A DNA stretch of 64,000 nt from IMG/VR virus record IMGVR_UViG_3300021962_000059; one strand, given 5' to 3'. This DNA comes from a virus. Shown here piece after piece: positions 1 to 64,000 of the stretch. The notes below the pieces were generated by a model. The model searched no databases, had not been told where the DNA came from, and was given only the letters and a program-made list of their open reading frames with translations. Position numbers and translations under genes: made by a program. Positions within the stretch are counted from its first letter, which is position 1, and every line of letters starts with the position of its first letter.

Positions 1-104
1 GTTCCAGAAATTGACATAAAAACAGCTATTGTAAATCAATTTACCGATAACGGACCACTAAATCAATTACTGAACCGAAATGTTATTAAATTTAGTTTTA
101 ATTT

Positions 105-623
105 ATGATAATCTTAAGGAAAAAAGCTGCGCCAGCTTCACCTTCTTTAATTCCAGGTACAATCTTTCAGTTTGTAGGATTGACAATCAATGCTGGATCA
201 GTTGCAAACGTAACAAATGGATCTGGCTTGACTCCTGCTATTCCTGCGTTAACGGGAGTACACGAAAATTATAGTAATACGAACGGAGTTCGAAGTGCCA
301 ATATAATAACTTCTCCTGTTAGTTTGCTATTTACTTTTCCCGCCGTTTACTGGGTAACTGGAATGAGTTTTTGGCAGGTTACAGGATTCAACAGCGATAA
401 TGGACTTCGTTCTGTTTTAATTCAGTCTTCTTTAGATAATTCGTCGTGGATTTCAGTACCCAACGGATCATTGCAGTTTCCCTTTGGAGGCGACATTCCT
501 TCAAATCCGATTGTTATCTCTTGGCCTCCTGTTCAAGCAAGATTTATCCGATTTTTAGTAAACAGTGTTTGGGGTGGCACTAGAATCGCTCTTTCGGAAG
601 TGCAATTTGCTGGATATTTATAG
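105..623 (+). CDS. F5/8 type C (discoidin, galactose-binding-like) domain protein
   Basis: 172-aa ORF ending ...ARFIRFLVNSVWGGTRIALSEVQFAGYL, the typical C-terminal strand pattern of discoidin beta-sandwich domains. It is a rare + strand gene that converges on nrdB with a 6-nt overlap. Confidence 0.5.
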   Translation: MIILRKKAAPASPSLIPGTIFQFVGLTINAGSVANVTNGSGLTPAIPALTGVHENYSNTNGVRSANIITSPVSLLFTFPAVYWVTGMSFWQVTGFNSDNGLRSVLIQSSLDNSSWISVPNGSLQFPFGGDIPSNPIVISWPPVQARFIRFLVNSVWGGTRIALSEVQFAGYL

Positions 624-1733
624 ATCATCCCATCCACTTAACCCAGAAGACATAATGTAGTTGGTAACAGTAGCTTCAAAAAAGTTTGATTTAGTGTGAC
701 CTTCTCCTTGAGTATCAGAGAATTTTTCCAAGTGGGAATAGGGGGATTTTTTGTATTTGTCTTCTGTAAAAATTGGATTTAAACCAATCGCCCTTAGTCG
801 AATATTGGCTAAATATTTTGTGTATTGATCAGTGCTATCTTCTGTAATTCCTAATATTTGATTGCCGACAATATGATTAGTCCATTTAATTTCTTGTTCA
901 ACTGCACAATAAAATAAATCTTCTATTTCTTTTTTGCTATAAGAGAAAACATTCATTGCTTCAATAATTAACTTTTGATATAATCGGACGTGACTTAATT
1001 CGTCTCGATTGATCATCCTAAAAATATCGGCAGAACCAGGCATTAATTGTCGAGAAGCAAGATTATAAAAGAATATAAATCCATTATAAAAATACAAACT
1101 TTCTAGCAAATAATCAGCAAGAAGGGCAATAAAATAGCTTTTAGTAGTTTGTTTGTCGATGTATTCCTGGTAAAGATTAGCAATAAATTCACAACGATCT
1201 TTAAGAATTTTATCGGTACGCCAAAAGTCATAAACTTGACTTCTCTGATCCGATGGAATGATAGTCTCAATTAAGTATTGGTAACTTTGATTGTGCATAG
1301 CCTCTTGAGAGATTTGTTCTGCCATACAAAGGCTAATCTCTGGGGCTGTGACGCAAGATTTTAGGTGGGGGATGTTACAGGTCTGGACAGAATCAAGAAA
1401 AGTTAAATAAGACAAAATACCATCATAAGCACGTCTTTCGTCAAGGGTTAAGTTATTGTAGTTAGTCACATCTTGAGTGACATCTATTTTTTGCGGGATC
1501 CAGAAGTTTTCACGCATTTGTTGGTATAAACCTACCGCCCAACTATAACGAACGTCGTTTAATTGCATTAAGTTGGTAGTGTTACCAAACCAGATAGATC
1601 GGGTTTCAGTTGTATCATTTCCTGATGGATTAAAGATCGGAGAAACAGGCATTTTGCCGTTAAGATTTGCTGATGTCATAGCCTTGATTAAGTAGATTAT
1701 TTTGATACTGGTTTTGTTTTTAAAGGTTCCCAT
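618..1733 (-). CDS. nrdB: Ribonucleotide reductase class Ia beta (R2) subunit
   Basis: 371 aa with ferritin-like di-iron motifs (SQEAMHNQSYQYL, NRDELSHVRLY) and a C-terminal tail. It lies in the same locus as nrdA. Confidence 0.9.
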   Translation of the reverse strand: MGTFKNKTSIKIIYLIKAMTSANLNGKMPVSPIFNPSGNDTTETRSIWFGNTTNLMQLNDVRYSWAVGLYQQMRENFWIPQKIDVTQDVTNYNNLTLDERRAYDGILSYLTFLDSVQTCNIPHLKSCVTAPEISLCMAEQISQEAMHNQSYQYLIETIIPSDQRSQVYDFWRTDKILKDRCEFIANLYQEYIDKQTTKSYFIALLADYLLESLYFYNGFIFFYNLASRQLMPGSADIFRMINRDELSHVRLYQKLIIEAMNVFSYSKKEIEDLFYCAVEQEIKWTNHIVGNQILGITEDSTDQYTKYLANIRLRAIGLNPIFTEDKYKKSPYSHLEKFSDTQGEGHTKSNFFEATVTNYIMSSGLSGWDDL

Positions 1734-2005
1734 TCTCTACATTGTACACAGGAAATAGAAGGATTTACACTACATTTTAGATTGAAATTTTTGTGAGTTT
1801 CAGGATTATAATATTTACAAGAACTAATTCGATTGCGTTCAGCTACTGAATAGTATTTGAATTGTTTAATTGTATAAATTAAATTAGTCTTAAATCTAAA
1901 AAACACTCTACACAAAACAACAGTGAAAATTAAAGCAATATAAAGTAAAAATATACTTAATGCAATAGTTGCTAAAAAGTTAATAATTATTAACACAATA
2001 TTCAT
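1697..2005 (-). CDS. Hypothetical membrane protein with Cys-rich C-terminus
   Basis: 102 aa. Hydrophobic N-terminus (MNIVLIIINFLATIALSIFLLYIALIFTVVL) and C-terminal CKYY...CSV...CVQC motif. Sits between nrdA and nrdB. Confidence 0.4.
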   Translation of the reverse strand: MNIVLIIINFLATIALSIFLLYIALIFTVVLCRVFFRFKTNLIYTIKQFKYYSVAERNRISSCKYYNPETHKNFNLKCSVNPSISCVQCREWEPLKTKPVSK

Positions 2006-2010
2006 AATGA

Positions 2011-2163
2011 TTATTTTCGAGTATTGATAAAATTTTTAAGACCTTCAATGAATCCAAGAGAAAAACTGATTGTATAAAACATAATAAAAAAAACAATTAG
2101 TACAAGTATTGTAAATATTACAATAGCCGCAATAGATAGAATGACAGTAGAAATAATATTCAT
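2011..2163 (-). CDS. Small hydrophobic protein (50 aa)
   Basis: Hand-translated: MNIISTVILSIAAIVIFTILVLIVFFIMFYTISFSLGFIEGLKNFINTRK. Its ATG is 2 nt after the nrdA stop. Too short for the supplied ORF track. Confidence 0.3.
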   Translation of the reverse strand: MNIISTVILSIAAIVIFTILVLIVFFIMFYTISFSLGFIEGLKNFINTRK

Positions 2164-2165
2164 GG

Positions 2166-4433
2166 TTAATTAGCGCAACTAGAGCAGTTATCTTTAAAGT
2201 TATCTTTTTGAACAGTTCGTACATAATAAACCGCTTTACAGCCTGATTCCCACGCTAAGATTAAAGTCTCATAAATTTCTTTAGCTGTTAATGCGCGGTT
2301 TGGTTCATCAGGAAAATAAACACCTTGATTAAGGTTAAACAGTAATTCCATAGAAATCCCTGTATCAATCCATTTTTGCATTTCGGCAATTGCTTGAACG
2401 ACAATCTTTTGGTCAAGATTTTGATTTTCTTGATAATACCAAAAAGATTCTTTAATAAAAGGAGGGCAATTAGGGATCGCACCTTTTGAGTTCTTTTCTG
2501 TAAATACCCGCTTAAAAACAGGTAAAACACTGGCAGTACAACCCTGAATTAAAGATGATGTGGTATTGGGGGCTATAGCAGTAATATGAGAGTTTCTAAT
2601 GCCGTAGCGTTGCACATTAGCGGCTAATCGATGCCAATGATAATAAGTACCTCCATCACAGAGGAACTTAAACCATTCTAACGGTTTAGCTCCTAGTAAT
2701 TTACCTTGACTCCATTCACTACCAGAAAAAGCTTGATAAGCACCGCGTTCTTTAGCCAATCTCATCGAAGCGTGAGTACAATAATAGCTAATTCTTTCAA
2801 ATAAATCACTGATAGATTTGTCTTTATGAGATACTTTATAAGATAATTTTCGTTTAGCTAACCAGTCAGCTAAACCCATAACCCCAACTCCAATAGTCCG
2901 ATAACGGTCATTGTGTTCTTTGGCTTCACCAATTGGGGGACAAGTGAGGTCAATAGTATTATCGAGCATCCTGACAGCAAGGTAACACATTTCCGCTAAA
3001 TTAGCACCAGTTTCAATATTGGCAAGATTAAGACTAACTAAATTACAGCAATGGGCGGTTTTACCTGGCGTGACATTTGAAAAACTCTCACAGCATAAAT
3101 TAACACCGGGGATATAGCCATCGTGTTTATTAGGATTATCTCGGTTAATGGTATCTTTAAAGGCAAGATAGGGCATACCCGTCTCAATTTGAGAGCGCAT
3201 AACATCCTTGAATAACTCCCTAGCGTTAACTTTTTTGTAGAGAGTTATTTTTATCCCTAGACTATCTTCGATTAATTTGTAGGCAGTTTCAAACTTATCT
3301 CCCCATAATTCTGCTAATTCTATACCTAATTCCGTCCGAACTTGATAGGGATCGACTAATGTCCACTCGGCTTTATCTACTACCCGACGCATAAATTCAT
3401 CGGGAATAACCAATTGAGGGAAAACATCATAGGCTTTTCTTCTTTGATCACCATTTTCTGTCTGCATTTCCAGAAATTCTGGCACGTCTAAATGCCAGAT
3501 GTCAACCCCAACAGTGACAGCCCCAGCGCGTCTCCCCCCTTGATTTACTGCGATAGCTGTATCGTTGAGTAATTTAATCCACGGAATAATCCCACCAGAA
3601 GCGTTAGCTTTTCCCATAACCGAGCTACCAGTGGCACGGATTCTACTTACATTCACCCCGACACCACCGCCATTTTTAGAGATACGAGCAGTATTAGTAA
3701 TCTCGCTAAAAATACTCTCTAGATTGTCTTGCGTTGCCACGATAAAGCAGCTACTCAAAGAACCGTTAGGGGTTCTTAAATTACCTAAAATTGGGGTAGC
3801 AAGAGAGATTTTTCTTTGAGCTATAGCTAAATAAATTTGAAGCGCAATTCTTAATCTATTTTCTGATTTTTCTTCTACACTGGCAAGCAATAAAGCGCAA
3901 GTCAAAAAAGCCTCTTGAGGTAATTCACAATCAAGTAAGTACCTTTCTGATAACATGATCGCACCAGCGTAGTCAAAATCTTTATCGTATTCTGGGTATA
4001 TCCACTCTCCTGCAATCTCTAGGTCTTTTTCATCATAAATTTCAGTAATTTTTGAATCATAAACACCTCTCTCCACTTGCCATTGGACATATTTAGCGTA
4101 GTCAGTCCCTTCAAACCTTTTAAAAACTGTACGGGATAAATACCCACCAAATTCTCTTTTGATTCTAGTATCTTTCCACAGTCCCCAGATATGAAGTCTT
4201 CCAGCTACATACTTCCAGTCGGTTTCCTCTACACAGAACAATTGTGTAGCTACATTGATTAAATTTTCTTGAATTTCCCTAGTGGTAATCCCATCTCGTA
4301 ATCGAGAAGTTAATCCTGATTCTAATGCAAGAGGATTGACTTCTAACCCTTCACACGCCCATTCTACTACTCGCCGAATTTTGGTGATGTCTAAAGAACA
4401 AGTTTCACCACTTCTTTGAATTACGTTAATCAT
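2166..4433 (-). CDS. nrdA: Ribonucleotide reductase class Ia alpha (R1) subunit
   Basis: 755 aa. N-terminal ATP-cone-like segment (VIQRSGETCSLDITKI), active-site region NLCCESFSNV, glycine-rich SKNGGGVGVNVSRIRA, and a C-terminal CSSC redox pair. Confidence 0.92.
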   Translation of the reverse strand: MINVIQRSGETCSLDITKIRRVVEWACEGLEVNPLALESGLTSRLRDGITTREIQENLINVATQLFCVEETDWKYVAGRLHIWGLWKDTRIKREFGGYLSRTVFKRFEGTDYAKYVQWQVERGVYDSKITEIYDEKDLEIAGEWIYPEYDKDFDYAGAIMLSERYLLDCELPQEAFLTCALLLASVEEKSENRLRIALQIYLAIAQRKISLATPILGNLRTPNGSLSSCFIVATQDNLESIFSEITNTARISKNGGGVGVNVSRIRATGSSVMGKANASGGIIPWIKLLNDTAIAVNQGGRRAGAVTVGVDIWHLDVPEFLEMQTENGDQRRKAYDVFPQLVIPDEFMRRVVDKAEWTLVDPYQVRTELGIELAELWGDKFETAYKLIEDSLGIKITLYKKVNARELFKDVMRSQIETGMPYLAFKDTINRDNPNKHDGYIPGVNLCCESFSNVTPGKTAHCCNLVSLNLANIETGANLAEMCYLAVRMLDNTIDLTCPPIGEAKEHNDRYRTIGVGVMGLADWLAKRKLSYKVSHKDKSISDLFERISYYCTHASMRLAKERGAYQAFSGSEWSQGKLLGAKPLEWFKFLCDGGTYYHWHRLAANVQRYGIRNSHITAIAPNTTSSLIQGCTASVLPVFKRVFTEKNSKGAIPNCPPFIKESFWYYQENQNLDQKIVVQAIAEMQKWIDTGISMELLFNLNQGVYFPDEPNRALTAKEIYETLILAWESGCKAVYYVRTVQKDNFKDNCSSCAN

Positions 4434-4500
4434 TTATTTACTCCTGGTTTTTATTTTTTTTAAAGAGGGTAAGACTTTTTTATGCCTTTTGTTGTATCTC

Positions 4501-4761
4501 CTACTCAAAATCTGGCCAGCATCCAGATTTCTCCCATTTTCCATCTGATCGAACTGTCCAATTTTCTGTTAAATTTGAACAAAGATTTGTTTTGGGATTA
4601 TTGCCATTCTTTACACTTCCTTTCCATCTTTTAACAGTAGATAAACTAACTTCATAAAGCCTTGCAAATTCCTGATCGGTGAAAATTCTGCCAACAAAAA
4701 CTATTTTAGGAATAGTATAGTTTCGATACCATTTAGTATTTTCGTAATCACCTAAAAACAT
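4501..4761 (-). CDS. HTH paralog family (PF4) member
   Basis: 86 aa. FTDQEFARLYEVSLSTVKRWK ... NPKTNLCSNLTENWTVRSDGKWEKSG aligns with the ORFs at 4766..5071 and 5395..5814. Confidence 0.55.
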   Translation of the reverse strand: MFLGDYENTKWYRNYTIPKIVFVGRIFTDQEFARLYEVSLSTVKRWKGSVKNGNNPKTNLCSNLTENWTVRSDGKWEKSGCWPDFE

Positions 4762-4765
4762 TTAT

Positions 4766-5071
4766 CTACTCCTGATTTTTGATTTTATTTGAAAGCTCTA
4801 TAGGGTTTGGTAACGACATTTCTATTCTACCAAAAATTCCTTTGTATTCTGTCTTTTCCCATTTACCATCTTTTCTAATTGTCCAGTTGTGAGGTAAAGT
4901 TGAACAGAGTTTTGTGTTTGGTTGACGACAAGCTTTTATATCTTTTTTCCATCTGCGAATAGTAGTTAAGCTAACGTCGTAAATTTCGGCAATCTCTTTA
5001 TCATTAAAAGTTTCACCAGCTTGGATTAAAGCAGGGGTAATATGTGATCGCTTAAAAGATTTTGTCAGCAT
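4766..5071 (-). CDS. HTH paralog family (PF4) member
   Basis: 101 aa. FNDKEIAEIYDVSLTTIRRWKK ... QPNTKLCSTLPHNWTIRKDGKWEKTEY. Confidence 0.6.
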   Translation of the reverse strand: MLTKSFKRSHITPALIQAGETFNDKEIAEIYDVSLTTIRRWKKDIKACRQPNTKLCSTLPHNWTIRKDGKWEKTEYKGIFGRIEMSLPNPIELSNKIKNQE

Positions 5072-5117
5072 TTTATCTATCTCCTTTAGTCATACCTTGA
5101 TACCATTTATTGCTGTA

Positions 5118-5366
5118 CTACTCTAACAACCCTAGCATTCCTTCAATATTAGGACGGTCGTTTTCTTCTGATTTTTCGTAAGCCGCTTTTATAGCTTTAT
5201 CAATCCAATCATTAATTTGATCATGCCTAATTTCTTCATAATCGGTTTTATCATCAATTTCGTTTTCACTCTTAATTCCTATATTTGAATAAAGTAATAA
5301 GAAATTGTATAAATCAATTTCGTTGACCGATTATATTAACTTTTTAAGAACTTGTTTAGCGTCCAT
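5118..5366 (-). pseudogene. ORF interrupted by an in-frame TAA after codon 11
   Basis: Hand-translated: MDAKQVLKKLI * SVNEIDLYNFLLLYSNIGIKSENEIDDKTDYEEIRHDQINDWIDKAIKAAYEKSEENDRPNIEGMLGLLE *. The span is 249 nt, a multiple of 3. There is no ATG/GTG/TTG start downstream of the TAA (5331..5333). Confidence 0.35.
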
Positions 5367-5394
5367 TGTTATTTCTCCTTTTTTGTACTAGCTT

Positions 5395-5814
5395 TTATCG
5401 CCACCACAATCTATGAACGATAGTAGTTATATCATCAGTCACAACTTTTACTATAGCCCCTTTCCATGAAGAGTTTTTATTTGGGTTATATTCTGTTCTT
5501 TCCCACATTTTGTTATCCTTAATCTTCCAAATTTTAGGCAAAGAATAACTGCAACAGAGGTTTGTATTTGGTTCCCATTCGTTTCCTATGTATTTTCGCC
5601 ACTTACGGGCAGTAGTTAAATTAATTTCATAAAGGTTTGCAATTTCTCCATCGGTAAAAGTTTCGCCAGACTCAATTAAATTAGGGATAATGTATGACTT
5701 AGCAAAAAACCTTTGATCATCATTTAATACATTAAGGGTTACTAAATTTGTCGGCATTTTATCTGTCCTAAGTGTAACTTGTTTTGAAATAATTACATTT
5801 TCATTGGTTGCCAA
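5395..5814 (-). CDS. HTH paralog family (PF4) member with N-terminal extension
   Basis: 139 aa. FTDGEIANLYEINLTTARKWRKY ... EPNTNLCCSYSLPKIWKIKDNKMWERTEY. Confidence 0.6.
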   Translation of the reverse strand: MATNENVIISKQVTLRTDKMPTNLVTLNVLNDDQRFFAKSYIIPNLIESGETFTDGEIANLYEINLTTARKWRKYIGNEWEPNTNLCCSYSLPKIWKIKDNKMWERTEYNPNKNSSWKGAIVKVVTDDITTIVHRLWWR

Positions 5815-6191
5815 TTAATTGATATTTTTAGTTTATCATAAGTTCCAGCTTTTATAAAGCCACACTCTTCTAAATATTCTATTAAAGATTTAATTCGTTT
5901 TCTAGGAAAGCCTAAAATATCAGCTAATTGAGTAATATTAGTCATTGTAAATTTGCCGTTATTTTTTTCTTTGATTGACTTTGCAGTAGATATAATAGCT
6001 TGTCCTTTTATAGCCAAGTAAGCTTTTAAGTTGCCATGATATCGTTGACCTTTTGCTGTTTTTAAAGAGTTAATTATAGCAGTCTCATTGCCGTCAAAAC
6101 ACAAGTTGCAAGGATTAACATAGCAAGGGCATTTATACAGATAAGTACCGTCGGGAAAAGATTGTTCCTTTGGAATGATTTGTGTTGACAT
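5793..6191 (-). CDS. Hypothetical protein with Cys cluster and a C-terminal winged-helix-like segment
   Basis: 132 aa. CPCYVNPCNLC cluster, and C-terminal ITQLADILGFPRKRIKSLIEYLEECGFIKA resembling an HTH recognition unit. Confidence 0.45.
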   Translation of the reverse strand: MSTQIIPKEQSFPDGTYLYKCPCYVNPCNLCFDGNETAIINSLKTAKGQRYHGNLKAYLAIKGQAIISTAKSIKEKNNGKFTMTNITQLADILGFPRKRIKSLIEYLEECGFIKAGTYDKLKISINWQPMKM

Positions 6192-7733
6192 TTATTTATC
6201 CTGAGTGTAATTTGTTTTTTGTTGAGATGCTCGTTCAATTTCTCTAGCTAAATAGCCGATATGAAGGGATTGAATACTAGGGCAATCAGTAACTATTTGA
6301 CGGATTAGCTTTAAAGGATTCTTGCCTTCCCATTTTCCCACAAATTCACCATTAGGGGTTAGCTGACCAACTGTGATATTGTTCCCATCCGTTTCTACTA
6401 AAAAGTTACCAGTAGGGTCACTGTAAGATTGAATCTCTTTATTAATAATTGATTGATATTGATTATTAATTAGCTGTTCTACGTTTTCCCAACAGTCATC
6501 GTAAATATGGGCTGATTGACTAATAGTAATCAGTGGACCCATTGTTAAATCGTAGTCGGACTGACTAGCAATTCCATCTCTGATATGATGCTGTAAAGCC
6601 CGCAATCCCATTGCGTTAGCTGGCCAAGCGGAAAACATATCATTACTCCTAAAGGTAGCTGTCAGTGACAATTCATTATCTACTACTCTTACCCAAATAT
6701 GATTAAGGCAAGGTGAACCGCCGTGATTATGGTCTGAATCACCCTTTTTTCTTTCTCCTCGCACGATTGTATTATAATCGTTGTTACGCCAACTGTTATG
6801 TTCGGCAAGTATTTGATAGTTTCCACTTCCACTATCCCATAAAGACATAACGGCACTAGCTGAGTCAATTTCTTTGACTAATTTATTGATAACTGCTTTA
6901 ATTTGATCTTGACCAAACCAAGAACGCAATCGTTGACCATAGGTATATTTAACCCCTTCTCGATAATCAGCATCATCAAGTATTTGTGGAATATAGTTCT
7001 TTAGATACTCTTTATCTAAAGGTAAGTAATTGGGTTCGGGAAAGTAAAAGTCTTCTGGTTCATCGGTAACTATCGCCATTAAGTCGATTAATTCTTGCCA
7101 TTTACCATCATACCCAGTCGGTCTGATAGTGCCAGTGGTTTTGATTCTTTGCAGTATTTTTATCCAAGTTTCAGCAATAGTTTTACCTTCAATCCGATGA
7201 CCATAGAGCGGACCAGGTTTTACCTCTGATGTGGGTTCATTGTAGGGAAAGACCATTGGTTCTGCCCACGGTTTCACTTTAGAGTATTGATTTAAGCTCT
7301 TTATCTCTACTATCCAATCAAGATTTGAGACTACATTAATTGAAGACCGTGATTGATTTAAAACTTCCAAAGGAATATCTATATCAATATACCCTTTTAC
7401 CAAAGAGTCAATTATCCAGCACGGTTTCCCTACATCGTTTTTTCCTTTATAAACTCCATTTTCAAAGAAATCTTTTAGGCATTGAACACTACCAGAATTT
7501 TTGTCTTCACGGGTTGAATTTATTACAACAAGATAACGAACGTGGGGATTAGCTAACAAATTACGGACTAAAAAGTTAATTCCCCTTGATGCGCTATAAA
7601 GATTACCAATCACGGCATAATCAGAGGGATCAAGTTTTGAAGCTACCGACTTAGCGGGAGTCCATCCTGTACAGATAGCTATATGGCCTGTTCCGATGAT
7701 TAATTGATTAGGTTTGTAGATTGCGTTAAACAT
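6192..7733 (-). CDS. Thymidylate-synthase-fold (ThyA / dNMP hydroxymethylase family) enzyme fused to a ~250-aa N-terminal domain
   Basis: 513 aa. The C-terminal half carries ThyA-like motifs: YTYGQRLRSW, SLWD, catalytic-Cys motif GGSPCLNH, TFRSNDMFSAWPANAMG (RSxD plus Asn) and SAHIYDD. The N-terminal half (GHIAICTGW...) is not ThyA-like. Confidence 0.75.
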   Translation of the reverse strand: MFNAIYKPNQLIIGTGHIAICTGWTPAKSVASKLDPSDYAVIGNLYSASRGINFLVRNLLANPHVRYLVVINSTREDKNSGSVQCLKDFFENGVYKGKNDVGKPCWIIDSLVKGYIDIDIPLEVLNQSRSSINVVSNLDWIVEIKSLNQYSKVKPWAEPMVFPYNEPTSEVKPGPLYGHRIEGKTIAETWIKILQRIKTTGTIRPTGYDGKWQELIDLMAIVTDEPEDFYFPEPNYLPLDKEYLKNYIPQILDDADYREGVKYTYGQRLRSWFGQDQIKAVINKLVKEIDSASAVMSLWDSGSGNYQILAEHNSWRNNDYNTIVRGERKKGDSDHNHGGSPCLNHIWVRVVDNELSLTATFRSNDMFSAWPANAMGLRALQHHIRDGIASQSDYDLTMGPLITISQSAHIYDDCWENVEQLINNQYQSIINKEIQSYSDPTGNFLVETDGNNITVGQLTPNGEFVGKWEGKNPLKLIRQIVTDCPSIQSLHIGYLAREIERASQQKTNYTQDK

Positions 7734-7869
7734 TAGCCTTTCCTTTTTCTTTGAGATTTGGTTGTTTCCAAGTTTCTATTTCTTTGAGAAATGAATCGGA
7801 CTTAGGTTTCCAGTTCTCTATTTTTTCTAGAAGCAAGTCCAGTTTTGCATTAATTTCTTCAAGAGTCAT
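7726..7869 (-). CDS. Small coiled-coil-like ORF (47 aa)
   Basis: Hand-translated: MTLEEINAKLDLLLEKIENWKPKSDSFLKEIETWKQPNLKEKGKANV. Its stop overlaps the start of 6192..7733. Confidence 0.3.
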   Translation of the reverse strand: MTLEEINAKLDLLLEKIENWKPKSDSFLKEIETWKQPNLKEKGKANV

Positions 7870-8008
7870 AATTGATTTTACCTCTACTTTGTTCAACAGA
7901 TTCTATTTCTGTTAATGTTTTTTTGATTGATTCTTTTTCGTTGGTAAGCAATTCTCTTACTTCTTGAAAAAGAATTGATATTCTTTTGTCAATTTCTACA
8001 GTATTCAT
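7859..8008 (-). CDS. Small coiled-coil-like ORF (49 aa)
   Basis: Hand-translated: MNTVEIDKRISILFQEVRELLTNEKESIKKTLTEIESVEQSRGKINYDS. It overlaps the next small ORF. Confidence 0.3.
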   Translation of the reverse strand: MNTVEIDKRISILFQEVRELLTNEKESIKKTLTEIESVEQSRGKINYDS

Positions 8009-8077
8009 GGAGAATTTCTTTGTGCTAATTTTTACTATCTGGCATCAATCTAATAACCAATAACTGACATTGCGGCA

Positions 8078-8281
8078 CTACTCTGTTTTTGGGAAAGGAT
8101 TATCACCTAATCCCCACTGGTGTTTAAGAAGAGCGTTGTACATATTTTCCCTGACTATCATTTGTTCATAAAGCTTGATCAGAAAATCCTGCGCTTGTTC
8201 GTGACTCATTTCTTGTACCTGAATACGAAAAGAACGAATACTAAACTGCTGTTCTAATGAAAGTTTGGTAGGTTGAGACAT
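8078..8281 (-). CDS. nblA: NblA-like phycobilisome degradation protein (auxiliary metabolic gene)
   Basis: MSQPTKLSLEQQFSIRSFRIQVQEMSHEQAQDFLIKLYEQMIVRENMYNALLKHQWGL matches the conserved NblA core (LSLEQQF.IRSF ... LYEQM ... LLKHQWGL). I chose the start at 8281 because TAGGAGCAATT-ATG provides a strong SD there. The longer track ORF (to 8338) overlaps the upstream gene. Confidence 0.85.
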   Translation of the reverse strand: MSQPTKLSLEQQFSIRSFRIQVQEMSHEQAQDFLIKLYEQMIVRENMYNALLKHQWGLGDNPFPKTE

Positions 8282-8294
8282 AATTGCTCCTAAG

Positions 8295-8486
8295 TTAAAA
8301 TTCAGACTCTTCCTTCTGGGGTTCATATCTATTATCAAAGTCTTCCAATGTTTGTTTTAAGCAATGATAAAAGCCGTTAAATTCGTCAAAGGGTTCCCAA
8401 TCTTCTTTGTGCTTTTCCAGAAGCTTTCTTGCTAACTCTGGTTCGATGGGAACGTAAATGTAATCTTCTAGTGATTTATCTTGCAT
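8295..8486 (-). CDS. Hypothetical acidic protein
   Basis: 63-aa ORF tightly spaced in the same operon; no recognisable motif. Confidence 0.45.
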   Translation of the reverse strand: MQDKSLEDYIYVPIEPELARKLLEKHKEDWEPFDEFNGFYHCLKQTLEDFDNRYEPQKEESEF

Positions 8487-8497
8487 AGCATCTCTTT

Positions 8498-8689
8498 TTA
8501 GATAATTATCTGCTTTTGATCGCCGCCTTTCTGGAGTATTAACTGACTATCTTCTTTGGCATATAAAGCCATAAGTTTTAATCCTTTGCAAATGACTTCA
8601 GACTCTGTTAAGCCTAGCTGTTTGGCTATTTCTTCAAGGTGTTCTGAGTCTTTTTTACATAAGTTGATTTCCCATTTGTGAATACCCAT
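8498..8689 (-). CDS. Hypothetical small protein, possibly RHH / antitoxin-like DNA binder
   Basis: 63 aa. The layout ...SEHLEEIAKQLGLTESEVICKGLKLMALYA resembles a helix-helix DNA-binding fold. Confidence 0.4.
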   Translation of the reverse strand: MGIHKWEINLCKKDSEHLEEIAKQLGLTESEVICKGLKLMALYAKEDSQLILQKGGDQKQIII

Positions 8690-8692
8690 GAT

Positions 8693-8788
8693 TTAATTTT
8701 TTCCTAAATAAAACCAGTAAAACCATAGAATCACTATCGCAATATTTAACATAAAAAATGTTAAATACATCAACAATTGTTTTGACAT
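8693..8788 (-). CDS. Small hydrophobic peptide (31 aa)
   Basis: Hand-translated: MSKQLLMYLTFFMLNIAIVILWFYWFYLGKN. It is the first ORF after the promoter at 8821..8849. Confidence 0.3.
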   Translation of the reverse strand: MSKQLLMYLTFFMLNIAIVILWFYWFYLGKN

Positions 8789-8820
8789 ATTTTTTGTTTC
8801 TATAAATTTACCATAACTAA

Positions 8821-8849
8821 ACTATACGGCTTCTTACTTGAATTGTCAA
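8821..8849 (-). promoter_or_regulatory. Sigma70-type promoter TTGACA-N17-TATAGT
   Basis: The minus strand reads ATCTTGACA ATTCAAGTAAGAAGCCG TATAGT. The -35 sits inside the palindrome CTTGAcaatTCAAG. It heads the operon that contains nblA. Confidence 0.65.
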
Positions 8850-8894
8850 GATAATTTTGATACACTAAGATTAGATAAATTTATATTAGTACAA

Positions 8895-9329
8895 ATGTTC
8901 GACACTGCTATTGGAGTTGCTGGGAAATTTTTAGAAAATCCCATAATTAAGGCTAATGCCTCCCTATCTTTTTCCGTGGCTACAGGTTCGACTGTAACTA
9001 CGGATAGCGTAGGTAATCCGATTATAAGCCCTACAGCGATGGAATCCGTAGTAATTGCCTGTTGGTTACATCAAACAAAACCTTCTGTGGCAGAAGTGCA
9101 AGAGGGTAGCTATCTCGATTGTGAATACTTTGAAGGAAGATTGGTAAAGCCTAGAGACTACCCTTTTCCAATTAGAACTACAGGGGAACTGCAAGTAACA
9201 ATTAATGGCAGAATCGGTCTTGTTAGGCAGTTAAATGTATTTGAATCGCCGACAAGTCAACAGTTAGGAATTGCCGCAAAATTAGGACGTAGGATTAAAC
9301 TTTATGCAAGGTTTGAGCAAGGTAGTTAA
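8895..9329 (+). CDS. Hypothetical protein (+ strand)
   Basis: The track ORF 8838..9329 begins at a TTG inside the minus-strand promoter, so I took the first ATG (MFDTAIGVAG...) at 8895. No motif recognised and no clear SD. Confidence 0.4.
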   Translation: MFDTAIGVAGKFLENPIIKANASLSFSVATGSTVTTDSVGNPIISPTAMESVVIACWLHQTKPSVAEVQEGSYLDCEYFEGRLVKPRDYPFPIRTTGELQVTINGRIGLVRQLNVFESPTSQQLGIAAKLGRRIKLYARFEQGS

Positions 9330-9473
9330 CTTTCAGAACCTTTTAGATAACCGAGGTATCCAGAGACAATTGCTGTAATAACATTGCCGTAAGTATCGCT
9401 AGTTTCAGGAGTAAAGAAAGAATGAATCAAGCAGGCAAAGACAATTAAAACACAGACAATAGATGGGTCTAAT

Positions 9474-9887
9474 TTAAGGTGTGGCATTATCGTTATCATC
9501 ATCCTCTATAAAAATTTTCTTTATAATCGGTTTATCACTAATTGTTAACTTTAATTCGTCTTTATGCCATTTTGTAAAGATTGGATCGTATCCATAAATA
9601 TATTTTAAGCTGTCCCCGACAATAATCCCTGCTTTTTTTAAACCATCATTGACGTATTTTGCACTACCACAAATATTATCAGGGTCACGTCCAAAATTTT
9701 TAATTCGCCATTCGTAAAGTAGCCATACTTTATCAGGAAACCGTGGAATTTCTTGTTCTATGATAAGTTTTTGTATGTCAAAATCCCATTGTTTTTTAGT
9801 AGTCGCACTTTTAAATTTGTTTGCACGAGCCAACCTTATCTGTTCATTGAGAGTCGGGGGAAGTGGACAGATGAAAACGGCTTTCAT
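9474..9887 (-). CDS. RusA-like Holliday junction resolvase
   Basis: 137 aa. It aligns by eye with E. coli RusA: ICPLPPTLNEQ vs ITLPWPPSNNR, GRDPDNICGSAKYVNDGLKKAGIIVGDS vs [25 protein letters not shown], and ELKLTISD vs RLELTITE. Confidence 0.7.
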   Translation of the reverse strand: MKAVFICPLPPTLNEQIRLARANKFKSATTKKQWDFDIQKLIIEQEIPRFPDKVWLLYEWRIKNFGRDPDNICGSAKYVNDGLKKAGIIVGDSLKYIYGYDPIFTKWHKDELKLTISDKPIIKKIFIEDDDNDNATP

Positions 9888-10555
9888 AAGCTTATTGGGC
9901 GATACTTCTTAAATACCATTAACAAATCGTCGGGAATTGTACCAAGCTGACCAGTTCCATAGTTAATTTTTGCCTCTTCAAAAGGTAATTCTACAGACGA
10001 AACACCTTTAAAAGAACCTGTATTACACACCCAATCTAAAATACGACCAAAAGCCGCTTTTATTTCTCTTGTTTGTCGGTTATCTTGAGAGAAGTCAATA
10101 CCGCTAGAATATTCCACGTCAGCCTCGGAAAACTCAGGATATGGCTCACGATTATAGCCATGATAACCCCAATATCCCCACGATCTACTGATTGCAGTAG
10201 ATAAATGGATCTGACCATCAATATCGATTATATAATCGTTAGAACCTAGAGTTTGCCAACTGTCAGGAGCGATAGCCCGATTAAATCCGTCGGTAATATT
10301 GCCTAATCTAGCTTTAATTATCGGAGCGGGGTTGCTGACAAGTGGAGTATTTATACTGACATAAGTTAATCTAAAATTTTGGAATTTTAGATTAACTCTT
10401 AGCTTTTCCCGGTGACGGGTAATCTCTAAAGGTCGATCCGCTCCTCTATCGCCTTCGATAATTGATTGGACAAAGTAAATCGCACCAGTGACGGCATCTT
10501 CTGGTAAAGATACCGATGGTGCGAATAGTAGGAGGTCATCAAGGCTAAAAATCAT
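9884..10555 (-). CDS. Hypothetical structural protein, possible head-tail adaptor
   Basis: 223 aa, immediately downstream of the capsid gene. The N-terminal ...LPEDAVTGAIYFVQSIIEGDRGADRPLEITRH loosely resembles gp6-like connector proteins. Confidence 0.35.
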   Translation of the reverse strand: MIFSLDDLLLFAPSVSLPEDAVTGAIYFVQSIIEGDRGADRPLEITRHREKLRVNLKFQNFRLTYVSINTPLVSNPAPIIKARLGNITDGFNRAIAPDSWQTLGSNDYIIDIDGQIHLSTAISRSWGYWGYHGYNREPYPEFSEADVEYSSGIDFSQDNRQTREIKAAFGRILDWVCNTGSFKGVSSVELPFEEAKINYGTGQLGTIPDDLLMVFKKYRPISL

Positions 10556-10767
10556 TAGTTTGATTTACTCAATAGAGGGCATGAGTTGTCATGAACCGGA
10601 CAAAATGGACGATGATCGAGATCAGTTCTGAGTTGACCTTTACACCGGTTACAGACTGGATAGCCCAATGCTTTTAGATTGTTATAAGTGACTTCATTGG
10701 TTCCATTTGTTGGGGGAATGTTTTTAACAGTTGGAGTTTCTTCGATGGTGGGTTCTTTGCTTGCCAT
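10555..10767 (-). CDS. Small Zn-ribbon-like protein
   Basis: 70 aa with CNRC...CPVHDNSC. Start/stop coupled to its neighbours. Confidence 0.45.
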   Translation of the reverse strand: MASKEPTIEETPTVKNIPPTNGTNEVTYNNLKALGYPVCNRCKGQLRTDLDHRPFCPVHDNSCPLLSKSN

Positions 10768-10787
10768 AATTGTTAGAAAGATAGGGT

Positions 10788-12686
10788 TTATACGGCCACG
10801 TCTAGGGTTCTTAATTCAGCTACTCGCAACTGTTGAGAAGCTTCACCAGTACCTACGGGGTCAACGTCTAAGGTTTTATATCCGAGCCACGCTAACCAAG
10901 TTGCGCGAATCCGACGATCAAATTGAGTGACATTATCAAAAGTGATTTGAAACGGCATCCCTACTCCAACACCTAACGCACCGGCTCCAATTAAATAACC
11001 AGTACGGGTAGTTTTAGCACCTAAAGAACCGCCTAATGTTTCGCTTTGAACACCGGGTTGGCCAGCCGCTCCGACACCGACGCTATTGCCAGTTTCAAAG
11101 ATATGGAATTTTTCGACTAATCCTAAATACGAGCTAACCCTTCCAGTATCCCCAGGGGGAATATAAGACGGATTGAGGATATTTAGTAAAGCGTCAAGAT
11201 CACGAGTCGTATTTGCTTGCCAATCGTCATCGTAACTCTCTTTTAATTGCAGAATTTGAGTCGAATTTAGGAATAACAGATACGTCTGGTCAGGATACAT
11301 TTGGAACCTGTTATCGTGGGCATATTGGTACAATCGCCGCAAGAATCCTTTGGTAAAAGTTCCATCATCTCCTGTTGCTGATAGTCCAGTGGGGGAGGTA
11401 ACAAGACTGCCTTTTTTGTTATATAAATGCAGTGACGTGCTATCAAGCATAGTTTTGATCATGGTATTATCAAAACTTGCATAGTCGTAATACAGCGTAT
11501 TCTGCATCCAATCAAGCATTCCCATCGCACTAAAATATTCAGTGAAAGTTGGGATAGAAACAGGTCGGATTGCAGTAGAAGCTCCTACTTTACCGCGTCC
11601 ATATTCAAAGATTTCTGCCGATACGCTAGACGCACTATTATTATCTGATTCAGAAGTCAGATCAGCATACTCACCCTTTCCTGATAGTTGATAGTCGCTT
11701 ACCGACGGGGAACTGGTTAAATAATTCAGTCTAGGAATACGAATAACAGTTCCATTACGAGCCGTAAAGTCTAAGGCATAATTAGGAATCTGCCAAAATG
11801 CAAACCCAGGGATTTGGGTTGTACGGAGAATTGCTGACAAAGTGTCAAGAAAAAACGGGGGCAGATCCGCCGCAGTCGTTGGGCTATTTTTTGAAACTTG
11901 ACCGCCCATTACAGGGGCCGAACGAGTCCCTCTAAACCAGCCTTGTTTGCGTCCCCAATCATCTAAAGAGTTGACAATCTGTTGTCGGTTATTTTTGACA
12001 TGGCGATCTAATCGTACTTTATCGTACAGGTTTACTGTTTGATTACCGCCCATTACAGGAGCCGAATAGATTACACCAGAATTTTTCTGAATGTCCTCGA
12101 TTAGCTCAAAGGTTTCGTCAAGCGCACCTGTAATTTTATCGGCATCATGGGCGACGGTTTTATTGAAGTTAGGCAACTGCATTTTTTCTGGTGTTTGGCT
12201 ACCGTGAAGCTTTCCTAAGTCAGTAAAGTTGTTAATCGTCTTTTCCGACTCAGTGACTTTAGTTTCTAGTTGAGCGATTTTCTTGTGGGATTCTTGGATA
12301 GCTTCCGTGGCAGAATTGAGAGAAGCTTCTAGGGTAGCTTTCGTAGCCTCGAATTGTTGCTTTTGGGCTTCTAATGCCGATTGTTTTTCCAATTCCATCG
12401 CTTGCTTTACCGATTCAACGGTTGCCGTCACGGTATTTTGTACAAGCTCTTGAAGCATTTTGGGGTCAAAAGCTGGCGCGGGAGCAGTAGCGGTAACAGG
12501 AGTAGGTTCGGGGTCAGAATTTTTAACTGGTACACCACCACCATCAGAAGACTTTAAATCACCTCGAAAAGCCGCTTTTTTAGTCAAGGTAAAGACTTCC
12601 TCTTGAGAAGGAGCATCACTTCCTTCTGCTGAATCTTTAATAACTACGGGAGTAACCCGCTTAATTTCTTTTAGGGTACTTTTCAT
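10788..12686 (-). CDS. Major capsid protein with N-terminal coiled-coil (scaffold/delta-like) region
   Basis: 632 aa. Sits directly after the prohead protease gene. The N-terminal ~200 aa are Ala/Glu/Gln/Lys-rich and helical (LEKQSALEAQKQQFEATKATLEASL...), followed by a ~400-aa globular part. The call rests mainly on position. Confidence 0.6.
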   Translation of the reverse strand: MKSTLKEIKRVTPVVIKDSAEGSDAPSQEEVFTLTKKAAFRGDLKSSDGGGVPVKNSDPEPTPVTATAPAPAFDPKMLQELVQNTVTATVESVKQAMELEKQSALEAQKQQFEATKATLEASLNSATEAIQESHKKIAQLETKVTESEKTINNFTDLGKLHGSQTPEKMQLPNFNKTVAHDADKITGALDETFELIEDIQKNSGVIYSAPVMGGNQTVNLYDKVRLDRHVKNNRQQIVNSLDDWGRKQGWFRGTRSAPVMGGQVSKNSPTTAADLPPFFLDTLSAILRTTQIPGFAFWQIPNYALDFTARNGTVIRIPRLNYLTSSPSVSDYQLSGKGEYADLTSESDNNSASSVSAEIFEYGRGKVGASTAIRPVSIPTFTEYFSAMGMLDWMQNTLYYDYASFDNTMIKTMLDSTSLHLYNKKGSLVTSPTGLSATGDDGTFTKGFLRRLYQYAHDNRFQMYPDQTYLLFLNSTQILQLKESYDDDWQANTTRDLDALLNILNPSYIPPGDTGRVSSYLGLVEKFHIFETGNSVGVGAAGQPGVQSETLGGSLGAKTTRTGYLIGAGALGVGVGMPFQITFDNVTQFDRRIRATWLAWLGYKTLDVDPVGTGEASQQLRVAELRTLDVAV

Positions 12687-12741
12687 TACTGATTACTGAT
12701 CACTAACTATTAAATACAATTGTAGTACAGAACTTTCTGTT

Positions 12742-13461
12742 TTAGTTAAAAACAAAAGTATTAAGACGGGAATCTACTAATCTCGCCTGACGACAATTGC
12801 CACTGGTAACGAAACTGCATTCGATGGAGTCCATCTTTCCGGATCGGCGATAGTAAGGGGTTAGGATTTCTTCATCTACTAATCCAGCCATATAAGGGGG
12901 ATAGTGAGGGCATTTAGGATCGCTGTAGGGAATATCACAGATAGGGCAAATCGACTCACCATAGAAAAACCCGCCCATTGAAACATCGGCTTTCCGTCCA
13001 TAGGAAATCTCAGAAATAATCGGGTGAGTCGCTTCTACAAAACCAAAAACCAAGACTTGATGATAACCGTCTTTTTGAATTATTCGATAATCTTCGCTTG
13101 GATTAGGGGATTTTTCGAGGATTCTTGCTATCCCCTCTTTACTTACGCGGGGCAAAGAATAAATTAAGGAATCATAAATCATGCCAAAAGTTTTGGTCTG
13201 ATCGTCCCATTCATGATCGATCATCAAAGCGCATCCGGGATAACTAGCCACCATAGTTTCTAGGGCATTTTTATCCCAGACTTGCAAAGAACTGTGAATT
13301 AAGTTATTTGAGGCAATTAAAGCGAATCGCATTAACTCCGATGGTTCCCACGGATCGAGTCCGTAAGGTTTAAATTGGTTGATTAATTGCATCTCGTCAT
13401 CGGTGGGGTGACGAGTCTCTAGTAATTGCTCTAATTCAGCGCGGGTTAATTTTAGTTCCAT
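12742..13461 (-). CDS. Prohead (HK97-type S78/U35-like) protease
   Basis: 239 aa. CALMIDHEWDDQTKTFGMIYDS (His motif) and RKADVSMGGFFYG (Ser motif) resemble the prohead protease catalytic pair. Positioned between the MuF-like and capsid genes. Confidence 0.6.
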   Translation of the reverse strand: MELKLTRAELEQLLETRHPTDDEMQLINQFKPYGLDPWEPSELMRFALIASNNLIHSSLQVWDKNALETMVASYPGCALMIDHEWDDQTKTFGMIYDSLIYSLPRVSKEGIARILEKSPNPSEDYRIIQKDGYHQVLVFGFVEATHPIISEISYGRKADVSMGGFFYGESICPICDIPYSDPKCPHYPPYMAGLVDEEILTPYYRRSGKMDSIECSFVTSGNCRQARLVDSRLNTFVFN

Positions 13462-13502
13462 AGCGATAAAAAATACTTATACAAACAATTCTATCTAAAG
13501 AC

Positions 13503-13531
13503 TTGACGTTTATAGTTGGTTGATGTATATT
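13503..13531 (+). promoter_or_regulatory. + strand promoter TTGACG-N17-TATATT
   Basis: Found in the 183-bp gap between two minus-strand head genes. A + oriented intrinsic terminator follows ~90 nt downstream. Confidence 0.45.
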
Positions 13532-13537
13532 AATAGA

Positions 13538-13650
13538 GTGTGTACAGTCTCCATCCAAACCTATAAATAACCAATTTCAATATAAAATTTTCGTCTCTGA
13601 AGGAAGTGTAAAGTATCTAGCGTGGAAGTGGCCTCCACGCTTTTTTATTT
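13538..13650 (+). ncRNA. Candidate small RNA (~110 nt) delimited by a promoter and a terminator
   Basis: The predicted TSS is ~7 nt after the -10. The 3' end is the hairpin GCGTGGA-AGTGGCC-TCCACGC (13620..13640) followed by TTTTTTATTTT. There is no ORF longer than 10 codons. Confidence 0.35.
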
Positions 13651-14289
13651 TGTCCATCCAAAATTTAACGAGAGCATATTCTGGCTAGGGCGTGTCCTGG
13701 AATTAGAAAAAACAAAATAACAACCACAATTAGCCCGACAAGTGCATTTTTCAGTCGGTCGGGGGAGTGTTCCAATTGGCTGCCAACCGGCACTCTCATA
13801 AAAAAGACACTCTTGGCAAGATTCTCTTTTGGTAATTATTCTCTTTTCCCACTTGTTGATTAGAGCGTGACCTCTCCTATTCCCCTCTTCAAAAGCTTCC
13901 CTAGACTTAGCAACATACATCTTAGAGCGGTTTATTATTTGGGCTTCTGATTGAGTACCCAAAATAATATCGCGGGAAAATTTTCTTAATCGTGCGTATT
14001 GCGTCCTAAGCATCTGACCGATTCTACCGTAGTCAGAAGCGTTCATATCGGGTTTACCAATCCGATAAAGTTGAATAGTTAGGTCTTTAATCTCAAAAGA
14101 CATCTTTTCTTCCCACTCGCTGACAGTTATTTTTTTCTGCAAAAGGTCACGGGTAAGTTTATCTGTTTTTTGGATACGGGCATTAATAGTTTGTTGGGAG
14201 ATTTGTCTAACTTTTTCGGTAGAGACAAATCTACCTGTTCTATTATCTCGATAGCGTCGAGTTGCAGGATTAAAGGAAAAATCATTCAT
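13645..14289 (-). CDS. Head morphogenesis protein (SPP1 gp7 / Mu F-like)
   Basis: 214 aa. The C-terminal cysteine cluster CQECLFYE...KCTCRANCGCYF resembles the conserved ...NCRC... end of gp7/MuF minor head proteins. Positioned downstream of the putative portal. Confidence 0.55.
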   Translation of the reverse strand: MNDFSFNPATRRYRDNRTGRFVSTEKVRQISQQTINARIQKTDKLTRDLLQKKITVSEWEEKMSFEIKDLTIQLYRIGKPDMNASDYGRIGQMLRTQYARLRKFSRDIILGTQSEAQIINRSKMYVAKSREAFEEGNRRGHALINKWEKRIITKRESCQECLFYESAGWQPIGTLPRPTEKCTCRANCGCYFVFSNSRTRPSQNMLSLNFGWTK

Positions 14290-14452
14290 AATTTATTTCT
14301 GGTTCTAATAGATTCTTAAATTCATCATCCGGAGGTTTCTTTTTCCAGTCGTCAATAGCTTTTTGAATGTCATCGGCTGTTACTTCGGCTCTTTCTAGTA
14401 ATCGAGCAACTGGTTGTAGGTTTTTATCTTCTGGGTTGAATTTATCTGTCAT
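14282..14452 (-). CDS. Small ORF (56 aa)
   Basis: Hand-translated: MTDKFNPEDKNLQPVARLLERAEVTADDIQKAIDDWKKKPPDDEFKNLLEPEINYE. Its stop overlaps the start of 13645..14289. Confidence 0.35.
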   Translation of the reverse strand: MTDKFNPEDKNLQPVARLLERAEVTADDIQKAIDDWKKKPPDDEFKNLLEPEINYE

Positions 14453-14454
14453 GG

Positions 14455-14664
14455 TTATTTGTCTCCCAGTCCGTCATAAACTAATTCTTGGGTGTTTTCT
14501 GATTTATTAAGTTTAGCCTTTAGATCACGGTTTTTAACTTCTAACATTTTCACCTTTAACTTTAATTTTTCATGATCAAACATCAGGTTGTCGTAAGAAT
14601 CGATTAATTCAGCGTATTCGGCTCTCAAATCTTCGATGATAGCGTCAAAATTGTTGTTATTCAT
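14455..14664 (-). CDS. Small coiled-coil protein
   Basis: 69 aa with a heptad-like HEKLKLKVKMLEVKNRDLKAKL segment. Confidence 0.45.
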   Translation of the reverse strand: MNNNNFDAIIEDLRAEYAELIDSYDNLMFDHEKLKLKVKMLEVKNRDLKAKLNKSENTQELVYDGLGDK

Positions 14665-14722
14665 GATTCTTTTATTTTTAATTTTAACATATTGTCGTTA
14701 ACTATAATTTCTTCTGTCATGG

Positions 14723-15655
14723 TTAGAATAAGGCTAATTGTAATGGAAAATTATCTAGTGGTTCTTCTGGTTCCTCTATCGGTTCATCTGGAATATGTTC
14801 TATGGGTTGGTCTAATCTGTTACAAGCTATTCGATAATATTCTAGTTCTTTCTCGATACAGATATAATTTCTACCCAATTCTTTGCAAGCTAAGGCAGTA
14901 GTACCAGAACCACAAAAAGGGTCGAGGACTGTCCCACCGGGAGGAGTTAACATCTCTACTAACCGTTTCATTACTTCTATTGGCTTTTCTGTGGGATGAT
15001 TGTAGATACCCTTTCCTGCTCGTCCTGGCTGCCGATAAGGCGGCAAAAAAGACCATACATTTGTAAAATTAACATCTCTAACCGCATATTCGCCTCTGTT
15101 ATATTCCATCTTTTTAAATTTTCTTGTTACGTTAAACCTTAACCTTTGAGTATCGCCAAATTCTGTTGGTTCTCCAAATGAACCAGTTTCTATTTTTTTA
15201 ATTAGTGCAGCAAAGTATCTTTTATAAGATTCTATGCTATGTGTATCAAACATGATACCTGGTATTTTAACATCTGAATAACGACCAGTCACTTTATTCG
15301 CTTTGTGATGCTTACTTGTTCTATATAGTATTATCGACTCATGGCTTTTAGAAAGATTGCTAGGATGAGTTGAGACAGTAACTCTTTTTACCCATGAGAT
15401 ATGTTCGTAATAATGCAGCTTCTCATTATTAGCCAAATTAATCCAATTAACCATCGTTGGCATTTGTCCAAAAAAGCAATAAAAGCCATTAGTAACTCGT
15501 TTTACTTCTCTGGTAAATAATGGAATATCAATTGCAGAATCCCATTCAGCCAATCCAATGCCATAAGGCGGATCAGTTATCACAGCATCTATTGAACCAT
15601 CAGGAATATCTTTTAAAACATCAAAACAATCGCCGTGAATAATTTGATTAATCAT
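14723..15655 (-). CDS. DNA methyltransferase, beta-class N6-adenine/N4-cytosine (DPPY)
   Basis: 310 aa. Motif IV VITDPPYGIG lies near the N-terminus and motif I VLDPFCGSGTTALAC near the C-terminus. No cognate nuclease is adjacent. Confidence 0.85.
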   Translation of the reverse strand: MINQIIHGDCFDVLKDIPDGSIDAVITDPPYGIGLAEWDSAIDIPLFTREVKRVTNGFYCFFGQMPTMVNWINLANNEKLHYYEHISWVKRVTVSTHPSNLSKSHESIILYRTSKHHKANKVTGRYSDVKIPGIMFDTHSIESYKRYFAALIKKIETGSFGEPTEFGDTQRLRFNVTRKFKKMEYNRGEYAVRDVNFTNVWSFLPPYRQPGRAGKGIYNHPTEKPIEVMKRLVEMLTPPGGTVLDPFCGSGTTALACKELGRNYICIEKELEYYRIACNRLDQPIEHIPDEPIEEPEEPLDNFPLQLALF

Positions 15656-16922
15656 TTTGATTTATATTTAATTTTTTAACAGGTTGTTTATTGGTTTCTT
15701 CATCAGTTAAATCAGAACCAGTATCCTCAACTTCGCCCCCTGACATACCATCGATAGACTCACTCCATTCTGGCCACAATATCCGATATTTATTCCTAGC
15801 ATTTTCAGCATAAAAGTCTAAACCTTTTCTAAGAATAATTTCCGTATCGATGACCTGCTTAATCGCACCGCTAAGAAGCTGACACCATCCGTATCTCATC
15901 CTAGAATACCGACGGTCAGGCGAGCGGGATAACTCTTTAGTTCCCCCTTTTGACTCTAACCCCGGAAAGAAATAGGTAGGGAATCCGGGGATAATTAGCT
16001 TATACCGGCATTGTAAAAGAGTTTCAATTAACCCTGTTAAATCAGAGTTAAAATTAGCCATTTTGCGAATATCTTGACCGGGAAACTTGAGAACATGATC
16101 GGTTATAATACCACTTTTCCTACGGATTCCTAAGTCTCGTTCGTAACTCTCAGACTGTTCTTTAGATACCCCCGGCATGATATGAAGGGTCGGGGAAACT
16201 CCCAAGTCATTAGATGCCCTAATTAAATTATCAAAAGCTTGTTTAACATCAGCCCACGCATCTAAGGACGCTAACCAAAGAGAGCGACCATAAAGGAAAT
16301 CAGGTTCATGGCGAATATGACAGATTTTATAGGGTTCAAAAAAATAATCAGGGTCAGAATCTGAAACGTATTTTCTTTGCTCAAAACCAATTAATTCCCC
16401 TTGATCAGTTTCTTTTCTAAAGATCTCAAAGGTAGGTAGATAAAGAGTCTTTGTTACACAAAAGTCTTTGGATTTGTTAGCAGATAAACCCTCTCTTTCA
16501 ATACCTAACTCTAGGAAACATTCCCCTTTTCCTAATGCCCATCTTAAAGCTTTTTTAAGCCTATCCCCACCAATCACATAGGTTGAAAAATTTTGTTTTC
16601 TTAATCTAATATCCTCAGCAATAGCAAACACTTCTGGGTTAATAGGAGTGTCTTCATCGTCTAGGGTTTTGGCTACCATCCATCCTTGATCATCCCCATC
16701 ATCAGAAGCAAAGGTATCAGAAGCGGCCATATCTAAGGCGTGAATGACCTCATAACACCACTGATTAAGTTCGATTAATTCTCTCGATATTCTCGGATCA
16801 CGGATAGGATTTTCCGTAATCTCCAAATCATACCGACGCGATACCGACACGATCCCTGGTGAGGAGAGGGAACGCTGAGAACCTCTTAATGTTTGGTCAT
16901 CCTTTTTCTTCTTTTTTGCCAT
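15648..16922 (-). CDS. Putative portal protein
   Basis: 424 aa. It is the first large gene of the head operon, upstream of the MuF-like, protease and capsid genes, and has a basic N-terminus (MAKKKKKDDQ). The call rests on position and size only. Confidence 0.5.
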   Translation of the reverse strand: MAKKKKKDDQTLRGSQRSLSSPGIVSVSRRYDLEITENPIRDPRISRELIELNQWCYEVIHALDMAASDTFASDDGDDQGWMVAKTLDDEDTPINPEVFAIAEDIRLRKQNFSTYVIGGDRLKKALRWALGKGECFLELGIEREGLSANKSKDFCVTKTLYLPTFEIFRKETDQGELIGFEQRKYVSDSDPDYFFEPYKICHIRHEPDFLYGRSLWLASLDAWADVKQAFDNLIRASNDLGVSPTLHIMPGVSKEQSESYERDLGIRRKSGIITDHVLKFPGQDIRKMANFNSDLTGLIETLLQCRYKLIIPGFPTYFFPGLESKGGTKELSRSPDRRYSRMRYGWCQLLSGAIKQVIDTEIILRKGLDFYAENARNKYRILWPEWSESIDGMSGGEVEDTGSDLTDEETNKQPVKKLNINQND

Positions 16923-16955
16923 TGGAACTGCCGTGTACTACTTCTATGATATAAG

Positions 16956-16987
16956 AAAAAAAGACCATTTTGTTAATGGTCTTTTTT
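16956..16987. terminator. Bidirectional intrinsic terminator
   Basis: A 9-bp stem AAGACCATT / AATGGTCTT with a 5-nt loop, flanked by an A-run (16956..16962) and a T-run (16982..16987). Confidence 0.7.
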
Positions 16988-17006
16988 AAATCACCCAAGG
17001 AGAAAT

Positions 17007-17282
17007 CTAAATATTAAAAAATCTATCGAATGTTCCGTCGCTCCGCAAAACCCTTCTTTCGTCAATATCATCACTGGAAAAAAATAAATCGGTAATTATT
17101 GCTTGCATTAAGACATTAGCTGCTTTATTGGATATTGTAATTCCCACTCTTGAGGTCGCATCCACTACATAATTATCCCCTACGGGACAATGAGTAATTG
17201 TAACAATCTTGTAACAGTCGATAAACTCTGGATAACTATCTACGGTTTCTAAAATCAACGGACGAAATTCTCTTGTATTCAT
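17007..17282 (-). CDS. Hypothetical protein in a monocistronic consensus-promoter/terminator unit
   Basis: 91 aa. It is bracketed by the promoter at 17305..17333 and the terminator at 16956..16987, with an SD of GAGGT. Confidence 0.6.
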   Translation of the reverse strand: MNTREFRPLILETVDSYPEFIDCYKIVTITHCPVGDNYVVDATSRVGITISNKAANVLMQAIITDLFFSSDDIDERRVLRSDGTFDRFFNI

Positions 17283-17304
17283 GATAACCTCTTAACCTAA
17301 CTAA

Positions 17305-17333
17305 ATATTACAGATTACTTTTTGAATTGTCAA
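17305..17333 (-). promoter_or_regulatory. Sigma70-type promoter TTGACA-N17-TAATAT
   Basis: The minus strand reads ATCTTGACA ATTCAAAAAGTAATCTG TAATAT, 22 nt upstream of the ATG at 17282. Confidence 0.7.
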
Positions 17334-17337
17334 GATT

Positions 17338-18096
17338 TTAGATAAATCTTAAAGCCCTCTCGTAATACCGTTTTCTTTCAGCTAGTCCATTTGTACCACC
17401 GTTGACGCGGCGGGTAACTTGTTCAACGGTTGCCCCACGGTCGCATAATTCATTCATTTTGTTATTTTGCCACCAAAACCCAGAAGGTAAAAACAAATAT
17501 CTTTCGCTGACATATCGCCACCCTTCCATAACACGCTGATCGCCTATGTAGTTAGCAAATGCCTGATAATTAGCTCTGCCAGTCATTTGCAAGGCATCTA
17601 CACCTCTAAACTTTCTCCCATCACCAGGACGGGTATTTCCTAAGTCTCTACGCTCTTCATAATTTGAGCCGTCATGAATTTCTACCATAAACCTTAAGCC
17701 TGCTGATTCATGGGCTATTTGACTTAAAAAGTGCCTTACTCTTGGTAGCGTGATAATATCAAATCTCTTAAGGCATTCATCTAATTTTTGGAACTGAAAA
17801 TCAGTAATTTTATCGTTAAGCCTATCAAACACAGCCTCAACTTGATCCTTGCGAACCACAGTAGGATTAAGGTCGTCAAAGTGACTAACAAATGCGTACC
17901 AGTTAAATCTACCCTCAATCGGTGGTTTTATTTCTATTAAATAGTGATTTTTTTCTCTTCTAATGATTTGATTATAAATTACCTTTTGACCAGATTTAAT
18001 TGGAACTGATCTAAAGTCTTGGGGAAGACTTTCAGAACTAGAGTCGATTAGGTGAGACTTTAAGATAGTGTTGCGATTTGCTGTTAGGGATTTCAT
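17338..18096 (-). CDS. Endolysin, glycoside hydrolase family 19 (chitinase-like)
   Basis: 252 aa. FLSQIAHESAGLRFMVEI...YEERRDLGNTRPGDGRKFRGVDALQMTGRANYQAF matches the GH19 phage endolysin signature (AHES..., GRG.xQLTG..NY). Confidence 0.85.
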   Translation of the reverse strand: MKSLTANRNTILKSHLIDSSSESLPQDFRSVPIKSGQKVIYNQIIRREKNHYLIEIKPPIEGRFNWYAFVSHFDDLNPTVVRKDQVEAVFDRLNDKITDFQFQKLDECLKRFDIITLPRVRHFLSQIAHESAGLRFMVEIHDGSNYEERRDLGNTRPGDGRKFRGVDALQMTGRANYQAFANYIGDQRVMEGWRYVSERYLFLPSGFWWQNNKMNELCDRGATVEQVTRRVNGGTNGLAERKRYYERALRFI

Positions 18097-18127
18097 AGTA
18101 GTTTAGCTAGTAAAGTTGACAATTCTA

Positions 18128-18535
18128 TTAAGGTTTATGTTCAAGTATTCCAATTCGTCTGTCAAATTCTTCCTGTTTCCTGCGAATTGTTTCTATTTGA
18201 TCAAAAATAGATGAGAAAGTTTCTTGTTTGGCTTTAATTAGGCTCATCTCTTTGTCGAGTTGAGATGTTAATGTGGTCAGTTTTTCTATTCCTGTTGATA
18301 GTTTTTCGACCATTTTCTCTAGTTTCTGTTCAAAAGATTCCATCTTCCTTGATATCTTCTCAAGGGTTTCGTGATCAAGTTCTTTAGCCTGTGATCTGGT
18401 ATTTTTTGAAAGCACACTAAGTAATGCTATTGCAATAGCCAAAACAGTGCCGATGTCATTAAGACTTATTTTTAGACCATAATTCCCAGCATAAGGGGGA
18501 TGGCTTTGGTTGTTAGCAACAGAAATATAATACAT
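18128..18535 (-). CDS. Membrane-anchored coiled-coil protein (holin/lysis-accessory candidate)
   Basis: 135 aa. One TM segment (GTVLAIAIALLSVL) followed by a long coiled coil, directly upstream of the endolysin. Confidence 0.45.
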   Translation of the reverse strand: MYYISVANNQSHPPYAGNYGLKISLNDIGTVLAIAIALLSVLSKNTRSQAKELDHETLEKISRKMESFEQKLEKMVEKLSTGIEKLTTLTSQLDKEMSLIKAKQETFSSIFDQIETIRRKQEEFDRRIGILEHKP

Positions 18536-18591
18536 AGTAAAAGGGGATGTATTTGGTTGGTAACAGAAATATAATACATAGTAAAAGGGGA
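18506..18591. repeat. 44-bp tandem duplication covering the RBS and start of 18128..18535
   Basis: TTGGTTG(TTA)G(C/T)AACAGAAATATAATACATAGTAAAAGGGGA occurs twice. The two ATGs (18535 and 18579) are 44 nt apart and therefore out of frame. Confidence 0.7.
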
Positions 18592-18644
18592 GTATAAAAC
18601 CATTCTAGTCTTTTTTCTTTACTAGATAAAATATTTAAAAAAAG

Positions 18645-21590
18645 TTAACCTTGTCTTGGAGGTGCAAGATAAAAATCATTACCTTTCATAAAGTTTCCAA
18701 AGCTAGGGATACCTCCAAAGTTTTGAACGTTATCCCAATCGTTTCTACAGGCATTATAGGTACGCTCACAACCAGCAGTTAAAATTACCTTGTCATGGGC
18801 GGCGATAGAGTCAGCCGCACCAGTAAATAACTCAATTCTAGTCCTTTGACCAGATTGCTGAATAGTTTGGTAGATTGCATAAGTAGCTGATTTATTTTTC
18901 CCATCGATAAAGGTACACTTCCCCCATCTAAGGTTAGCAAAATTATCGCCGTAAACGTCAAAAACACGACGATCACCGACGCTGGCAACGTAAGTGGTAT
19001 AAGTTGGGGGGATTTTTCGACAACCAGTTCCATCGCCGTTATCTTGCCCAAAAAACCATCGACAAGATGGGGATGTTTTTTCGTCTCTAGACTGTCTAAG
19101 CTTAATGCTCCCTTCTGTGAGATTTTCGAGAGTATAAGCCTCCTCGCTTTTTGATGTAATTTCTCCTATATATCCGACCTGTACCTGTTCGTCAGGAAGA
19201 CTAAGAAGTGAGTTAGGAAGATTACGCCAATTGACTACGGCTGTGATAATTTTTGCCTCTTGAAATCGGTCTGAGAAGATTAAATTTTCTGTAATATTGT
19301 CGCTAAAAGCTCCCCGCATTTCTTCATTATCTGCCTCAATTCCTAGCTTTCTTTCTAGGGCTGTGGGGTCAAGGGCATGATGTGATTTAAATACTATCCC
19401 ATCGATTATTAAATCACGGGAAAAGTTGGTATATCCTAATTTTTGCCCGTCCGTAAGTTCAATTAAAATACATCGACAAAGGGTTAGAACGGGACTTGAG
19501 AGATTACCATTTGTCCCATTGTCTATTACTATTCCCTCGCTAAATCTTCTAATCTGTAATTCTCCAAGAGAATAAATTTTTAGAGATGTTTGGTTCTGAT
19601 AGCTTAAACTTTGAGAGTTAAACCTAGATACAATTGATGAATTGTTAACTAAATCTGGGTAGCGAAAGGTAGCACCCGAACCTTTAGCACACAGCCATAA
19701 ACAAATTAAATATTCAATATCTTTTTGATCAAGGGTCTTTCTTTGTTGTAAAGAGTTTATATCAGCAGGCGCATTTCTCCTAGAGTATCTTTTTCTTTCT
19801 CCAGAAGATAAAGTGATTATATTGGTTTCAAATTGAGGGCTAATAGTAGATTGCTTGGTTAGATTAAGTGCAAAATCGTGGTTAATTGTAGCGTTAAAAA
19901 TATCAGGCGGGATAATATCTGGTTCAATTCTTGATTCACGCAAAATAAGGTTTGGGACTGAAAAAAGACCGTTAATATTGGTCGGATTTCCGTTGACAGT
20001 TTTAACAATTGGTTGATAATCTAACTTATCCTCTTCAAAGTGGCAAAGGGTTTTAAATGTTCCTTCCCAAGTTAGTGTTCCAGGGTTAGGAGGTGTTTCA
20101 AACACTACTCTATCGGGAGTCACGCAATAACCAGATAGTAATGTATTACCTTGATAGATTTTAGGGTTAAAAGGGTATTCATGAAGAGCAAATTTATATC
20201 TCTGGTTAAAATATCGAGTGGTCGTAATATCTGGTACTGGTAAATTTGGTTGCCCTCCCCATGTGTGTACCCACCACGCTTCATAGATATGCCTTCTGCC
20301 ATTATCACCTATTGGAGTGAGTAAAGTGTGTCTAATCCAATCGTATTGTCCATTGCCAGATTTAATACCAACGACAATAGCATAATGGCTTATAGGTAAT
20401 AAAAATATTGGATTAGGAGCGTTAAAAACAATATTATTAGTACCTGATGGAATATTGCTGGGAATAATAAAATCTGTTACTTTGTCCCAATGATAGTTAT
20501 TATAACTTACCTCGTTATTTCCAAAAGGGAAAGATCCCCTGTACAAACTAACTACTAATTCAGAAGAAGGAACAACTTGAGTTAACCTAAGAGTAATTGA
20601 ACCAAGCCAATATCCATCAACCTTTCTTAGACTAGGATTCTCGAAATTATCTGTAGGAACTTCAAAATAAGCCGCTCTCCATCGATCAACTGTTATATCG
20701 TCATAACCACTAGATTCGCTGATTGGACGTACAGTATCAACAAATGTCCTTGAGTTATAAGGTGGTTCGGGATAGAGGATTGGTCGATAATATTCATTTC
20801 CCCCGCAAGAATATTTTTTAGTTAATAGAAACTCTGTTCTTATTCCGTCAGCACTGGGATAAAGAACACCTTGAGTTGATACGCCGTTCTCAAGTATTTT
20901 AGGATTTTTTGTAGCTTCAAAATCGGATAAGTCTCGATAGAGGAGACCTCCTTTTGCCCCTTTAACGGCTTCATGAAAGTCTAAGAGATTGTTTAGATCA
21001 TCAGATTTTAAAGCAGTACGGGAAAGATTAAAAATACGAATGGGGTCAGCCCATTCTATAATTCTTTGTTCTGCTGTCCCAGTGTTGTCATATTCAAAGT
21101 TAGAAAATTGAATTTCTGTCTGATAGTCTCGATCAGGAACTATCGGGAAATTAGGAGTATTTAAAGGGTAAGGGCTTAATGGAAAATAAATAGGATTAAT
21201 AATAGGAGCGACTTCTATAATTTCAACATTGTAAGCTAATTTTGTAGATTCAGGAGGAGAACTTAATGGAGAATAACTAGGGCAAGTTCTTTTTAAATTT
21301 ACTCCACTAGGAAAAACAAACTCTCCATTAAATACAAACTTACTGGTTACGGTGTCTCTAATATACTGAGATTCTGCTATTGGATAAATATCGACTTGTT
21401 GTCCATATTTAGTCTCAATCTTCCATATCTGATCAAATTGGTTTATCCCCCCAGTGATTGTTAAAAAGGGATTTTTATCCCAAGAAATGGGGGTGACGGT
21501 TCTCCAAAATATAGGATTATCTTGAGTCCCATCTAAGCTTTTTTCTCTAGCGGTTCCAAAAACGTGATAATAAATATTGTGCTGGTTCAT
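18645..21590 (-). CDS. Tail baseplate protein: fusion of a distal-tail (RcGTA g12 / DUF2460-like) and a hub (RcGTA g13 / DUF2163 + BR0599-like) module with an inserted domain
   Basis: 981 aa. The segment QRIIEWADPIRIFNLSRT...LLDFHEAVKGAKGGLLYRDLSDFEAT resembles the g12 family. LTLCRCILIELTDGQKLGYTNFSRDLIIDGIVF resembles g13. The C-terminal GCERTYNACRNDWDNVQNFGGIPSFG resembles the BR0599 motif. Confidence 0.7.
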   Translation of the reverse strand: MNQHNIYYHVFGTAREKSLDGTQDNPIFWRTVTPISWDKNPFLTITGGINQFDQIWKIETKYGQQVDIYPIAESQYIRDTVTSKFVFNGEFVFPSGVNLKRTCPSYSPLSSPPESTKLAYNVEIIEVAPIINPIYFPLSPYPLNTPNFPIVPDRDYQTEIQFSNFEYDNTGTAEQRIIEWADPIRIFNLSRTALKSDDLNNLLDFHEAVKGAKGGLLYRDLSDFEATKNPKILENGVSTQGVLYPSADGIRTEFLLTKKYSCGGNEYYRPILYPEPPYNSRTFVDTVRPISESSGYDDITVDRWRAAYFEVPTDNFENPSLRKVDGYWLGSITLRLTQVVPSSELVVSLYRGSFPFGNNEVSYNNYHWDKVTDFIIPSNIPSGTNNIVFNAPNPIFLLPISHYAIVVGIKSGNGQYDWIRHTLLTPIGDNGRRHIYEAWWVHTWGGQPNLPVPDITTTRYFNQRYKFALHEYPFNPKIYQGNTLLSGYCVTPDRVVFETPPNPGTLTWEGTFKTLCHFEEDKLDYQPIVKTVNGNPTNINGLFSVPNLILRESRIEPDIIPPDIFNATINHDFALNLTKQSTISPQFETNIITLSSGERKRYSRRNAPADINSLQQRKTLDQKDIEYLICLWLCAKGSGATFRYPDLVNNSSIVSRFNSQSLSYQNQTSLKIYSLGELQIRRFSEGIVIDNGTNGNLSSPVLTLCRCILIELTDGQKLGYTNFSRDLIIDGIVFKSHHALDPTALERKLGIEADNEEMRGAFSDNITENLIFSDRFQEAKIITAVVNWRNLPNSLLSLPDEQVQVGYIGEITSKSEEAYTLENLTEGSIKLRQSRDEKTSPSCRWFFGQDNGDGTGCRKIPPTYTTYVASVGDRRVFDVYGDNFANLRWGKCTFIDGKNKSATYAIYQTIQQSGQRTRIELFTGAADSIAAHDKVILTAGCERTYNACRNDWDNVQNFGGIPSFGNFMKGNDFYLAPPRQG

Positions 21591-21641
21591 AGATTTAGGG
21601 TAATTCTATAATGAAAATGTGATACTTAGAAAATTTAAATA

Positions 21642-22184
21642 TCAATAACTTTGTCCGTTGATGCTAAATTGAAAAGGACCAGACCCAGAAAAAACACCCC
21701 AAATATTTGAAGCCCCTTGATCATTGCTAAAAATAGCCTGATCACCGATCAACCAACCAGTCAACCCTGTTTCTACAGTAGAATCAGTCTTAGCCCAAAA
21801 ATATCTTCCACTACCAATTGAAACCCCAGCAACTAACCAGTAAGTAGTATTAGCGGTTAATAGTTGCGGACTGGTAAGCGTAAACTCGTAATTGTTAGTG
21901 CCACCAATAGAAGGAACATTGAAATTCATTATCTCAGTGTTTGGGCTTCCACTGCCACTATAGAGTTTAACAAACAAAGAACCCGAAGTGAATTGACCAA
22001 ACCGAAGAGTGACCGAGCTAATAACATGAACATTACTGGCATTGCCAGTTTGAAAACTTGAACTCACCCATTGATCGTTTTTTACCTCGAATCCCGCACT
22101 AGCTGGAGTTATTGGGGGTCGGTTGCTAACAAGATTTATTACCTGATTAGGGATTGGCATCGGATCAATAGTCAATGGCAACAT
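21642..22184 (-). CDS. Tail-associated beta-sandwich-like protein
   Basis: 180 aa. LFVKLYSGSGSPNTE...TTYWLVAGVSIGSGRYFWAKTD resembles the central insert of 18645..21590 (LVVSLYRGSFPFGNNE...HYAIVVGIKSGNGQYDWIRH). Start/stop coupled to the fibre gene. Confidence 0.45.
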   Translation of the reverse strand: MLPLTIDPMPIPNQVINLVSNRPPITPASAGFEVKNDQWVSSSFQTGNASNVHVISSVTLRFGQFTSGSLFVKLYSGSGSPNTEIMNFNVPSIGGTNNYEFTLTSPQLLTANTTYWLVAGVSIGSGRYFWAKTDSTVETGLTGWLIGDQAIFSNDQGASNIWGVFSGSGPFQFSINGQSY

Positions 22185-23824
22185 TAGGGATTCTCCGTGT
22201 AATCTATCCGAAAACTGATATTAATTAGTCCTGTGATCGAACTAAAGCTAATTCTTAATCTTCCGCCCGCACTAAGAATATTATTAGCAGTGGCTAATTG
22301 ATCAGCTAATACCGTAGTGGTACAATTCAAACTATTGAGTCCCGATATATTAGTCGTATCATTTTGAATAGAAATTACGGCACTCCCACTACTCAGGGAG
22401 TTGATTAGTCCAGAAACTTTATTGATTGTTACTCCTACGGGAAAAGGAGGTAAAGTCAATGTTTTCGGAAAAGATGCTCCTTCAAGCCTTGGATCATTCG
22501 CAATAAGTGCAAAAATAGTAATCGGCCAAGAATCTTCGCTGCTTCCCCCGCCACCAGTTGGTAAATTCTTGATAGCAGAAGCATCTAATCGATCACCGCC
22601 AGTCAAGGTGGCGAGAGAATCTCTGATTTGAGAAGCTGATAAAACAGGTAAATTAGTTAGTTGACTTCCATCTACTGCGGGTAATTTAGCGGTATTGTCC
22701 AGTCGAATTAGATTGTTAGCTTCGACTCCAATGGGTATTTCAGTGATAGTTCCATTGCCATTGGTGGGCTTACCTAATGCAATATTCCCGCTATTTGTCT
22801 GTTGTAGCTTGGAATAAGTGACAGATTGATTGTCGATAGTCCAAGTCGTACCAGAGTTAGAAACAGTAATATCACCCTTATCACCATCTGTAACCCCAGT
22901 TCCCCCACCCCCAGTAGGTAAATTAGTTAGTTGGCTCCCGTCTATTGCCGGTAGTTTAGCGGCACTATCTAACCTGACAATACTATTGGCAGTCGTACCA
23001 GTTTCTACTGTCCAAGTTGTACCAGAGTTACTAACGGCTACATCACCTTTATCACCATCAGTAACACCAGTAATATTAAGATCATTAAGCTGTTTTTGAA
23101 GTTTACCAAAACCCTGTAAAACGTTGTCAGTAGTGGTTATTGCGCCACCAGTAGTTGTTGACAGTCCAGTTAATACAGTTGTTAAAACATTTGCGGACGG
23201 ATTGATATTATTAATCTGATTTTGAATCTTACCTAACGAAATTAGCAGCGTATCAGTAGCAGTTATCGCACCTCCAGTAGATGTACTTAAAGCTGTCAAT
23301 GGAGTTGATAAAACTTTTGAGAAGAACCCAAAAAACCCTTTAACTCCTGATTCTTTTCCATAGAAAGTATCGTTATTAGGATTCCCTGCGATTTCATCAG
23401 CTTTGGCTACTATTCCCGCAGCACTTCCCCCGTATTCAGCAACAAGCATATCCCCCGCGCCTGTTACTGTCTGCCAGTTTGTACCATTAAAAAATAAATT
23501 ATCACCAGAAACAAGGGAGACTTTTATCCCTAGAAAAGGTAGCCAAAATCCCCAATCGCCATTAGGCTGCCCATTTAGCCCAATCAAAGGAAAGGCTATT
23601 TGATTAGTCTTTCCTTCCCATGCTCCGGTGGCTCCCGTGGGAACAATATAATAGCTATCTGGTGTTAATCCAGAAGTTGGGGGAGTTGTCACGATTCGAC
23701 TAATTACTGGCACGGAAGCCACCGATGTTAATCGAATCAGTTCGTTTACAAGCTGTTCTTTATACTCCTGAGATGGGTTAAGCATAAAGCCGTTATTGCC
23801 TAATATTTTCCCAGTCATCTCCAA
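22184..23824 (-). CDS. Tail fibre protein with internal repeats
   Basis: 546 aa. Duplicated modules: TGVTDGDKGD(V/I)xVSNSGTTWT, LDxxAKLPA(I/V)DGSQLTNLP (twice, plus LDASAIKNLPTGGGG), and LSTxTGGAITxTD..L...GK(I/L)Q.Q(I/L)N. Confidence 0.7.
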   Translation of the reverse strand: MEMTGKILGNNGFMLNPSQEYKEQLVNELIRLTSVASVPVISRIVTTPPTSGLTPDSYYIVPTGATGAWEGKTNQIAFPLIGLNGQPNGDWGFWLPFLGIKVSLVSGDNLFFNGTNWQTVTGAGDMLVAEYGGSAAGIVAKADEIAGNPNNDTFYGKESGVKGFFGFFSKVLSTPLTALSTSTGGAITATDTLLISLGKIQNQINNINPSANVLTTVLTGLSTTTGGAITTTDNVLQGFGKLQKQLNDLNITGVTDGDKGDVAVSNSGTTWTVETGTTANSIVRLDSAAKLPAIDGSQLTNLPTGGGGTGVTDGDKGDITVSNSGTTWTIDNQSVTYSKLQQTNSGNIALGKPTNGNGTITEIPIGVEANNLIRLDNTAKLPAVDGSQLTNLPVLSASQIRDSLATLTGGDRLDASAIKNLPTGGGGSSEDSWPITIFALIANDPRLEGASFPKTLTLPPFPVGVTINKVSGLINSLSSGSAVISIQNDTTNISGLNSLNCTTTVLADQLATANNILSAGGRLRISFSSITGLINISFRIDYTENP

Positions 23825-25616
23825 ACTCCTCTATCATCTTGGCTTTTACCCAGTTATTATTTTCAATTTTACAAAGACTTTTCAAGTAAGTTTCATAACG
23901 ATTTAAGTCTTCTTTATTATAGTCTTTTTTGAAAATTGCGTGAAGTCTCCACGACTTAGGCGGCATCCAGTCCTTGCTTAATTTAGGATTTTTGAATGTT
24001 TTGATCATCCATCCCCGGACACTGTCAATATGCTCACCTTTTTTATAAGCTTCTTTGAGAGCGTATTTATAGGCTAGGTATAATTCTCTATCTCTATCGT
24101 GAATTATGATTTCTAATCTTTCGTTGGCTATTTGTTTCTTTTCTTTTGTTGGAAATTCGTAACCACAGTGAGGGCAAATACGAGCGGAAGCATAAGTGAT
24201 TTTACCGCAATTTTCGCACTCTTTAATCGGAGCCTGTCCTTTTTGAGTATCGGAAGATGTAGAAAGCTTGGGATAGTCCACATCTTCGATAAATCCGTGT
24301 TCCGTCACGTTCCCCGCTTGATCTAATACCAAACAGTCAATTTTATCTAGCCAGCTACAGAGTCTTTGACCCCGACCAGTCATTTGAATATAAAGAGTCC
24401 GGCTTTTAGTCGGTCTGGCATGGATAATACAAGAAATTGCAGGTAAGTTAAATCCGATCCCGCAAGTGTTAATATTTACAATTCCCCGCAATCTTAATTC
24501 AGCTACTTTTCTGAATATTTCTCTTCTTTCCTGTTCTGGTGTTTCAGCCGTGATAATAGCCGTGGGAACACCCCTTTTATTAAATTCTGTACAGAGGCTT
24601 TTTGCGTGTTCTACACCCGCAGCGAAGCAAACAAATTGTCTCCCTTGACCGAGCCTACGATACTCGGAAACCGTTGATTTTACCGCTTCTAGGCAACGAA
24701 TTTCTAGCTGACTAACATCAAAATCACCGCCATTGATTTTTACTCCTTTAGTATTGATTTTATTTTTAGTACCAAAATAAACACAACCAACAAGCGCACC
24801 CTGTTCAATCATTTCTTTGGGAGTAGGACCAGTTACCTGAACCTCAAAAATATCTCCTAACTCCTCTCTTTTTGACAAACGCCACGGAGTTGCTGTTAGA
24901 CCAATTACGAGACGATTATCTACTGGTAGGGTTTTTCCCGAAAAAAGATGCTGTTGCTTACGAATCACTTCCCATGCTGAGTTTATCTCTTGTAAAGTTT
25001 CCTTTGATTCAGCGTGAATTAGGCTAAGATGTTTGTATTTTTCCTTAGCTTCATCAAAAGTGATTTTGTAGGGTTCTAAGTCTTCTCTTTCTACGGCAAT
25101 CCCTAATACTGCTAATTCATCACGAATATCTTTAATTGAGGTTGTTTGTTTACCATTTTTAAGATTTGGGAAGTTATCTTTAAACCACTGACAATAAGCT
25201 GATAAATGCACTTCATCAGCTAGTATTACTTCGGGATTGAACCAACTCAAGTCGCGCCCTCTAGACAAGGTTTGCGTTGTTGCAATTTGAACTAACTGAC
25301 TTCTATCTTCTTTATAACCACCAGCAATTACTCCGGCAGTTAATCCAAATTTTGCTAATGTTTCTAGAGTCTGTTCTATGAGTACCGTAAAGGGTACTAC
25401 AATTAAAGTCCGTCGCTGTCTTTTTACTGCGGCATCATAGATTATTTGACAGAAAAATACTGTTTTTCCCCATCCGCAAGGGGCAACTACTAAGGCTCTT
25501 TTATGGATTTTTAGAGCATCATACAGTTCTCTTTTAAGAGCTTTTTGGTCGTCTCTTAATTGAATTTGTGGTTTAGTCGGTACGAAAAGTGTTTGTGTTT
25601 GTAGTGTTAGTGTCAT
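23793..25616 (-). CDS. SF2 (DEAD/DEAH-like) helicase with C-terminal zinc ribbon
   Basis: 607 aa. Walker A VAPCGWGKT, motif II LADEVH, motif VI QMTGRGQRL, and CENCG...CPHCG. Confidence 0.8.
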   Translation of the reverse strand: MTLTLQTQTLFVPTKPQIQLRDDQKALKRELYDALKIHKRALVVAPCGWGKTVFFCQIIYDAAVKRQRRTLIVVPFTVLIEQTLETLAKFGLTAGVIAGGYKEDRSQLVQIATTQTLSRGRDLSWFNPEVILADEVHLSAYCQWFKDNFPNLKNGKQTTSIKDIRDELAVLGIAVEREDLEPYKITFDEAKEKYKHLSLIHAESKETLQEINSAWEVIRKQQHLFSGKTLPVDNRLVIGLTATPWRLSKREELGDIFEVQVTGPTPKEMIEQGALVGCVYFGTKNKINTKGVKINGGDFDVSQLEIRCLEAVKSTVSEYRRLGQGRQFVCFAAGVEHAKSLCTEFNKRGVPTAIITAETPEQERREIFRKVAELRLRGIVNINTCGIGFNLPAISCIIHARPTKSRTLYIQMTGRGQRLCSWLDKIDCLVLDQAGNVTEHGFIEDVDYPKLSTSSDTQKGQAPIKECENCGKITYASARICPHCGYEFPTKEKKQIANERLEIIIHDRDRELYLAYKYALKEAYKKGEHIDSVRGWMIKTFKNPKLSKDWMPPKSWRLHAIFKKDYNKEDLNRYETYLKSLCKIENNNWVKAKMIEEFGDDWENIRQ

Positions 25617-25630
25617 GTTTTTATTTGAGA

Positions 25631-26089
25631 TTATATTTTGGTTTCAATGAAATCTATAGTCACTCGCAATTGACTATCTTTTTTAGCTTTCCTAGACGAG
25701 TCTATTTTGGGCTGCATCTCATTTTCAATAAAATCTGAGATAGGTTTCATTATTTTTTTTGCTTCTGCGAGTAAAGTATCTAAGTTTTTACCGTCTCCTT
25801 GTATTTTTTTTCTGTTTGATTTTATCTCAACCCAACTAAAGCAAGGAATCCGATCAGGTTCTAAAGCGAAACATTCTACTGTAACTATTAATTTTTTAGA
25901 ATATTTATTTTGAAACTCAATCCACATCTTGCATTCATATTGCCCTAGACATTGACAAAACATACGCAGTGTTCCTTGTAGATAGGAGAATCCGTCTTCT
26001 GTTTTTATTTGCCATTCCGAGCAATTAGACTGACTAAAAGTTTCTTTACAGAAAACTTCAATTTGTTTTAATGCTTCTGTTTTGTTCAT
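25631..26089 (-). CDS. Paralog family 1 (PF1) member, divergent subfamily C
   Basis: 152 aa. N-terminal helix ALKQIEVFCKETF, then ...FSWVEIKSN..., and C-terminal helix IMKPISDFIENEMQ. Confidence 0.6.
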   Translation of the reverse strand: MNKTEALKQIEVFCKETFSQSNCSEWQIKTEDGFSYLQGTLRMFCQCLGQYECKMWIEFQNKYSKKLIVTVECFALEPDRIPCFSWVEIKSNRKKIQGDGKNLDTLLAEAKKIMKPISDFIENEMQPKIDSSRKAKKDSQLRVTIDFIETKI

Positions 26090-26093
26090 TGTT

Positions 26094-26576
26094 TTAACAG
26101 GTAATCGTTTTGATGAAATTTGATATAGCCTCTACTATTTCGTCTGTTTTATCACAGATAAAATCAATCTCATTTTGTTTATCAGGGTTCTCAACGTCAC
26201 TGTAAAGTGATTCATGGTAACTAAACCCTATATATTTATATATTTCTTTTATTTGCCCTGTTCTTAAGTCAAATATTCTACTTTTCACTTTGACTGCTGG
26301 TAAATCATCAGAATCTCGGTAATGACACATGACTTTAATATGGGCTATTGTTTGCTTGTCTAAAAGAACCTTAGCATTACCTATTAAGTGAATTTGTTCA
26401 TCAAATTTTAATTGCCATTCCGACCAAAGAAGGCTTTTAAACGCCCAACTGTTCCAGTCGGAATTGTTGTTATATTCTTTGTAACAAAAAGCCGCAATCT
26501 TTTGTAGTATTCTTGCTTTTCTCGAGCGCTCCATAGCTTCTAGTTTTTTAAAAAACTCTTCTGCTGTTATTGTCAT
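26094..26576 (-). CDS. PF1 member, divergent subfamily C
   Basis: 160 aa. ILQKIAAFCYKEY...W...W, with C-terminal EIVEAISNFIKTI. 4-nt overlap with the next gene. Confidence 0.55.
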   Translation of the reverse strand: MTITAEEFFKKLEAMERSRKARILQKIAAFCYKEYNNNSDWNSWAFKSLLWSEWQLKFDEQIHLIGNAKVLLDKQTIAHIKVMCHYRDSDDLPAVKVKSRIFDLRTGQIKEIYKYIGFSYHESLYSDVENPDKQNEIDFICDKTDEIVEAISNFIKTITC

Positions 26577-26950
26577 AGTGTCACCTCGGTTTGTATTTCA
26601 TTTTTGATAAACTGAAAAATATCAATCATAATCTGTGTTCCTTTTTTACGCCATAGATTTAATTCTTCATGTTTAGCGGTTCCACTTTTCTTGAATGAGA
26701 TTTTACTGTTTTTTCTGTCATTTATCCATACAAGAAAACTTCCTTCCCAATCTAAATTAGAAATAGTAGATCGACCTTCTATATAATTTCTAAAATCATT
26801 AGTAAACTTTATATCTATCCATATAGACTTAGGGCGATACCCGTAAATCATGTCTTGAGTTCTGCTTAAAGACGTAAATGACCACTTTAGCTCTGGGTAA
26901 GTTTTTTGGCAGAAATTGAATATTTTTGTGGTTACTTCTGTTATATTCAT
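26573..26950 (-). CDS. PF1 member, subfamily A
   Basis: 125 aa. MNITEVTTKIFNFCQKTYPELKW ... LDWEGSFLVWIN ... GTQIMIDIFQFIKNEIQTEVTL. ATGA overlaps on both sides. Confidence 0.7.
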   Translation of the reverse strand: MNITEVTTKIFNFCQKTYPELKWSFTSLSRTQDMIYGYRPKSIWIDIKFTNDFRNYIEGRSTISNLDWEGSFLVWINDRKNSKISFKKSGTAKHEELNLWRKKGTQIMIDIFQFIKNEIQTEVTL

Positions 26951-27327
26951 AGTGTCACCTGAGATTGTATTTCAATTTCGATAAAGTCAAAAATGCTTGA
27001 CAGTATTTCTTTGGCTTTTACAAATAAATCTGTTGACGTATCAAATTCTTTTTTTGATTTAAAAGAAAATTGAGTTCCTGTTCTGTCTAACCAAATCTTG
27101 AAAGAACCAGTCCATATTTCTGTACTAGAAATAAATGCACTTATATCTCCTAATACAACGTGACTTTCTAATCGCGTCCCGATAATCTCTATGCCTATAT
27201 CAATTCCAGTTGTTTCACCCCAAATACGGGAAGTTAAATCTGTGTAATTTATCTGTTCCCAATTTATTTCTGAGTAACGGTCTTTGCAAAAATTGAATAT
27301 TTTTTGAGTTGTTTCTGTTATATTCAT
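26947..27327 (-). CDS. PF1 member, subfamily A
   Basis: 126 aa. MNITETTQKIFNFCKDRYSEINW ... WTGSFKIWLD ... ILSSIFDFIEIEIQSQVTL. Confidence 0.7.
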   Translation of the reverse strand: MNITETTQKIFNFCKDRYSEINWEQINYTDLTSRIWGETTGIDIGIEIIGTRLESHVVLGDISAFISSTEIWTGSFKIWLDRTGTQFSFKSKKEFDTSTDLFVKAKEILSSIFDFIEIEIQSQVTL

Positions 27328-27743
27328 AGTGTCACCTCGGATTGTATTTCATGTTCAATAAATGAAAGAATGTCAATCATAATCTGTGTCCCTTTTTCAC
27401 ACCATAAGTTTAGTTCTTCATGCTGACATATTCCATCTCCTTTAAACAAAATTTCATTATTTTTTTCTTGGTTTACCCATGCCGTAAAAACTCCTTCCCA
27501 TGCTAAACGATCTATAGTGCAATAACCTTTTATTAAGCCAACTTGCAAATTACTCGGATCGTGACTAATAATGTCTATGTATATTTTTATAGTAAGTATT
27601 CCTAGTCTAGTAAAAAAAGCTTTACATCCATAAATACACGGTTCCCCATTTCGTCCAGTCCAACTATCATCATCCCATCTTAAATCGGGATGATTTTTCT
27701 GACAAAAATCTAATATTTTTGTGGTTACTTCTGTTATGTTCAT
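27324..27743 (-). CDS. PF1 member, subfamily A
   Basis: 139 aa. MNITEVTTKILDFCQKNHPDLRW ... LAWEGVFTAWVN ... GTQIMIDILSFIEHEIQSEVTL. Confidence 0.7.
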   Translation of the reverse strand: MNITEVTTKILDFCQKNHPDLRWDDDSWTGRNGEPCIYGCKAFFTRLGILTIKIYIDIISHDPSNLQVGLIKGYCTIDRLAWEGVFTAWVNQEKNNEILFKGDGICQHEELNLWCEKGTQIMIDILSFIEHEIQSEVTL

Positions 27744-28165
27744 AGTGTCACCTCGGTTTGTATTTCATTTTTGATAAACTCAAAAATATCAATCATAATC
27801 TGTGTCCCTTTTTCACACCATAGATTTAACTCTTCGTGTTTAGCGGTTCCACTTTTCTTGAATGAGATTTGACTGTTTTTTCTGTCATTTATCCATACAA
27901 GAAAACTTCCTTCCCAATCTAAATTAGAAATAGTAGATCGACCTTCTATATAATTTCTAAAATCGCTAGGTGAACCGTCACTGCTATAAGAGTTGTTACT
28001 ATTGACCCTTATATCTATTTGTATTCCATTTATAGAATTAAGAATAGGGCGATACCCGTAAATCATGTCTTGAGTTCTGTCTAAAGACGTAAATGACCAC
28101 TTTAGCTCTGGGTAAGTTTTTTGGCAGAAACCTAATATTTTTTGGGCTGTTTCTTGTTTGTTCAT
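27740..28165 (-). CDS. PF1 member, subfamily A (mosaic of 26573..26950 with a different central segment)
   Basis: The start is taken at MNKQETAQKILGFCQKTYPELKW (28165), 4 nt after the upstream stop. Its N-terminal ~25 aa and C-terminal ~70 aa are nearly identical to 26573..26950, but the central loop differs (ILNSINGIQIDIRVNSNNSYSSDGSPS vs KSIWIDIKFTN). Confidence 0.7.
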   Translation of the reverse strand: MNKQETAQKILGFCQKTYPELKWSFTSLDRTQDMIYGYRPILNSINGIQIDIRVNSNNSYSSDGSPSDFRNYIEGRSTISNLDWEGSFLVWINDRKNSQISFKKSGTAKHEELNLWCEKGTQIMIDIFEFIKNEIQTEVTL

Positions 28166-28169
28166 AATT

Positions 28170-28649
28170 TTAACTTTTAACCTCAACTATTTTGCAAAAC
28201 CTTAAAATAGTCTCCATTATCTTTATTGCCTCTGGAACCAAAATATTGAACTCTTCTTTGTTTCCGCTTGGATAAAGATTATATCTTGAGTTGCAGTCTG
28301 GTGTTTCGTTATAACCGTATATCCAACTTAAGGCAACCAAAGACCCGCCTAACGTACCTTCTATTGTGATTTTTTCAAGGCATTTGTCTACTAATTGATA
28401 TTCAGTCGAAATTTCTCGACATTCAATCAAAACTTCATACTTTTTACATTTTATTAACTTACCATAAGTTTTGTAAAGATAATCCTCTTTAATTATCAAA
28501 GTTCCTATTAAACGAATACATTTATCGTCTGCAACTGTATCCCATTCTGAGATGTCCACTGTATCGTATTCGGAGATGGTCATCTGCTCAAAAGTTTTTT
28601 TAAAGAAATCTCTGATTTCTTTAAGTGACTTTTCTTTTAATACTTCCAT
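28170..28649 (-). CDS. PF1 member, divergent subfamily C
   Basis: 159 aa. SLKEIRDFFKKTFEQ ... ALSWIYGYN ... PEAIKIMETILRFCKIVE. Confidence 0.55.
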   Translation of the reverse strand: MEVLKEKSLKEIRDFFKKTFEQMTISEYDTVDISEWDTVADDKCIRLIGTLIIKEDYLYKTYGKLIKCKKYEVLIECREISTEYQLVDKCLEKITIEGTLGGSLVALSWIYGYNETPDCNSRYNLYPSGNKEEFNILVPEAIKIMETILRFCKIVEVKS

Positions 28650-28659
28650 TGTTTTTACC

Positions 28660-28992
28660 TCAAATACAAATAACTAGATCACCGACACAAACATTGATAA
28701 ATTTCTCACAATCGTATCGAGAATTATTACAAGCTTGAATAATAGAAGTATTTTCCTCAATAGAAATAACCATCCCTGATCCCTTATAAAGGATACGATG
28801 ACCAATAAAGTCTCTAGTTATTGGGTCGTATATTGGGTTGTTTGTAATTGAATAAACCAGATGAGAGTCATTTATTCTCATACGATTTAATTCGCCACGG
28901 TTTATTACTACTTTAAAATCATCGATAACTTCAATTACCTTAGCTGGATACGTTCCTTTAGTCGGAAGTCCTAGCTCCTCGTCTGTTGTCAT
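28660..28992 (-). CDS. Hypothetical protein unrelated to PF1, embedded in the array
   Basis: 110 aa, beta-rich sequence, no PF1 terminal helices. Confidence 0.5.
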   Translation of the reverse strand: MTTDEELGLPTKGTYPAKVIEVIDDFKVVINRGELNRMRINDSHLVYSITNNPIYDPITRDFIGHRILYKGSGMVISIEENTSIIQACNNSRYDCEKFINVCVGDLVICI

Positions 28993-28996
28993 TGTT

Positions 28997-29113
28997 TTAA
29001 GTGCCTGTAGCCTCAGTTGTTTTAATAAAGCCTAAAATAGTCTCCATTATCTTTGTCGCTTCTGGAATTAAGATATTTAAGATTTCGTTGTCCCCCTCAC
29101 TTTTTGGCTCTTT
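28997..29113 (-). pseudogene. Truncated PF1 remnant (C-terminal ~35 codons only)
   Basis: It translates to ...DNEILNILIPEATKIMETILGFIKTTEATGT*, compared with the C-terminus of 28170..28649 (EEFNILVPEAIKIMETILRFCKIVEVKS). The DNA block aaaatagtctccattatcttt is shared (28201.. and 29033..). It keeps the upstream hairpin and SD but has no start codon. Confidence 0.6.
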
Positions 29114-29142
29114 TTTAATCTGTTACTCCTATTGGGTGAAAT

Positions 29143-29167
29143 TACTAGACAGATATTTTGTCTAGTA
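29143..29167 (-). promoter_or_regulatory. Conserved intercistronic hairpin (copy 1)
   Basis: TACTAGACA-loop-TGTCTAGTA immediately after the stop of 29174..29536, followed by CACCCAATAGGAGTAA (SD). Confidence 0.5.
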
Positions 29168-29173
29168 GTGTTT

Positions 29174-29536
29174 TCATTCTTGAATCTCATCAAGAATGAA
29201 AGTGAAGATGTCTAGCATTACTTTTCGGGTTTCTCTGTATTTGTTGTCAAAATAATCGCATTTTGACTTTCTAATATAATCAAAGAATATTTTATTTTCA
29301 TAAGAACGGTTATTGTCTCTATCGTCAGGGTTTATCCATAATTCAAATGTGCCTACATAATACGCTTCACATAAAACACGCTTAAGCAAGCCATCCAGAA
29401 AAACCTCTATTATTAATTCATCAGGAAAAAGTGGACACTGAATTATATTATTTTCAGGGTCAAGATTCCATCTTAAATTTGGATAACTTCTGTGACAGAA
29501 TTCCAATATTTTCTCTGTTATTTGTTTTATGTCCAT
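29174..29536 (-). CDS. PF1 member, subfamily B
   Basis: 120 aa. MDIKQITEKILEFCHRSYPNLRW ... VGTFELWIN ... VMLDIFTFILDEIQE. Confidence 0.7.
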   Translation of the reverse strand: MDIKQITEKILEFCHRSYPNLRWNLDPENNIIQCPLFPDELIIEVFLDGLLKRVLCEAYYVGTFELWINPDDRDNNRSYENKIFFDYIRKSKCDYFDNKYRETRKVMLDIFTFILDEIQE

Positions 29537-29551
29537 TGGTGTTGCTCCTAT

Positions 29552-29962
29552 TTATTCTTGAATTTCGTTAGCAATAAAATTGAAAATACCTAGCATCACT
29601 TCTCGATATTTTTTGTACAAGTCCCAGTCTTTTTTATCCCACTCTTTTGTTATTGGGAGACTACGAAAATCTATTTTTTTGTCACAATTTAGATGAATAC
29701 CAAACATCCCCAACCAACCTACATTAACTAGGTCAAAGTGTCCGATTATATAATCATCGGTAGTTTCTTCTTTATAAGAAGAAACATCATTTCTTTTGTC
29801 TGAGCAAATTTTTAGAGTTACTTTAAACAGAGAATCTACTCCACAAATTACAGTTTTATTTGTACATTCACTATTTAATTTATCTACATTCCACTCTAAA
29901 TCTGGGTATTGATTTAAGCAATAACCTGATATTTTGTAAGCTATTAGTTGTATCTCCATCAC
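29552..29962 (-). CDS. PF1 member, subfamily B
   Basis: 136 aa. IAYKISGYCLNQYPDLEW ... VGWLGMFGIHLN ... VMLGIFNFIANEIQE. Confidence 0.65.
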   Translation of the reverse strand: MMEIQLIAYKISGYCLNQYPDLEWNVDKLNSECTNKTVICGVDSLFKVTLKICSDKRNDVSSYKEETTDDYIIGHFDLVNVGWLGMFGIHLNCDKKIDFRSLPITKEWDKKDWDLYKKYREVMLGIFNFIANEIQE

Positions 29963-29974
29963 TGTTACTCCTGT

Positions 29975-30403
29975 CTATTCTTGAATTTCATCTTCAATAA
30001 AATTAAAGATTTCTCTCACCATTTTTCTGGCTTTTTTTACTAAAAGCCAGCTATCATCATTCCAATCGTCATGAGTAGCAAGCATAAGCTCTAATTCGCT
30101 GTCTTTGTTATGGTTTAACTTAACCTCAAAACTACCCGACCAGAAAAGTAGAGATTTTTCTTCTGATTGAGGTATTAGAAGCGACCCCAATATATAATCG
30201 TAAGTAGCTTCTTTTTCGTAAAACTCTTGTTTTTCATCTGAGCAAATTTCTAGCTCTAATTTAAATAAAGAGCAAGAGCCAAGAATAAGTGCGACAACGT
30301 TATAGTTATTTTTATGGCTGTCAAAATAGTTACAGTTCCAGCCTAAATCTGAATAACTTTGGCAGAAATTAAATAATTTTTCTGTCACTTGTTTTGTATC
30401 CAT
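29975..30403 (-). CDS. PF1 member, subfamily B
   Basis: 142 aa. MDTKQVTEKLFNFCQSYSDLGW ... FWSGSFEVKLN ... MVREIFNFIEDEIQE. Confidence 0.7.
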   Translation of the reverse strand: MDTKQVTEKLFNFCQSYSDLGWNCNYFDSHKNNYNVVALILGSCSLFKLELEICSDEKQEFYEKEATYDYILGSLLIPQSEEKSLLFWSGSFEVKLNHNKDSELELMLATHDDWNDDSWLLVKKARKMVREIFNFIEDEIQE

Positions 30404-30428
30404 TGATTTTACTCCTATTAGGTGAACT

Positions 30429-30453
30429 TACTAGACAGATATTCTGTCTAGTA
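30429..30453 (-). promoter_or_regulatory. Conserved intercistronic hairpin (copy 2)
   Basis: A 10-bp stem TACTAGACAG / CTGTCTAGTA right after the stop of 30460..30858, followed by CACCTAATAGGAGTAAAATCA-ATG. Confidence 0.5.
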
Positions 30454-30459
30454 TTGTTT

Positions 30460-30858
30460 TTACTCTTGAATCTCATTAAGGATGAAATTGAAAATGTCTA
30501 GCATTACTTTTCGGCATTGACTAGCTAATTTCCAATGTTCTGCACTCCATAGTTCATGTTTATAATAGGCAAGATTCTCAAAAACTATATAGTCTTCATA
30601 CCGATAGCTCATGTCTTCGATGGGAGGATTTATCCAAATTTTAAACTTTCCTATTTGGTTATCTTGCCACTCAACACACTTGAGTTGTCCGTCTAATCCC
30701 GACCAAATACCGTATTTAATCTTTATGCTGTCATCAGAAAAAGTTAAGCATTGAATGATTTTATAGTCATTATCTGTAAAATCAAAATTCCAGTCTAAAT
30801 CTGGGTATTTTTCTTCACAGAAATTTAGTATCTTTTCTGCTATTTGTTGTGTGTCCAT
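30460..30858 (-). CDS. PF1 member, subfamily B
   Basis: 132 aa. MDTQQIAEKILNFCEEKYPDLDW ... IGKFKIWIN ... VMLDIFNFILNEIQE. Confidence 0.7.
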   Translation of the reverse strand: MDTQQIAEKILNFCEEKYPDLDWNFDFTDNDYKIIQCLTFSDDSIKIKYGIWSGLDGQLKCVEWQDNQIGKFKIWINPPIEDMSYRYEDYIVFENLAYYKHELWSAEHWKLASQCRKVMLDIFNFILNEIQE

Positions 30859-30883
30859 TCGTTAGTCCTGTTGGGTGAAATTA

Positions 30884-31036
30884 CTAGGAAATACCTACTG
30901 TTTCTTCTACTACGATACTGTGATGACCGTTGCGACTTAGAGCTTCTAAATAAGAAGCTAATCGACTCGCGTGCATAGATGTTTTAATCTTGCAAGGCTT
31001 GTTTTTTCCATCTATTGTTCTAATTGTGTATCGCAT
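30884..31036 (-). CDS. Small ORF (50 aa)
   Basis: Hand-translated: MRYTIRTIDGKNKPCKIKTSMHASRLASYLEALSRNGHHSIVVEETVGIS. It fills a gap in the operon. Confidence 0.35.
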   Translation of the reverse strand: MRYTIRTIDGKNKPCKIKTSMHASRLASYLEALSRNGHHSIVVEETVGIS

Positions 31037-31039
31037 CTG

Positions 31040-31198
31040 CTATCTCCAATTTTTTGAATTTTGCCTGCAATAATCTAAATGCGCCTTAAGTCTTTTGGCA
31101 GACTTTTGTTCATCTGTTCCTCTAATAAGTCCTTTGTTCTTATCAATGTCATCCTGACTTGATAATTTAGCCCATGCTTTCTTTTTTTCTTCTGTCAT
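31040..31198 (-). CDS. Small ORF (52 aa)
   Basis: Hand-translated: MTEEKKKAWAKLSSQDDIDKNKGLIRGTDEQKSAKRLKAHLDYCRQNSKNWR. Confidence 0.35.
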   Translation of the reverse strand: MTEEKKKAWAKLSSQDDIDKNKGLIRGTDEQKSAKRLKAHLDYCRQNSKNWR

Positions 31199-31200
31199 AA

Positions 31201-31389
31201 TTACACCTTTACTGTTTCAAGTCCACGCTGTTCTAAGATTTTATTATACTCTTTGATTTTCGAGTATAAAACCTCTCGTTTTTGTTGTGCGGTTTCCCCA
31301 GATTCTTGCTTAGAACTTCGATATTGTCCCGCGTAAAAATTAGCGTAATAACTAATTTTAGCAGTGTCTATATTTGCAACAAGCTTCAT
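31201..31389 (-). CDS. Hypothetical small protein
   Basis: 62-aa ORF with an AAGGAG SD upstream. Confidence 0.5.
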   Translation of the reverse strand: MKLVANIDTAKISYYANFYAGQYRSSKQESGETAQQKREVLYSKIKEYNKILEQRGLETVKV

Positions 31390-31469
31390 AATTTTCTCCT
31401 TAATTCATTGTTGTTTTTAACTAATAACTGATAACTAAATCCAATTAATTTTTCCACCTTGCCCGAACA

Positions 31470-31712
31470 TCATATGTATAAAGCATACATATAAATTGGG
31501 TCAGGATTATCTGGTGGTTCATACATTTGATCGTAGGCAGCCTCAATGTCAGAATCTTCAATGTCACCATTAATTAAATGGTCAATCAAAATAGCAGCCA
31601 TGTTTTCAGCTTCTTCTTTGGTTAATTGAAGGCCTAAGTCACTCCAATGATCAGTTGCATACTCAAGAATGTATTTAACTAATTCATCGACTTTATCTTG
31701 CAATTTACTCAC
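31470..31712 (-). CDS. Hypothetical acidic protein (GTG start)
   Basis: 80 aa. AAGGAGG SD 5 nt before the GTG. It is the first gene after the promoter at 31739..31767. Confidence 0.55.
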   Translation of the reverse strand: MSKLQDKVDELVKYILEYATDHWSDLGLQLTKEEAENMAAILIDHLINGDIEDSDIEAAYDQMYEPPDNPDPIYMYALYI

Positions 31713-31738
31713 GATTTCCTCCTTGATTCATTACTTAA

Positions 31739-31767
31739 ATCTTACATTATTCTACTAGAATTGTCAA
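31739..31767 (-). promoter_or_regulatory. Sigma70-type promoter TTGACA-N17-TAAGAT
   Basis: The minus strand reads TTCTTGACA ATTCTAGTAGAATAATG TAAGAT. It heads the operon running into the PF1 array. Confidence 0.7.
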
Positions 31768-31967
31768 GAAATTTCTTGAAAATCTTCTTTTCTAAAACAG
31801 TAAAATTGTTCTCCTTTTGTGAGGTGATCGATTGATTCAAAATGGTAGTAGATTCCTATGGCAGTCTTAATAATTCCCAGTGGTTTGCACTGAGGAAAAA
31901 TACGACCATAGGAATTGACACGATAAACTTTTTCAGGGTATCGAGAGGGAATATATTGTCCAATCAT
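31764..31967 (-). CDS. Hypothetical small protein
   Basis: The start is taken at MIGQYIPSRY (ATG 31967). The longer track ORF (to 31997) would overlap the tRNA-like T arm. Confidence 0.35.
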   Translation of the reverse strand: MIGQYIPSRYPEKVYRVNSYGRIFPQCKPLGIIKTAIGIYYHFESIDHLTKGEQFYCFRKEDFQEIS

Positions 31968-31968
31968 A

Positions 31969-32170
31969 GGTACTAGAGACGGGAATTGAACCCGCAAAAC
32001 TTAATTAAATCTACTCCTGACGAAACGCCCTTCCCTTACTCAATCTTTGCCAAGTTCGGTGGATTCGCAAATTTCAGTTTTGAAACAAAAAATAAAGGTA
32101 TTTTTTGTATTAAGTCCCTTTTCGGTTGAAGGCTCCGTTTCACAGCCTTTAGCTACCAAGCTACTCTAGC
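31969..32170 (-). ncRNA. tRNA-like structured RNA (~200 nt) with acceptor stem and T arm but a ~130-nt internal expansion
   Basis: The 5' GCTAGAG (32170..32164) pairs with CTCTAGT (31978..31972). A canonical T arm GCGGG-TTCAATT-CCCGT precedes it and A-CC follows. There is a D-like hairpin AGCT-TGGT-AGCT and a 6-bp hairpin AAGGCT/AGCCTT with a 9-nt loop. A 10-bp hairpin ACAAAAAATA/TATTTTTTGT is also present. The 5' G coincides with the +1 predicted from the promoter at 32177..32205. Confidence 0.5.
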
Positions 32171-32176
32171 ACTTCA

Positions 32177-32205
32177 ATCCTATCAGAGGCTTCTGAAATT
32201 GTCAA
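32177..32205 (-). promoter_or_regulatory. Sigma70-type promoter TTGACA-N17-TAGGAT driving the tRNA-like RNA
   Basis: The minus strand reads GGATTGACA ATTTCAGAAGCCTCTGA TAGGAT TGAAGT G(+1)CTAGAG. Confidence 0.65.
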
Positions 32206-32210
32206 TCCTA

Positions 32211-35096
32211 TCAGGTACTTATATCCTGTAGATAACAGTTAGAAAATGGAATTGTAAAAGCGATCACAGACCCATTTAAGATAGTTTCTACCCTCAAAAG
32301 CCATTGATTGTCAAAAGTCACTTCGATAACTTTTCCGACTGCTCTTGGTGGGATAGTTCGCTCTCCTATCTCTATAGATGCACCCGTTCGCACTAATACC
32401 CTTTCTTTTTCAAGATCAGGAAGACTATCAATGTGTACACCATCAGCCGAGAACTCATCGACTGGCTCCGATTCAACTTCTACTATCTCAGGGTTAGAGA
32501 TCGGTTCATTTTTTGGAGTAGGAGTGGGAATCTGGACAATTTCCTCTTTTATTTCTGATTGATATTCCAGAGATTCGGGTTCTTCTATCTCAAAAGCTTC
32601 TAATTCTTTTGGCTCTTGATAGCGCAGTATCATGCCCCTTGATTTGACCTCTAATCGTCCATAGCCAGCTTGTTCTAACTGAGTAAGTAGGGTGCGGGCA
32701 ATAGAGGTGTTTACTTTTTCCCCGTTAATTTTACGCCCGCCGAATTTTTGGGCAACTTCCCGGGGTTTAATCTGTCCTGCGCTTTTGACAATCTCCCATA
32801 TCTCGGATAAGATTCCCTGTACCGGATTCTCATCCTGAGAAGTAACCCCTTGAATTGTCAAGAATTGACTGATATAGAAGTCAGTCATCTTAGCAGCTTT
32901 TTTAGCTGTTTGTACTGGTATTTTATAGAGGTCGGTATTATCTGGATCAAATATCCAGTTCAATAGATGGATTGCCAGAGTAAGCCTTAAGAAAGTCTTC
33001 ATCTGTTTCCCTATATAAGAAGCAAATGATGGATTAATCGCCCGATACTTTTTGATAAGCATCTCGTAATGATACTTAATACCGAAGGCATAATCCTCTC
33101 CAGTTTCGGTAAACCAACAATTATAAGGATCGACGATTCCATCTTCATCAGCTTCTAGATTAATCCCGCTGATTTGATTGATAATATTTTGGATGCACTC
33201 TTGAATCGAGTTAGGGTCTTCTGGCGGTCTCCCACGTTGAGGATCGAGGGGTTCATGCAATAGGAAAAGAAACCGAGAAACCAATCCATCTACATCATTA
33301 GATAGGTCTAAGTATTTTTGTACTTTCTGTATCTGTATCCCACCTAATATATTGATAGTTTGCCCATTCAGGAAATAGCGATTTTCCTCTTTTACCCTAT
33401 CAAAAGTATTTTGTACTGGATCATTCCAAGATGATAATAATCGTTGCCGGTCATTACCTTTACCGCCCGACCGGTATTGATTTAAGCCTTCAAATAATCC
33501 CGTTAACTCATCCGCTACCCACACCCCACCTTGCCAACGAGGTTGAGTGGACATCGTTTTCAGGACACCATCGAAAGTTCCTTCGTCATAAAACCAGCGA
33601 CGGGATTGACAGTTTTCTTTTTCGTAAAGACTAGGATTTACTTCAGCGTTTTCTTTGTGTATGCTACGCTCTTCGCGGGTCATTTCTGCCCATTCTGCTT
33701 TTAATTCTTTTAGCCTAGCTTGCTTTTTAGAGAGCCTTTCTAACTCATCTAAGTCCTTTCTTTTTAATACCTTGTAAATTTCTTTTTGAGTAGTAGTTTT
33801 CCCACTACTTACACCACCAGCATCAGCACAATAAAAAATCGGGTATTCTTTCCAGCACTCCCTTTCCCTTGCAGTAGTTCGGAGGTTAACTGCAAATCGA
33901 CTACCTAAGATAGCCCCTAATATTGGCCATAGGGAGTGTAGCAATCGGATTGGGGGCTGGTTAAGTGTTCTGGCGCGGGATATGATTGCCTCAGCTAAAG
34001 GTTGGGGTAATATTTGAAAAAGATCAATCTCTTTTTTCTGATAATGCTTACCCCTTAAAAAACCCTCTAATCCTGTTTTAATAGCGTCCCCTTCCGCTAT
34101 TTCTGTTTTACGAATTTCGATTAAATGCCGTATTTCTGTTGGCTTTTTACCAGTGGCTTTTGCCCATAAATCGACTTTTTCTTGCCATTGGGTTCTAGTG
34201 ATTTCCTCTTGTCCAATACAGCCGTCAATGGCTGTTATTAAGTCTTGGAAAGTCATAGTTTCTGTTACTGTGACTTCCTTCTCTTTTTTCTCCTTTACTT
34301 CTTTTGGTTTGTCAACTATCGAGGCTAATAGTTCTTTAAGATCAATTTTCTTTTCCTCAATCCAGTTGATGATATCTACCCCCTGAGAATCTGGCAAGTG
34401 ATTCCATATAAGAGAGTCTGGATAGGCATAAAGCCATTTTGCTTCTGGGAAATCTTGATAAATTTTCTGGCAGTGAGCTACTCCCCCTTTGTCACGGTCC
34501 GGGCATAAAACTAATTTTGCTCCCTTTAAAGCTTCTGTGTGAGACGGTTGCCATTTCTTTGATCCGCCTATATTGCAAGTGGCAACTAATCCAAAAGATT
34601 CAAGCTTTTCTACTTTAGTCTCACCCTCGACTATATAAATCGGAGTTCCTTCCTTGATAGCCTTTTCTAGGCGATCTGCGTGGTAAAGAGGTATATTTTT
34701 GTACTCAATATCACCTATGCCCCACTTCCAGTTTTTACCATTATCTGTAGAGTGCTGTTGTTTTATATCCTTTTTCCAAATACCATCTTCTTTGTAATCC
34801 TTCCGGTACACACGGACTCTCACCCCATTGGCAAGAGGGGGATAAAGGAAGTATTGGGTTTTTTCTTCTTTATAGGCAGAAAATTTGACTTCTTTTTTAA
34901 GATAGTAGAGCGGTGTACCCTCACTATCTACTTTGCTCGATTTTTCCCATCCTGGTGCGGGGTCATAGTTTCGTTTGCAGACTGAGATGGTATTGCCGTC
35001 ATCGGCTACATACATATAGCACCAATCGGGCTTGCCACAGTGGGGGCAAGGATTGTTTTTGTCGATCTTGACACGGTTAGAGTTTTGTGTTACCAT
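32211..35096 (-). CDS. DNA primase / helicase (Zn-binding N-terminus + Toprim + P-loop NTPase domain)
   Basis: 961 aa. CPHCGKPDWC...VCKR, Toprim motifs IYIVEGETKVEKL and LCPDRDKGG, and Walker A DAGGVSSGKTT. Confidence 0.8.
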   Translation of the reverse strand: MVTQNSNRVKIDKNNPCPHCGKPDWCYMYVADDGNTISVCKRNYDPAPGWEKSSKVDSEGTPLYYLKKEVKFSAYKEEKTQYFLYPPLANGVRVRVYRKDYKEDGIWKKDIKQQHSTDNGKNWKWGIGDIEYKNIPLYHADRLEKAIKEGTPIYIVEGETKVEKLESFGLVATCNIGGSKKWQPSHTEALKGAKLVLCPDRDKGGVAHCQKIYQDFPEAKWLYAYPDSLIWNHLPDSQGVDIINWIEEKKIDLKELLASIVDKPKEVKEKKEKEVTVTETMTFQDLITAIDGCIGQEEITRTQWQEKVDLWAKATGKKPTEIRHLIEIRKTEIAEGDAIKTGLEGFLRGKHYQKKEIDLFQILPQPLAEAIISRARTLNQPPIRLLHSLWPILGAILGSRFAVNLRTTARERECWKEYPIFYCADAGGVSSGKTTTQKEIYKVLKRKDLDELERLSKKQARLKELKAEWAEMTREERSIHKENAEVNPSLYEKENCQSRRWFYDEGTFDGVLKTMSTQPRWQGGVWVADELTGLFEGLNQYRSGGKGNDRQRLLSSWNDPVQNTFDRVKEENRYFLNGQTINILGGIQIQKVQKYLDLSNDVDGLVSRFLFLLHEPLDPQRGRPPEDPNSIQECIQNIINQISGINLEADEDGIVDPYNCWFTETGEDYAFGIKYHYEMLIKKYRAINPSFASYIGKQMKTFLRLTLAIHLLNWIFDPDNTDLYKIPVQTAKKAAKMTDFYISQFLTIQGVTSQDENPVQGILSEIWEIVKSAGQIKPREVAQKFGGRKINGEKVNTSIARTLLTQLEQAGYGRLEVKSRGMILRYQEPKELEAFEIEEPESLEYQSEIKEEIVQIPTPTPKNEPISNPEIVEVESEPVDEFSADGVHIDSLPDLEKERVLVRTGASIEIGERTIPPRAVGKVIEVTFDNQWLLRVETILNGSVIAFTIPFSNCYLQDIST
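35068..35096 (+). promoter_or_regulatory. Possible + strand promoter TTGACA-N17-TACCAT, antisense to the primase start
   Basis: The -10 overlaps the primase ATG (35094..35096). A + oriented terminator follows ~35 nt downstream. Confidence 0.3.
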
Positions 35097-35102
35097 AGCT
35101 TT

Positions 35103-35153
35103 ATATGAAAAGTGTTTTGTTTACACGACCCGCCTCCAAGCGGGTTTTTTATT
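35103..35153 (+). ncRNA. Candidate ~50-nt antisense RNA complementary to the primase 5' leader
   Basis: It ends in the hairpin ACCCGC-CTCCAA-GCGGGT (35128..35145) plus TTTTTATT. The T-run exists on the + strand only. Confidence 0.3.
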
Positions 35154-35235
35154 GGGTAGATGGAGTGGTAGGGAACAAATCAAAGTATTTACTATCCTAG
35201 CAGAATTTTCTTGATCGGTAAATACTACACTTGCA

Positions 35236-35484
35236 CTACACCTGCAAATCCTTGCTACGCTTAGGTTTTAGGCTATGCAAAGAGTTGTAAAACGCGGCTT
35301 CCCCCTCTTTCCTTGCATTGAGTTCGGTATCAACGGGAATGATAAGGTAGGATTTTAGTGCAATTTCGATCACCTCTGGAGTTTTCAAACCTAAAATCTC
35401 GGCTCTTTGGCACATCTCAGCCCATAACTCTTTTTTTACTCGGACTGACACAACTTTTATAGGGGCATCTTGATTAACAGACAT
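35236..35484 (-). CDS. Ribbon-helix-helix (CopG/Arc-like) regulator
   Basis: 82 aa. KVVSVRVKKELWAEMCQRAEILGLKTPEVIEIALKSYL follows the beta-strand/helix/helix pattern. Divergent from the XRE gene. Confidence 0.6.
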   Translation of the reverse strand: MSVNQDAPIKVVSVRVKKELWAEMCQRAEILGLKTPEVIEIALKSYLIIPVDTELNARKEGEAAFYNSLHSLKPKRSKDLQV

Positions 35485-35499
35485 AGATTAAGCTATGAA

Positions 35500-35524
35500 A
35501 TACAGAATTTTCTGTATTATACCA
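35500..35524 (-). promoter_or_regulatory. Extended -10 promoter (TGGTATAAT) with an overlapping 18-bp palindromic operator
   Basis: The minus strand reads TGGTATAAT at 35516..24. The perfect palindrome ATACAGAA-TT-TTCTGTAT (35500..35517) spans the -10/+1 region of the RHH gene. Confidence 0.55.
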
Positions 35525-35543
35525 CAAAAGTTGAGTTTGGCTA

Positions 35544-35576
35544 TAAGTTTTTTGTAAGTTTTTTGTAAGTTTTTTG
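35544..35576 (+). repeat. Three perfect tandem copies of the 11-mer TAAGTTTTTTG (phased T6 tracts)
   Basis: Copies at 35544, 35555 and 35566, with degenerate copies at 35577 and 35587. They overlap the -35 (TTGTAA, 35563..68) of a putative + promoter with -10 TAAGAT (35587..92). The same 11-mer array recurs inverted at 42137..42170. Confidence 0.8.
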
Positions 35577-35619
35577 TAAGGTAGTGTAAGATAAGGGTAT
35601 CTTATCAAAATATGATTTT

Positions 35620-36225
35620 ATGGCTACACCACGGTTTAATAGTGACGGGACACCTCGCAAGCGAGTCAAGGCTTCGGCTCTGACAGAAAAAGGTATAGTG
35701 CGAATGGCTGGCACTATCAAGGGAAAGCGGCTAAGCTTGGGCATGACTCAAGCTGAGTTTACCGAGTGGATATTGAAAGAAGGTAAGCGGTTGGGCTTGC
35801 CTGGCACAGAATTTTCTAATGGCGCAATTCAGAACTGGGAGCTAAAAAATATCGCTAGTTGCCCTGATCTAGGGAATATGCGGCTGTTGGCTGCTGTATT
35901 TGGGCTTGATACGGATTCTTTTGTGAACTATCTTAATGGTGATTGGCCGACAATTCAGGATTTTCTCAAAGACCCAATCAATCAAAAAAAGGATTGTGTT
36001 AAGAATCCTAATCTAATCCCGGAACTTTTTCAGGAAGCTGATACTCAGGTCAAGGCAAAACTTGTAATCAAAGAAGTCGAGTCTCTTTATTCAAAACTGG
36101 ATGAGTTACAAAAAATGATTAAAGAGATCGATCTAGAGGATGTAAAGTCTTTTCTGTGTTCCGCCCCAAAGGAATTACAGAAAGAAGTTTACCAATATTT
36201 ACAGGAGAAACTAATCGGAGCGTAA
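35620..36225 (+). CDS. XRE/cI-family HTH transcriptional regulator
   Basis: 201 aa. IKGKRLSLGMTQAEFTEWI...SNGAIQNWELKN is a classic XRE HTH, and the C-terminal region is helical. Confidence 0.75.
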   Translation: MATPRFNSDGTPRKRVKASALTEKGIVRMAGTIKGKRLSLGMTQAEFTEWILKEGKRLGLPGTEFSNGAIQNWELKNIASCPDLGNMRLLAAVFGLDTDSFVNYLNGDWPTIQDFLKDPINQKKDCVKNPNLIPELFQEADTQVKAKLVIKEVESLYSKLDELQKMIKEIDLEDVKSFLCSAPKELQKEVYQYLQEKLIGA

Positions 36226-36228
36226 CAG

Positions 36229-36258
36229 AAAAAACAGAGGGTTAACCCTCTGTTTTTT
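36229..36258. terminator. Bidirectional intrinsic terminator between convergent genes
   Basis: AAAAAA-CAGAGGG-TTAA-CCCTCTG-TTTTTT. Confidence 0.8.
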
Positions 36259-36267
36259 CTTTGAAAT

Positions 36268-36630
36268 TCATTCAAACATATCATTTGTTGCTTGATATGT
36301 CCTAACTGGAGTAAATCCTTCTTTATCTTTTCGGTTAATTCCGTAGGCACTCAAGTACGGACCACAAAGGGGAACAACTTCTAGATGTCTGTAATAATTC
36401 TCTAAGTTCCATCGGCTACCATCAGAAAATTCGTAAACTGTATATCCGTAAACTATTTCAATTTTTTCTACACTCCCAAGTATCCTTTTAGTGTGTTTAT
36501 TTCTAAAAATCTTTTTTTCTGCCCGTTGTTTTTCTTTTTCTATTTTTTCTGGACTCAGATGTACGGGGTCAGGACAAGGCCACTCTATCTCACGGGCGGG
36601 ACAATCTAAAGCCACAAAATTTAAAAACAT
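36268..36630 (-). CDS. Hypothetical protein
   Basis: 120-aa ORF at the end of the operon; no motif recognised. Confidence 0.5.
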   Translation of the reverse strand: MFLNFVALDCPAREIEWPCPDPVHLSPEKIEKEKQRAEKKIFRNKHTKRILGSVEKIEIVYGYTVYEFSDGSRWNLENYYRHLEVVPLCGPYLSAYGINRKDKEGFTPVRTYQATNDMFE

Positions 36631-36667
36631 AATGAGTTACTCCTAATTCATTTGATTTTTTGACTAA

Positions 36668-36958
36668 TTACTGATCACTTACTTCTGATAACTGACGACT
36701 TACTTCTGCTATCTGATAACTAAGAATTTGCATATCAAATGTCTTGCACTCTATCTCAATTAATAAAACTTTAATCGTTTCTAATGCACATCTTGCTTCT
36801 ACACAGTCTAAAGACGCTAATTTATCGAGCATCTGTTTATAGAGGATAGCTTTTTCCTTTTTATTGAAGCCACTAGCATCTTCTAACTCTAATAATCTTT
36901 CGATCATTTCTTGAAGCTGAGAAGAGGCTGGCTCATTTAAGATCAGTGGTTCTGTCAT
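36668..36958 (-). CDS. Hypothetical helical protein (PF5, paralog of 37014..37244)
   Basis: 96 aa. KKEKAILYKQMLDKLASL...ALETIKVLLIEIE compared with KKERLEFFNQMLEELLTI...ALNTIKALLSKLD. The 3' end is built from heptamer repeats (EVSRQLSEVSDQ). Confidence 0.5.
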   Translation of the reverse strand: MTEPLILNEPASSQLQEMIERLLELEDASGFNKKEKAILYKQMLDKLASLDCVEARCALETIKVLLIEIECKTFDMQILSYQIAEVSRQLSEVSDQ

Positions 36959-37013
36959 TACCTTACTCCTAATTGTTTTGATTTTTGACTGATAACTGAT
37001 AGCTGATTCTAGA

Positions 37014-37244
37014 CTAATCTAACTTAGATAACAAAGCTTTAATTGTATTTAATGCAATGCCTTCTGGTGTATATCTTGGTACAGATGATATAGTCAATAG
37101 CTCTTCAAGCATCTGATTAAAAAATTCTAATCGTTCCTTTTTATCGGAGAAAGGAAAAACTAAATCACCAACTGTATCTGTTAGTTTTTTGGCCATCAAC
37201 GAAATTTGAGGATCGCGTGCGTAATAGTCAATTTTTTGGCTCAT
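37014..37244 (-). CDS. Hypothetical helical protein (PF5)
   Basis: 76 aa; see 36668..36958. Confidence 0.5.
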   Translation of the reverse strand: MSQKIDYYARDPQISLMAKKLTDTVGDLVFPFSDKKERLEFFNQMLEELLTISSVPRYTPEGIALNTIKALLSKLD

Positions 37245-37296
37245 TGTTTTTCTCTAATTTATTTAATAATTTTTTACTGATAACTGACAACTAATT

Positions 37297-38358
37297 TTAA
37301 CTCAATCTTTCTACAAAATCAATGACTTTTCCCCATAACTCTTTAGGGAAATCTACGGTCATTGTATTATCGCTTGTTTGCCTTGCGTTCCCCTCGTTTA
37401 CTAGAGTGATTAGCAGACCCTTAGCCTCTTTAGCTTTGGGAGGAAGTTTAATTGGTTTTGGCTCTAATTCGTCGCTGGGTTTTACACTTCCATCAGAGTC
37501 TAGAAAACTTGGATTCTTAGACTCTATAAAGTTGGCTGTTATCGATTGAACCAATTCTCCAGTGGCTTTTATTCCTTTTTCTTCTGCTATAGCTACAGTC
37601 TCCAAAAGGACATTTTCTTTCTCTGAAAGTGTTAGTTCATTTTTCCTCACAAGGTTGTGTAAAGTCGTTTCGGATACCTTACCTTCGATTGCTTTTAATG
37701 TCGAAGCAGACATCGAAGAAATCTCTAGAGTTCGATCATATTCTGATTGTTTCCATCCTGTTTTTTTGCAAAACTGTTGACGGGATTCGTCTTCGGTGAA
37801 ACCTTCTAATCTGTCCTCGTGTAAATGTCTTTTAATCAATTTCGCCTTGTCATACACCGATAGTTTTTCGCTGTCAGTGCCGTAACTTAGCATTTGATAC
37901 TCTAAGTCCCGGACGGTCAGACCTGCTACTAGAGGCTTAATAATCGCCGAAACATTAGGAACAATAATCCCTCGAGAGGCTAAAAGTAACCAAGCTAATA
38001 CCCTTCGATGCCCGTCCATAGGAAACAATCTATCACCGTCCGCAATTAAGTGCAAGGGTTGATGGATTACTCCTGATGCTAGTATCCTGTCAGCTAATTC
38101 TTGAATCAAATCCAAATCGTAGGCGATACGGGTATTCCATCCGTTTTCGCCAGAAATAGACTCAATTAGGTCTTGACTAAAGGTTAAGGGAGTTTCGTTA
38201 GGTAGGACGTGCATTTTGCGGTCGTCATACAGTCCTATCCTCGGACCGATGAAGTCACGATTGGCTAACCTGAAAGAAATTAGTCGAGGATCAACTACGA
38301 TTAATTCTCCCCGTGCAGAGCCGTAAGCTCTGATTTTGTCTCTTGAATTTGTACTCAT
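37297..38358 (-). CDS. ParB/Srx-fold (ParB N-terminal nuclease-like) domain protein
   Basis: 353 aa. GVIHQPLHLIADGDRLFPMDGHRRVLAWLL resembles the ParB box (…QP…DGxxYxxxDGHHR). Confidence 0.7.
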   Translation of the reverse strand: MSTNSRDKIRAYGSARGELIVVDPRLISFRLANRDFIGPRIGLYDDRKMHVLPNETPLTFSQDLIESISGENGWNTRIAYDLDLIQELADRILASGVIHQPLHLIADGDRLFPMDGHRRVLAWLLLASRGIIVPNVSAIIKPLVAGLTVRDLEYQMLSYGTDSEKLSVYDKAKLIKRHLHEDRLEGFTEDESRQQFCKKTGWKQSEYDRTLEISSMSASTLKAIEGKVSETTLHNLVRKNELTLSEKENVLLETVAIAEEKGIKATGELVQSITANFIESKNPSFLDSDGSVKPSDELEPKPIKLPPKAKEAKGLLITLVNEGNARQTSDNTMTVDFPKELWGKVIDFVERLS

Positions 38359-38363
38359 GTGTT

Positions 38364-38783
38364 TTACTCCTTAGATGTGTTTGGTTTGTAAGGCCAACTG
38401 TGATATGTTCCGTATATTTCTTTGTAGTCACCCTCGACTACAAAGTTAGAGGCTATTGCTATAGAAAGCATAAACAAGTTAGCATCTGTCTTTAATTGTT
38501 TAGGAATAAAAACATCTGTCTTGCAAAAAGCAAGAAATAACCACACCCAAAATGTTATTTTCTTTGTAATAGATTGATTCCAATCGTAATTATCAAGAAG
38601 AAGACAATCCATTATATTGCCTTTGATTGCGGATTTATAAAACAGTTCTAAATAGTCTAATTTAGGATTCTGCTTCACTTCTAATACTAAAGCGTCAACG
38701 TATTGTTTAGCTTCGATAGGCAGTCTATCGTATTGTTTCCGAACTAGCATTGCGCGTCGAATGTCCATTTGTTGAATGTCCAT
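38364..38783 (-). CDS. Paralog family 2 (PF2) member
   Basis: 139 aa. EAKQYVDALVLEVKQNP ... FWVWLFLAFCKTDVFIPKQLKTDANLFMLSIAIASNFVVEGDY. Confidence 0.6.
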   Translation of the reverse strand: MDIQQMDIRRAMLVRKQYDRLPIEAKQYVDALVLEVKQNPKLDYLELFYKSAIKGNIMDCLLLDNYDWNQSITKKITFWVWLFLAFCKTDVFIPKQLKTDANLFMLSIAIASNFVVEGDYKEIYGTYHSWPYKPNTSKE

Positions 38784-38825
38784 TGGGTTACTCCTGTTTT
38801 AGATTATTTTTAGTTGTTTCTTGCT

Positions 38826-39224
38826 TTATTCGTAGTCCCAATCATAGGGAGGTTCGTTGACATAACCTTCTTCTACAAAATAACTAGCTATAACAAGAGA
38901 TTGCAGAAGAAGACAATAGTTTTCTTTGAGAATTCTAGGTATTACTACACCTGTTAGTAACGAATACAGAAACAGGAATATCCTAGTTTTTAAGTACCAA
39001 AAACACCCTCCTTCTCTGAAAAGATCAGCGTCAATAAATGCGCCGCTCAAAAGTACATCTATGCCACCTGTTTCGATTGCGCCATCATAAAATCCTTTTA
39101 ACACTGTTGATACAAAGGGCTTTTTCGATGCTCTGGTTGCTAAGCGATTGACGTAATGCTTGGCTTCTTTTGGTAACTCATCGTAACTTAAATCGATTAG
39201 TATTCGATAGGTTTGAGTGTTCAT
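38826..39224 (-). CDS. PF2 member
   Basis: 132 aa. EAKHYVNRLATRASKKP ... IFLFLYSLLTGVVIPRILKENYCLLLQSLVIASYFVEEGY. Confidence 0.6.
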   Translation of the reverse strand: MNTQTYRILIDLSYDELPKEAKHYVNRLATRASKKPFVSTVLKGFYDGAIETGGIDVLLSGAFIDADLFREGGCFWYLKTRIFLFLYSLLTGVVIPRILKENYCLLLQSLVIASYFVEEGYVNEPPYDWDYE

Positions 39225-39235
39225 TGTTTTACTCC

Positions 39236-39628
39236 TTAGTTGTTGTCGGTTATTTCTTTATACCAGCTTTTTTCTACTAGAAAAATCGACGCTAGTGTTA
39301 AAGCTTTTCTGAAAAGATGTGGATATTTCTTGAGAGGAGAAGGAATAGTAATTCCTGTACATATAGGCATAACAATAGTTACGACCCAAAACTTAAACCG
39401 ATTAATAAAAGAAAGATTCCATTTATCATCGGATAAATACGGATAGATGTATCCTTTTTGTATATCCCCTTCCCACCACCAGATTAATATCTCATTAGTT
39501 ACTTGACTGGTTTCAGATGCTTTTAACAAATCATCGATCCATTTTTTTGAGTCAAAAGATGATTCGAGGTATTTATTTTTAACTATAAGCTTAAGTAGTC
39601 GATTTTTGAATTGCGGGTTGATGTTCAT
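39236..39628 (-). CDS. PF2 member
   Basis: 130 aa. SKKWIDDLLKASETSQ ... FKFWVVTIVMPICTGITIPSPLKKYPHLFRKALTLASIFLVEKSW. Confidence 0.6.
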   Translation of the reverse strand: MNINPQFKNRLLKLIVKNKYLESSFDSKKWIDDLLKASETSQVTNEILIWWWEGDIQKGYIYPYLSDDKWNLSFINRFKFWVVTIVMPICTGITIPSPLKKYPHLFRKALTLASIFLVEKSWYKEITDNN

Positions 39629-39683
39629 CGGTTTACTCCTTGATTGTGTTAATTATTGCTGACAACTGATAGCCAAAATCAAA

Positions 39684-39908
39684 CTATTGAAATTTATCAA
39701 CTGCCCCCCTTTTTTTTATTATTTCATCTGTTTTATCCATCATTATTGATGTAAAAAGGTCAAGAGCATCTTGGTTACTTTGCGCTAATGCCATTAACTC
39801 TTCTGGGTTAGATTTCATGAAAATATCTAAATTAGTAGCCATGATAGATAAAGCTTCAATTTTTCGCTTTAAACTCCAATCTTTCGTTAATTTTTCTTCA
39901 TGTGTCAC
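39684..39908 (-). CDS. Hypothetical small protein
   Basis: 74-aa ORF with a GGGAG SD. Confidence 0.5.
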   Translation of the reverse strand: MTHEEKLTKDWSLKRKIEALSIMATNLDIFMKSNPEELMALAQSNQDALDLFTSIMMDKTDEIIKKRGAVDKFQ

Positions 39909-39971
39909 TGTTTTACTCCCTAATTGTGTTAATTCTTACTGATAACTAATAACTGATAACTAATCAGACTT

Positions 39972-40628
39972 CTAAATACGCCAATCGCTTTCGACTAAAC
40001 GCGTTGAAGCTAACAGTAACGCCCTTTTAAAAAGAACGAAATCTTTCCTGATTGATTGTGGTATAGAGATTCCCGTATAAATAGGAATAAAAGTCGTGAG
40101 TCCCCAAAATTTAAGAGCGTCAATGAAAGAAAGGTTAATGCCTTCTATTTGCCCGCTCCCTTGCCAGTACCACCACTCTAAAAGCTGTTTAACTCTTGGA
40201 TTAGTAGATGATTCTAGAATATTAACCCATTTTTTTGCGTCGTCAGACAAGTTGTCGTAGGTATTCTTTGAATCATACTCAAAAGATTTACTTATTTCCA
40301 AATCATTCCAATCAAAACCCCACTTTTTAACACAGACCGTGAGGACTGGAAAAGAGGTAACTTTTCCTTTAATCCAGATATAATGTTTGCCTGGTTTTAA
40401 TGAGTCTATCAAGGTGATTTTTTCGAGAATAAACAAGTATGTTAAATCAAGCTTGATGGTTTCCCATGTAAATTTACACAGGATTTTAAAGTTCAAAGTT
40501 TGATCGGAATTTACATTGCTAACCTGTCCATACAAACAAATAGAATCATTACTTTTAACTAAGGCTTGTTGCACTTGATCAGCAGTCAGTTCTGTCCACC
40601 AACCACGGCTTAAAAGATTCATGTTCAA
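39972..40628 (-). CDS. PF2 member with a ~110-aa N-terminal extension
   Basis: 218 aa. The C-terminal half reads DAKKWVNILESSTNP ... LKFWGLTTFIPIYTGISIPQSIRKDFVLFKRALLLASTRLVESDW. Confidence 0.6.
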   Translation of the reverse strand: MNMNLLSRGWWTELTADQVQQALVKSNDSICLYGQVSNVNSDQTLNFKILCKFTWETIKLDLTYLFILEKITLIDSLKPGKHYIWIKGKVTSFPVLTVCVKKWGFDWNDLEISKSFEYDSKNTYDNLSDDAKKWVNILESSTNPRVKQLLEWWYWQGSGQIEGINLSFIDALKFWGLTTFIPIYTGISIPQSIRKDFVLFKRALLLASTRLVESDWRI

Positions 40629-40710
40629 TACTCCTTGATTTCTATTTTTAGATTTTTCAGTTCTTCGAGCTTTTTTTCAGTTTGTTTAATTGCTTTAAGT
40701 CTTTTTTCTT

Positions 40711-40752
40711 CACTGACAACTGACAACTGACAACTGGCAACTGGCAACTAAC
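40711..40752. repeat. Heptanucleotide tandem array (TGACAAC x3, TGGCAAC x2), STRR-like
   Basis: It sits directly after the stop of 40755..41765. Related ACTRAYA arrays occur at 8050..8071, 12687..12710, 31419..31440, 36661..36720, 36987..37009, 37275..37296, 39658..39674 and 39937..39967. Confidence 0.8.
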
Positions 40753-40754
40753 TA

Positions 40755-41765
40755 TTAAAAATCTTCAGTAACAGGTTCGCTACCACCATAATCAATATCT
40801 TCACTGCTAACTTCTATTGGCTTTTGTCTCGCGTCTATAGCTTTTTTTAGGAGGTCAGCTAGTTCTTTTGCAGTGGTTGCTTTTTGTGCTATTTCTTCAG
40901 CTTCTGATTGAGGTAAGTTTTGAGAAACAGCCCAAGCAATACCAGCTTGTTTGCGATCTTCTGGTAGCGATGGTGAAGGGTTAAGCATTTTTGCGTTTCC
41001 CATCGACGCAGGAGTTAGAGTTTTTACAGGTTCTACATTTCCTGTAAATTGCTGAAAAGCTTTTGTTTCAATGATTTCTAGAACTTGAGATGCTCTGCTA
41101 GGGTGAACACGAATCGACAAAAGGCTAAAAGTTTTTCGTTTTCGTGTGCCGTCTGGTAAAGGATAAGATAATTCTCTTAAGCCGCGTTCTAATAAAAAGG
41201 GAATACCAATCAAACTACCAGCAGAAGTTTCAATCGCTAACAGTTGTTCTGTCAATCCGATAATATCCCATTTTGAGTGAGTCTCAACTTCAAAATAACC
41301 TAATTCGCCTAGCTTGGGTAAAACAATCTGCAATCGCCCAACTTGCTTGCATTTACACCCTGAATAACTTCCGTCAGGGTTTTGTTGTCGTTTGCATGGG
41401 ATGGGATTAGTAGCAATCATTTTGCCAGCTTGCTGATAAATCACTTGCTTTTCTTCGTCACACCGAATCATCAACCCAGAAGTTTTTAAATCTTTATCAC
41501 TCCACTGCTCCATCCAACAAGGAAATACTTGATCTGTATAAGGAAAAGGTAACAAGCAATCTAATTGCTTAGGCTCTTTCCCGTAAATAGCGGTAAATTT
41601 TTCGCTGATTCCCTGAATATCAGAATCAATTCGGAAGTATTCTAAATCATCTCCGCTTATTAGAGTGCCAGGTTTTTTAGGGTTTTCTTTTTTTTCTCCC
41701 CCTTTGCGAATTTTTCCTAATAGAGGAAATCGGGCTTGTCTTGTCGTTAGAGATTTGATAGGCAT
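40755..41765 (-). CDS. Hypothetical early protein, possible ssDNA-binding/recombination protein
   Basis: 336 aa. N-terminal ARFPLLGKIRKGGEKK. The acidic C-terminal tail ends ...SEPVTEDF, which recalls the acidic Phe-terminated tails of SSB and T7 gp2.5. This is inference only. Confidence 0.3.
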   Translation of the reverse strand: MPIKSLTTRQARFPLLGKIRKGGEKKENPKKPGTLISGDDLEYFRIDSDIQGISEKFTAIYGKEPKQLDCLLPFPYTDQVFPCWMEQWSDKDLKTSGLMIRCDEEKQVIYQQAGKMIATNPIPCKRQQNPDGSYSGCKCKQVGRLQIVLPKLGELGYFEVETHSKWDIIGLTEQLLAIETSAGSLIGIPFLLERGLRELSYPLPDGTRKRKTFSLLSIRVHPSRASQVLEIIETKAFQQFTGNVEPVKTLTPASMGNAKMLNPSPSLPEDRKQAGIAWAVSQNLPQSEAEEIAQKATTAKELADLLKKAIDARQKPIEVSSEDIDYGGSEPVTEDF

Positions 41766-41776
41766 TGTTTTTACTC

Positions 41777-42070
41777 CTAAAATGGAAGGTTTCTATGTAG
41801 TTCAGAATAGATAGATGATGGAAGCTCGTCTATTTCTTTGCCAGCAAAATATTTGACCACACTTGGGCAAGTAACATCATGAGACTCGGTTACTTCTCGA
41901 AGCTTTGACATAACCACTTGCTGTGCTTGAGATACAAGAAGCTCGTAGCAAGCGTCAGGGTCTTCGCCGTCTTCTGGCTTGCCATGAATATTTATACTTA
42001 CATTCACGGACTCAAAGTTACCGAGGTTGACTTTTTGACTATATTCTACTGAGATATGGGTAATAAGCAT
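41777..42070 (-). CDS. Hypothetical early protein
   Basis: The start is taken at MLITHISVEY (42070), preceded by a GAGGAG SD and lying downstream of the promoter at 42099..42127. The track's longer ORF would start inside the promoter. Confidence 0.55.
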   Translation of the reverse strand: MLITHISVEYSQKVNLGNFESVNVSINIHGKPEDGEDPDACYELLVSQAQQVVMSKLREVTESHDVTCPSVVKYFAGKEIDELPSSIYSELHRNLPF

Positions 42071-42098
42071 CTCTCCTCTCTTAAACTTGATTAATACA

Positions 42099-42127
42099 AT
42101 CTTATAGTAAATTACTAGAATTGTCAA
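42099..42127 (-). promoter_or_regulatory. Sigma70-type promoter TTGACA-N17-TAAGAT
   Basis: The minus strand reads ATCTTGACA ATTCTAGTAATTTACTA TAAGAT. The inverted 11-mer array (42137..42170) lies just upstream of the -35. Confidence 0.7.
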
Positions 42128-42200
42128 GATTTTTAAGAAAAAAACTTACAAAAAACTTACAAAAAATAATAGTACAAAAGAACTAAGTTATTATTGTAAT

Positions 42201-42444
42201 TAGATTGTAGATAAGGTGATCTACATTAGAATCCTTGATATATATAGGTTTCAGGCTTTGTAGATACTGTTATTGCTATCCCCCGATATTATTTTTTCTT
42301 GCCTCTCTTATTGTCCAGTCCGTTTATCATTCCTTTCTTTTTATTTTTCCTCTATGATCCGTCAACGCCATCAACAAAGCCTGAAACCCAGTCCTTGCAA
42401 GGATTTCGATTGTCGATAAGGTTATTGACAATCTATCTACAATG
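42201..42444. repeat. Iteron / inverted-repeat element, copy A (~245 bp)
   Basis: It is bounded by GATTGTAGATA (42203..) and TATCTACAAT (42434..). It contains about 6-7 copies or variants of TTGTAGAT in both orientations. A 15-bp perfect long-range inverted repeat GGTTTCAGGCTTTGT (42247..61) / ACAAAGCCTGAAACC (42374..88) flanks a pyrimidine-rich core. It is homologous to 53207..53461. Confidence 0.75.
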
Positions 42445-42559
42445 ACAACGAGTAAATATACTTAGTACAAACGTTCAGAAATTATTCTCCTATATAGTTG
42501 ATATTCATGGGAGAATGATCTAAGATAGGATCGAGTAAACAAAACACACACTGCAAATT

Positions 42560-42988
42560 ATGACTAATCTGCAATTTAAACTAGCTCAGCTAAATAAAAC
42601 TAAGCTTTTCTGCAAAGACCTTTATCCAGGTGATTGGTGGATTAATACAAGCCATGAACGGGAATCTTTTGGCGTTCAGATATTAATCGGAAATGTTAAA
42701 GATCATGATCATTCTTTTCAAGTATTTATCGATAGCGATTTTAATGTTAGCATTGAAGGCTCTTTACTATATCACGGGTGTGATGCTTGGGTTGAAATTA
42801 GTTCAAACGAACAAGAAATAGGATTTGAGATAGAGACTATCATCGAAGATGATAACTATTTAGAAAAACTACGAAAAGATTTAACCAACTTGATTCCTAA
42901 AATTAATGAAATGGTAGATGTCATTTCAGAATTTACCGAACAATTCAGCAGGAAAAATTTAGATGAAAAAAGTACCTGTTATTCCTGA
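42560..42988 (+). CDS. Distant PF1-like protein on the + strand
   Basis: 142 aa with the same layout as PF1: LNKTKLFCKDLYPGDWW ... DAWVEISSNEQEIGFE (compare FSWVEIKSNRKKIQGD in 25631..26089) ... INEMVDVISEFTEQF. Confidence 0.5.
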   Translation: MTNLQFKLAQLNKTKLFCKDLYPGDWWINTSHERESFGVQILIGNVKDHDHSFQVFIDSDFNVSIEGSLLYHGCDAWVEISSNEQEIGFEIETIIEDDNYLEKLRKDLTNLIPKINEMVDVISEFTEQFSRKNLDEKSTCYS

Positions 42989-43175
42989 AATTTACGAGCA
43001 AAATTATCCAACTAAGATTTTTTATTTTACAGGCGAGTGGTCATGCCAGCCAAAATACTCATCTCGCCGTGTAGCACGCCGTAATAATCCTAGTGTGTGG
43101 CTACCAATTTTTAAAGCAGATGATGGTCAGATAATTTGTCTTGCTTGGCTACAGTCGGAAGTTGATCCTAATTAA
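42963..43175 (+). CDS. Hypothetical small protein
   Basis: 70-aa ORF that overlaps the upstream gene by 26 nt. Confidence 0.4.
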   Translation: MKKVPVIPEIYEQNYPTKIFYFTGEWSCQPKYSSRRVARRNNPSVWLPIFKADDGQIICLAWLQSEVDPN

Positions 43176-43350
43176 ATACTCCAAAAATAAAAAGATGCTA
43201 GAACTTCCAGCAATCGATCAAACAACAGTTGCCAGCGACTTTTTAAAAGGCACTACACCCTTTTTGCAAAAAATAAGCCTTGATTTCGTATTATGGATCG
43301 AGCTAAAATTGATTTAGTTTTTGAAGGTATTTAATGAATAAGCCTGTTTA

Positions 43351-43659
43351 TTGTTTAAGCAAAGGATAGTTATGTTCACAGAAAAACTTGCAGAATATGC
43401 ACATGAAGCTTGGTCAGGGTGGATGAGATATCTCTTCTCAGTATCCACAGTAAACAGTGACGGTTCGGTGACAATACCCGCGTCGCTGGTAAAGCGATGG
43501 ACTAGGCAGATGAACACACCTTACCAGATGCTCTCAGGTAGCGAACAGCGTAGTGATATTGTGGAAGCAGAAAAAATGCTTGAAATTATGTCAGGCGATA
43601 ATGGTCTTGATTCCACTCAAACAATCGTTGCCAGTGACTCTTTAAAAGGTACTGGATAG
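43351..43659 (+). CDS. Hypothetical protein (moron-like insertion)
   Basis: 102 aa (LAEYAHEAWSGWMRYL...LVKRWTRQMNTPY...). It is flanked by 37-bp imperfect direct repeats (43218..43254, 43617..43653). Its 3' end overlaps the convergent tail gene by 43 nt. Confidence 0.5.
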   Translation: MFKQRIVMFTEKLAEYAHEAWSGWMRYLFSVSTVNSDGSVTIPASLVKRWTRQMNTPYQMLSGSEQRSDIVEAEKMLEIMSGDNGLDSTQTIVASDSLKGTG

Positions 43660-45887
43660 CTTGAGTTTTGAAAAACCCGTACCGTGTAAGCCGATTGGAT
43701 TGACCCCCAATCGACTATTTGTTGCGCTTCTGTGTAAACTATGCTTCGCGATGCCGTAATTACCCATTCCCGTTTTACCGTGGCTCCGTCGTAAATTCTC
43801 ACTGTGTAGCTGTCTAGTTCCCCCCCTGCATAGGGAACATCAACGTAGTCAGTCCATCGCCCGTTCAACCGCGTCCGGCGATACCAACTGATAATTACAT
43901 CATTTCCGCTTTTTTGCCCTCTCACGGACGCGGAAAAAGGTTTTAATCCCTCTAATCTGATTGTGTAGGGTATTGGCTCTCCTATCTCTGGTTCTGATAA
44001 TCCCGTGGGAACCACCTTAAACCGTGCCTGCTGATTAATATTGTAAAGCTCGATTGGGAGACGGATTAGATAGTCGGTGAGCAGTACAAATCTTTCGCCT
44101 ACGGTATGTTTATCGATATAAAACTCAGTCCCCTTTACACCACGAATCATATAAGAAATGTCAAAAGTCAGGGGATTGCTTGAAACAATAGTGGCATTTT
44201 TAAAAGCGATAATTTCACCAGTGGAAAACCATCCTAATTGTTTGCCAGATAGAAAGTTTTCTAAGGTAACAGGTTCTAATTCTCCTGAATCCATTCTTAT
44301 CCTGATCAAATTAGTCGTATCGATAAAATGCGGGGATGAATTGTTAAATTTTGAAGAAAAGCTTAATACAGTACCTATCGTACTTTTTCCGAAAACACTT
44401 GTAGCTAAACTATAACTTAATCCATTATTATCAGAATAAAATAAGCCTCCAGTTCTAAAATCAGAGTTACCGTCAATCGCCAAGTAAAGTCCTATGTCAG
44501 TATCTCTGTTTTCAACTATTGGTATCTCAAAAGGAATAGCGGTTGCCTGACCATAAGATCGTGGAGATTCTGTAGATGTGAATGGATTATTTACGATTAC
44601 TGTGGGGATAAAACTACTGGTAGGTTCCCCACCACTTGTATATCCTTGATAGCGAGTAGCTTCGATTTCTATTAAATAATTAGAGCCGCGTACTTTTTTA
44701 GTAATTTGTAGAATTTCTCTATGAATATTTTGATCACTATCTGTATAGATTAAATCCCCTACTTTTAAACTATCCCACGCTGGTAGTAAAAACATTTTTG
44801 AATAGGTTTTTGATTGGATTCTACTCAAGAAAAGGATTCTTGATGCTGTAGTGATAAATAGATTATCTGTAGAAATTAATCGAGTGTTTATACTTAATTC
44901 GTTTGTGTGGATTGCACTAGGGTCAATCGCGGTAACAGATACGTCATTATAATCGTTTAAAACATTTTTCCCTGATACTACAACTGCGCTAGGAATCTCC
45001 CGAAAATGAAGTAATTTTTTCTCGTCAATATCAATCGGCTTTTCTCCGAATTTTTTAGCACCTAATGAATTGCGAGGCACAAAAGTTAAGCTAGAAGATT
45101 CTTGCCTTTTAAAAACTATTTTATCTTTTGGTTCTCTAGCTACAATAAAAAAGGTTCGCATAATTTCTTCTATTTGATCAGCGAAAGTTGTCCCATCAAA
45201 TAGTAAATCAAAACCTTCTACTGTTTGGTCACCAATATCACTAATATCAATTTTACTATCTTCTATTTTTGCTATTTTACAGATAGTTTTTATAATATCT
45301 TTTACCTTTGGATTTTCTCCACTTTCTCCGATTACCTCAACGTCAACGCGGGGAAATCCACTACCTTCAAATTCAGCGATAGGGTAGTTATCGAATGCTA
45401 AATAAGAGTATCCTGTAAATGCAGGTACAGGATTAGATTCTTTTCCTTGAACAACTGATGATGGAGTTGTTTGGTTGCCAGTATAAATTGTGCAATGCTC
45501 AATAAATTTTGCGCTTTTTTCCCCTGAATCCTGCCCATAAACCAAAGTATTGTTTAACCATACGCGCCGCACGGAACCAATCTCGCGCCCTATTAAAAAA
45601 GCGCAAGTCATAAAATAGCTAAACTCCTCGGTAGTTTGCCCACCACCACCCTTTCCCCCTTGTCGTCTTCTAGTCTTTACTTCTTTCAGTGGTAAAGCCC
45701 AAAACATGGTTAAGCTATCTTTTCGTACCTTGCCAAAAGGATAGGATAGGCTAGTGCCATATTCAGCAGTAGGGACACCAGTATCCTCAATTTTTCCTTT
45801 TTGTTGAGTAGGCGGTTTAGGGGCAAATAAGGATAGTAATAGATTAGATGCGAGTCCGATTGCTACGGGTACGAGAAAATTAGCCAC
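43617..45887 (-). CDS. Tail protein, lambda J / RcGTA g15-like N-terminal (Phage-tail_3-like) family
   Basis: 756 aa. MANFLVPVAIGLASNLLLSLFAPKPP...GKIEDTGVPTAEYGTSLSYPFGKVRKDSLTMFWALPLKE matches the conserved N-terminus of host-specificity proteins (G.RL.D..VQ.S.YG..IP..FG..R..G..IWA). Confidence 0.7.
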   Translation of the reverse strand: MANFLVPVAIGLASNLLLSLFAPKPPTQQKGKIEDTGVPTAEYGTSLSYPFGKVRKDSLTMFWALPLKEVKTRRRQGGKGGGGQTTEEFSYFMTCAFLIGREIGSVRRVWLNNTLVYGQDSGEKSAKFIEHCTIYTGNQTTPSSVVQGKESNPVPAFTGYSYLAFDNYPIAEFEGSGFPRVDVEVIGESGENPKVKDIIKTICKIAKIEDSKIDISDIGDQTVEGFDLLFDGTTFADQIEEIMRTFFIVAREPKDKIVFKRQESSSLTFVPRNSLGAKKFGEKPIDIDEKKLLHFREIPSAVVVSGKNVLNDYNDVSVTAIDPSAIHTNELSINTRLISTDNLFITTASRILFLSRIQSKTYSKMFLLPAWDSLKVGDLIYTDSDQNIHREILQITKKVRGSNYLIEIEATRYQGYTSGGEPTSSFIPTVIVNNPFTSTESPRSYGQATAIPFEIPIVENRDTDIGLYLAIDGNSDFRTGGLFYSDNNGLSYSLATSVFGKSTIGTVLSFSSKFNNSSPHFIDTTNLIRIRMDSGELEPVTLENFLSGKQLGWFSTGEIIAFKNATIVSSNPLTFDISYMIRGVKGTEFYIDKHTVGERFVLLTDYLIRLPIELYNINQQARFKVVPTGLSEPEIGEPIPYTIRLEGLKPFSASVRGQKSGNDVIISWYRRTRLNGRWTDYVDVPYAGGELDSYTVRIYDGATVKREWVITASRSIVYTEAQQIVDWGSIQSAYTVRVFQNSSYPVPFKESLATIV

Positions 45888-45921
45888 GGGTTAGATAAAG
45901 TGAGTATTTTCTCTATTCTAA

Positions 45922-45994
45922 TAGGTTGAGCAGGAATCGAACCTACCTAAGACGAATTATGAGTTCGTTGCCTTAACCGCTCGGCCATCAACCC
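45922..45994 (-). tRNA. tRNA with CAU anticodon (Met or Ile2)
   Basis: GGGTTGA-TG-GCCGAGCGGTTAAGGC-A-ACGAA-CTCATAA-TTCGT-CTTAG-GTAGG-TTCGATT-CCTGC-TCAACCT-A. It is a 73-nt cloverleaf with a G1-U72 pair; CCA is not encoded. Confidence 0.8.
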
Positions 45995-45999
45995 TTAAC

Positions 46000-46409
46000 C
46001 TATTTAGGGAAAAACAAAGCAGGAGAGATATTAAAAAAATCGGCTAATTTTTGAATATGAACAGCCGTTAACTCTTGTTGTCTATTAAAAATATCATCTA
46101 AAGTTGACTGATTTTCAAAAATAGATAATAAATCTTGCTTCTGCAAGTTCTTTAGTTCTAACAAAAATTTCAATAGTCAATTCCATAAATATCAGGTATT
46201 ACCTCGTGTGTTTCTTCGTATTCATAAATTAAAGCTCCTAAAACACTTAAATATTCCCTTTCTTCTATTGTTAATTGGATTTTATCTAATCTAATTTTAT
46301 CTAAAAAAGAACTAATAACTTTTTCCGTGTTTTCTAATTCTTTCTTATTATGAATAGGACGAGGTGGGTATTGCTTTAATAATTCTAAGTATTTATCTGT
46401 ATCAAACAT
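46000..46409 (-). pseudogene. HigA-like (N-terminal domain + XRE HTH) antitoxin/regulator gene split by a frameshift
   Basis: Frame A (46170..46409) reads MFDTDKYLELLKQYPPRPIHNKKELE...EEREYLSVLGALIYEYEETH...GIDY*. Frame B (46000..46173, a 1-nt frame offset) reads LKFLLELKNLQKQDLLSIFENQSTLDDIFNRQQELTAVHIQKLADFFNISPALFFPK*, a typical HTH. Together they would make ~136 aa. No toxin gene is adjacent. Confidence 0.55.
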
Positions 46410-46437
46410 AGTGTGACCTTGATTCCTGTAACTTTTT

Positions 46438-46466
46438 ATTATAGGTCAAGTCTTTGATTTTGTCAA
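46438..46466 (-). promoter_or_regulatory. Perfect consensus promoter TTGACA-N17-TATAAT
   Basis: The minus strand reads ATTGACA AAATCAAAGACTTGACC TATAAT, 29 nt upstream of the HigA-like ATG. Confidence 0.7.
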
Positions 46467-46481
46467 TATGTTTTATTTTAG

Positions 46482-46564
46482 TGGGTTGGGCTGGATTTGC
46501 ACCAGCGTGGAATTAAATCTACAGATTTACAGTCTGTCACCTTCGGCTACTCGGTCACCAACCC
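46482..46564 (-). tRNA. tRNA-Tyr (GUA), class II with a long variable arm
   Basis: GGGTTGG-TG-ACCGAGTAGCCGAAGGT-G-ACAGA-CTGTAAA-TCTGT-AGATTTAATTCCAC-GCTGG-TGCAAAT-CCAGC-CCAACCC-A (83 nt). Confidence 0.8.
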
Positions 46565-46576
46565 TTACCTAAATTT

Positions 46577-46605
46577 ATCTTACTATAATTTTTAATGTTT
46601 GTCAA
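46577..46605 (-). promoter_or_regulatory. Sigma70-type promoter TTGACA-N17-TAAGAT upstream of tRNA-Tyr
   Basis: The -10 ends 12 nt before the tRNA 5' end. Confidence 0.65.
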
Positions 46606-47133
46606 TCATATTGGTTTTTGATTTTCTTGATTCTTTTGAGATTCTTGTAAATTAAGAAGTTGAAGGATTGCTTCTCCTGCGTCTTTACGCGCCATGCTAC
46701 AAGTCCAGAGTCTTTGTTCATTGCGCTTGATAATGATAATTTCTGTATCAGAAACTGAACAAATTAAATCATTTTTCTGTTTTATCAGTTGATTAAGAGA
46801 TTCTATTCGTTGCTTTTGTTCCAATTCAGAAACGGGTTGAGGTTTTTCTCCGTACTCTTGTGTAGAGAAAACAACAGCTAACATAAAACTTTTTGTTTCT
46901 TTAAACTGAAACCGAATAATCTGCCAACTAAATTCACCATCAGGCTCTAATTCTCGATTCCAAATATTTAGAAAGGTTTGTAAATAACTTTCTAATCCTT
47001 TTTGAGTTTGACAGTCTTTATTAATATCACTAAGAAGTCCTTGATTTTGCTGAGGATAGTTTTCAGCAGGTTCTTCTGACTCACAGTGGTAAATAGGGGA
47101 AGAGTAACAAGAATTAAATGGAACTATAAACAT
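46606..47133 (-). CDS. Hypothetical protein sharing an N-terminal module with 47141..47386
   Basis: The start is taken at MFIVPFNSCYSSPIYHCESEEP (47133). Compare MFCVKLFNSCYSYSIQNSESVE in the upstream gene. Confidence 0.5.
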   Translation of the reverse strand: MFIVPFNSCYSSPIYHCESEEPAENYPQQNQGLLSDINKDCQTQKGLESYLQTFLNIWNRELEPDGEFSWQIIRFQFKETKSFMLAVVFSTQEYGEKPQPVSELEQKQRIESLNQLIKQKNDLICSVSDTEIIIIKRNEQRLWTCSMARKDAGEAILQLLNLQESQKNQENQKPI

Positions 47134-47140
47134 AATTGGT

Positions 47141-47386
47141 TTATTCTTTGTAAAAATTAAGATCATACCAAAAGTAATCTTTCCAAAAATTTATCAATTT
47201 TATATTTTTTTCAGTTATTAATTTTCGCCAAAGACGAAAATTCTTGAAAAAATTATACCATCCATGAGGAACATCTTCTTTAATAGTTTCCCAAATGATA
47301 GGTAAATAGCTTTTGATAAGTTCTACTGACTCACTGTTTTGAATAGAGTAAGAGTAGCAAGAATTGAACAGTTTTACACAAAACAT
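47141..47386 (-). CDS. Paralog family 3 (PF3) member
   Basis: 81 aa. SYLPIIWETIKEDVPHGWYNFFKNFRLWRKLITEKN. Confidence 0.55.
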   Translation of the reverse strand: MFCVKLFNSCYSYSIQNSESVELIKSYLPIIWETIKEDVPHGWYNFFKNFRLWRKLITEKNIKLINFWKDYFWYDLNFYKE

Positions 47387-47405
47387 ATTGTGACTCCGAT
47401 TAATT

Positions 47406-47750
47406 TTACATATGAAGTTCTAATGTTTGTTCATCGCCAAGATACCATTCTTTATCACTAAGAAACCAGAAAAACATTTCTTTACAAGAATTAGTACGGT
47501 CTTTCTCAGATATTAATTCCTGCCATAAACGAAAAGCGTCAAAAAATTGCTCCCATCCATAAGGAACATCTTCTTTAAGATTAGTCCAGATAATAGGTAA
47601 ATAGCTTTCAATAGGCTTATAAAGCCTATTACAAACATAAACATAAAAACCAAAAGACAAGGTATAAACCAGCCCTTTAGTGATTAACATAAATCCCCAC
47701 GCAGAAATTAAGAGTAAAATCAAGATTAAGGTTATCGGTTTTATTTTCAT
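47406..47750 (-). CDS. PF3 member with an N-terminal TM segment
   Basis: 114 aa. ITLILILLLISAWGFMLI, then SYLPIIWTNLKEDVPYGWEQFFDAFRLWQELISEKD. Confidence 0.55.
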   Translation of the reverse strand: MKIKPITLILILLLISAWGFMLITKGLVYTLSFGFYVYVCNRLYKPIESYLPIIWTNLKEDVPYGWEQFFDAFRLWQELISEKDRTNSCKEMFFWFLSDKEWYLGDEQTLELHM

Positions 47751-47851
47751 CTACTTATTTTACATTTAATTGTCAAAAGCGAATCCTATTTTTAGACTTC
47801 ATTTTACTTTAACCTTTCTAAATGTTCTATATTATTTTACCACAATTAAAG

Positions 47852-48043
47852 TTATCTGTCTATAGCTTTAATAAGAAAATAAATTAAATTTATCTTTTCT
47901 GCCGTCAGTGTTCTGAGTGTCATTAAGATTTCTATTAATTTATCCTTAAGTTCTTTTTTAGTGGGTTCTGTGTCAGTTGGTTCATAGATGAAAGTTTTAG
48001 CACTTCTATCCTGTTCTATTCTAATCAAAGTGTATTTTTCCAT
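47852..48043 (-). CDS. Hypothetical small protein
   Basis: 63-aa ORF. Confidence 0.4.
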   Translation of the reverse strand: MEKYTLIRIEQDRSAKTFIYEPTDTEPTKKELKDKLIEILMTLRTLTAEKINLIYFLIKAIDR

Positions 48044-48046
48044 TGT

Positions 48047-48379
48047 TTATAATTCAATTTCATTATCACCGGCAAGAAATAGTGATATATCGAAATGATA
48101 TTCACTGTCACCATTTTGAGGAACTACTATTCCCCCAAATTCTAAAAGTTTATTGTCAAGGAATTTTTTCGATTGTTTTAAAGAAATGTAATTTTCTATG
48201 GCAAATTCTTTGGCACTAATCGGCTTTTTGTACCGATATTTAAAGTCTGTGTCAAGTTTTTTGTTTTTTGTGTCAGCCCATGAAAAATAGTCTATTGTTA
48301 CTCCTATAAACAGACCAAGTAATAAAGTTGGTACTCCGATAAAAAGCAAAGCGAAAATTTGATAAATTTCATTGTTCAT
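48047..48379 (-). CDS. Hypothetical membrane-anchored protein
   Basis: 110 aa with N-terminal TM segment IFALLFIGVPTLLLGLFIGV. Confidence 0.45.
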   Translation of the reverse strand: MNNEIYQIFALLFIGVPTLLLGLFIGVTIDYFSWADTKNKKLDTDFKYRYKKPISAKEFAIENYISLKQSKKFLDNKLLEFGGIVVPQNGDSEYHFDISLFLAGDNEIEL

Positions 48380-48405
48380 TGTGTGCCTTCCTTTTGGATG
48401 TAGGT

Positions 48406-48861
48406 TTATCTTAGTATATCTAACCCTTGTTTTCTAATTCTTTGAGCGAGGTCTTTATTAAATATCCTTGATTCTTTAATCACAGTAATCTGATTACTTG
48501 GCCAATATTCTAGTAGAAAATCAAAGACCTCAATAGAAGTTGTGCGTATTCTAGCTTCTTTGCTATACCCTTCTAATAATCGGTAAAAAAGGAACAGTCC
48601 ACTAAGCAGGTCTTTTTCGATTACCCAAAATGTTAATTTAATCAATGTACTGTTAACTTGCCAGTGTTTTAGTAATTGACATAGTTTTGTTTCCTCTAGT
48701 TGCCAATAAGTAAAAAAATCTAAAACATTAGATATTACTGGGCAGTCGCTTCTACCTATGAAATCAGATACTAAGGCATCGATTGCCTCTAGAGACTGAC
48801 ACATCCCGATAGAAGCAATCGATAACCCCTCTAGTTTATATCCTGAGATAATTTGTAACAT
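48406..48861 (-). CDS. Hypothetical protein
   Basis: 151-aa ORF; no motif recognised. Confidence 0.45.
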   Translation of the reverse strand: MLQIISGYKLEGLSIASIGMCQSLEAIDALVSDFIGRSDCPVISNVLDFFTYWQLEETKLCQLLKHWQVNSTLIKLTFWVIEKDLLSGLFLFYRLLEGYSKEARIRTTSIEVFDFLLEYWPSNQITVIKESRIFNKDLAQRIRKQGLDILR

Positions 48862-48874
48862 GGTTTTGTTTTGT

Positions 48875-49162
48875 TTATTCTTTATAGTTGTTGATAGTTT
48901 CCCAGAAATGAATTTTTGTTGTTGATTTATTGTTTTTAAGTATTAGCTTTCGCCAGCAGTAAAAGCTTTCAAAAAAAATATCCCATCCATGAGGAACGTC
49001 AACAAAAATATTATCTAAAATGATAGGTAAATACCTTTCAACAAGATTGCGTATTGTCAAGATTAAAGAGCGTGGTTTTATTCCCATTTCTTTTAGTTCT
49101 GTTTTGGTCAGTTTCTTTTTTAAGAATTGATTGATCTTTTTATCTAGTTGTGTTTGATTCAT
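48875..49162 (-). CDS. PF3 member
   Basis: 95 aa. RYLPIILDNIFVDVPHGWDIFFESFYCWRKLILKNN. Confidence 0.55.
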   Translation of the reverse strand: MNQTQLDKKINQFLKKKLTKTELKEMGIKPRSLILTIRNLVERYLPIILDNIFVDVPHGWDIFFESFYCWRKLILKNNKSTTKIHFWETINNYKE

Positions 49163-49223
49163 TGTTTTTTGGAGTTACTATTTAGTTTAATCTTAATAGG
49201 GTTTAAGTTTAATTGTTTTTATT

Positions 49224-49254
49224 AAAAACCGTAAGGCTAAACCCTACGGTTTTT
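49224..49254. terminator. Intrinsic terminator (functional for the minus strand; bidirectional shape)
   Basis: AAAAA-CCGTAAGG-CTAAA-CCCTACGG-TTTTT, with one A.C mismatch in the stem. Confidence 0.6.
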
Positions 49255-49286
49255 AATCTGTCACTGTAAAGACTTAATAAATTGGT

Positions 49287-49799
49287 TTAACCGCCAATCC
49301 CCACGGGTTGAGGTACAGGCTGAGGTTTACTTAAGTCTCTAACTACCAGGGGATTTTCTACTAAATAAATAGCGTGTTTTAGTTTAGCCGATGCTAATTG
49401 TGCAGATTCTAAGCATCTGCGTTGAGTTTCTGTTAGTTCATTTTTGTTGATATGTGTAGTTAATTTGTCTCCATATCGAATTAATAACCGTTTAGTCTGT
49501 TGTTCTCTTTCCCGTAAATAATCGACTGCTGATTGTCCATAGAGTAATTCAATTCCGTAGTCACTTTGTTTGCAAACTACTTTCTCGTTACGCTCTTTTT
49601 GAAAATAGTTTTCTATCCAATTCATCCGATTATGTAGCTTAGGACCATAAGAAGCATTCGATGGACTGCATCCTACCCAGTGAGACTGCTGTAATACTTC
49701 AAAAGGAATGATTTGACCTCTTTGGATATTTTCTATGTCTTGAATTCTTTTTTGCCGATTTTGTTTTTTCAGTTCTGCAATTAGTTCGTTAGCGTCCAT
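49287..49799 (-). CDS. Hypothetical protein immediately downstream of the pentamer tract
   Basis: The start is taken at MDANELIAELKKQ (49799). The track's N-terminal extension (to 49856) is translated from the repeat tract. Confidence 0.5.
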   Translation of the reverse strand: MDANELIAELKKQNRQKRIQDIENIQRGQIIPFEVLQQSHWVGCSPSNASYGPKLHNRMNWIENYFQKERNEKVVCKQSDYGIELLYGQSAVDYLREREQQTKRLLIRYGDKLTTHINKNELTETQRRCLESAQLASAKLKHAIYLVENPLVVRDLSKPQPVPQPVGIGG

Positions 49800-49821
49800 T
49801 GTTTTCTCTTGATAATAAAGA

Positions 49822-50572
49822 ACCCCTACCCTAACCATGCCACAATACCCTACCAAGCCTTACCAAACCATACCATGCCTAACCAGACCTAACCTTACCA
49901 AGCCACAATACCTTACCCCGCTAAACCAAACCATGCCAAGCCTTAATACCCTGCCTGACCCCACCAAACCTTACCACACCAAACCTCACCGGACTTCACC
50001 TCACCACGCCAGACCGAACCTAACCTTACCCCACCTTACCGAACCTCGCCATACTCCACCACGCCGTACCATGCCTCAATACCCTACCTTACCTCACCCT
50101 ACCAAACCGAACCTCACCTGACCCCACCAAGCCTCGCCAAGCCCCACCAAACCTCAATACCCCACCTCACCTTACCCCGCTAAACCAAGCCATGCCAAAC
50201 CTTAATACCCTACCATGCCTTACCTGACCACACCGGACTCTACCACACCAGACCACACCGGACCTCACCACACCGGACCAAACCCTACCTCAATGCCCTA
50301 CCAAACCTCACCCCACCTTACCTCAATACCCTACCTTGCCCGACCTAACCTGACCTTACCCCACCGAACCTTACCAAACCAGACCCCACCTGACTTGACC
50401 TTGCATTACCCGACCTTACCTCACCTCGCCTAACCATACCTCAATACCCTGCCACACCTCACCCTACCTTACCTCACCATGCCAGACCAAACCACAATAC
50501 CCTACCATACCCGTCCTAACCTAACCTCACCTGACCTTAGCGTACCGTACCATGCCTTACCTCAATACCACA
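49822..50572. repeat. Strictly phased degenerate pentanucleotide tract, NN(A/G)CC on + / GGTNN on -, with 11 punctuation motifs
   Basis: I parsed the whole tract by hand into consecutive pentamers without a single indel. The punctuation YYAAT+ACC (consensus CAATACCCTRCC) starts at 49844, 49907, 49945, 50078, 50156, 50204, 50292, 50325, 50443, 50496 and 50564. All ten spacings have the form 8+5n. The + strand is strongly G-poor. Confidence 0.9.
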
Positions 50573-50576
50573 GATT

Positions 50577-50596
50577 AAGGGGCATTAAAGCCCCTT
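50577..50596. terminator. GC hairpin after the stop of 50603..51277
   Basis: AAGGGGC-ATTAAA-GCCCCTT. There is no clear U-run on the minus strand, so terminator function is uncertain. Confidence 0.35.
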
Positions 50597-50602
50597 GATT
50601 AA

Positions 50603-51277
50603 TTAAGCAGCTATATCATAGAAGCCAAGCATATTGAATTGTAGGACTTTAAACTTACCAAATTTAACACGAAAGTCACCAATCCCAATACGACGACCAG
50701 CATCGACAATGAAGTTTTTTACTGAGTCAACGTCGATCAATGAAGTATCAATCAAGAGAGACGCAGCACCGACATAACCGCTAGGGATTCTTACTCGGTT
50801 TCTCATGATTTTAGAAGTACCAATCCGAACGGATCGACAATCAACGAATCTGCCATAGGGGTCTTCCCACATTTCAGAAGCGTCTTTTGTACCTTCGTAA
50901 TCTAAGATTATTAACTCATCATCTACCTGAGTAACAGATTGACTAACTTGTTTGCCCATTTTAGAAGCTTTAGCGGCCTCTTGAATAGACCTGATTAAAT
51001 ACTCTGTAGGGACGGCGGGATTGCCGTATCCTTCAAAAACAAAGTCTTCCCCTTGTAAGTAGCATCGCCCTTCTGTTGCCCAAACACCAGAATTTAACCA
51101 ATCAGCTTTTTCCATCGAAGCTAATACATATTCAGTTTTAGCTTTTCCTCTTCGATTCTTAATTGGTTCAATTGTTTTATTTACTTGATTTTTGGGATTC
51201 ATACCAGCAGACGAATGCAAAAGCAGGTCTGTTGTTCCTTGTATCTGAACTTCGATAATTTTTAGATTGCTAGTCAT
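50603..51277 (-). CDS. Hypothetical protein immediately upstream of the pentamer tract
   Basis: 224-aa ORF downstream of the promoter at 51332..51361; no secure motif. Confidence 0.5.
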   Translation of the reverse strand: MTSNLKIIEVQIQGTTDLLLHSSAGMNPKNQVNKTIEPIKNRRGKAKTEYVLASMEKADWLNSGVWATEGRCYLQGEDFVFEGYGNPAVPTEYLIRSIQEAAKASKMGKQVSQSVTQVDDELIILDYEGTKDASEMWEDPYGRFVDCRSVRIGTSKIMRNRVRIPSGYVGAASLLIDTSLIDVDSVKNFIVDAGRRIGIGDFRVKFGKFKVLQFNMLGFYDIAA

Positions 51278-51331
51278 GTGGAAAATCTTCCTGAAATTGT
51301 AAGTATAGGTAACTTACGTTAACTATACTTA

Positions 51332-51361
51332 AATATACCATAAGCTTTATAGAAATGTCAA
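51332..51361 (-). promoter_or_regulatory. Sigma70-type promoter TTGACA-N18-TATATT
   Basis: It is part of a ~45-bp block duplicated at 52041..52084. Confidence 0.55.
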
Positions 51362-51419
51362 GTAAGAAGTCTAAAGATTTTGCTTTAACAGTCCTATCGC
51401 CACAGGGCTTCCCTGATAT

Positions 51420-51686
51420 TTAATCATCTCCCCAGTCTGGGTAGTATTGCAAATAGACAGCTTGTCGCTCGGTAGCCTGCTTTTCAAGTTTTTCAATTTT
51501 TTCATCGTCAAAACCATGCTCCCAAATTAGAGAATCAAGAAACTGGTCTTCTTTCTCTATAAACAATTCCTTCTTAACCATGAAATCTTGGCAACCATAA
51601 GACATCCCTCCGCTTTTCCCTATAAAAATAAGCGCATTGTCTTCAACGGTCGCCAAAAGCTCTTTTAATTGTTTTGCAGTAATCAT
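51420..51686 (-). CDS. Hypothetical protein
   Basis: The start is taken at MITAKQLKEL (51686), preceded by an AGGAGA SD. Confidence 0.5.
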   Translation of the reverse strand: MITAKQLKELLATVEDNALIFIGKSGGMSYGCQDFMVKKELFIEKEDQFLDSLIWEHGFDDEKIEKLEKQATERQAVYLQYYPDWGDD

Positions 51687-51708
51687 TTTGCGTCTCCTGA
51701 ATGAAAAA

Positions 51709-52023
51709 CTAATTCTTATCAATAAAAAGAGGAAACCCTATAGCTTCCCAGCATTCTAATAGTCTCGGTACGTCAACAGTCTGAACCGTATAATTTGATC
51801 CTGTATTAGCAATGAGAAATTTTTGAAAAATTTCTGGGGCGATATAAACGCTAAGGCTGGGAACATCGGCATGATTTGAAAACAAATTACCAGACTTTTC
51901 GGCTAATTCAGAGGTAATCCCAACTGAAATATCGGTTATCAGCAATTCTTGATAAACTGAATCGCTTTCATTAGGAAAAACCCATGCAATAAATCTAACA
52001 ATATAATCAGGTTTTGCATTCAT
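51709..52023 (-). CDS. Hypothetical protein
   Basis: 104-aa ORF, the first gene after the promoter at 52055..52084. Confidence 0.5.
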   Translation of the reverse strand: MNAKPDYIVRFIAWVFPNESDSVYQELLITDISVGITSELAEKSGNLFSNHADVPSLSVYIAPEIFQKFLIANTGSNYTVQTVDVPRLLECWEAIGFPLFIDKN

Positions 52024-52054
52024 AAATATTTAAAGTAGTGCTAAACTATACTTA

Positions 52055-52084
52055 AATCTACCATAAGCCTACTAGAAATGTCAA
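52055..52084 (-). promoter_or_regulatory. Sigma70-type promoter TTGACA-N18-TAGATT
   Basis: Its -35 overlaps the ATG (52078) of the + strand RHH ORF. Confidence 0.55.
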
Positions 52085-52218
52085 ATAAAAATTATTATCC
52101 TCTTAATGTCCGTACCTCGTTACCTGAATCTGAAAGACTAAAAAAATACTGTAATTCCCAAAAGCGGTCAATAACCGAGGTCGTCCGGGAATTAATTAGA
52201 AGTTTACCTGATGACTAA
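52078..52218 (+). CDS. Small ribbon-helix-helix protein (46 aa)
   Basis: Hand-translated: MSNKNYYPLNVRTSLPESERLKKYCNSQKRSITEVVRELIRSLPDD, which follows a beta-strand/helix/helix pattern. It ends at the bidirectional terminator. Confidence 0.5.
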   Translation: MSNKNYYPLNVRTSLPESERLKKYCNSQKRSITEVVRELIRSLPDD

Positions 52219-52250
52219 TACTTAAGGATGTTATCGGGATAGCCAATATT

Positions 52251-52280
52251 AAAAGTGCCAGTCTGTGAACTGGCACTTTT
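52251..52280. terminator. Bidirectional intrinsic terminator
   Basis: A perfect 12-bp stem AAAAGTGCCAGT / ACTGGCACTTTT with the loop CTGTGA, between convergent genes. Confidence 0.85.
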
Positions 52281-52283
52281 AAT

Positions 52284-53030
52284 TTATTCTCCGATTAATA
52301 GTTGACGGTTTCTAGCCTTAGAAAAAAGTTGCTTAACTTCCTTAAGGTTTTCGGTAGGGATGTAGGACGCTTGATTAACCCTTAACCCCTGACACACTAA
52401 ATGAGAGTGTCCATTTTTTTCTAGCCAACGCTCTAACTCTTTTCCAGACTTGAATCCTAGTTCTTTCCCTAACTCAGCAGTAGAGCGACCCTCAAAACTG
52501 ACATTCCGTCCGTTTTTACAGATAATTGTTTCAGTGACTTTTTCAACCTTCTCTATGACAATATCTGGACGGCCATCCAACAAGGCTAAAACCTCAGCAC
52601 CATGAATTAGTCGAATTGCGTCACGCCGATCCATGTAGTAGGTTTTAGCCTTTGTGAGTTCTAACTCAAGTTCTAATTCCCGAATACGCCCACTTTGAGC
52701 GGGGATTACTTCTTTGATGATTTGTTTTGCCTTTTCAAACCCATCAACCAGCTTTTCCTTGCAGTCTAAGACTTGTTCCGTATTACGAGAAAAAGTCATT
52801 AATAAGGTAGCTTGGTATTCGTTTAAGTAACAGTAAGAAACTTCATAAGTCCCTCCCTGTGGACGTTTCACCACGTCGATTTCAAATCGCACTGGTTCTT
52901 TTCGCTCTAAACGGTCAAGATGTTTCTTGATTGTCTTAAGTAAAGTTGCGTGTTCAATCCCCAACTCATCAGCAATCAAACGAGAATCGACGACAAGACA
53001 ATCATTCTGTGATACTATTTCAATAGCCAT
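52284..53030 (-). CDS. Rha-family phage regulatory protein (N-terminal) with an unknown C-terminal domain
   Basis: 248 aa. VVDSRLIADELGIEHATLLKTIKKHLDRLE resembles the Rha N-terminal motif (vsSr.iAe.fgk.H..vlr.I). It has an AGGAGG SD. Confidence 0.55.
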   Translation of the reverse strand: MAIEIVSQNDCLVVDSRLIADELGIEHATLLKTIKKHLDRLERKEPVRFEIDVVKRPQGGTYEVSYCYLNEYQATLLMTFSRNTEQVLDCKEKLVDGFEKAKQIIKEVIPAQSGRIRELELELELTKAKTYYMDRRDAIRLIHGAEVLALLDGRPDIVIEKVEKVTETIICKNGRNVSFEGRSTAELGKELGFKSGKELERWLEKNGHSHLVCQGLRVNQASYIPTENLKEVKQLFSKARNRQLLIGE

Positions 53031-53206
53031 ATTGGCCTCCTATTCAGGTAATGTGGTTAGTCCCCCGTTAGTACCGGGGGCATTACTACAATTGTACCAT
53101 CTCACATAGTTGCTTGACGATTCTAGTCAGTAAGAAGAAATAGTCAGGGAGAGAGGATTAAGATAATCCCCTCTCTTTTTTAGTGTCCTGTACTGGTAGC
53201 CATTGT

Positions 53207-53461
53207 TAGATTGTAAATAGATTGTAGATATTGCTATTAACAATAAAACCCTTGATATATATAGCTTCTAGACTTTGTAGATACTGTTGACACTATCCCC
53301 CGATATTATTTTTTATGCTCTTATTGTTGAGACTGTCTCCTCTCTTTACTCTATTTTCTTTTTTTCCTGTATAGAGCATCAACGGCATCTACAAAGTCTG
53401 AAATCTAGACAGGGTAAAGGTTTCGATTGTAGATAGGGTTATCTACAATCTATCTACAATC
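53207..53461. repeat. Iteron / inverted-repeat element, copy B (~250 bp)
   Basis: It begins with GATTGTAAATA-GATTGTAGATA. It ends with the perfect palindrome GATTGTAGATA-GGGT-TATCTACAATC followed by a further TATCTACAAT. A 13-bp long-range inverted repeat AGACTTTGTAGAT (53270..82) / ATCTACAAAGTCT (53387..99) is present. It shares the blocks CCTTGATATATATAG and CTATCCCCCGATATTATTTTTT with copy A. Confidence 0.75.
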
Positions 53462-53483
53462 CAACTTCCCGCGGTATTGCCTC

Positions 53484-53794
53484 TTAGTTGCGAGGAAAAA
53501 ACTCTGGACATCTGTTTTCAAGGGCATTCATCATAACTTTCCTTGTTGAGAGCCTTACTGCTTCGTCATGCAAAATATCCGTTATTTCCGATCCTACACC
53601 GGGACCTATATACATTCTTCTTTCATTTTGATAAACAGCATCCTTAATCGCTCCCATAGTTTCCCCTAGTGTCCATCCAGATTTAAGATAGTCACAGGTT
53701 CTTTTCTCAAGTATCTCTTGAGTCTGTTGTCAAGAGACAGTGCCACGGTAGGCATCATTCCTAAAAGCAATAAGCTTAAAGCAATCTTTCTCAT
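53484..53794 (-). pseudogene. Frameshifted gene for a small signal-peptide protein
   Basis: Frame 1 reads MRKIALSLLLLGMMPTVALSLDNRLKRYLRKEPVTILNLDGH*. A second frame is open from QQTQEILEKRTCDYLKSGWTLGETMGAIKDAVYQNERRMYIGPGVGSEITDILHDEAVRLSTRKVMMNALENRCPEFFPRN*. The span is 311 nt, which is not a multiple of 3. Confidence 0.4.
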
Positions 53795-53812
53795 CGAGGT
53801 TGTGGTAATTTT

Positions 53813-54247
53813 CTAAGATTTTACCACTCCCGAAACAGGTACTCGATAAACCAGTACAGGTGGGTACTCATGGATATAGGTTTTAATCACGCCATTTATT
53901 GAGTCGGCGTGAATATATTCCCCGTCGCCCAAATAGATGCCCACATGACCATTTATGCCTGATTTGCGAAAGACTAAAACATCTCCCTTGTCTAGACTAC
54001 CTTCTACTCTTATCAGAATACTCTCAATAAATCTCACTAAGAAGTTGTTCCTAGGAATGCGTTCGTAGTTTTCGATGATGAAATCGTAGGGTAAGAATCC
54101 GACTTTAATCCCCACGCCAGCGATAAATCCTACGCAATCGGTTCCAATACCTTTGAGGGATTGACCATGAAACCAGGGAGTACCAAGCCACTCGATAGCC
54201 TCGGTAACAATTTGATTAGCTAAAGAATCGTTTTTTAGTTCGTTCAT
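53813..54247 (-). CDS. NlpC/P60 (C40) cell-wall peptidase, RcGTA g14 / lambda K-like
   Basis: 144 aa. LGTPWFHGQSLKGIGTDCVGFIAGV (catalytic Cys) and GHVGIYLGDGEYIHA (His). It overlaps the tape measure stop by 32 nt. Confidence 0.8.
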   Translation of the reverse strand: MNELKNDSLANQIVTEAIEWLGTPWFHGQSLKGIGTDCVGFIAGVGIKVGFLPYDFIIENYERIPRNNFLVRFIESILIRVEGSLDKGDVLVFRKSGINGHVGIYLGDGEYIHADSINGVIKTYIHEYPPVLVYRVPVSGVVKS

Positions 54248-57200
54248 TTTGTGCGTTTTCCCGTTCTTTCAATTGATTTAAACTATAACCCATATCATTT
54301 CGTGATTCTACAGTAACGTTGTTAGTGTTATTGATTACTAAAGATTGATTAGAACTATTGTTATTTGAGGTTGTGGAATAGTTAGGTTTACCTCCGACAA
54401 ATCCCCCGTTAGCATAATTTTTAATAGGAGCGTTATTTCTGTATTCTAGATAGGCTTCTGTCTCTTTAGGGTTAAGAACTAACTCATCTTCATTGGCTAC
54501 GATTAAGCGAGGTTTTCGACCGCCACTCATCGCTCGTTCGCGTTGGAAAGCTGAAATGATGTTTTTCTCTATCGGAGCGTTAGCTTTACCTACTTTTCCA
54601 CCATCACTAAAAAGGCTAAATCCTGTACCTAGAGAAAAGGCAGAAGCCGGAGTAGAAGCAAAACCAGATGGGGCTATACTACCAAGTAAACCAATCGAAC
54701 CAAGTCCGCCTAGTCCTCCACTAAAAACTCCTGTTATTCCGCTAAGTAGCCCATTAAATAAGCCACCGCCGCCACCTCCCCCAAAGATAGAAGAAAAGAT
54801 GTTACCTACTGGTTTAAAAATACTGTTTAGGGCATTAGCAAAGAAGTTACCTACTGGCCCGATGATTGCATTAAATACCGATTCAAATGCCTGAGTAATT
54901 GGTTTAGTGAATCCATCGATAGCAGAAGTTAAAGCATCGATAGCAGGCTTGGTAATACCCTCAACAAATTTTGTCATGATATTTAATCCAAGACTACTGA
55001 AAGCTGATCCTATTCCTTTTCCTTCTCTAATATCAGAGAAAAAGCTTTCAGCCGCGTTACGATTTGGAGATGTGTCTAATGCTACTCGCTCTAATCTTAA
55101 TTCTGCAAGTTTTTCCCATTCCGAGCGGATATTAGCTACATATTCAGCGTATTCTGGTAATCCTTCATAAACTTGAAGATAATCTTCTAGTTCTTCTTTT
55201 TCTTTTTGTAGGCTAATACGTTCGGCAAGGATAGCAGAATCGTCAAATAATCCAGAACCAGATTGAAATTCTAGTCGCATTCTTTGGATAGTTAAATCAT
55301 TTAACCGGTCGCGAATACTTCTGACTGTATCTCTGGTTCTTCTGAATGATGCTTCCAAGGTAGCCGCTCCCTGATTTCTACCTAATTGTTCAATTGCTTG
55401 ATCGAGGATCGCTACCTGTTCTTTAGCCAATTCAGCGTTTTTAGCTAAAACCTCAATACTATCTGTCATTTCTTTGACAAATTCAGGGGGAAGGGCTATA
55501 CCTTCTCTTTGGAATTCCCCTAAGATTTCTTTTATTGCGTCGCTGTATTTTTGTTGGGCATCGGCATTTAAAAGCAAAGTCCGTCGCTGGTCTTCTAGTG
55601 ATTCAATCTGAGAGCGATATTGTCGAGAGACTTCTGTGGCACTCTTATTAATTTCCTCTTGTACTGTCAGATACCCTTTAGAATTGATAGTCAAGTCAGC
55701 GACATTTTCAGAAGCATCTCTTAAGGTCCGTTCTAATGTACGGGCATCCTCTTCTTGTTGTCGTCTAAATCTGATTGATCTGTCAAGAGCATTGTTTAGA
55801 TTTTGTTGCTCTTCTAATCGTCTTAAAAACTCCTGACTGTTTCGTTCGGCTATTTCAGCATTGCGAATTTGATCAGCCGCCGTGCCAAGATTAGCCGTAG
55901 GGAGATTAGGAACGGGGGGTAAATTAGGATTCTGGAAGTTAATCGGATTATCTTTAAGAACTGGCGGTAAATCGGCATCCCAGAAATCATCTTGATTTTG
56001 ATTAGGTAAAGTCGGTAATTGGGCTATGGACGGGGGAGATGGTAGCTCTTGAGCTATAGATGGGGGACTGCTAAATTCTGGGCCACCTTGACCGCCGCGA
56101 CTTGTTTGTTTGCCGTCAAGATCGACAAACATTGAATTAGCCCCTGATTGAACTACCCAGTTAGCGATTTTTGCAATTTGATTGGGATCGGTAAAAACAA
56201 GGCATCCCGCACTGCCAAGCTGTAAATCGTCTAAATGGAATCCGATTTGTGATCTCCCAGTAGAGAACTTTGGTTCGGCTCCTATCCACGCAGGACCAAC
56301 AGTTCCTAGCGGAATTTGGCTAGGTTTATAATTTGCAAGCTGTCCAGAATTAAATTGTCGAAGATAACGAGATGCGTGGTTAGCGTCAACAGACCAATTG
56401 CCGTCAGGCAGTGGAGTTTCACTGCCACGAATATTGGTTCTATTAGTTCCAATTGCAGACTGCGTTGATGGTCTTCCTGTTACTCCTCCGATTACTGTAT
56501 CTACTACTTTTCCGTCTTTGATTAAATCAAATTGAAGTATCTCTAGTCCTTCTGGTGTTCTCTGTCCAGATTTTCTTACTAGGATATTTGATCCTTTTTG
56601 TAGATTTTGCGGTAATTGTAATGCACTGGGGACAACTGGACTTTGAGAAGGGACATTAGCGCCTTGACCGCCTTGATTCCTTCTGATTTGTTGAACACGG
56701 TTTAATGCCCCGCTATTAGCAGGATTGTCGTTATATTGCAGTGCTTCTAGTTCAGATTGAGTACGGGGAGCATTTGGTTGATATTTTCGTAAAGACTGTT
56801 CATAAACTTTTAACAGGTCTTCCATCCGTTTCATGCCTTGCCCTGGGTAATTAGCCCCTGGGAAAGATGCCCATTCTTTGCGGGTTGCGTTAATTGCCCC
56901 ACGAATATCCCCTTTAAGAAGCTCGTCTAAACCACCTCTCATTAAAATACGGCTTAAGGCTACTAAATCTTGAGAGACGGGAGAGAAGTCTTTTAACCCT
57001 AATTTTGATTTTTCTTCATCCCATGTAAAATCCATAATCTGGTATCTTCCAGATGCAGAGGAACTGGTTGATCCAAACGGGATTCTTTGACGTGGATGAT
57101 CCGCAAAAGAACTAAATTGTCCATGTCCAAAAAGGGTGTTATATCCCTTATTTGGCATATTAGCAGTACCTTCTGCATAAGCAATAGTATCAAGGAAAGC

Positions 57201-60200
57201 CTTAACATAAGGATTGTCTAAATGTTGAGATAATTCTTGTCCGCGGCGTGTTAACCCATTAGGAATTGAAGGTGACTGTAACGGTGGCGGCGGCAAAAAC
57301 CCTCCCCCATCCCAAACAGGAGCAGGGATAAAATTACCAGGAGCCGGTAATATTAAACCTTCCTTAGCTTTTCTGATTGCCTCGGCAGTTTCTTCTATAC
57401 TTTTTACCAAGTCTTCCCCAGAAGTCTTGATATTTGGGGGAATAGCTACTAACTCAGAATTGATTAATTTAATCGGTTCTGGGAGTGTATTGAGATTTGC
57501 GACAATATCCTTGATTGATTGGGGAATAAAGCCTAATTCTTTATTGGTTTGTCGGATTAAGTCAGCTAAGGTGCGATTAAGATTTTCTTGGGTTCGTTTA
57601 ATATCCTCAATCGTTCTTAGTCGGTTTCTTTCAGCTTCTTGCTGTTGCTCTTGTAGGTTGCGAATATTTCTTAAGGTAGAGATATAGGAAGTTTCTATCT
57701 CTTCGGTTCGGGACTGGAAAGTACGACCGCGACTAGCAAGGTCAGCTTGTCCCTGTACAAATTCTAGGAAAATGTCACCTAACTCTTTACCAGCGTCACT
57801 TGTACCGGGTATCAATAACCGGTTTTTGACTTGCTGTACCCTGATTCTATCGGTTGTATCCAGTAGCTGATTTTGGGTATTTAAAAGGTTCTTGTCGAGT
57901 TCCCTGACTAAATCACTGTAACTTTCAGATAGGGAACGATTCTCTTTAAATGCTGATAGTTGAGCGTCTTCGACTTGTCTTCTGTAGTCCTCAATCTGCC
58001 GGTTGAAGTCAACTATTTGACGGTCAAGGTTGCGGTAATAGTCTTGTAGCGAGGTTTGTTGCTGTAATAGGTTAGCGCGGGCTTGTTCTAGGGCTAATTC
58101 CGCTGCAACGATTTGTGATTTAATTTCTATTGGATTACCAGTGTTGTCTGCTAATTGCTGATAAAGTAATCCAATGGCTTGAATCCTTTCCTCTACATCT
58201 ATTTCAGCATTTCTTAAAGAAGCATTAACACCACCAAACGGATTAGCACGAATTACGTCAATACGTTTTCTTGCAATTTCAGAATCTACTCTTAATTTAG
58301 TTTCTGACTGATGCTTTCTTAGTCTATCTTGAGTAGCGTCATATTCAGACTTAGCAAGAGATAATCTAGCTGATGCTAGTTCTTTCTCCGCTTCAAATGT
58401 AGCTTTTCTCGTTTCCTCAATCGCATCTACCTGCTCTTGAGTTCGCCCTGATTCTGGAACGCTTAAATATTGTTCTAGGGTTTGCTGTTGTTTTGTTAGG
58501 TTTGCCTCAAATTGTTTAATTCGTTCTTTTTGAGTTTGAATTTCAATATTTCTGGTTTGTTCTCCAATTTGCACTGGATTTAAGTTAGAACGATAAACTG
58601 CTGTTTGATCATTTAAAGATTTATTTTCAATACGTCGCATTGTTTTTTCGTATTGAACTTCAAAATCTCTTATTGCATCAGTCGCTTTTTGCCATGCTGA
58701 TTCTAACGGAGTTAGTATGTCATAAAAACCAGCTTCTTCTAAAGATTTTCTGGTTTCTTCGACTATTTTTTGATTGCCTTCTACAATTGCCCTTAAAGCC
58801 TTTTTAGCTCCTTCTGGTAAATCCTGTTTATCAATCGCTTCGATACGACTGTTTAATCCTTTTCTTAATGACTCAAAATCAGTCATAAATTCGTCTAAAG
58901 GCTTAATCTTTTCTTTTCTAAGATCATTAAGTCTTTTAATTTCTTTGTCTATTTCTCTGATTCTAACTTTACTTTCAGATGTATTTGTTAACCCTGCGGT
59001 TGTTCTTTCTTTTTGCAGTCTTTGTATAGAAGCATCAATTATTTTAGCCTCATTAGCAAAGGGGTTAAGTAAGTTGATCGATTTACCTACAGTTTCAGGC
59101 ATTAACGACTGACCAGTTAATGCTTTTGATATTTCTTGATTAACTCTTTTTAGGTCTCTAGCACTATTTAAAAGCTGACTTTGCGCAAGTGTAAATTCAC
59201 CATAGTAGTCATTAAAATATTTTTCTAAGCCAGGTGATAATGCTCCTGCTTCTAATCTGGTAGCTTTAGCAATGCGATTTTTTTCTATGTCTTTTGGAGA
59301 AGGTGGCCGAAATCCAAATATTTCATTAGGTAGTCCCAGTGGACTACGCCCGTCTTTTATAGCATCATCACTTTTGTAACTAGAACTTTCGTCTCCTAGT
59401 ATAGCCATTAAGTTTAGTTCTAGCCCTTTTGAGGGAAGTTCATCTCCTCGCTTAACTTTTACTTCTAATGTAGGAGCTTCTAACTTATTTAATAATTTTT
59501 GAATATTGTTAATGCTTGCACCTATTTTTTGTTCTGATTCGTTTAAACTGGCCTGTAAAGGATTTGTAAAATCACTTCTAGCAAAAGCCATAAATCCTAG
59601 AGCAACAAAAGCCTTAAGAGCGATATTAAGAGCAACTAAAGCCCCTTTAGCCATGGCACTACTAGCGAATAAAGTATCAAATACTCCCCCTAAACTTTTA
59701 GCATTAGTAGCCGCTGTCCATATCGCCCCACTCATTCCTTTAAAAGTTAACCATAGTTTACTCAGTAAAGGTACTAAGAACATTTGCCCTAATACAATAA
59801 GCTGTTCAAACATAAAAGTTAAAGCAGTTAGCTCAAAAACACCGCTAGGAATAGATTTAAAAAGATTACCTAATGTATTTCCGATTGATTGTATTGGATT
59901 GACTGCTTTTTCCCAGTTGTAACCAAAAAAGCCTTTTCCTGATGCACCGTAAGAAATATTCTCTAAACTACCAATAGAAGCGGCGATTATGTTTGTAGTT
60001 CCTTTCGCCATGTTTGTAAACAGGTCGTTTTCAGTATTAAAAACGTCATCGATTACATCGGCTAAAATACCAGACATAAATGGGGTTAAAGTAATTAAGC
60101 CTGTTTTCCACGCGCCCATTATAAACCCTTGTATATTACTAACAACAGGTGCTATTTTAGGCATTGCTAAAATGGTTGACAGCCCAATGCCAACTTGCGC

Positions 60201-63200
60201 TACTACGCCAATCGTAAATGCTCCTGCGAGTTGTGAGATAATTCGGAAGTTATCACTAAAAGCCGTAACAATGCCCGATGCTAGATTGGTAATCCCAGCA
60301 AACATACCTCCAAAAATATCAGTAAAATTCCGATCTAATTTAAATAAAGCTGTCTCCATCGAAGCAAGCGCACTGGTAAAATCACTTGTACCTTTTTCTG
60401 CTGCAGACCCGAATTCTTGTTCTAGAATTTTTGTGACTTTTGGTAAAACTTCATCGGATAAAAGCGAGCCTTTTGCCACTAATTGACCCAGTTCTGCTTG
60501 GCTAACCCCTAGTGCTTTAGCAAACACTGACATAGTTGGTGGAAATTTCTCGCCCAGCTGCTGCCTGAGCTCTTCCATTGAGACCTTATTTTTTGCAACC
60601 AGCTGGGTATAGGCGTTGAGAACTAAACTAGCATCAAAGGTATTTAATCGCAAGGCTTTAATTGACGCTGTGATAGCAGAAAAAAGCTCTTTAGTTGCTT
60701 CACCTTCTAGTTTTGTTCCCTTTGTTGCTACTGCTAATTGAGTATACCCTTCTGACAAAGACTGCAAGGAAACTCGATATTTTTCTGCTAATCCTAACAG
60801 ATACTTGTATTCAGCGTCAGATTTAAGCGGATCGCCTGTAACAGCGTTCAATCTAGCATTAAAGTTTTCTACTCCCTGTATTCTCTGACTAGCTCCCTGA
60901 AAAGCAGGTGATACCATGTTAATCCCACCAGATACAGCTAAAGCCGTCGGTAGTAATGGCAAGGCTAAAGGGGCTAAAGATGCTAATGCTGGCAATAAAG
61001 GATTAGACATTGCAGTCATGCCAAAAAGCATACCAAAACCTTCTCTTGCCACGGTTTCTCTTTCGCTAGGGTCTTTGCTAATTTTCCGCTTAATGCTATT
61101 ACTCATATTCCGGAAAAACTTATCAAAGTAAGATTCAGTACCAAAATCTGCATATTTTTGAGCTAAGGTTTCTATTTTTGCATCAGCGAAAGTAGAACGA
61201 CGGACTCGATTTAATGCCCTTAAAGGTCGGTTTAAAAATCCTTGTAAAGATGTTTCTTCTTGTCTTTCTTGTTTTAATCTTGCCAATTCAGCGCGTTCTC
61301 GGGCTTCTTTCTCTCTGGCAGCGCGTCTGTCAAGAATAATTTTTCTTCTGGCTTCTATATTAGCCATTGCTTTAGGGTCTGGCGCGCCTAATCTACGAAG
61401 CCCTTCTATTTCTTCTTGTACCCTTTTTTCTGTTTCTTGTTGTCGTTTTTTCTCTTGTTCTTTAATAGATTTCCATTCTTGAGGCGATTTAATTCTTTGA
61501 TTCTTTTGAGCTTTGTTAGTTTCTTGTTGGATAAAGACATCCCTAGCAGATTCTAATTTGTTCAACAGTTCAATGGTTCTGTTGCTATTAGCTCCAAATT
61601 GTCTAATAGCAATTTGAACAGCTTTTTGCAATTTGTTTAGATAGTCTTGATTAATCTCTTTAGTAGCGAAAGAAGGTGAAGATATGCGGTTAAGCCCATC
61701 AACTTCCCTTTGAATTAACTGGTTAGTATTATCTCTACGTTGACCAATAGACTGTCTTAACTCACTAATCCTAGATTGTCTTCCCCAATTGTTACTACGA
61801 TTAATACCAATTGTTTTTTGAGTCTTTAGCCAATCCTGAAACTCTTTAGCTCGTTTCTGTTCGTATCTGTCTCTTATCGCTTGACGTTTTCTTTCTAGTT
61901 CAGCTAATCTTTCAGGGGATTGAGACAAAGCTAATCTGTTTAACCCATCAACTTCCCTTTGAATTAATTGATTAGTATTGTCCCTGCGTTGACTAATAGA
62001 CTGTCTTAGTTCGCTAATACGAGACTGTCTATTCCAATTAGTGTTACGATTAATACCAATTGTTTTTTGAGTTTTTAACCAATCTTGGAACTCTTTAGCT
62101 CTTTTCTGCTCGTATTTATCTTTTATAGCTTGACGCTTAGCCTCAATATCGCCTAGTCTCTCAGGAGATTGAGCGATAGATAAAGACGATGCCAATCTGT
62201 TTAAATCAGTAATCTCTTTCTGTACACTTCTTTCTGTTTCTTGTTTTAATTTAGCTTCTTGCTCTCTTTTTCTTTTAATGGATTCTGCTTGTTGGTTTAT
62301 TTCTTGCTTAGTTTTAGGAATGCGGTTAACTTTACTAGCTTCCTGCTTAGCTACAATTCCTCTGGCAGATTCTAATTTATTTAGCAATTGAATAGTTCTA
62401 TCGCTATTAACTCCGAATTGTCTGATAGCAATTTGAACAGCTTTTTGTAATTTATTTAAATAATCGTCGGTTATATCTCTACTAGCAAAAGGTGAAGATA
62501 TGCGGTTAAGCCCATCAACTTCTTTTTGTATTAACTGGTTGGTATTATCTCTACGTTGACTAATAGACTGTCTTAACTCACTAATCCTAGATTGTCTTCC
62601 CCAATTGGTACTACGGTTGATACCGACATTCTGAGTCTTTAACCAATCTTGAAACTCTTTAGCTCTTCTCTGCTCGTATTTATCTTTTATTGCTTGACGT
62701 TTAGCCTCAATATCAGCTAATCTTTCAGGGGATTGAGACAAAGCTAATCTGTTTAATCCATCAACTTCCCTTTGAATTAATTGATTAGTATTGTCCCTGC
62801 GTTGACTAATAGACTGTCTTAGTTCGCTAATACGAGACTGTCTATTCCAATTAGTGTTACGATTAATACCAATTGTTTTTTGAGTCTTTAGCCAGTCTTG
62901 AAACTCCTTAGCTCGTTTCTGTTCGTATTTATCTTTTATTGCTTGACGTTTAGCCTCAATATTAGCTAATCTTTCAGGAGATTGGGCGATAGATAAAGAC
63001 GATGCTAATTTGTTTAAATCAGCAATCTCTTCTTGGACTTTTTTCTCTGCTTTTTGTTGCTGGTTTCTTTCTTGTTCTTTTCTTTTTTTAGTTAATTCAG
63101 CTTGCTCATTTATTTCTTGTTTGGTCTTAGGAACGCGATTAGCTTTATCAGTTTCTTGCTTAACTGCAATCTTTTTAGCAGATTCTAATCTATCTAATAA

Positions 63201-64000
63201 CTGAATAGCTTTGTTGCTGTTAGCTCCAAATTGTCTGATAGCAATTTGAACAGCTTTTTGTAATTTATTTAAATAATCTTCAGTTATATCTTTACCACCA
63301 AAAGGTTGAGATATGCGGTTAAGCCCATCAACTTCTCTTTGAATTAATTGGTTAGTATTATCTCTACGTTGACTAATAGATTGTCTTAGTTCGCTAATAC
63401 GAGACTGTCTATCCCAATTGGTACTACGATTAATACCGACATTCTGAGTCTTTAGCCAGTCTTGAAACTCCTTAGCTCGTTTCTGTTCGTATTTATCTTT
63501 TATAGCTTGACGTTTTCTTTCTAATTCAGCTAATCTTTCAGGGGATTGAGACAAAGCTAATCTGTTTAATCCATCAACTTCCCTTTGAATTAATTGATTA
63601 GTATTGTCCCTGCGTTGACTAATAGACTGTCTTAACTCACTAATACGAGACTGTCTTCCCCAATTGGTGTTACGATTAATACCAATTGTTTTTTGAGTTT
63701 TTAACCAATCTTGGAACTCTTTAGCTCTTTTCTGCTCGTATTTATCTTTTATAGCTTGACGTTTTCTTTCTAATTCAGCTAATCTTTCAGGAGATTGAGA
63801 AGCAGATAGAGATGTAGCTAATTTATTTAACCCATCAACTTCTCTTTGTACTAACTGATTAGTATTATCTCTACGTTGACTAATAGACTGTCTTAACTCA
63901 CTAATACGAGACTGTCTTCCCCAATTGGTGTTACGATTAATACCAATTGTTTTTTGAGTTTTTAACCAATCTTGGAACTCTTTAGCTCTTTTCTGCTCGT
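54216..64000 (-). CDS. Tail tape measure protein (5' partial, more than 3260 codons) with embedded peptidoglycan-acting domains
   Basis: The reading frame stays open from 63554 to the window edge; I checked the codons and the repeat sequence continues. The body is a long coiled-coil/hydrophobic region with a Gly-rich C-terminal segment (GGGGGGLFNGLL...). A lambda-lysozyme/GH104-like motif is present (AFLDTIAYAEGT...HP...SSASGRYQIMDFTWD). An H-x8-SAGC motif is also present (IGFHLDDLQLGSAGCLVF). Confidence 0.85.
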   Translation of the reverse strand, partial: EQKRAKEFQDWLKTQKTIGINRNTNWGRQSRISELRQSISQRRDNTNQLVQREVDGLNKLATSLSASQSPERLAELERKRQAIKDKYEQKRAKEFQDWLKTQKTIGINRNTNWGRQSRISELRQSISQRRDNTNQLIQREVDGLNRLALSQSPERLAELERKRQAIKDKYEQKRAKEFQDWLKTQNVGINRSTNWDRQSRISELRQSISQRRDNTNQLIQREVDGLNRISQPFGGKDITEDYLNKLQKAVQIAIRQFGANSNKAIQLLDRLESAKKIAVKQETDKANRVPKTKQEINEQAELTKKRKEQERNQQQKAEKKVQEEIADLNKLASSLSIAQSPERLANIEAKRQAIKDKYEQKRAKEFQDWLKTQKTIGINRNTNWNRQSRISELRQSISQRRDNTNQLIQREVDGLNRLALSQSPERLADIEAKRQAIKDKYEQRRAKEFQDWLKTQNVGINRSTNWGRQSRISELRQSISQRRDNTNQLIQKEVDGLNRISSPFASRDITDDYLNKLQKAVQIAIRQFGVNSDRTIQLLNKLESARGIVAKQEASKVNRIPKTKQEINQQAESIKRKREQEAKLKQETERSVQKEITDLNRLASSLSIAQSPERLGDIEAKRQAIKDKYEQKRAKEFQDWLKTQKTIGINRNTNWNRQSRISELRQSISQRRDNTNQLIQREVDGLNRLALSQSPERLAELERKRQAIRDRYEQKRAKEFQDWLKTQKTIGINRSNNWGRQSRISELRQSIGQRRDNTNQLIQREVDGLNRISSPSFATKEINQDYLNKLQKAVQIAIRQFGANSNRTIELLNKLESARDVFIQQETNKAQKNQRIKSPQEWKSIKEQEKKRQQETEKRVQEEIEGLRRLGAPDPKAMANIEARRKIILDRRAAREKEARERAELARLKQERQEETSLQGFLNRPLRALNRVRRSTFADAKIETLAQKYADFGTESYFDKFFRNMSNSIKRKISKDPSERETVAREGFGMLFGMTAMSNPLLPALASLAPLALPLLPTALAVSGGINMVSPAFQGASQRIQGVENFNARLNAVTGDPLKSDAEYKYLLGLAEKYRVSLQSLSEGYTQLAVATKGTKLEGEATKELFSAITASIKALRLNTFDASLVLNAYTQLVAKNKVSMEELRQQLGEKFPPTMSVFAKALGVSQAELGQLVAKGSLLSDEVLPKVTKILEQEFGSAAEKGTSDFTSALASMETALFKLDRNFTDIFGGMFAGITNLASGIVTAFSDNFRIISQLAGAFTIGVVAQVGIGLSTILAMPKIAPVVSNIQGFIMGAWKTGLITLTPFMSGILADVIDDVFNTENDLFTNMAKGTTNIIAASIGSLENISYGASGKGFFGYNWEKAVNPIQSIGNTLGNLFKSIPSGVFELTALTFMFEQLIVLGQMFLVPLLSKLWLTFKGMSGAIWTAATNAKSLGGVFDTLFASSAMAKGALVALNIALKAFVALGFMAFARSDFTNPLQASLNESEQKIGASINNIQKLLNKLEAPTLEVKVKRGDELPSKGLELNLMAILGDESSSYKSDDAIKDGRSPLGLPNEIFGFRPPSPKDIEKNRIAKATRLEAGALSPGLEKYFNDYYGEFTLAQSQLLNSARDLKRVNQEISKALTGQSLMPETVGKSINLLNPFANEAKIIDASIQRLQKERTTAGLTNTSESKVRIREIDKEIKRLNDLRKEKIKPLDEFMTDFESLRKGLNSRIEAIDKQDLPEGAKKALRAIVEGNQKIVEETRKSLEEAGFYDILTPLESAWQKATDAIRDFEVQYEKTMRRIENKSLNDQTAVYRSNLNPVQIGEQTRNIEIQTQKERIKQFEANLTKQQQTLEQYLSVPESGRTQEQVDAIEETRKATFEAEKELASARLSLAKSEYDATQDRLRKHQSETKLRVDSEIARKRIDVIRANPFGGVNASLRNAEIDVEERIQAIGLLYQQLADNTGNPIEIKSQIVAAELALEQARANLLQQQTSLQDYYRNLDRQIVDFNRQIEDYRRQVEDAQLSAFKENRSLSESYSDLVRELDKNLLNTQNQLLDTTDRIRVQQVKNRLLIPGTSDAGKELGDIFLEFVQGQADLASRGRTFQSRTEEIETSYISTLRNIRNLQEQQQEAERNRLRTIEDIKRTQENLNRTLADLIRQTNKELGFIPQSIKDIVANLNTLPEPIKLINSELVAIPPNIKTSGEDLVKSIEETAEAIRKAKEGLILPAPGNFIPAPVWDGGGFLPPPPLQSPSIPNGLTRRGQELSQHLDNPYVKAFLDTIAYAEGTANMPNKGYNTLFGHGQFSSFADHPRQRIPFGSTSSSASGRYQIMDFTWDEEKSKLGLKDFSPVSQDLVALSRILMRGGLDELLKGDIRGAINATRKEWASFPGANYPGQGMKRMEDLLKVYEQSLRKYQPNAPRTQSELEALQYNDNPANSGALNRVQQIRRNQGGQGANVPSQSPVVPSALQLPQNLQKGSNILVRKSGQRTPEGLEILQFDLIKDGKVVDTVIGGVTGRPSTQSAIGTNRTNIRGSETPLPDGNWSVDANHASRYLRQFNSGQLANYKPSQIPLGTVGPAWIGAEPKFSTGRSQIGFHLDDLQLGSAGCLVFTDPNQIAKIANWVVQSGANSMFVDLDGKQTSRGGQGGPEFSSPPSIAQELPSPPSIAQLPTLPNQNQDDFWDADLPPVLKDNPINFQNPNLPPVPNLPTANLGTAADQIRNAEIAERNSQEFLRRLEEQQNLNNALDRSIRFRRQQEEDARTLERTLRDASENVADLTINSKGYLTVQEEINKSATEVSRQYRSQIESLEDQRRTLLLNADAQQKYSDAIKEILGEFQREGIALPPEFVKEMTDSIEVLAKNAELAKEQVAILDQAIEQLGRNQGAATLEASFRRTRDTVRSIRDRLNDLTIQRMRLEFQSGSGLFDDSAILAERISLQKEKEELEDYLQVYEGLPEYAEYVANIRSEWEKLAELRLERVALDTSPNRNAAESFFSDIREGKGIGSAFSSLGLNIMTKFVEGITKPAIDALTSAIDGFTKPITQAFESVFNAIIGPVGNFFANALNSIFKPVGNIFSSIFGGGGGGGLFNGLLSGITGVFSGGLGGLGSIGLLGSIAPSGFASTPASAFSLGTGFSLFSDGGKVGKANAPIEKNIISAFQRERAMSGGRKPRLIVANEDELVLNPKETEAYLEYRNNAPIKNYANGGFVGGKPNYSTTSNNNSSNQSLVINNTNNVTVESRNDMGYSLNQLKERENAQNERTKKRFFS
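56130..56560 (-). other. Possible L,D-transpeptidase-fold (YkuD/Tlde1-like) domain inside the tape measure (approximate bounds)
   Basis: GRSQIGFHLDDLQLGSAGCLVFTDP resembles the His...Gly-Cys active-site arrangement of this fold. Weak call. Confidence 0.35.
56930..57230 (-). other. GH104 / lambda-lysozyme-like lytic transglycosylase domain inside the tape measure (approximate bounds)
   Basis: DNPYVKAFLDTIAYAEGTANMPNKGYNTLFGHGQFSSFADHPRQRIPFGSTSSSASGRYQIMDFTWDE. Confidence 0.6.
61550..64000 (-). repeat. Nested tandem repeats in the 5' part of the tape measure gene
   Basis: An ~85-aa module A (SQSPERLxxxExKRQAIKDKYEQKRAKEFQDWLKTQ..GINR.TNW.RQSRISELRQSISQRRDNTNQLIQREVDGLNR) occurs at least 7 times in the window. 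It alternates with a ~110-aa module B (..DYLNKLQKAVQIAIRQFG.NS...IQLL..LESA...). The DNA copies are near-identical. Confidence 0.9.

Follow-up and report, generated by a model that had tools for sequence, protein, structure and literature searches.

VIPR (Viral Interference Programmable Repeat) is a phage-borne, CRISPR-related system of RNA-guided DNA binding, in which one Vipr protomer occupies each GGY triplet of a repeat RNA while the dinucleotides (NN) that follow the triplets pair with DNA, every third base of which is skipped; among the targets known so far, it is mostly the wobble position of a codon that is skipped (10.64898/2026.04.26.720920, 10.64898/2026.04.26.720927). Cryo-EM of the SUSP1 system revealed Vipr as a right-handed filament on RNA, with each GGY sequestered (10.64898/2026.04.26.720927). 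Vipr proteins are minimal RAMPs with an RRM core, a glycine-rich loop, and a thumb; tandem GGYNN units (YNNGG in another register; four or more) occupy intergenic DNA next to vipr, and a minimal locus adds a single accessory gene (vap). The vrRNAs of type II systems consist of 9 to 16 repeats followed by a conserved, pseudoknotted tail of ~40 nt, and they lie on both sides of the genes; other VIPR loci have been reported that lack self-targets (10.64898/2026.04.26.720920). Array architecture differs among the VIPR types, of which seven (I to VII) have been published, and the further layouts described include "staggered" vrRNAs overlapping by 1 nt, hammerhead-interspersed arrays, and single-vrRNA loci (10.64898/2026.04.26.720920, figs S18-S20). 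VIPR has also been proposed to be older than CRISPR (2026 preprints).

Here, we examined a pentameric repeat tract in a 64,000-nt stretch of viral DNA (IMG/VR record IMGVR_UViG_3300021962_000059, hereafter the window), which carries phage genes and two tRNAs and over parts of its length matches Fukuivirus Microcystis phages at ~89% identity. The tract is very probably the guide-RNA (vrRNA) array of a VIPR system that resides in a 2.24-kb accessory cassette of a Fukuivirus-like Microcystis phage, as judged from the homology of the adjacent gene product to Vipr, its RAMP fold, the conservation of its GGY-contacting residues, and the linkage of such genes to arrays in 24 of 32 loci. VIPR is previously unreported in a relative of Microcystis phages. 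The initial annotation of this DNA knew of no described element with this organization, a statement that has been outdated by the VIPR preprints posted on 27 April 2026.

An independent parse of the minus strand between positions 49822 and 50569 yielded 132 GGYNN units of 5 nt and eleven units of 8 nt with zero indels, bearing out the earlier description of strictly phased pentamers without a register slip. The start of the tract proposed at that time (49822) stands, while its end moves from 50572 to 50569, the extra 3 nt reading 'aca'. The 8-nt punctuation, with the consensus GGYATTRN (YYAATRCC on the plus strand), was found at all eleven positions that had been given for it, and the pentamer counts between consecutive punctuations (11, 6, 25, 14, 8, 16, 5, 22, 9, and 12 in plus orientation) match exactly; four more 5-nt units lie beyond the last punctuation. 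Conservation within the 5-nt units is high at G1 (125/132, 95%), G2 (131/132, 99%), and Y3 (129/132, 98%, comprising 104 T and 25 C), and positions N4 and N5 are variable, using 14 of the 16 possible dinucleotides; nine units deviate from GGY (e.g., AGTCC, TGCAA, and GCTAA).

Such regularity goes far beyond chance. The 10-unit pattern RCC(NNRCC)9 has 17 matches, all within the tract, and none in 100 shuffles. The autocorrelation check that had been suggested for a period of 5 likewise came out as anticipated, with a lag-5 self-identity of 0.58 in the tract compared to 0.26 to 0.31 in the flanks and 0.39 in the best other 200-nt stretch of the 64 kb. The tract was also rightly described as G-poor on the plus strand and richer in GC than its surroundings, its GC content being 0.48 to 0.575 against ~0.27 to 0.43 in the flanks, with a GC skew of -0.63 to -0.76. 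Stop codons interrupt all six frames (18 to 21 per frame on the GGY strand and 3 to 9 per frame on the ACC strand), in agreement with the earlier view that the tract is noncoding and belongs to the GG-bearing minus strand. The array RNA is predicted to be unstructured, junctions included (z +1.0), and an Rfam search (E ≤ 1) returned only two subthreshold chance matches and assigned no family, hammerhead included; a CRISPR-like repeat array was not found in the window.

The boundaries of the cassette became apparent from a blastn comparison with Microcystis phage MaMV-CH01 (our locus L001), in which positions 48962 to 49167 and 51409 to 51724 of the window correspond to L001 positions 4001 to 4206 and 4254 to 4567, respectively. 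Since the flanks align on both sides, ~47 bp of MaMV-CH01 are replaced here by the 2,241 bp between 49168 and 51408. The cassette is wholly absent from MaMV-CH01, and a blastn search with it against 50,697 phage records returned no match. Along the minus strand, which bears all of its features, it comprises a promoter-like site, vipr (50603 to 51277), a hairpin, the array (50569 to 49822), a vap-like gene (49799 to 49287), and a terminator-like hairpin; it holds two genes, its sole RAMP is Vipr, and it contains no cas genes. Upstream of vipr, at 51332 to 51361, lies a sigma-70-like promoter (TTGACA, 18 nt, TG-TATATT) that agrees with 11 of 12 consensus positions and is the sole promoter-like site within 49100 to 51500, a call that reflects consensus matching only. 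The cassette is closed by an intrinsic-terminator-like hairpin with a U-run (49229 to 49254; -19.9 kcal/mol, z -6.3), as which none of 200 shuffles folded equally well. The GC hairpin between vipr and the array (50577 to 50596), noted previously, proved to be real (-13.3 kcal/mol, z -3.5); it has no U-run after it and is kept in the related loci L127 to L130, and we infer a role in processing, stability, or attenuation.

The gene upstream of the array encodes a minimal RAMP protein of 224 amino acids that matches phrog_4652. In a phmmer search of the PDB, its sole significant match was 36pp_D, the "SUSP1 Vipr protein" (E 7e-10, residues 5 to 211 against 1 to 187), and a family profile (A1) built from 20 array-adjacent homologs matched the same entry with an E value of 2e-28. 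Overall identity to SUSP1 Vipr is ~25%. The AF2 model (pLDDT 88.1, pTM 0.83) found Csm3/Cas7 RAMPs of type III, VII, and IV CRISPR complexes as its top 30+ matches among PDB folds, and the most conserved stretch of the family, AGxxxGIGDxRPxxGxYGRF, is a RAMP-type glycine-rich loop that reads GIGDFRVKFGKF in the window. The SUSP1 residues H17, R138, D177, W178, R179, and E71 align with H21, R161, D201, F202, R203, and E92, so that the GGY-reading residues are kept and the single replacement among them, W178 by F202, retains an aromatic side chain. K33 of SUSP1, which contacts the backbone of the target DNA, aligns with E37 in a region where the alignment is uncertain. The protein is predicted to polymerize on GGY repeats. 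Searches of Vipr against Pfam and NCBIfam, Cas families included, gave no matches, and the PADLOC defense models matched neither Vipr nor the accessory protein.

The second gene (49287 to 49799, 170 amino acids) is a candidate vipr-accessory gene (vap, vap1-like), as suggested by synteny and fold similarity. A homolog directly follows a vipr gene in locus L133 (BLASTP E 4e-16), where Vipr is 47% identical and the order is vipr, vap, array. The protein is rare, with only nine matches at E ≤ 0.001 when 1.84 billion representative proteins were searched exhaustively. The best viral fold matches of its AF2 model (pLDDT 87.5) were proteins from Gordonia phage Trine (267 amino acids, E 1.9e-5) and Escherichia phage adrianh (146 amino acids, E 7.5e-4), sizes that equal those of genes directly downstream of vipr homologs, namely, Trine gp40 and ORF086 of VpaE1, a phage of the SUSP1 clade. 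By hhalign, sequence similarity to vap1 was not significant (E 0.019 and 0.42), and a comparison with the 160-amino-acid vipr-companion genes of L027, L031, L060, L099, and L116 detected no sequence relation; fold similarity is what marks the gene as a candidate member of a specific vap family. Among solved structures, the protein gave only weak, nonsignificant matches, to ScpB winged-helix domains (E 0.18 to 4), which tentatively suggest a DNA-binding role.

Searching related genomes for pentamer tracts, as had been recommended, did uncover similar arrays. A blind scan of IMG/VR with the pattern ACC(NNACC)6 returned many phased-pentamer arrays, and in 24 of 32 tract-bearing loci, the window counted, a Vipr homolog adjoins the tract, which has its GGY strand in the orientation of vipr in 23 of the 24. 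The pentamer architecture recurs in these sequences with unrelated separators of many lengths, and other viral loci look nearer to a 1-nt stagger, such as L027 with its 4-nt units (...ACC/TGCC/). As a method control, we parsed phage VpaE1, the Vipr of which is 97% identical to that of SUSP1, and recovered runs of 5 to 11 GGYNN units, most of them followed by a conserved tail of ~40 nt, as published for SUSP1-type vrRNAs.

The closest relatives, L127, L129, and L130, encode Vipr proteins that are 96%, 94%, and 91% identical to that of the window, and their arrays have the same punctuation and terminal units, but the NN strings are mostly different; a few guides are shared or chimeric among the four arrays, and copies of one guide differ at Y positions only. 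All four related phages retain long arrays, with junctions conserved at 30 of 30 sites: the last NN of a guide is fixed (AG) and is followed by the 8-nt unit and then by a biased first NN (WT). The replacement of NN under a kept GGY in near-identical systems indicates that the guides are programmable. Among the alternatives compared (other registers, genome dinucleotide frequencies, and a uniform model), 241 interior NN units best fit codon positions 1 and 2 (-934 versus -948 to -986 bits), and such a codon-like composition agrees with the published wobble-skip rule.

In the window, the array begins 33 nt past the vipr stop codon, on the vipr strand, and its eleven punctuation units are followed by 12, 9, 22, 5, 16, 8, 14, 25, 6, 11, and 4 GGYNN repeats. 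The parse thus assigns guide 1 to 50502 to 50561 (12 repeats), guide 2 to 50449 to 50493 (9 repeats), guide 3 to 50331 to 50440 (22 repeats), and guide 4 to 50298 to 50322 (5 repeats). Guide 5 (50210 to 50289, 16 repeats) has its 3' half in common with guide 5 of L127; the NN string of guide 6 (50162 to 50201, 8 repeats) equals that of guide 6 in L127 and the start of guide 8 in L129; guide 7 (50084 to 50153, 14 repeats) equals guide 7 of L127 and has its first 11 units in common with guide 7 of L129; and guide 8 (49951 to 50075), the longest with 25 repeats, has its first 6 units in common with guide 6 of L129. Guide 9 (49913 to 49942, 6 repeats) is a short copy of guide 6, identical in the first six NN and differing at Y positions only, and guide 10 (49850 to 49904) has 11 repeats. 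The four terminal units (GGCAT, GGTTA, GGGTA, and GGGGT; 49822 to 49841) also end the L127 and L130 arrays, with GGCTT in place of GGCAT in L130, and this conserved array end is probably not a guide.

Natural VIPR targets, typically located in competing mobile elements, match at least 80% of NN positions under the 1-nt-skip rule, and they were sought here by mismatch-tolerant scans with shuffled-guide controls. In the window itself, the best matches (56% to 81% of NN positions) equaled those of the controls. No target exceeded the control in the complete MaMV-CH01 genome, where skips of 0, 2, and 3 nt were also tried, in the Microcystis phages Mic1 and Me-ZS1, or in all fetched loci (~1.3 Mb), the last also with the guides of L127, L129, and L130. 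Exact seeds of 10 to 11 units, which miss imperfect targets, found none in IMG/VR, one chance match in JGI metagenomes (the seed only, 26/50 overall), and two chance matches in GTDB genomes (23/28 each). Of the GTDB matches, one is within a CHASE-domain sensor kinase and the other is out of frame.

The outcome of these searches, some degenerate units, and guides with only 5 or 6 repeats would fit a locus that is truly homologous to VIPR but has decayed or become inactive. Guides of this length may be too short for specificity, and part of the array could therefore be decayed. As an account of the locus, we consider this very unlikely, since both the vipr and vap-like open reading frames are intact with key residues conserved, the promoter-like site has stayed near consensus, the terminator-like hairpin persists, and the four related phages all preserve their long arrays and junctions.

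The placement of the array, where a 5' untranslated region of 49287 to 49799 would be, together with the geometry of a triplet plus a 2-nt spacer, as found at the TRAP sites of the trp leader, could alternatively reflect an RNA of the TRAP or CsrA-sponge style, in which GGU binds a ring or helical protein that regulates the downstream gene or sequesters a host factor and NN is mere spacing. We regard this as very unlikely. The neighboring protein is a homolog of Vipr and the RAMPs and is not TRAP-like; NN is replaced guide by guide between systems with 91% to 96% identical Vipr while GGY, punctuation, and terminal units stay fixed; and the NN composition is codon-like. Moreover, in the 47%-identical relative, the order vipr, vap, array means that the array is not the leader of the accessory gene there. 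A TRAP-regulated leader in the strict sense was rejected as well, the triplet being GGY and the neighboring proteins lacking TRAP or trp similarity. Of the protein-binding geometry proposed initially, the helical part, with one protomer per 5-nt repeat, thus survives, while the TRAP-like ring does not, given that the neighbor is a RAMP; nor does the reading of NN as spacers hold, as the variable NN appear to carry noncontiguous guide information for DNA recognition.

A role at the level of DNA is highly improbable, whether through G-quadruplex or i-motif structure, as a repeat for packaging or at a terminus, or as a hotspot of recombination. The recurrence of GG at 5-nt intervals on one strand, the strong GC skew, and the locally raised GC content are compatible with such an element, but the tract is internal in the 80-kb contig of one relative and travels with vipr on the GG strand, and the Y3 constraint, the hypervariable NN, and the conserved junctions would be left unexplained; the G-quadruplex, packaging or terminus, and decoy alternatives raised earlier are without support. 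There is next to no chance that the plus strand encodes a repeat protein in which three pentamers form a five-residue unit xPxxT, since the plus-strand frames of 94 and 72 amino acids, and those of 125 amino acids that gene callers place on the plus strand of related contigs' arrays, are set against stops in each plus frame, the lack of any frame open across the L127 or L129 array, 11 frameshifts by the 8-nt punctuation, whole-guide replacement instead of codon-wise substitution between relatives, and the recurrence of the architecture with unrelated separators of many lengths. An xPxxT or collagen-like coding repeat was rejected for the stops in every frame. A type III toxin-antitoxin system, a DGR template, telomere-like (TTAGG)n repeats, and STRR repeats were dropped upon recognition of the Vipr homology, and class 1 CRISPR-Cas was rejected because neither identical repeats of ~24 to 48 nt with contiguous spacers nor Pfam/NCBIfam Cas matches were found.

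Considering the VIPR reading of the locus, we propose a model for its action. As in the homologous systems of SUSP1 and P. fulva, the array would first be transcribed with or after vipr, and cleavage, or some other form of delimitation, at the GGY-AG/GGUAUUGA/GGY-WU junctions would divide the transcript into ~10 vrRNAs. Vipr would then polymerize along each vrRNA, one protomer per 5-nt repeat, flipping out and sequestering G1, G2, and Y3 while presenting N4 and N5, and the presented dinucleotides would pair with double-stranded DNA read as NNxNNx..., one base being skipped per repeat. In this model, the bound filament represses transcription of its target, most likely a competing phage, a satellite, or another mobile element, and the accessory protein may enhance the repression. 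We further conjecture that the punctuation unit, being 3 nt longer, breaks the 5-nt register and thereby ends one filament and starts the next, standing in for the structured 3' tail of ~40 nt in type II vrRNAs.

A bolder extension, which we advance tentatively and think more apt to be wrong than right, is that the locus represents a distinct, tail-less VIPR architecture in which the 3-nt register break, with its ...AG/WU flanks, is the sole delimiter of successive guides within a transcript. The register of the RNA itself would then set the phase of the Vipr filaments, or another activity would cut them, with no structured cap, and guides of up to 25 repeats would give footprints of ~75 bp. 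The lack of a target in the phages that were searched also leaves room for targets in Microcystis, as host genes, or in uncharacterized satellites.

Independent, well-delimited natural examples of VIPR help to define what is essential to the system, and this locus adds the phages of a cyanobacterium that forms blooms to its range. The clean 2.24-kb cassette, which brings promoter-like and terminator-like sites of its own, should be easy to clone. The 8-nt delimiter, the shortest that we found, bears on how vrRNAs are produced and how filament length is set, and the four closely related arrays, with their turnover, duplication, and chimeras, offer raw material on the origin of new VIPR guides. 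Should the tail-less architecture and host or satellite targets hold true, the cassette would let a cyanophage silence genes of its host or of parasites during blooms. There is also a point for annotation, in that public gene callers annotate spurious open reading frames within such arrays and begin the accessory gene too far upstream.

Among known systems, the TRAP/trp leader of Bacillus subtilis resembles the array in having triplets 2 to 3 nt apart, with one subunit of an oligomeric protein on each. TRAP, however, is an 11-mer ring that is unrelated to RAMPs and binds (G/U)AG with informationless spacers, and the window lacks a TRAP-like gene. The type III toxin-antitoxin system ToxIN likewise has a tandem-repeat RNA beside the gene for its binding protein, with a hairpin in between. 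The ToxI repeats are identical 36-nt units processed by the toxin itself, whereas the units here are 5 nt long with free NN, the protein is a RAMP, and PADLOC gives no match.

The likeness to class 1 CRISPR-Cas, with its Cas7/Csm3 filaments, goes deeper, extending to the RAMP fold with its glycine-rich loop and thumb, one protomer per fixed number of nucleotides with periodic base flipping, and variable guides that are split by a constant element and turn over between close relatives. The period here is 5 nt with three bases sequestered, in contrast to 6 nt with one base flipped in CRISPR, and the guide is noncontiguous and virus-encoded, with no repeat hairpin, Cas6, Cas1, Cas2, or other cas genes. 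To our knowledge, no acquisition machinery is known for VIPR.

The system shares most with type II VIPR of SUSP1 and a Pseudomonas fulva prophage. Both are phage-encoded and have a homologous RAMP-fold Vipr with the same GGY-contact residues, an RNA of GGYNN repeats on the vipr strand, a two-gene locus encoding a small accessory protein of vap1-like fold, a genome that is not itself targeted, and guide content that varies among close relatives. The present locus differs in that the host is a cyanobacterium and in that 10 or 11 abutting guides of 5 to 25 repeats, parted by 8-nt separators, are all placed in the interval from vipr to the accessory gene. The structured 3' tail of each vrRNA, which is part of the definition of type II, is absent here; since architecture varies by type, the missing tail excludes the type II architecture, not membership in VIPR. 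Hammerhead-interspersed arrays differ from this one, in which Rfam detects no hammerhead. The +3-nt punctuation, GGUAUUGA, may correspond to the 1-nt overlap between neighbors in the "staggered" form or may be a separate feature. The closest described layout is that of contiguous VIPR arrays with no long tail, one vrRNA ending where the next begins.

On the plus strand, positions 49822-50572 parse into continuous 5-nt NN(A/G)CC units broken 11 times by an 8-nt YYAATRCC element. An independent re-parse found zero register slips, which bears out the indel-free period of five proposed in the initial annotation, and the unit counts agree exactly with the punctuation spacings listed there. On the minus strand, the strand of all adjoining genes, the units read GGYNN and the punctuation reads GGYATTRN; the runs after each of the 11 punctuation marks comprise, in minus orientation, 12, 9, 22, 5, 16, 8, 14, 25, 6, 11, and 4 units. 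G1 is conserved in 125, G2 in 131, and Y3 in 129 of 132 units (T in 104, C in 25), and N4 and N5 are variable, with 14 of the 16 possible dinucleotides present. This phased-pentamer pattern is far above chance: a 10-unit pattern gave 17 matches, all within the tract, and none in 100 dinucleotide-preserving shuffles. Lag-5 self-identity, the autocorrelation check that had been recommended, is 0.58 in the tract versus 0.26 to 0.31 in its flanks and at most 0.39 in other 200-nt windows of the 64 kb. Raised GC content and an extreme GC skew confirm the description of a GC-richer tract with a G-poor plus strand, and the stop codons reported for the minus strand occur in all six reading frames. No structure was predicted for the array junction RNA (z = +1.0), and an Rfam search of the array RNA gave no family match.

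Scanning IMG/VR for ACC(NNACC)6 returned at least 120 stretches, and among the matches listed, tracts of at least 150 nt are found at 32 loci, including the window. The longer tracts share one anatomy, in which NNACC runs are divided by a constant element specific to each viral locus (AACTGCC in L099, CCCATTAGCC in L011, and elements of 24 nt in L021 and 27 nt in L106). Clustering of flanking open reading frames (ORFs) showed that, among the matches listed, 24 of these 32 loci have a homolog of gene A (51277-50603, minus strand; 224 amino acids [aa]) beside the tract, on the GGY strand in 23 of the 24 and mostly immediately upstream of the tract. Twenty array-adjacent homologs aligned with a mean identity of only ~23% and have in common the glycine-rich motif AGxxxGIGDxRPxxGxYGRF.

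Used as a profile, this alignment matched a single solved structure, chain D of PDB 36pp ("SUSP1 Vipr protein"; E = 2e-28), which the window's protein alone also matched over its full length (E = 7e-10). For the AF2 model of gene A (77 homologs; pLDDT, 88.1; pTM, 0.83), the top fold matches in a Foldseek PDB set older than entry 36pp were all Cas7-type RAMPs, namely, type III-A Csm3, type VII Cas7, and type IV Csf2 (E of ~1e-4 to 1e-3). We conclude that the tract is part of a VIPR (Viral Interference Programmable Repeat) locus, not a new kind of element. The initial description was accurate, and its idea of a protein-binding period was right in spirit, but the element, then considered unlike any described, had by now been named and given a mechanism.

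Two preprints that appeared on bioRxiv on 27 April 2026 describe VIPR as a mainly phage-borne locus of two genes, one for Vipr, a minimal RAMP protein, and one for an accessory protein (vap); its guide RNAs (vrRNAs) are YNNGG/GGYNN tandem repeats with conserved GGY and hypervariable NN (10.64898/2026.04.26.720920, 10.64898/2026.04.26.720927). According to the same preprints, one Vipr protomer per repeat forms a right-handed filament, in which SUSP1 Vipr residues H17, D177, W178, R138, and R179 hold the flipped-out G1, G2, and Y3, while pairing with double-stranded DNA is left to N4 and N5 and skips one target base per repeat. In natural targets, which are competing phages, satellites, and prophages, the skipped base is mostly a codon wobble position, and binding represses transcription (10.64898/2026.04.26.720920, 10.64898/2026.04.26.720927). 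In our alignment, SUSP1 H17, R138, D177, W178, R179, and E71 correspond to H21, R161, D201, F202, R203, and E92 of the window's protein, and K33 corresponds to E37, where the alignment is weak.

The window is related to the Fukuivirus Microcystis phages MaMV-CH01, -DL01, -DL02, and -DH01, with ~89% identity over the matched parts. By alignment to MaMV-CH01, 49168-51408 (2,241 bp) takes the place of an intergenic stretch of ~47 bp flanked by the homologs of genes 184L and 185L, and blastn of this cassette against 50,697 phage records gave no match. On the minus strand, the cassette carries a near-consensus sigma-70-type promoter-like site (TTGACA-18-TG-TATATT; 51361-51332), gene A, a GC hairpin (50596-50577; -13.3 kcal/mol, z = -3.5) already noticed beside the tract, the array by its GGYNN parse (50569-49822), gene B (49799-49287; 170 aa), and a strong terminator-like hairpin with a U-run after it (49254-49229; -19.9 kcal/mol, z = -6.3). 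Near the cassette, L127 (2971-3717), a contig with a closely related vipr, and L128 carry a 248-aa gene whose product has a Phage_pRha (antirepressor-type) domain, and the window has a 248-aa ORF on the corresponding side (52284-53030, minus strand). Since the small genes between this gene and vipr vary among phages, the region looks mosaic.

Elsewhere in the window, a single 3,112-aa ORF (54216-63554, minus strand) harbors two pairs of tandem repeats with a 249-bp (83-aa) unit and 81 to 83% identity (61690-62173 and 62512-62984) and presumably encodes a repeat-domain structural or fiber protein. Phage genes for tRNA-Met(CAT) and tRNA-Tyr(GTA) are located at 45922-45994 and 46481-46564 (minus strand). 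Short tandem heptamer/21-mer repeats on ACTGATA/ACTGACA, resembling cyanobacterial short tandem repeats, occur at 36670-36721, 39938-39964, and 40712-40749, 11-nt repeats at 35544-35580 and 42139-42166, and a 44-bp unit repeated 1.9 times with 92% identity at 18512-18595.

The family of gene B is rare: among 1.84 billion representative proteins searched exhaustively, nine reach an E of <=0.001. A homolog (BLASTP E = 4e-16) lies directly 3' of the 47%-identical vipr in L133. The AF2 model (pLDDT, 87.5) consists of a helix, a short strand, a helix, a beta-hairpin, and long helices; it had no significant match in the PDB, the best weak ones being ScpB winged-helix domains. Among predicted viral structures, it matched proteins of Gordonia phage Trine (267 aa; E = 1.9e-5) and Escherichia phage adrianh (146 aa; E = 7.5e-4), and Vipr homologs are present in both phage groups. 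Products of these sizes are encoded directly after vipr, by gp40 of Trine (267 aa) and by ORF086 of the SUSP1-clade phage VpaE1 (146 aa), the position at which vap1 is placed in the SUSP1 clade (10.64898/2026.04.26.720920). Profile-sequence comparisons are collinear but nonsignificant (E = 0.019 and 0.42); from synteny and fold, we infer that gene B is probably a vap1-like accessory gene. The C-terminal ~50 residues of gene B (…ELTETQRRxLESxQLxxAKLxHAxYLVxxPLVVRDLSKxQP) recur with 65 to 78% identity in otherwise different proteins of 160 to 294 aa (P0127-P0130 and P0134), which suggests a mobile module. In five other VIPR-like loci (L027, L031, L060, L099, and L116), another accessory protein of ~160 aa stands beside vipr and the array; it carries the motif LHxxFEWxD..AGEKYR and is not detectably related to gene B.

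Three contigs, L127 (an 80.7-kb ENA contig), L129, and L130, encode Vipr proteins with 96, 94, and 91% identity to that of the window and share the window's hairpin and punctuation, with guides mostly unlike those of the window. Where the parse reached the array end, in the window, L127, and L130, the closing four units are shared (GGCAT GGTTA GGGTA GGGGT in L127, with GGCTT for GGCAT in L130), and the L130 array consists of only three guides and the closing unit. Numbered in minus orientation, guide 7 of the window equals guide 7 of L127, and its first 11 units are also found in guide 7 of L129. Guide 6 recurs in L127 and L129 and, shortened, as guide 9 of the window, the copies differing at Y positions only, and guides 5 and 8 are chimeras, with 8 and 6 units, respectively, common to guides of relatives. 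The consensus over 30 junctions is GGY-AG, GGTATTGA, GGY-WT, so that guides end in a fixed NN and begin with a biased one. In L133 (1983-2614), the order is vipr, gene B homolog, and array, with GGGATTNN as punctuation; the units show more degeneracy, and a run of N lies inside the assembled array. Arrays of this kind may be hard to assemble. Public gene calls (in L127, in L130, and for protein P0125) include a spurious 125-aa ORF opposite the array strand (L127 4691-5068, minus strand) and start the accessory gene 13 to 19 codons early, inside the array (183 to 189 aa versus 170; L127 5410-5961 and L130 2987-3556).

Targets were sought on both strands by the published rule, each GGY being replaced by one wildcard base, and mismatch-tolerant scans were judged against shuffled-guide controls. 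No self-target was found in the window, where the best matches were at shuffled-guide level. No target exceeded the controls in the complete MaMV-CH01 genome (skips of 0, 2, and 3 nt also tried), in ~1.3 Mb of fetched loci (guides of three relatives included), or in the Microcystis phages Mic1 and Me-ZS1. Exact 10- to 11-unit seeds of guides 1, 3, 5, 6, 7, and 8, which miss imperfect sites, had no match in IMG/VR, one chance match in JGI metagenomes (26/50 over the full guide), and two in GTDB genomes. The interior NN composition (241 units from 23 distinct guides) is best fitted by codon positions 1-2 of the phage's own long ORFs in the sense direction (-934 bits), ahead of positions 2-3 and 3-1, genome dinucleotides (-948 bits), and a uniform model (-964 bits), in indirect agreement with the 1-nt-skip rule.

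By analogy with SUSP1 and P. fulva, the cassette would be transcribed from its own promoter-like site, and the array RNA would be divided at the punctuation into ~10 vrRNAs, each coated by Vipr protomers, one to a repeat. The NN code would then find DNA of the form NNxNNx..., and binding, assisted by gene B, would silence that DNA. We conjecture that the break in the 5-nt register introduced by the 8-nt unit, together with the fixed AG unit that precedes it and the WU unit that follows, may end one filament and nucleate the next, the 8-nt unit thereby standing in for a structured tail.

Seven VIPR types are distinguished, with tailed, "staggered," hammerhead-interspersed, or single arrays (10.64898/2026.04.26.720920, 10.64898/2026.04.26.720927). 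VpaE1, whose Vipr is 97% identical to that of SUSP1, has runs of 5 to 11 GGYNN units, mostly followed by the tail GGGTAGTTAATCGGAGCTAC.... In Trine (L135, from 3128-3187 on), gene 40 comes after the gene for the Vipr homolog gp41, and its 5' portion as annotated includes a run of 12 GGCNN units followed by GG...GGTTCGACTCC, a tRNA T-arm look-alike; the start of the gene 40 coding sequence may be overextended, and the vrRNA may have a tRNA-like tail. The words "cyanobacteria" and "Microcystis" are absent from the text of one preprint and its supplement (10.64898/2026.04.26.720920), and no Microcystis phage was among the best 10 of 11 organism groups in a tblastn search of GenBank phages with Vipr. 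The window locus lacks a single defining feature of the characterized type II systems, the structured ~40-nt 3' tail, and what is new lies at the level of the member: its host range, its compact punctuated array, the span of its guide lengths, and four related arrays that document guide turnover.
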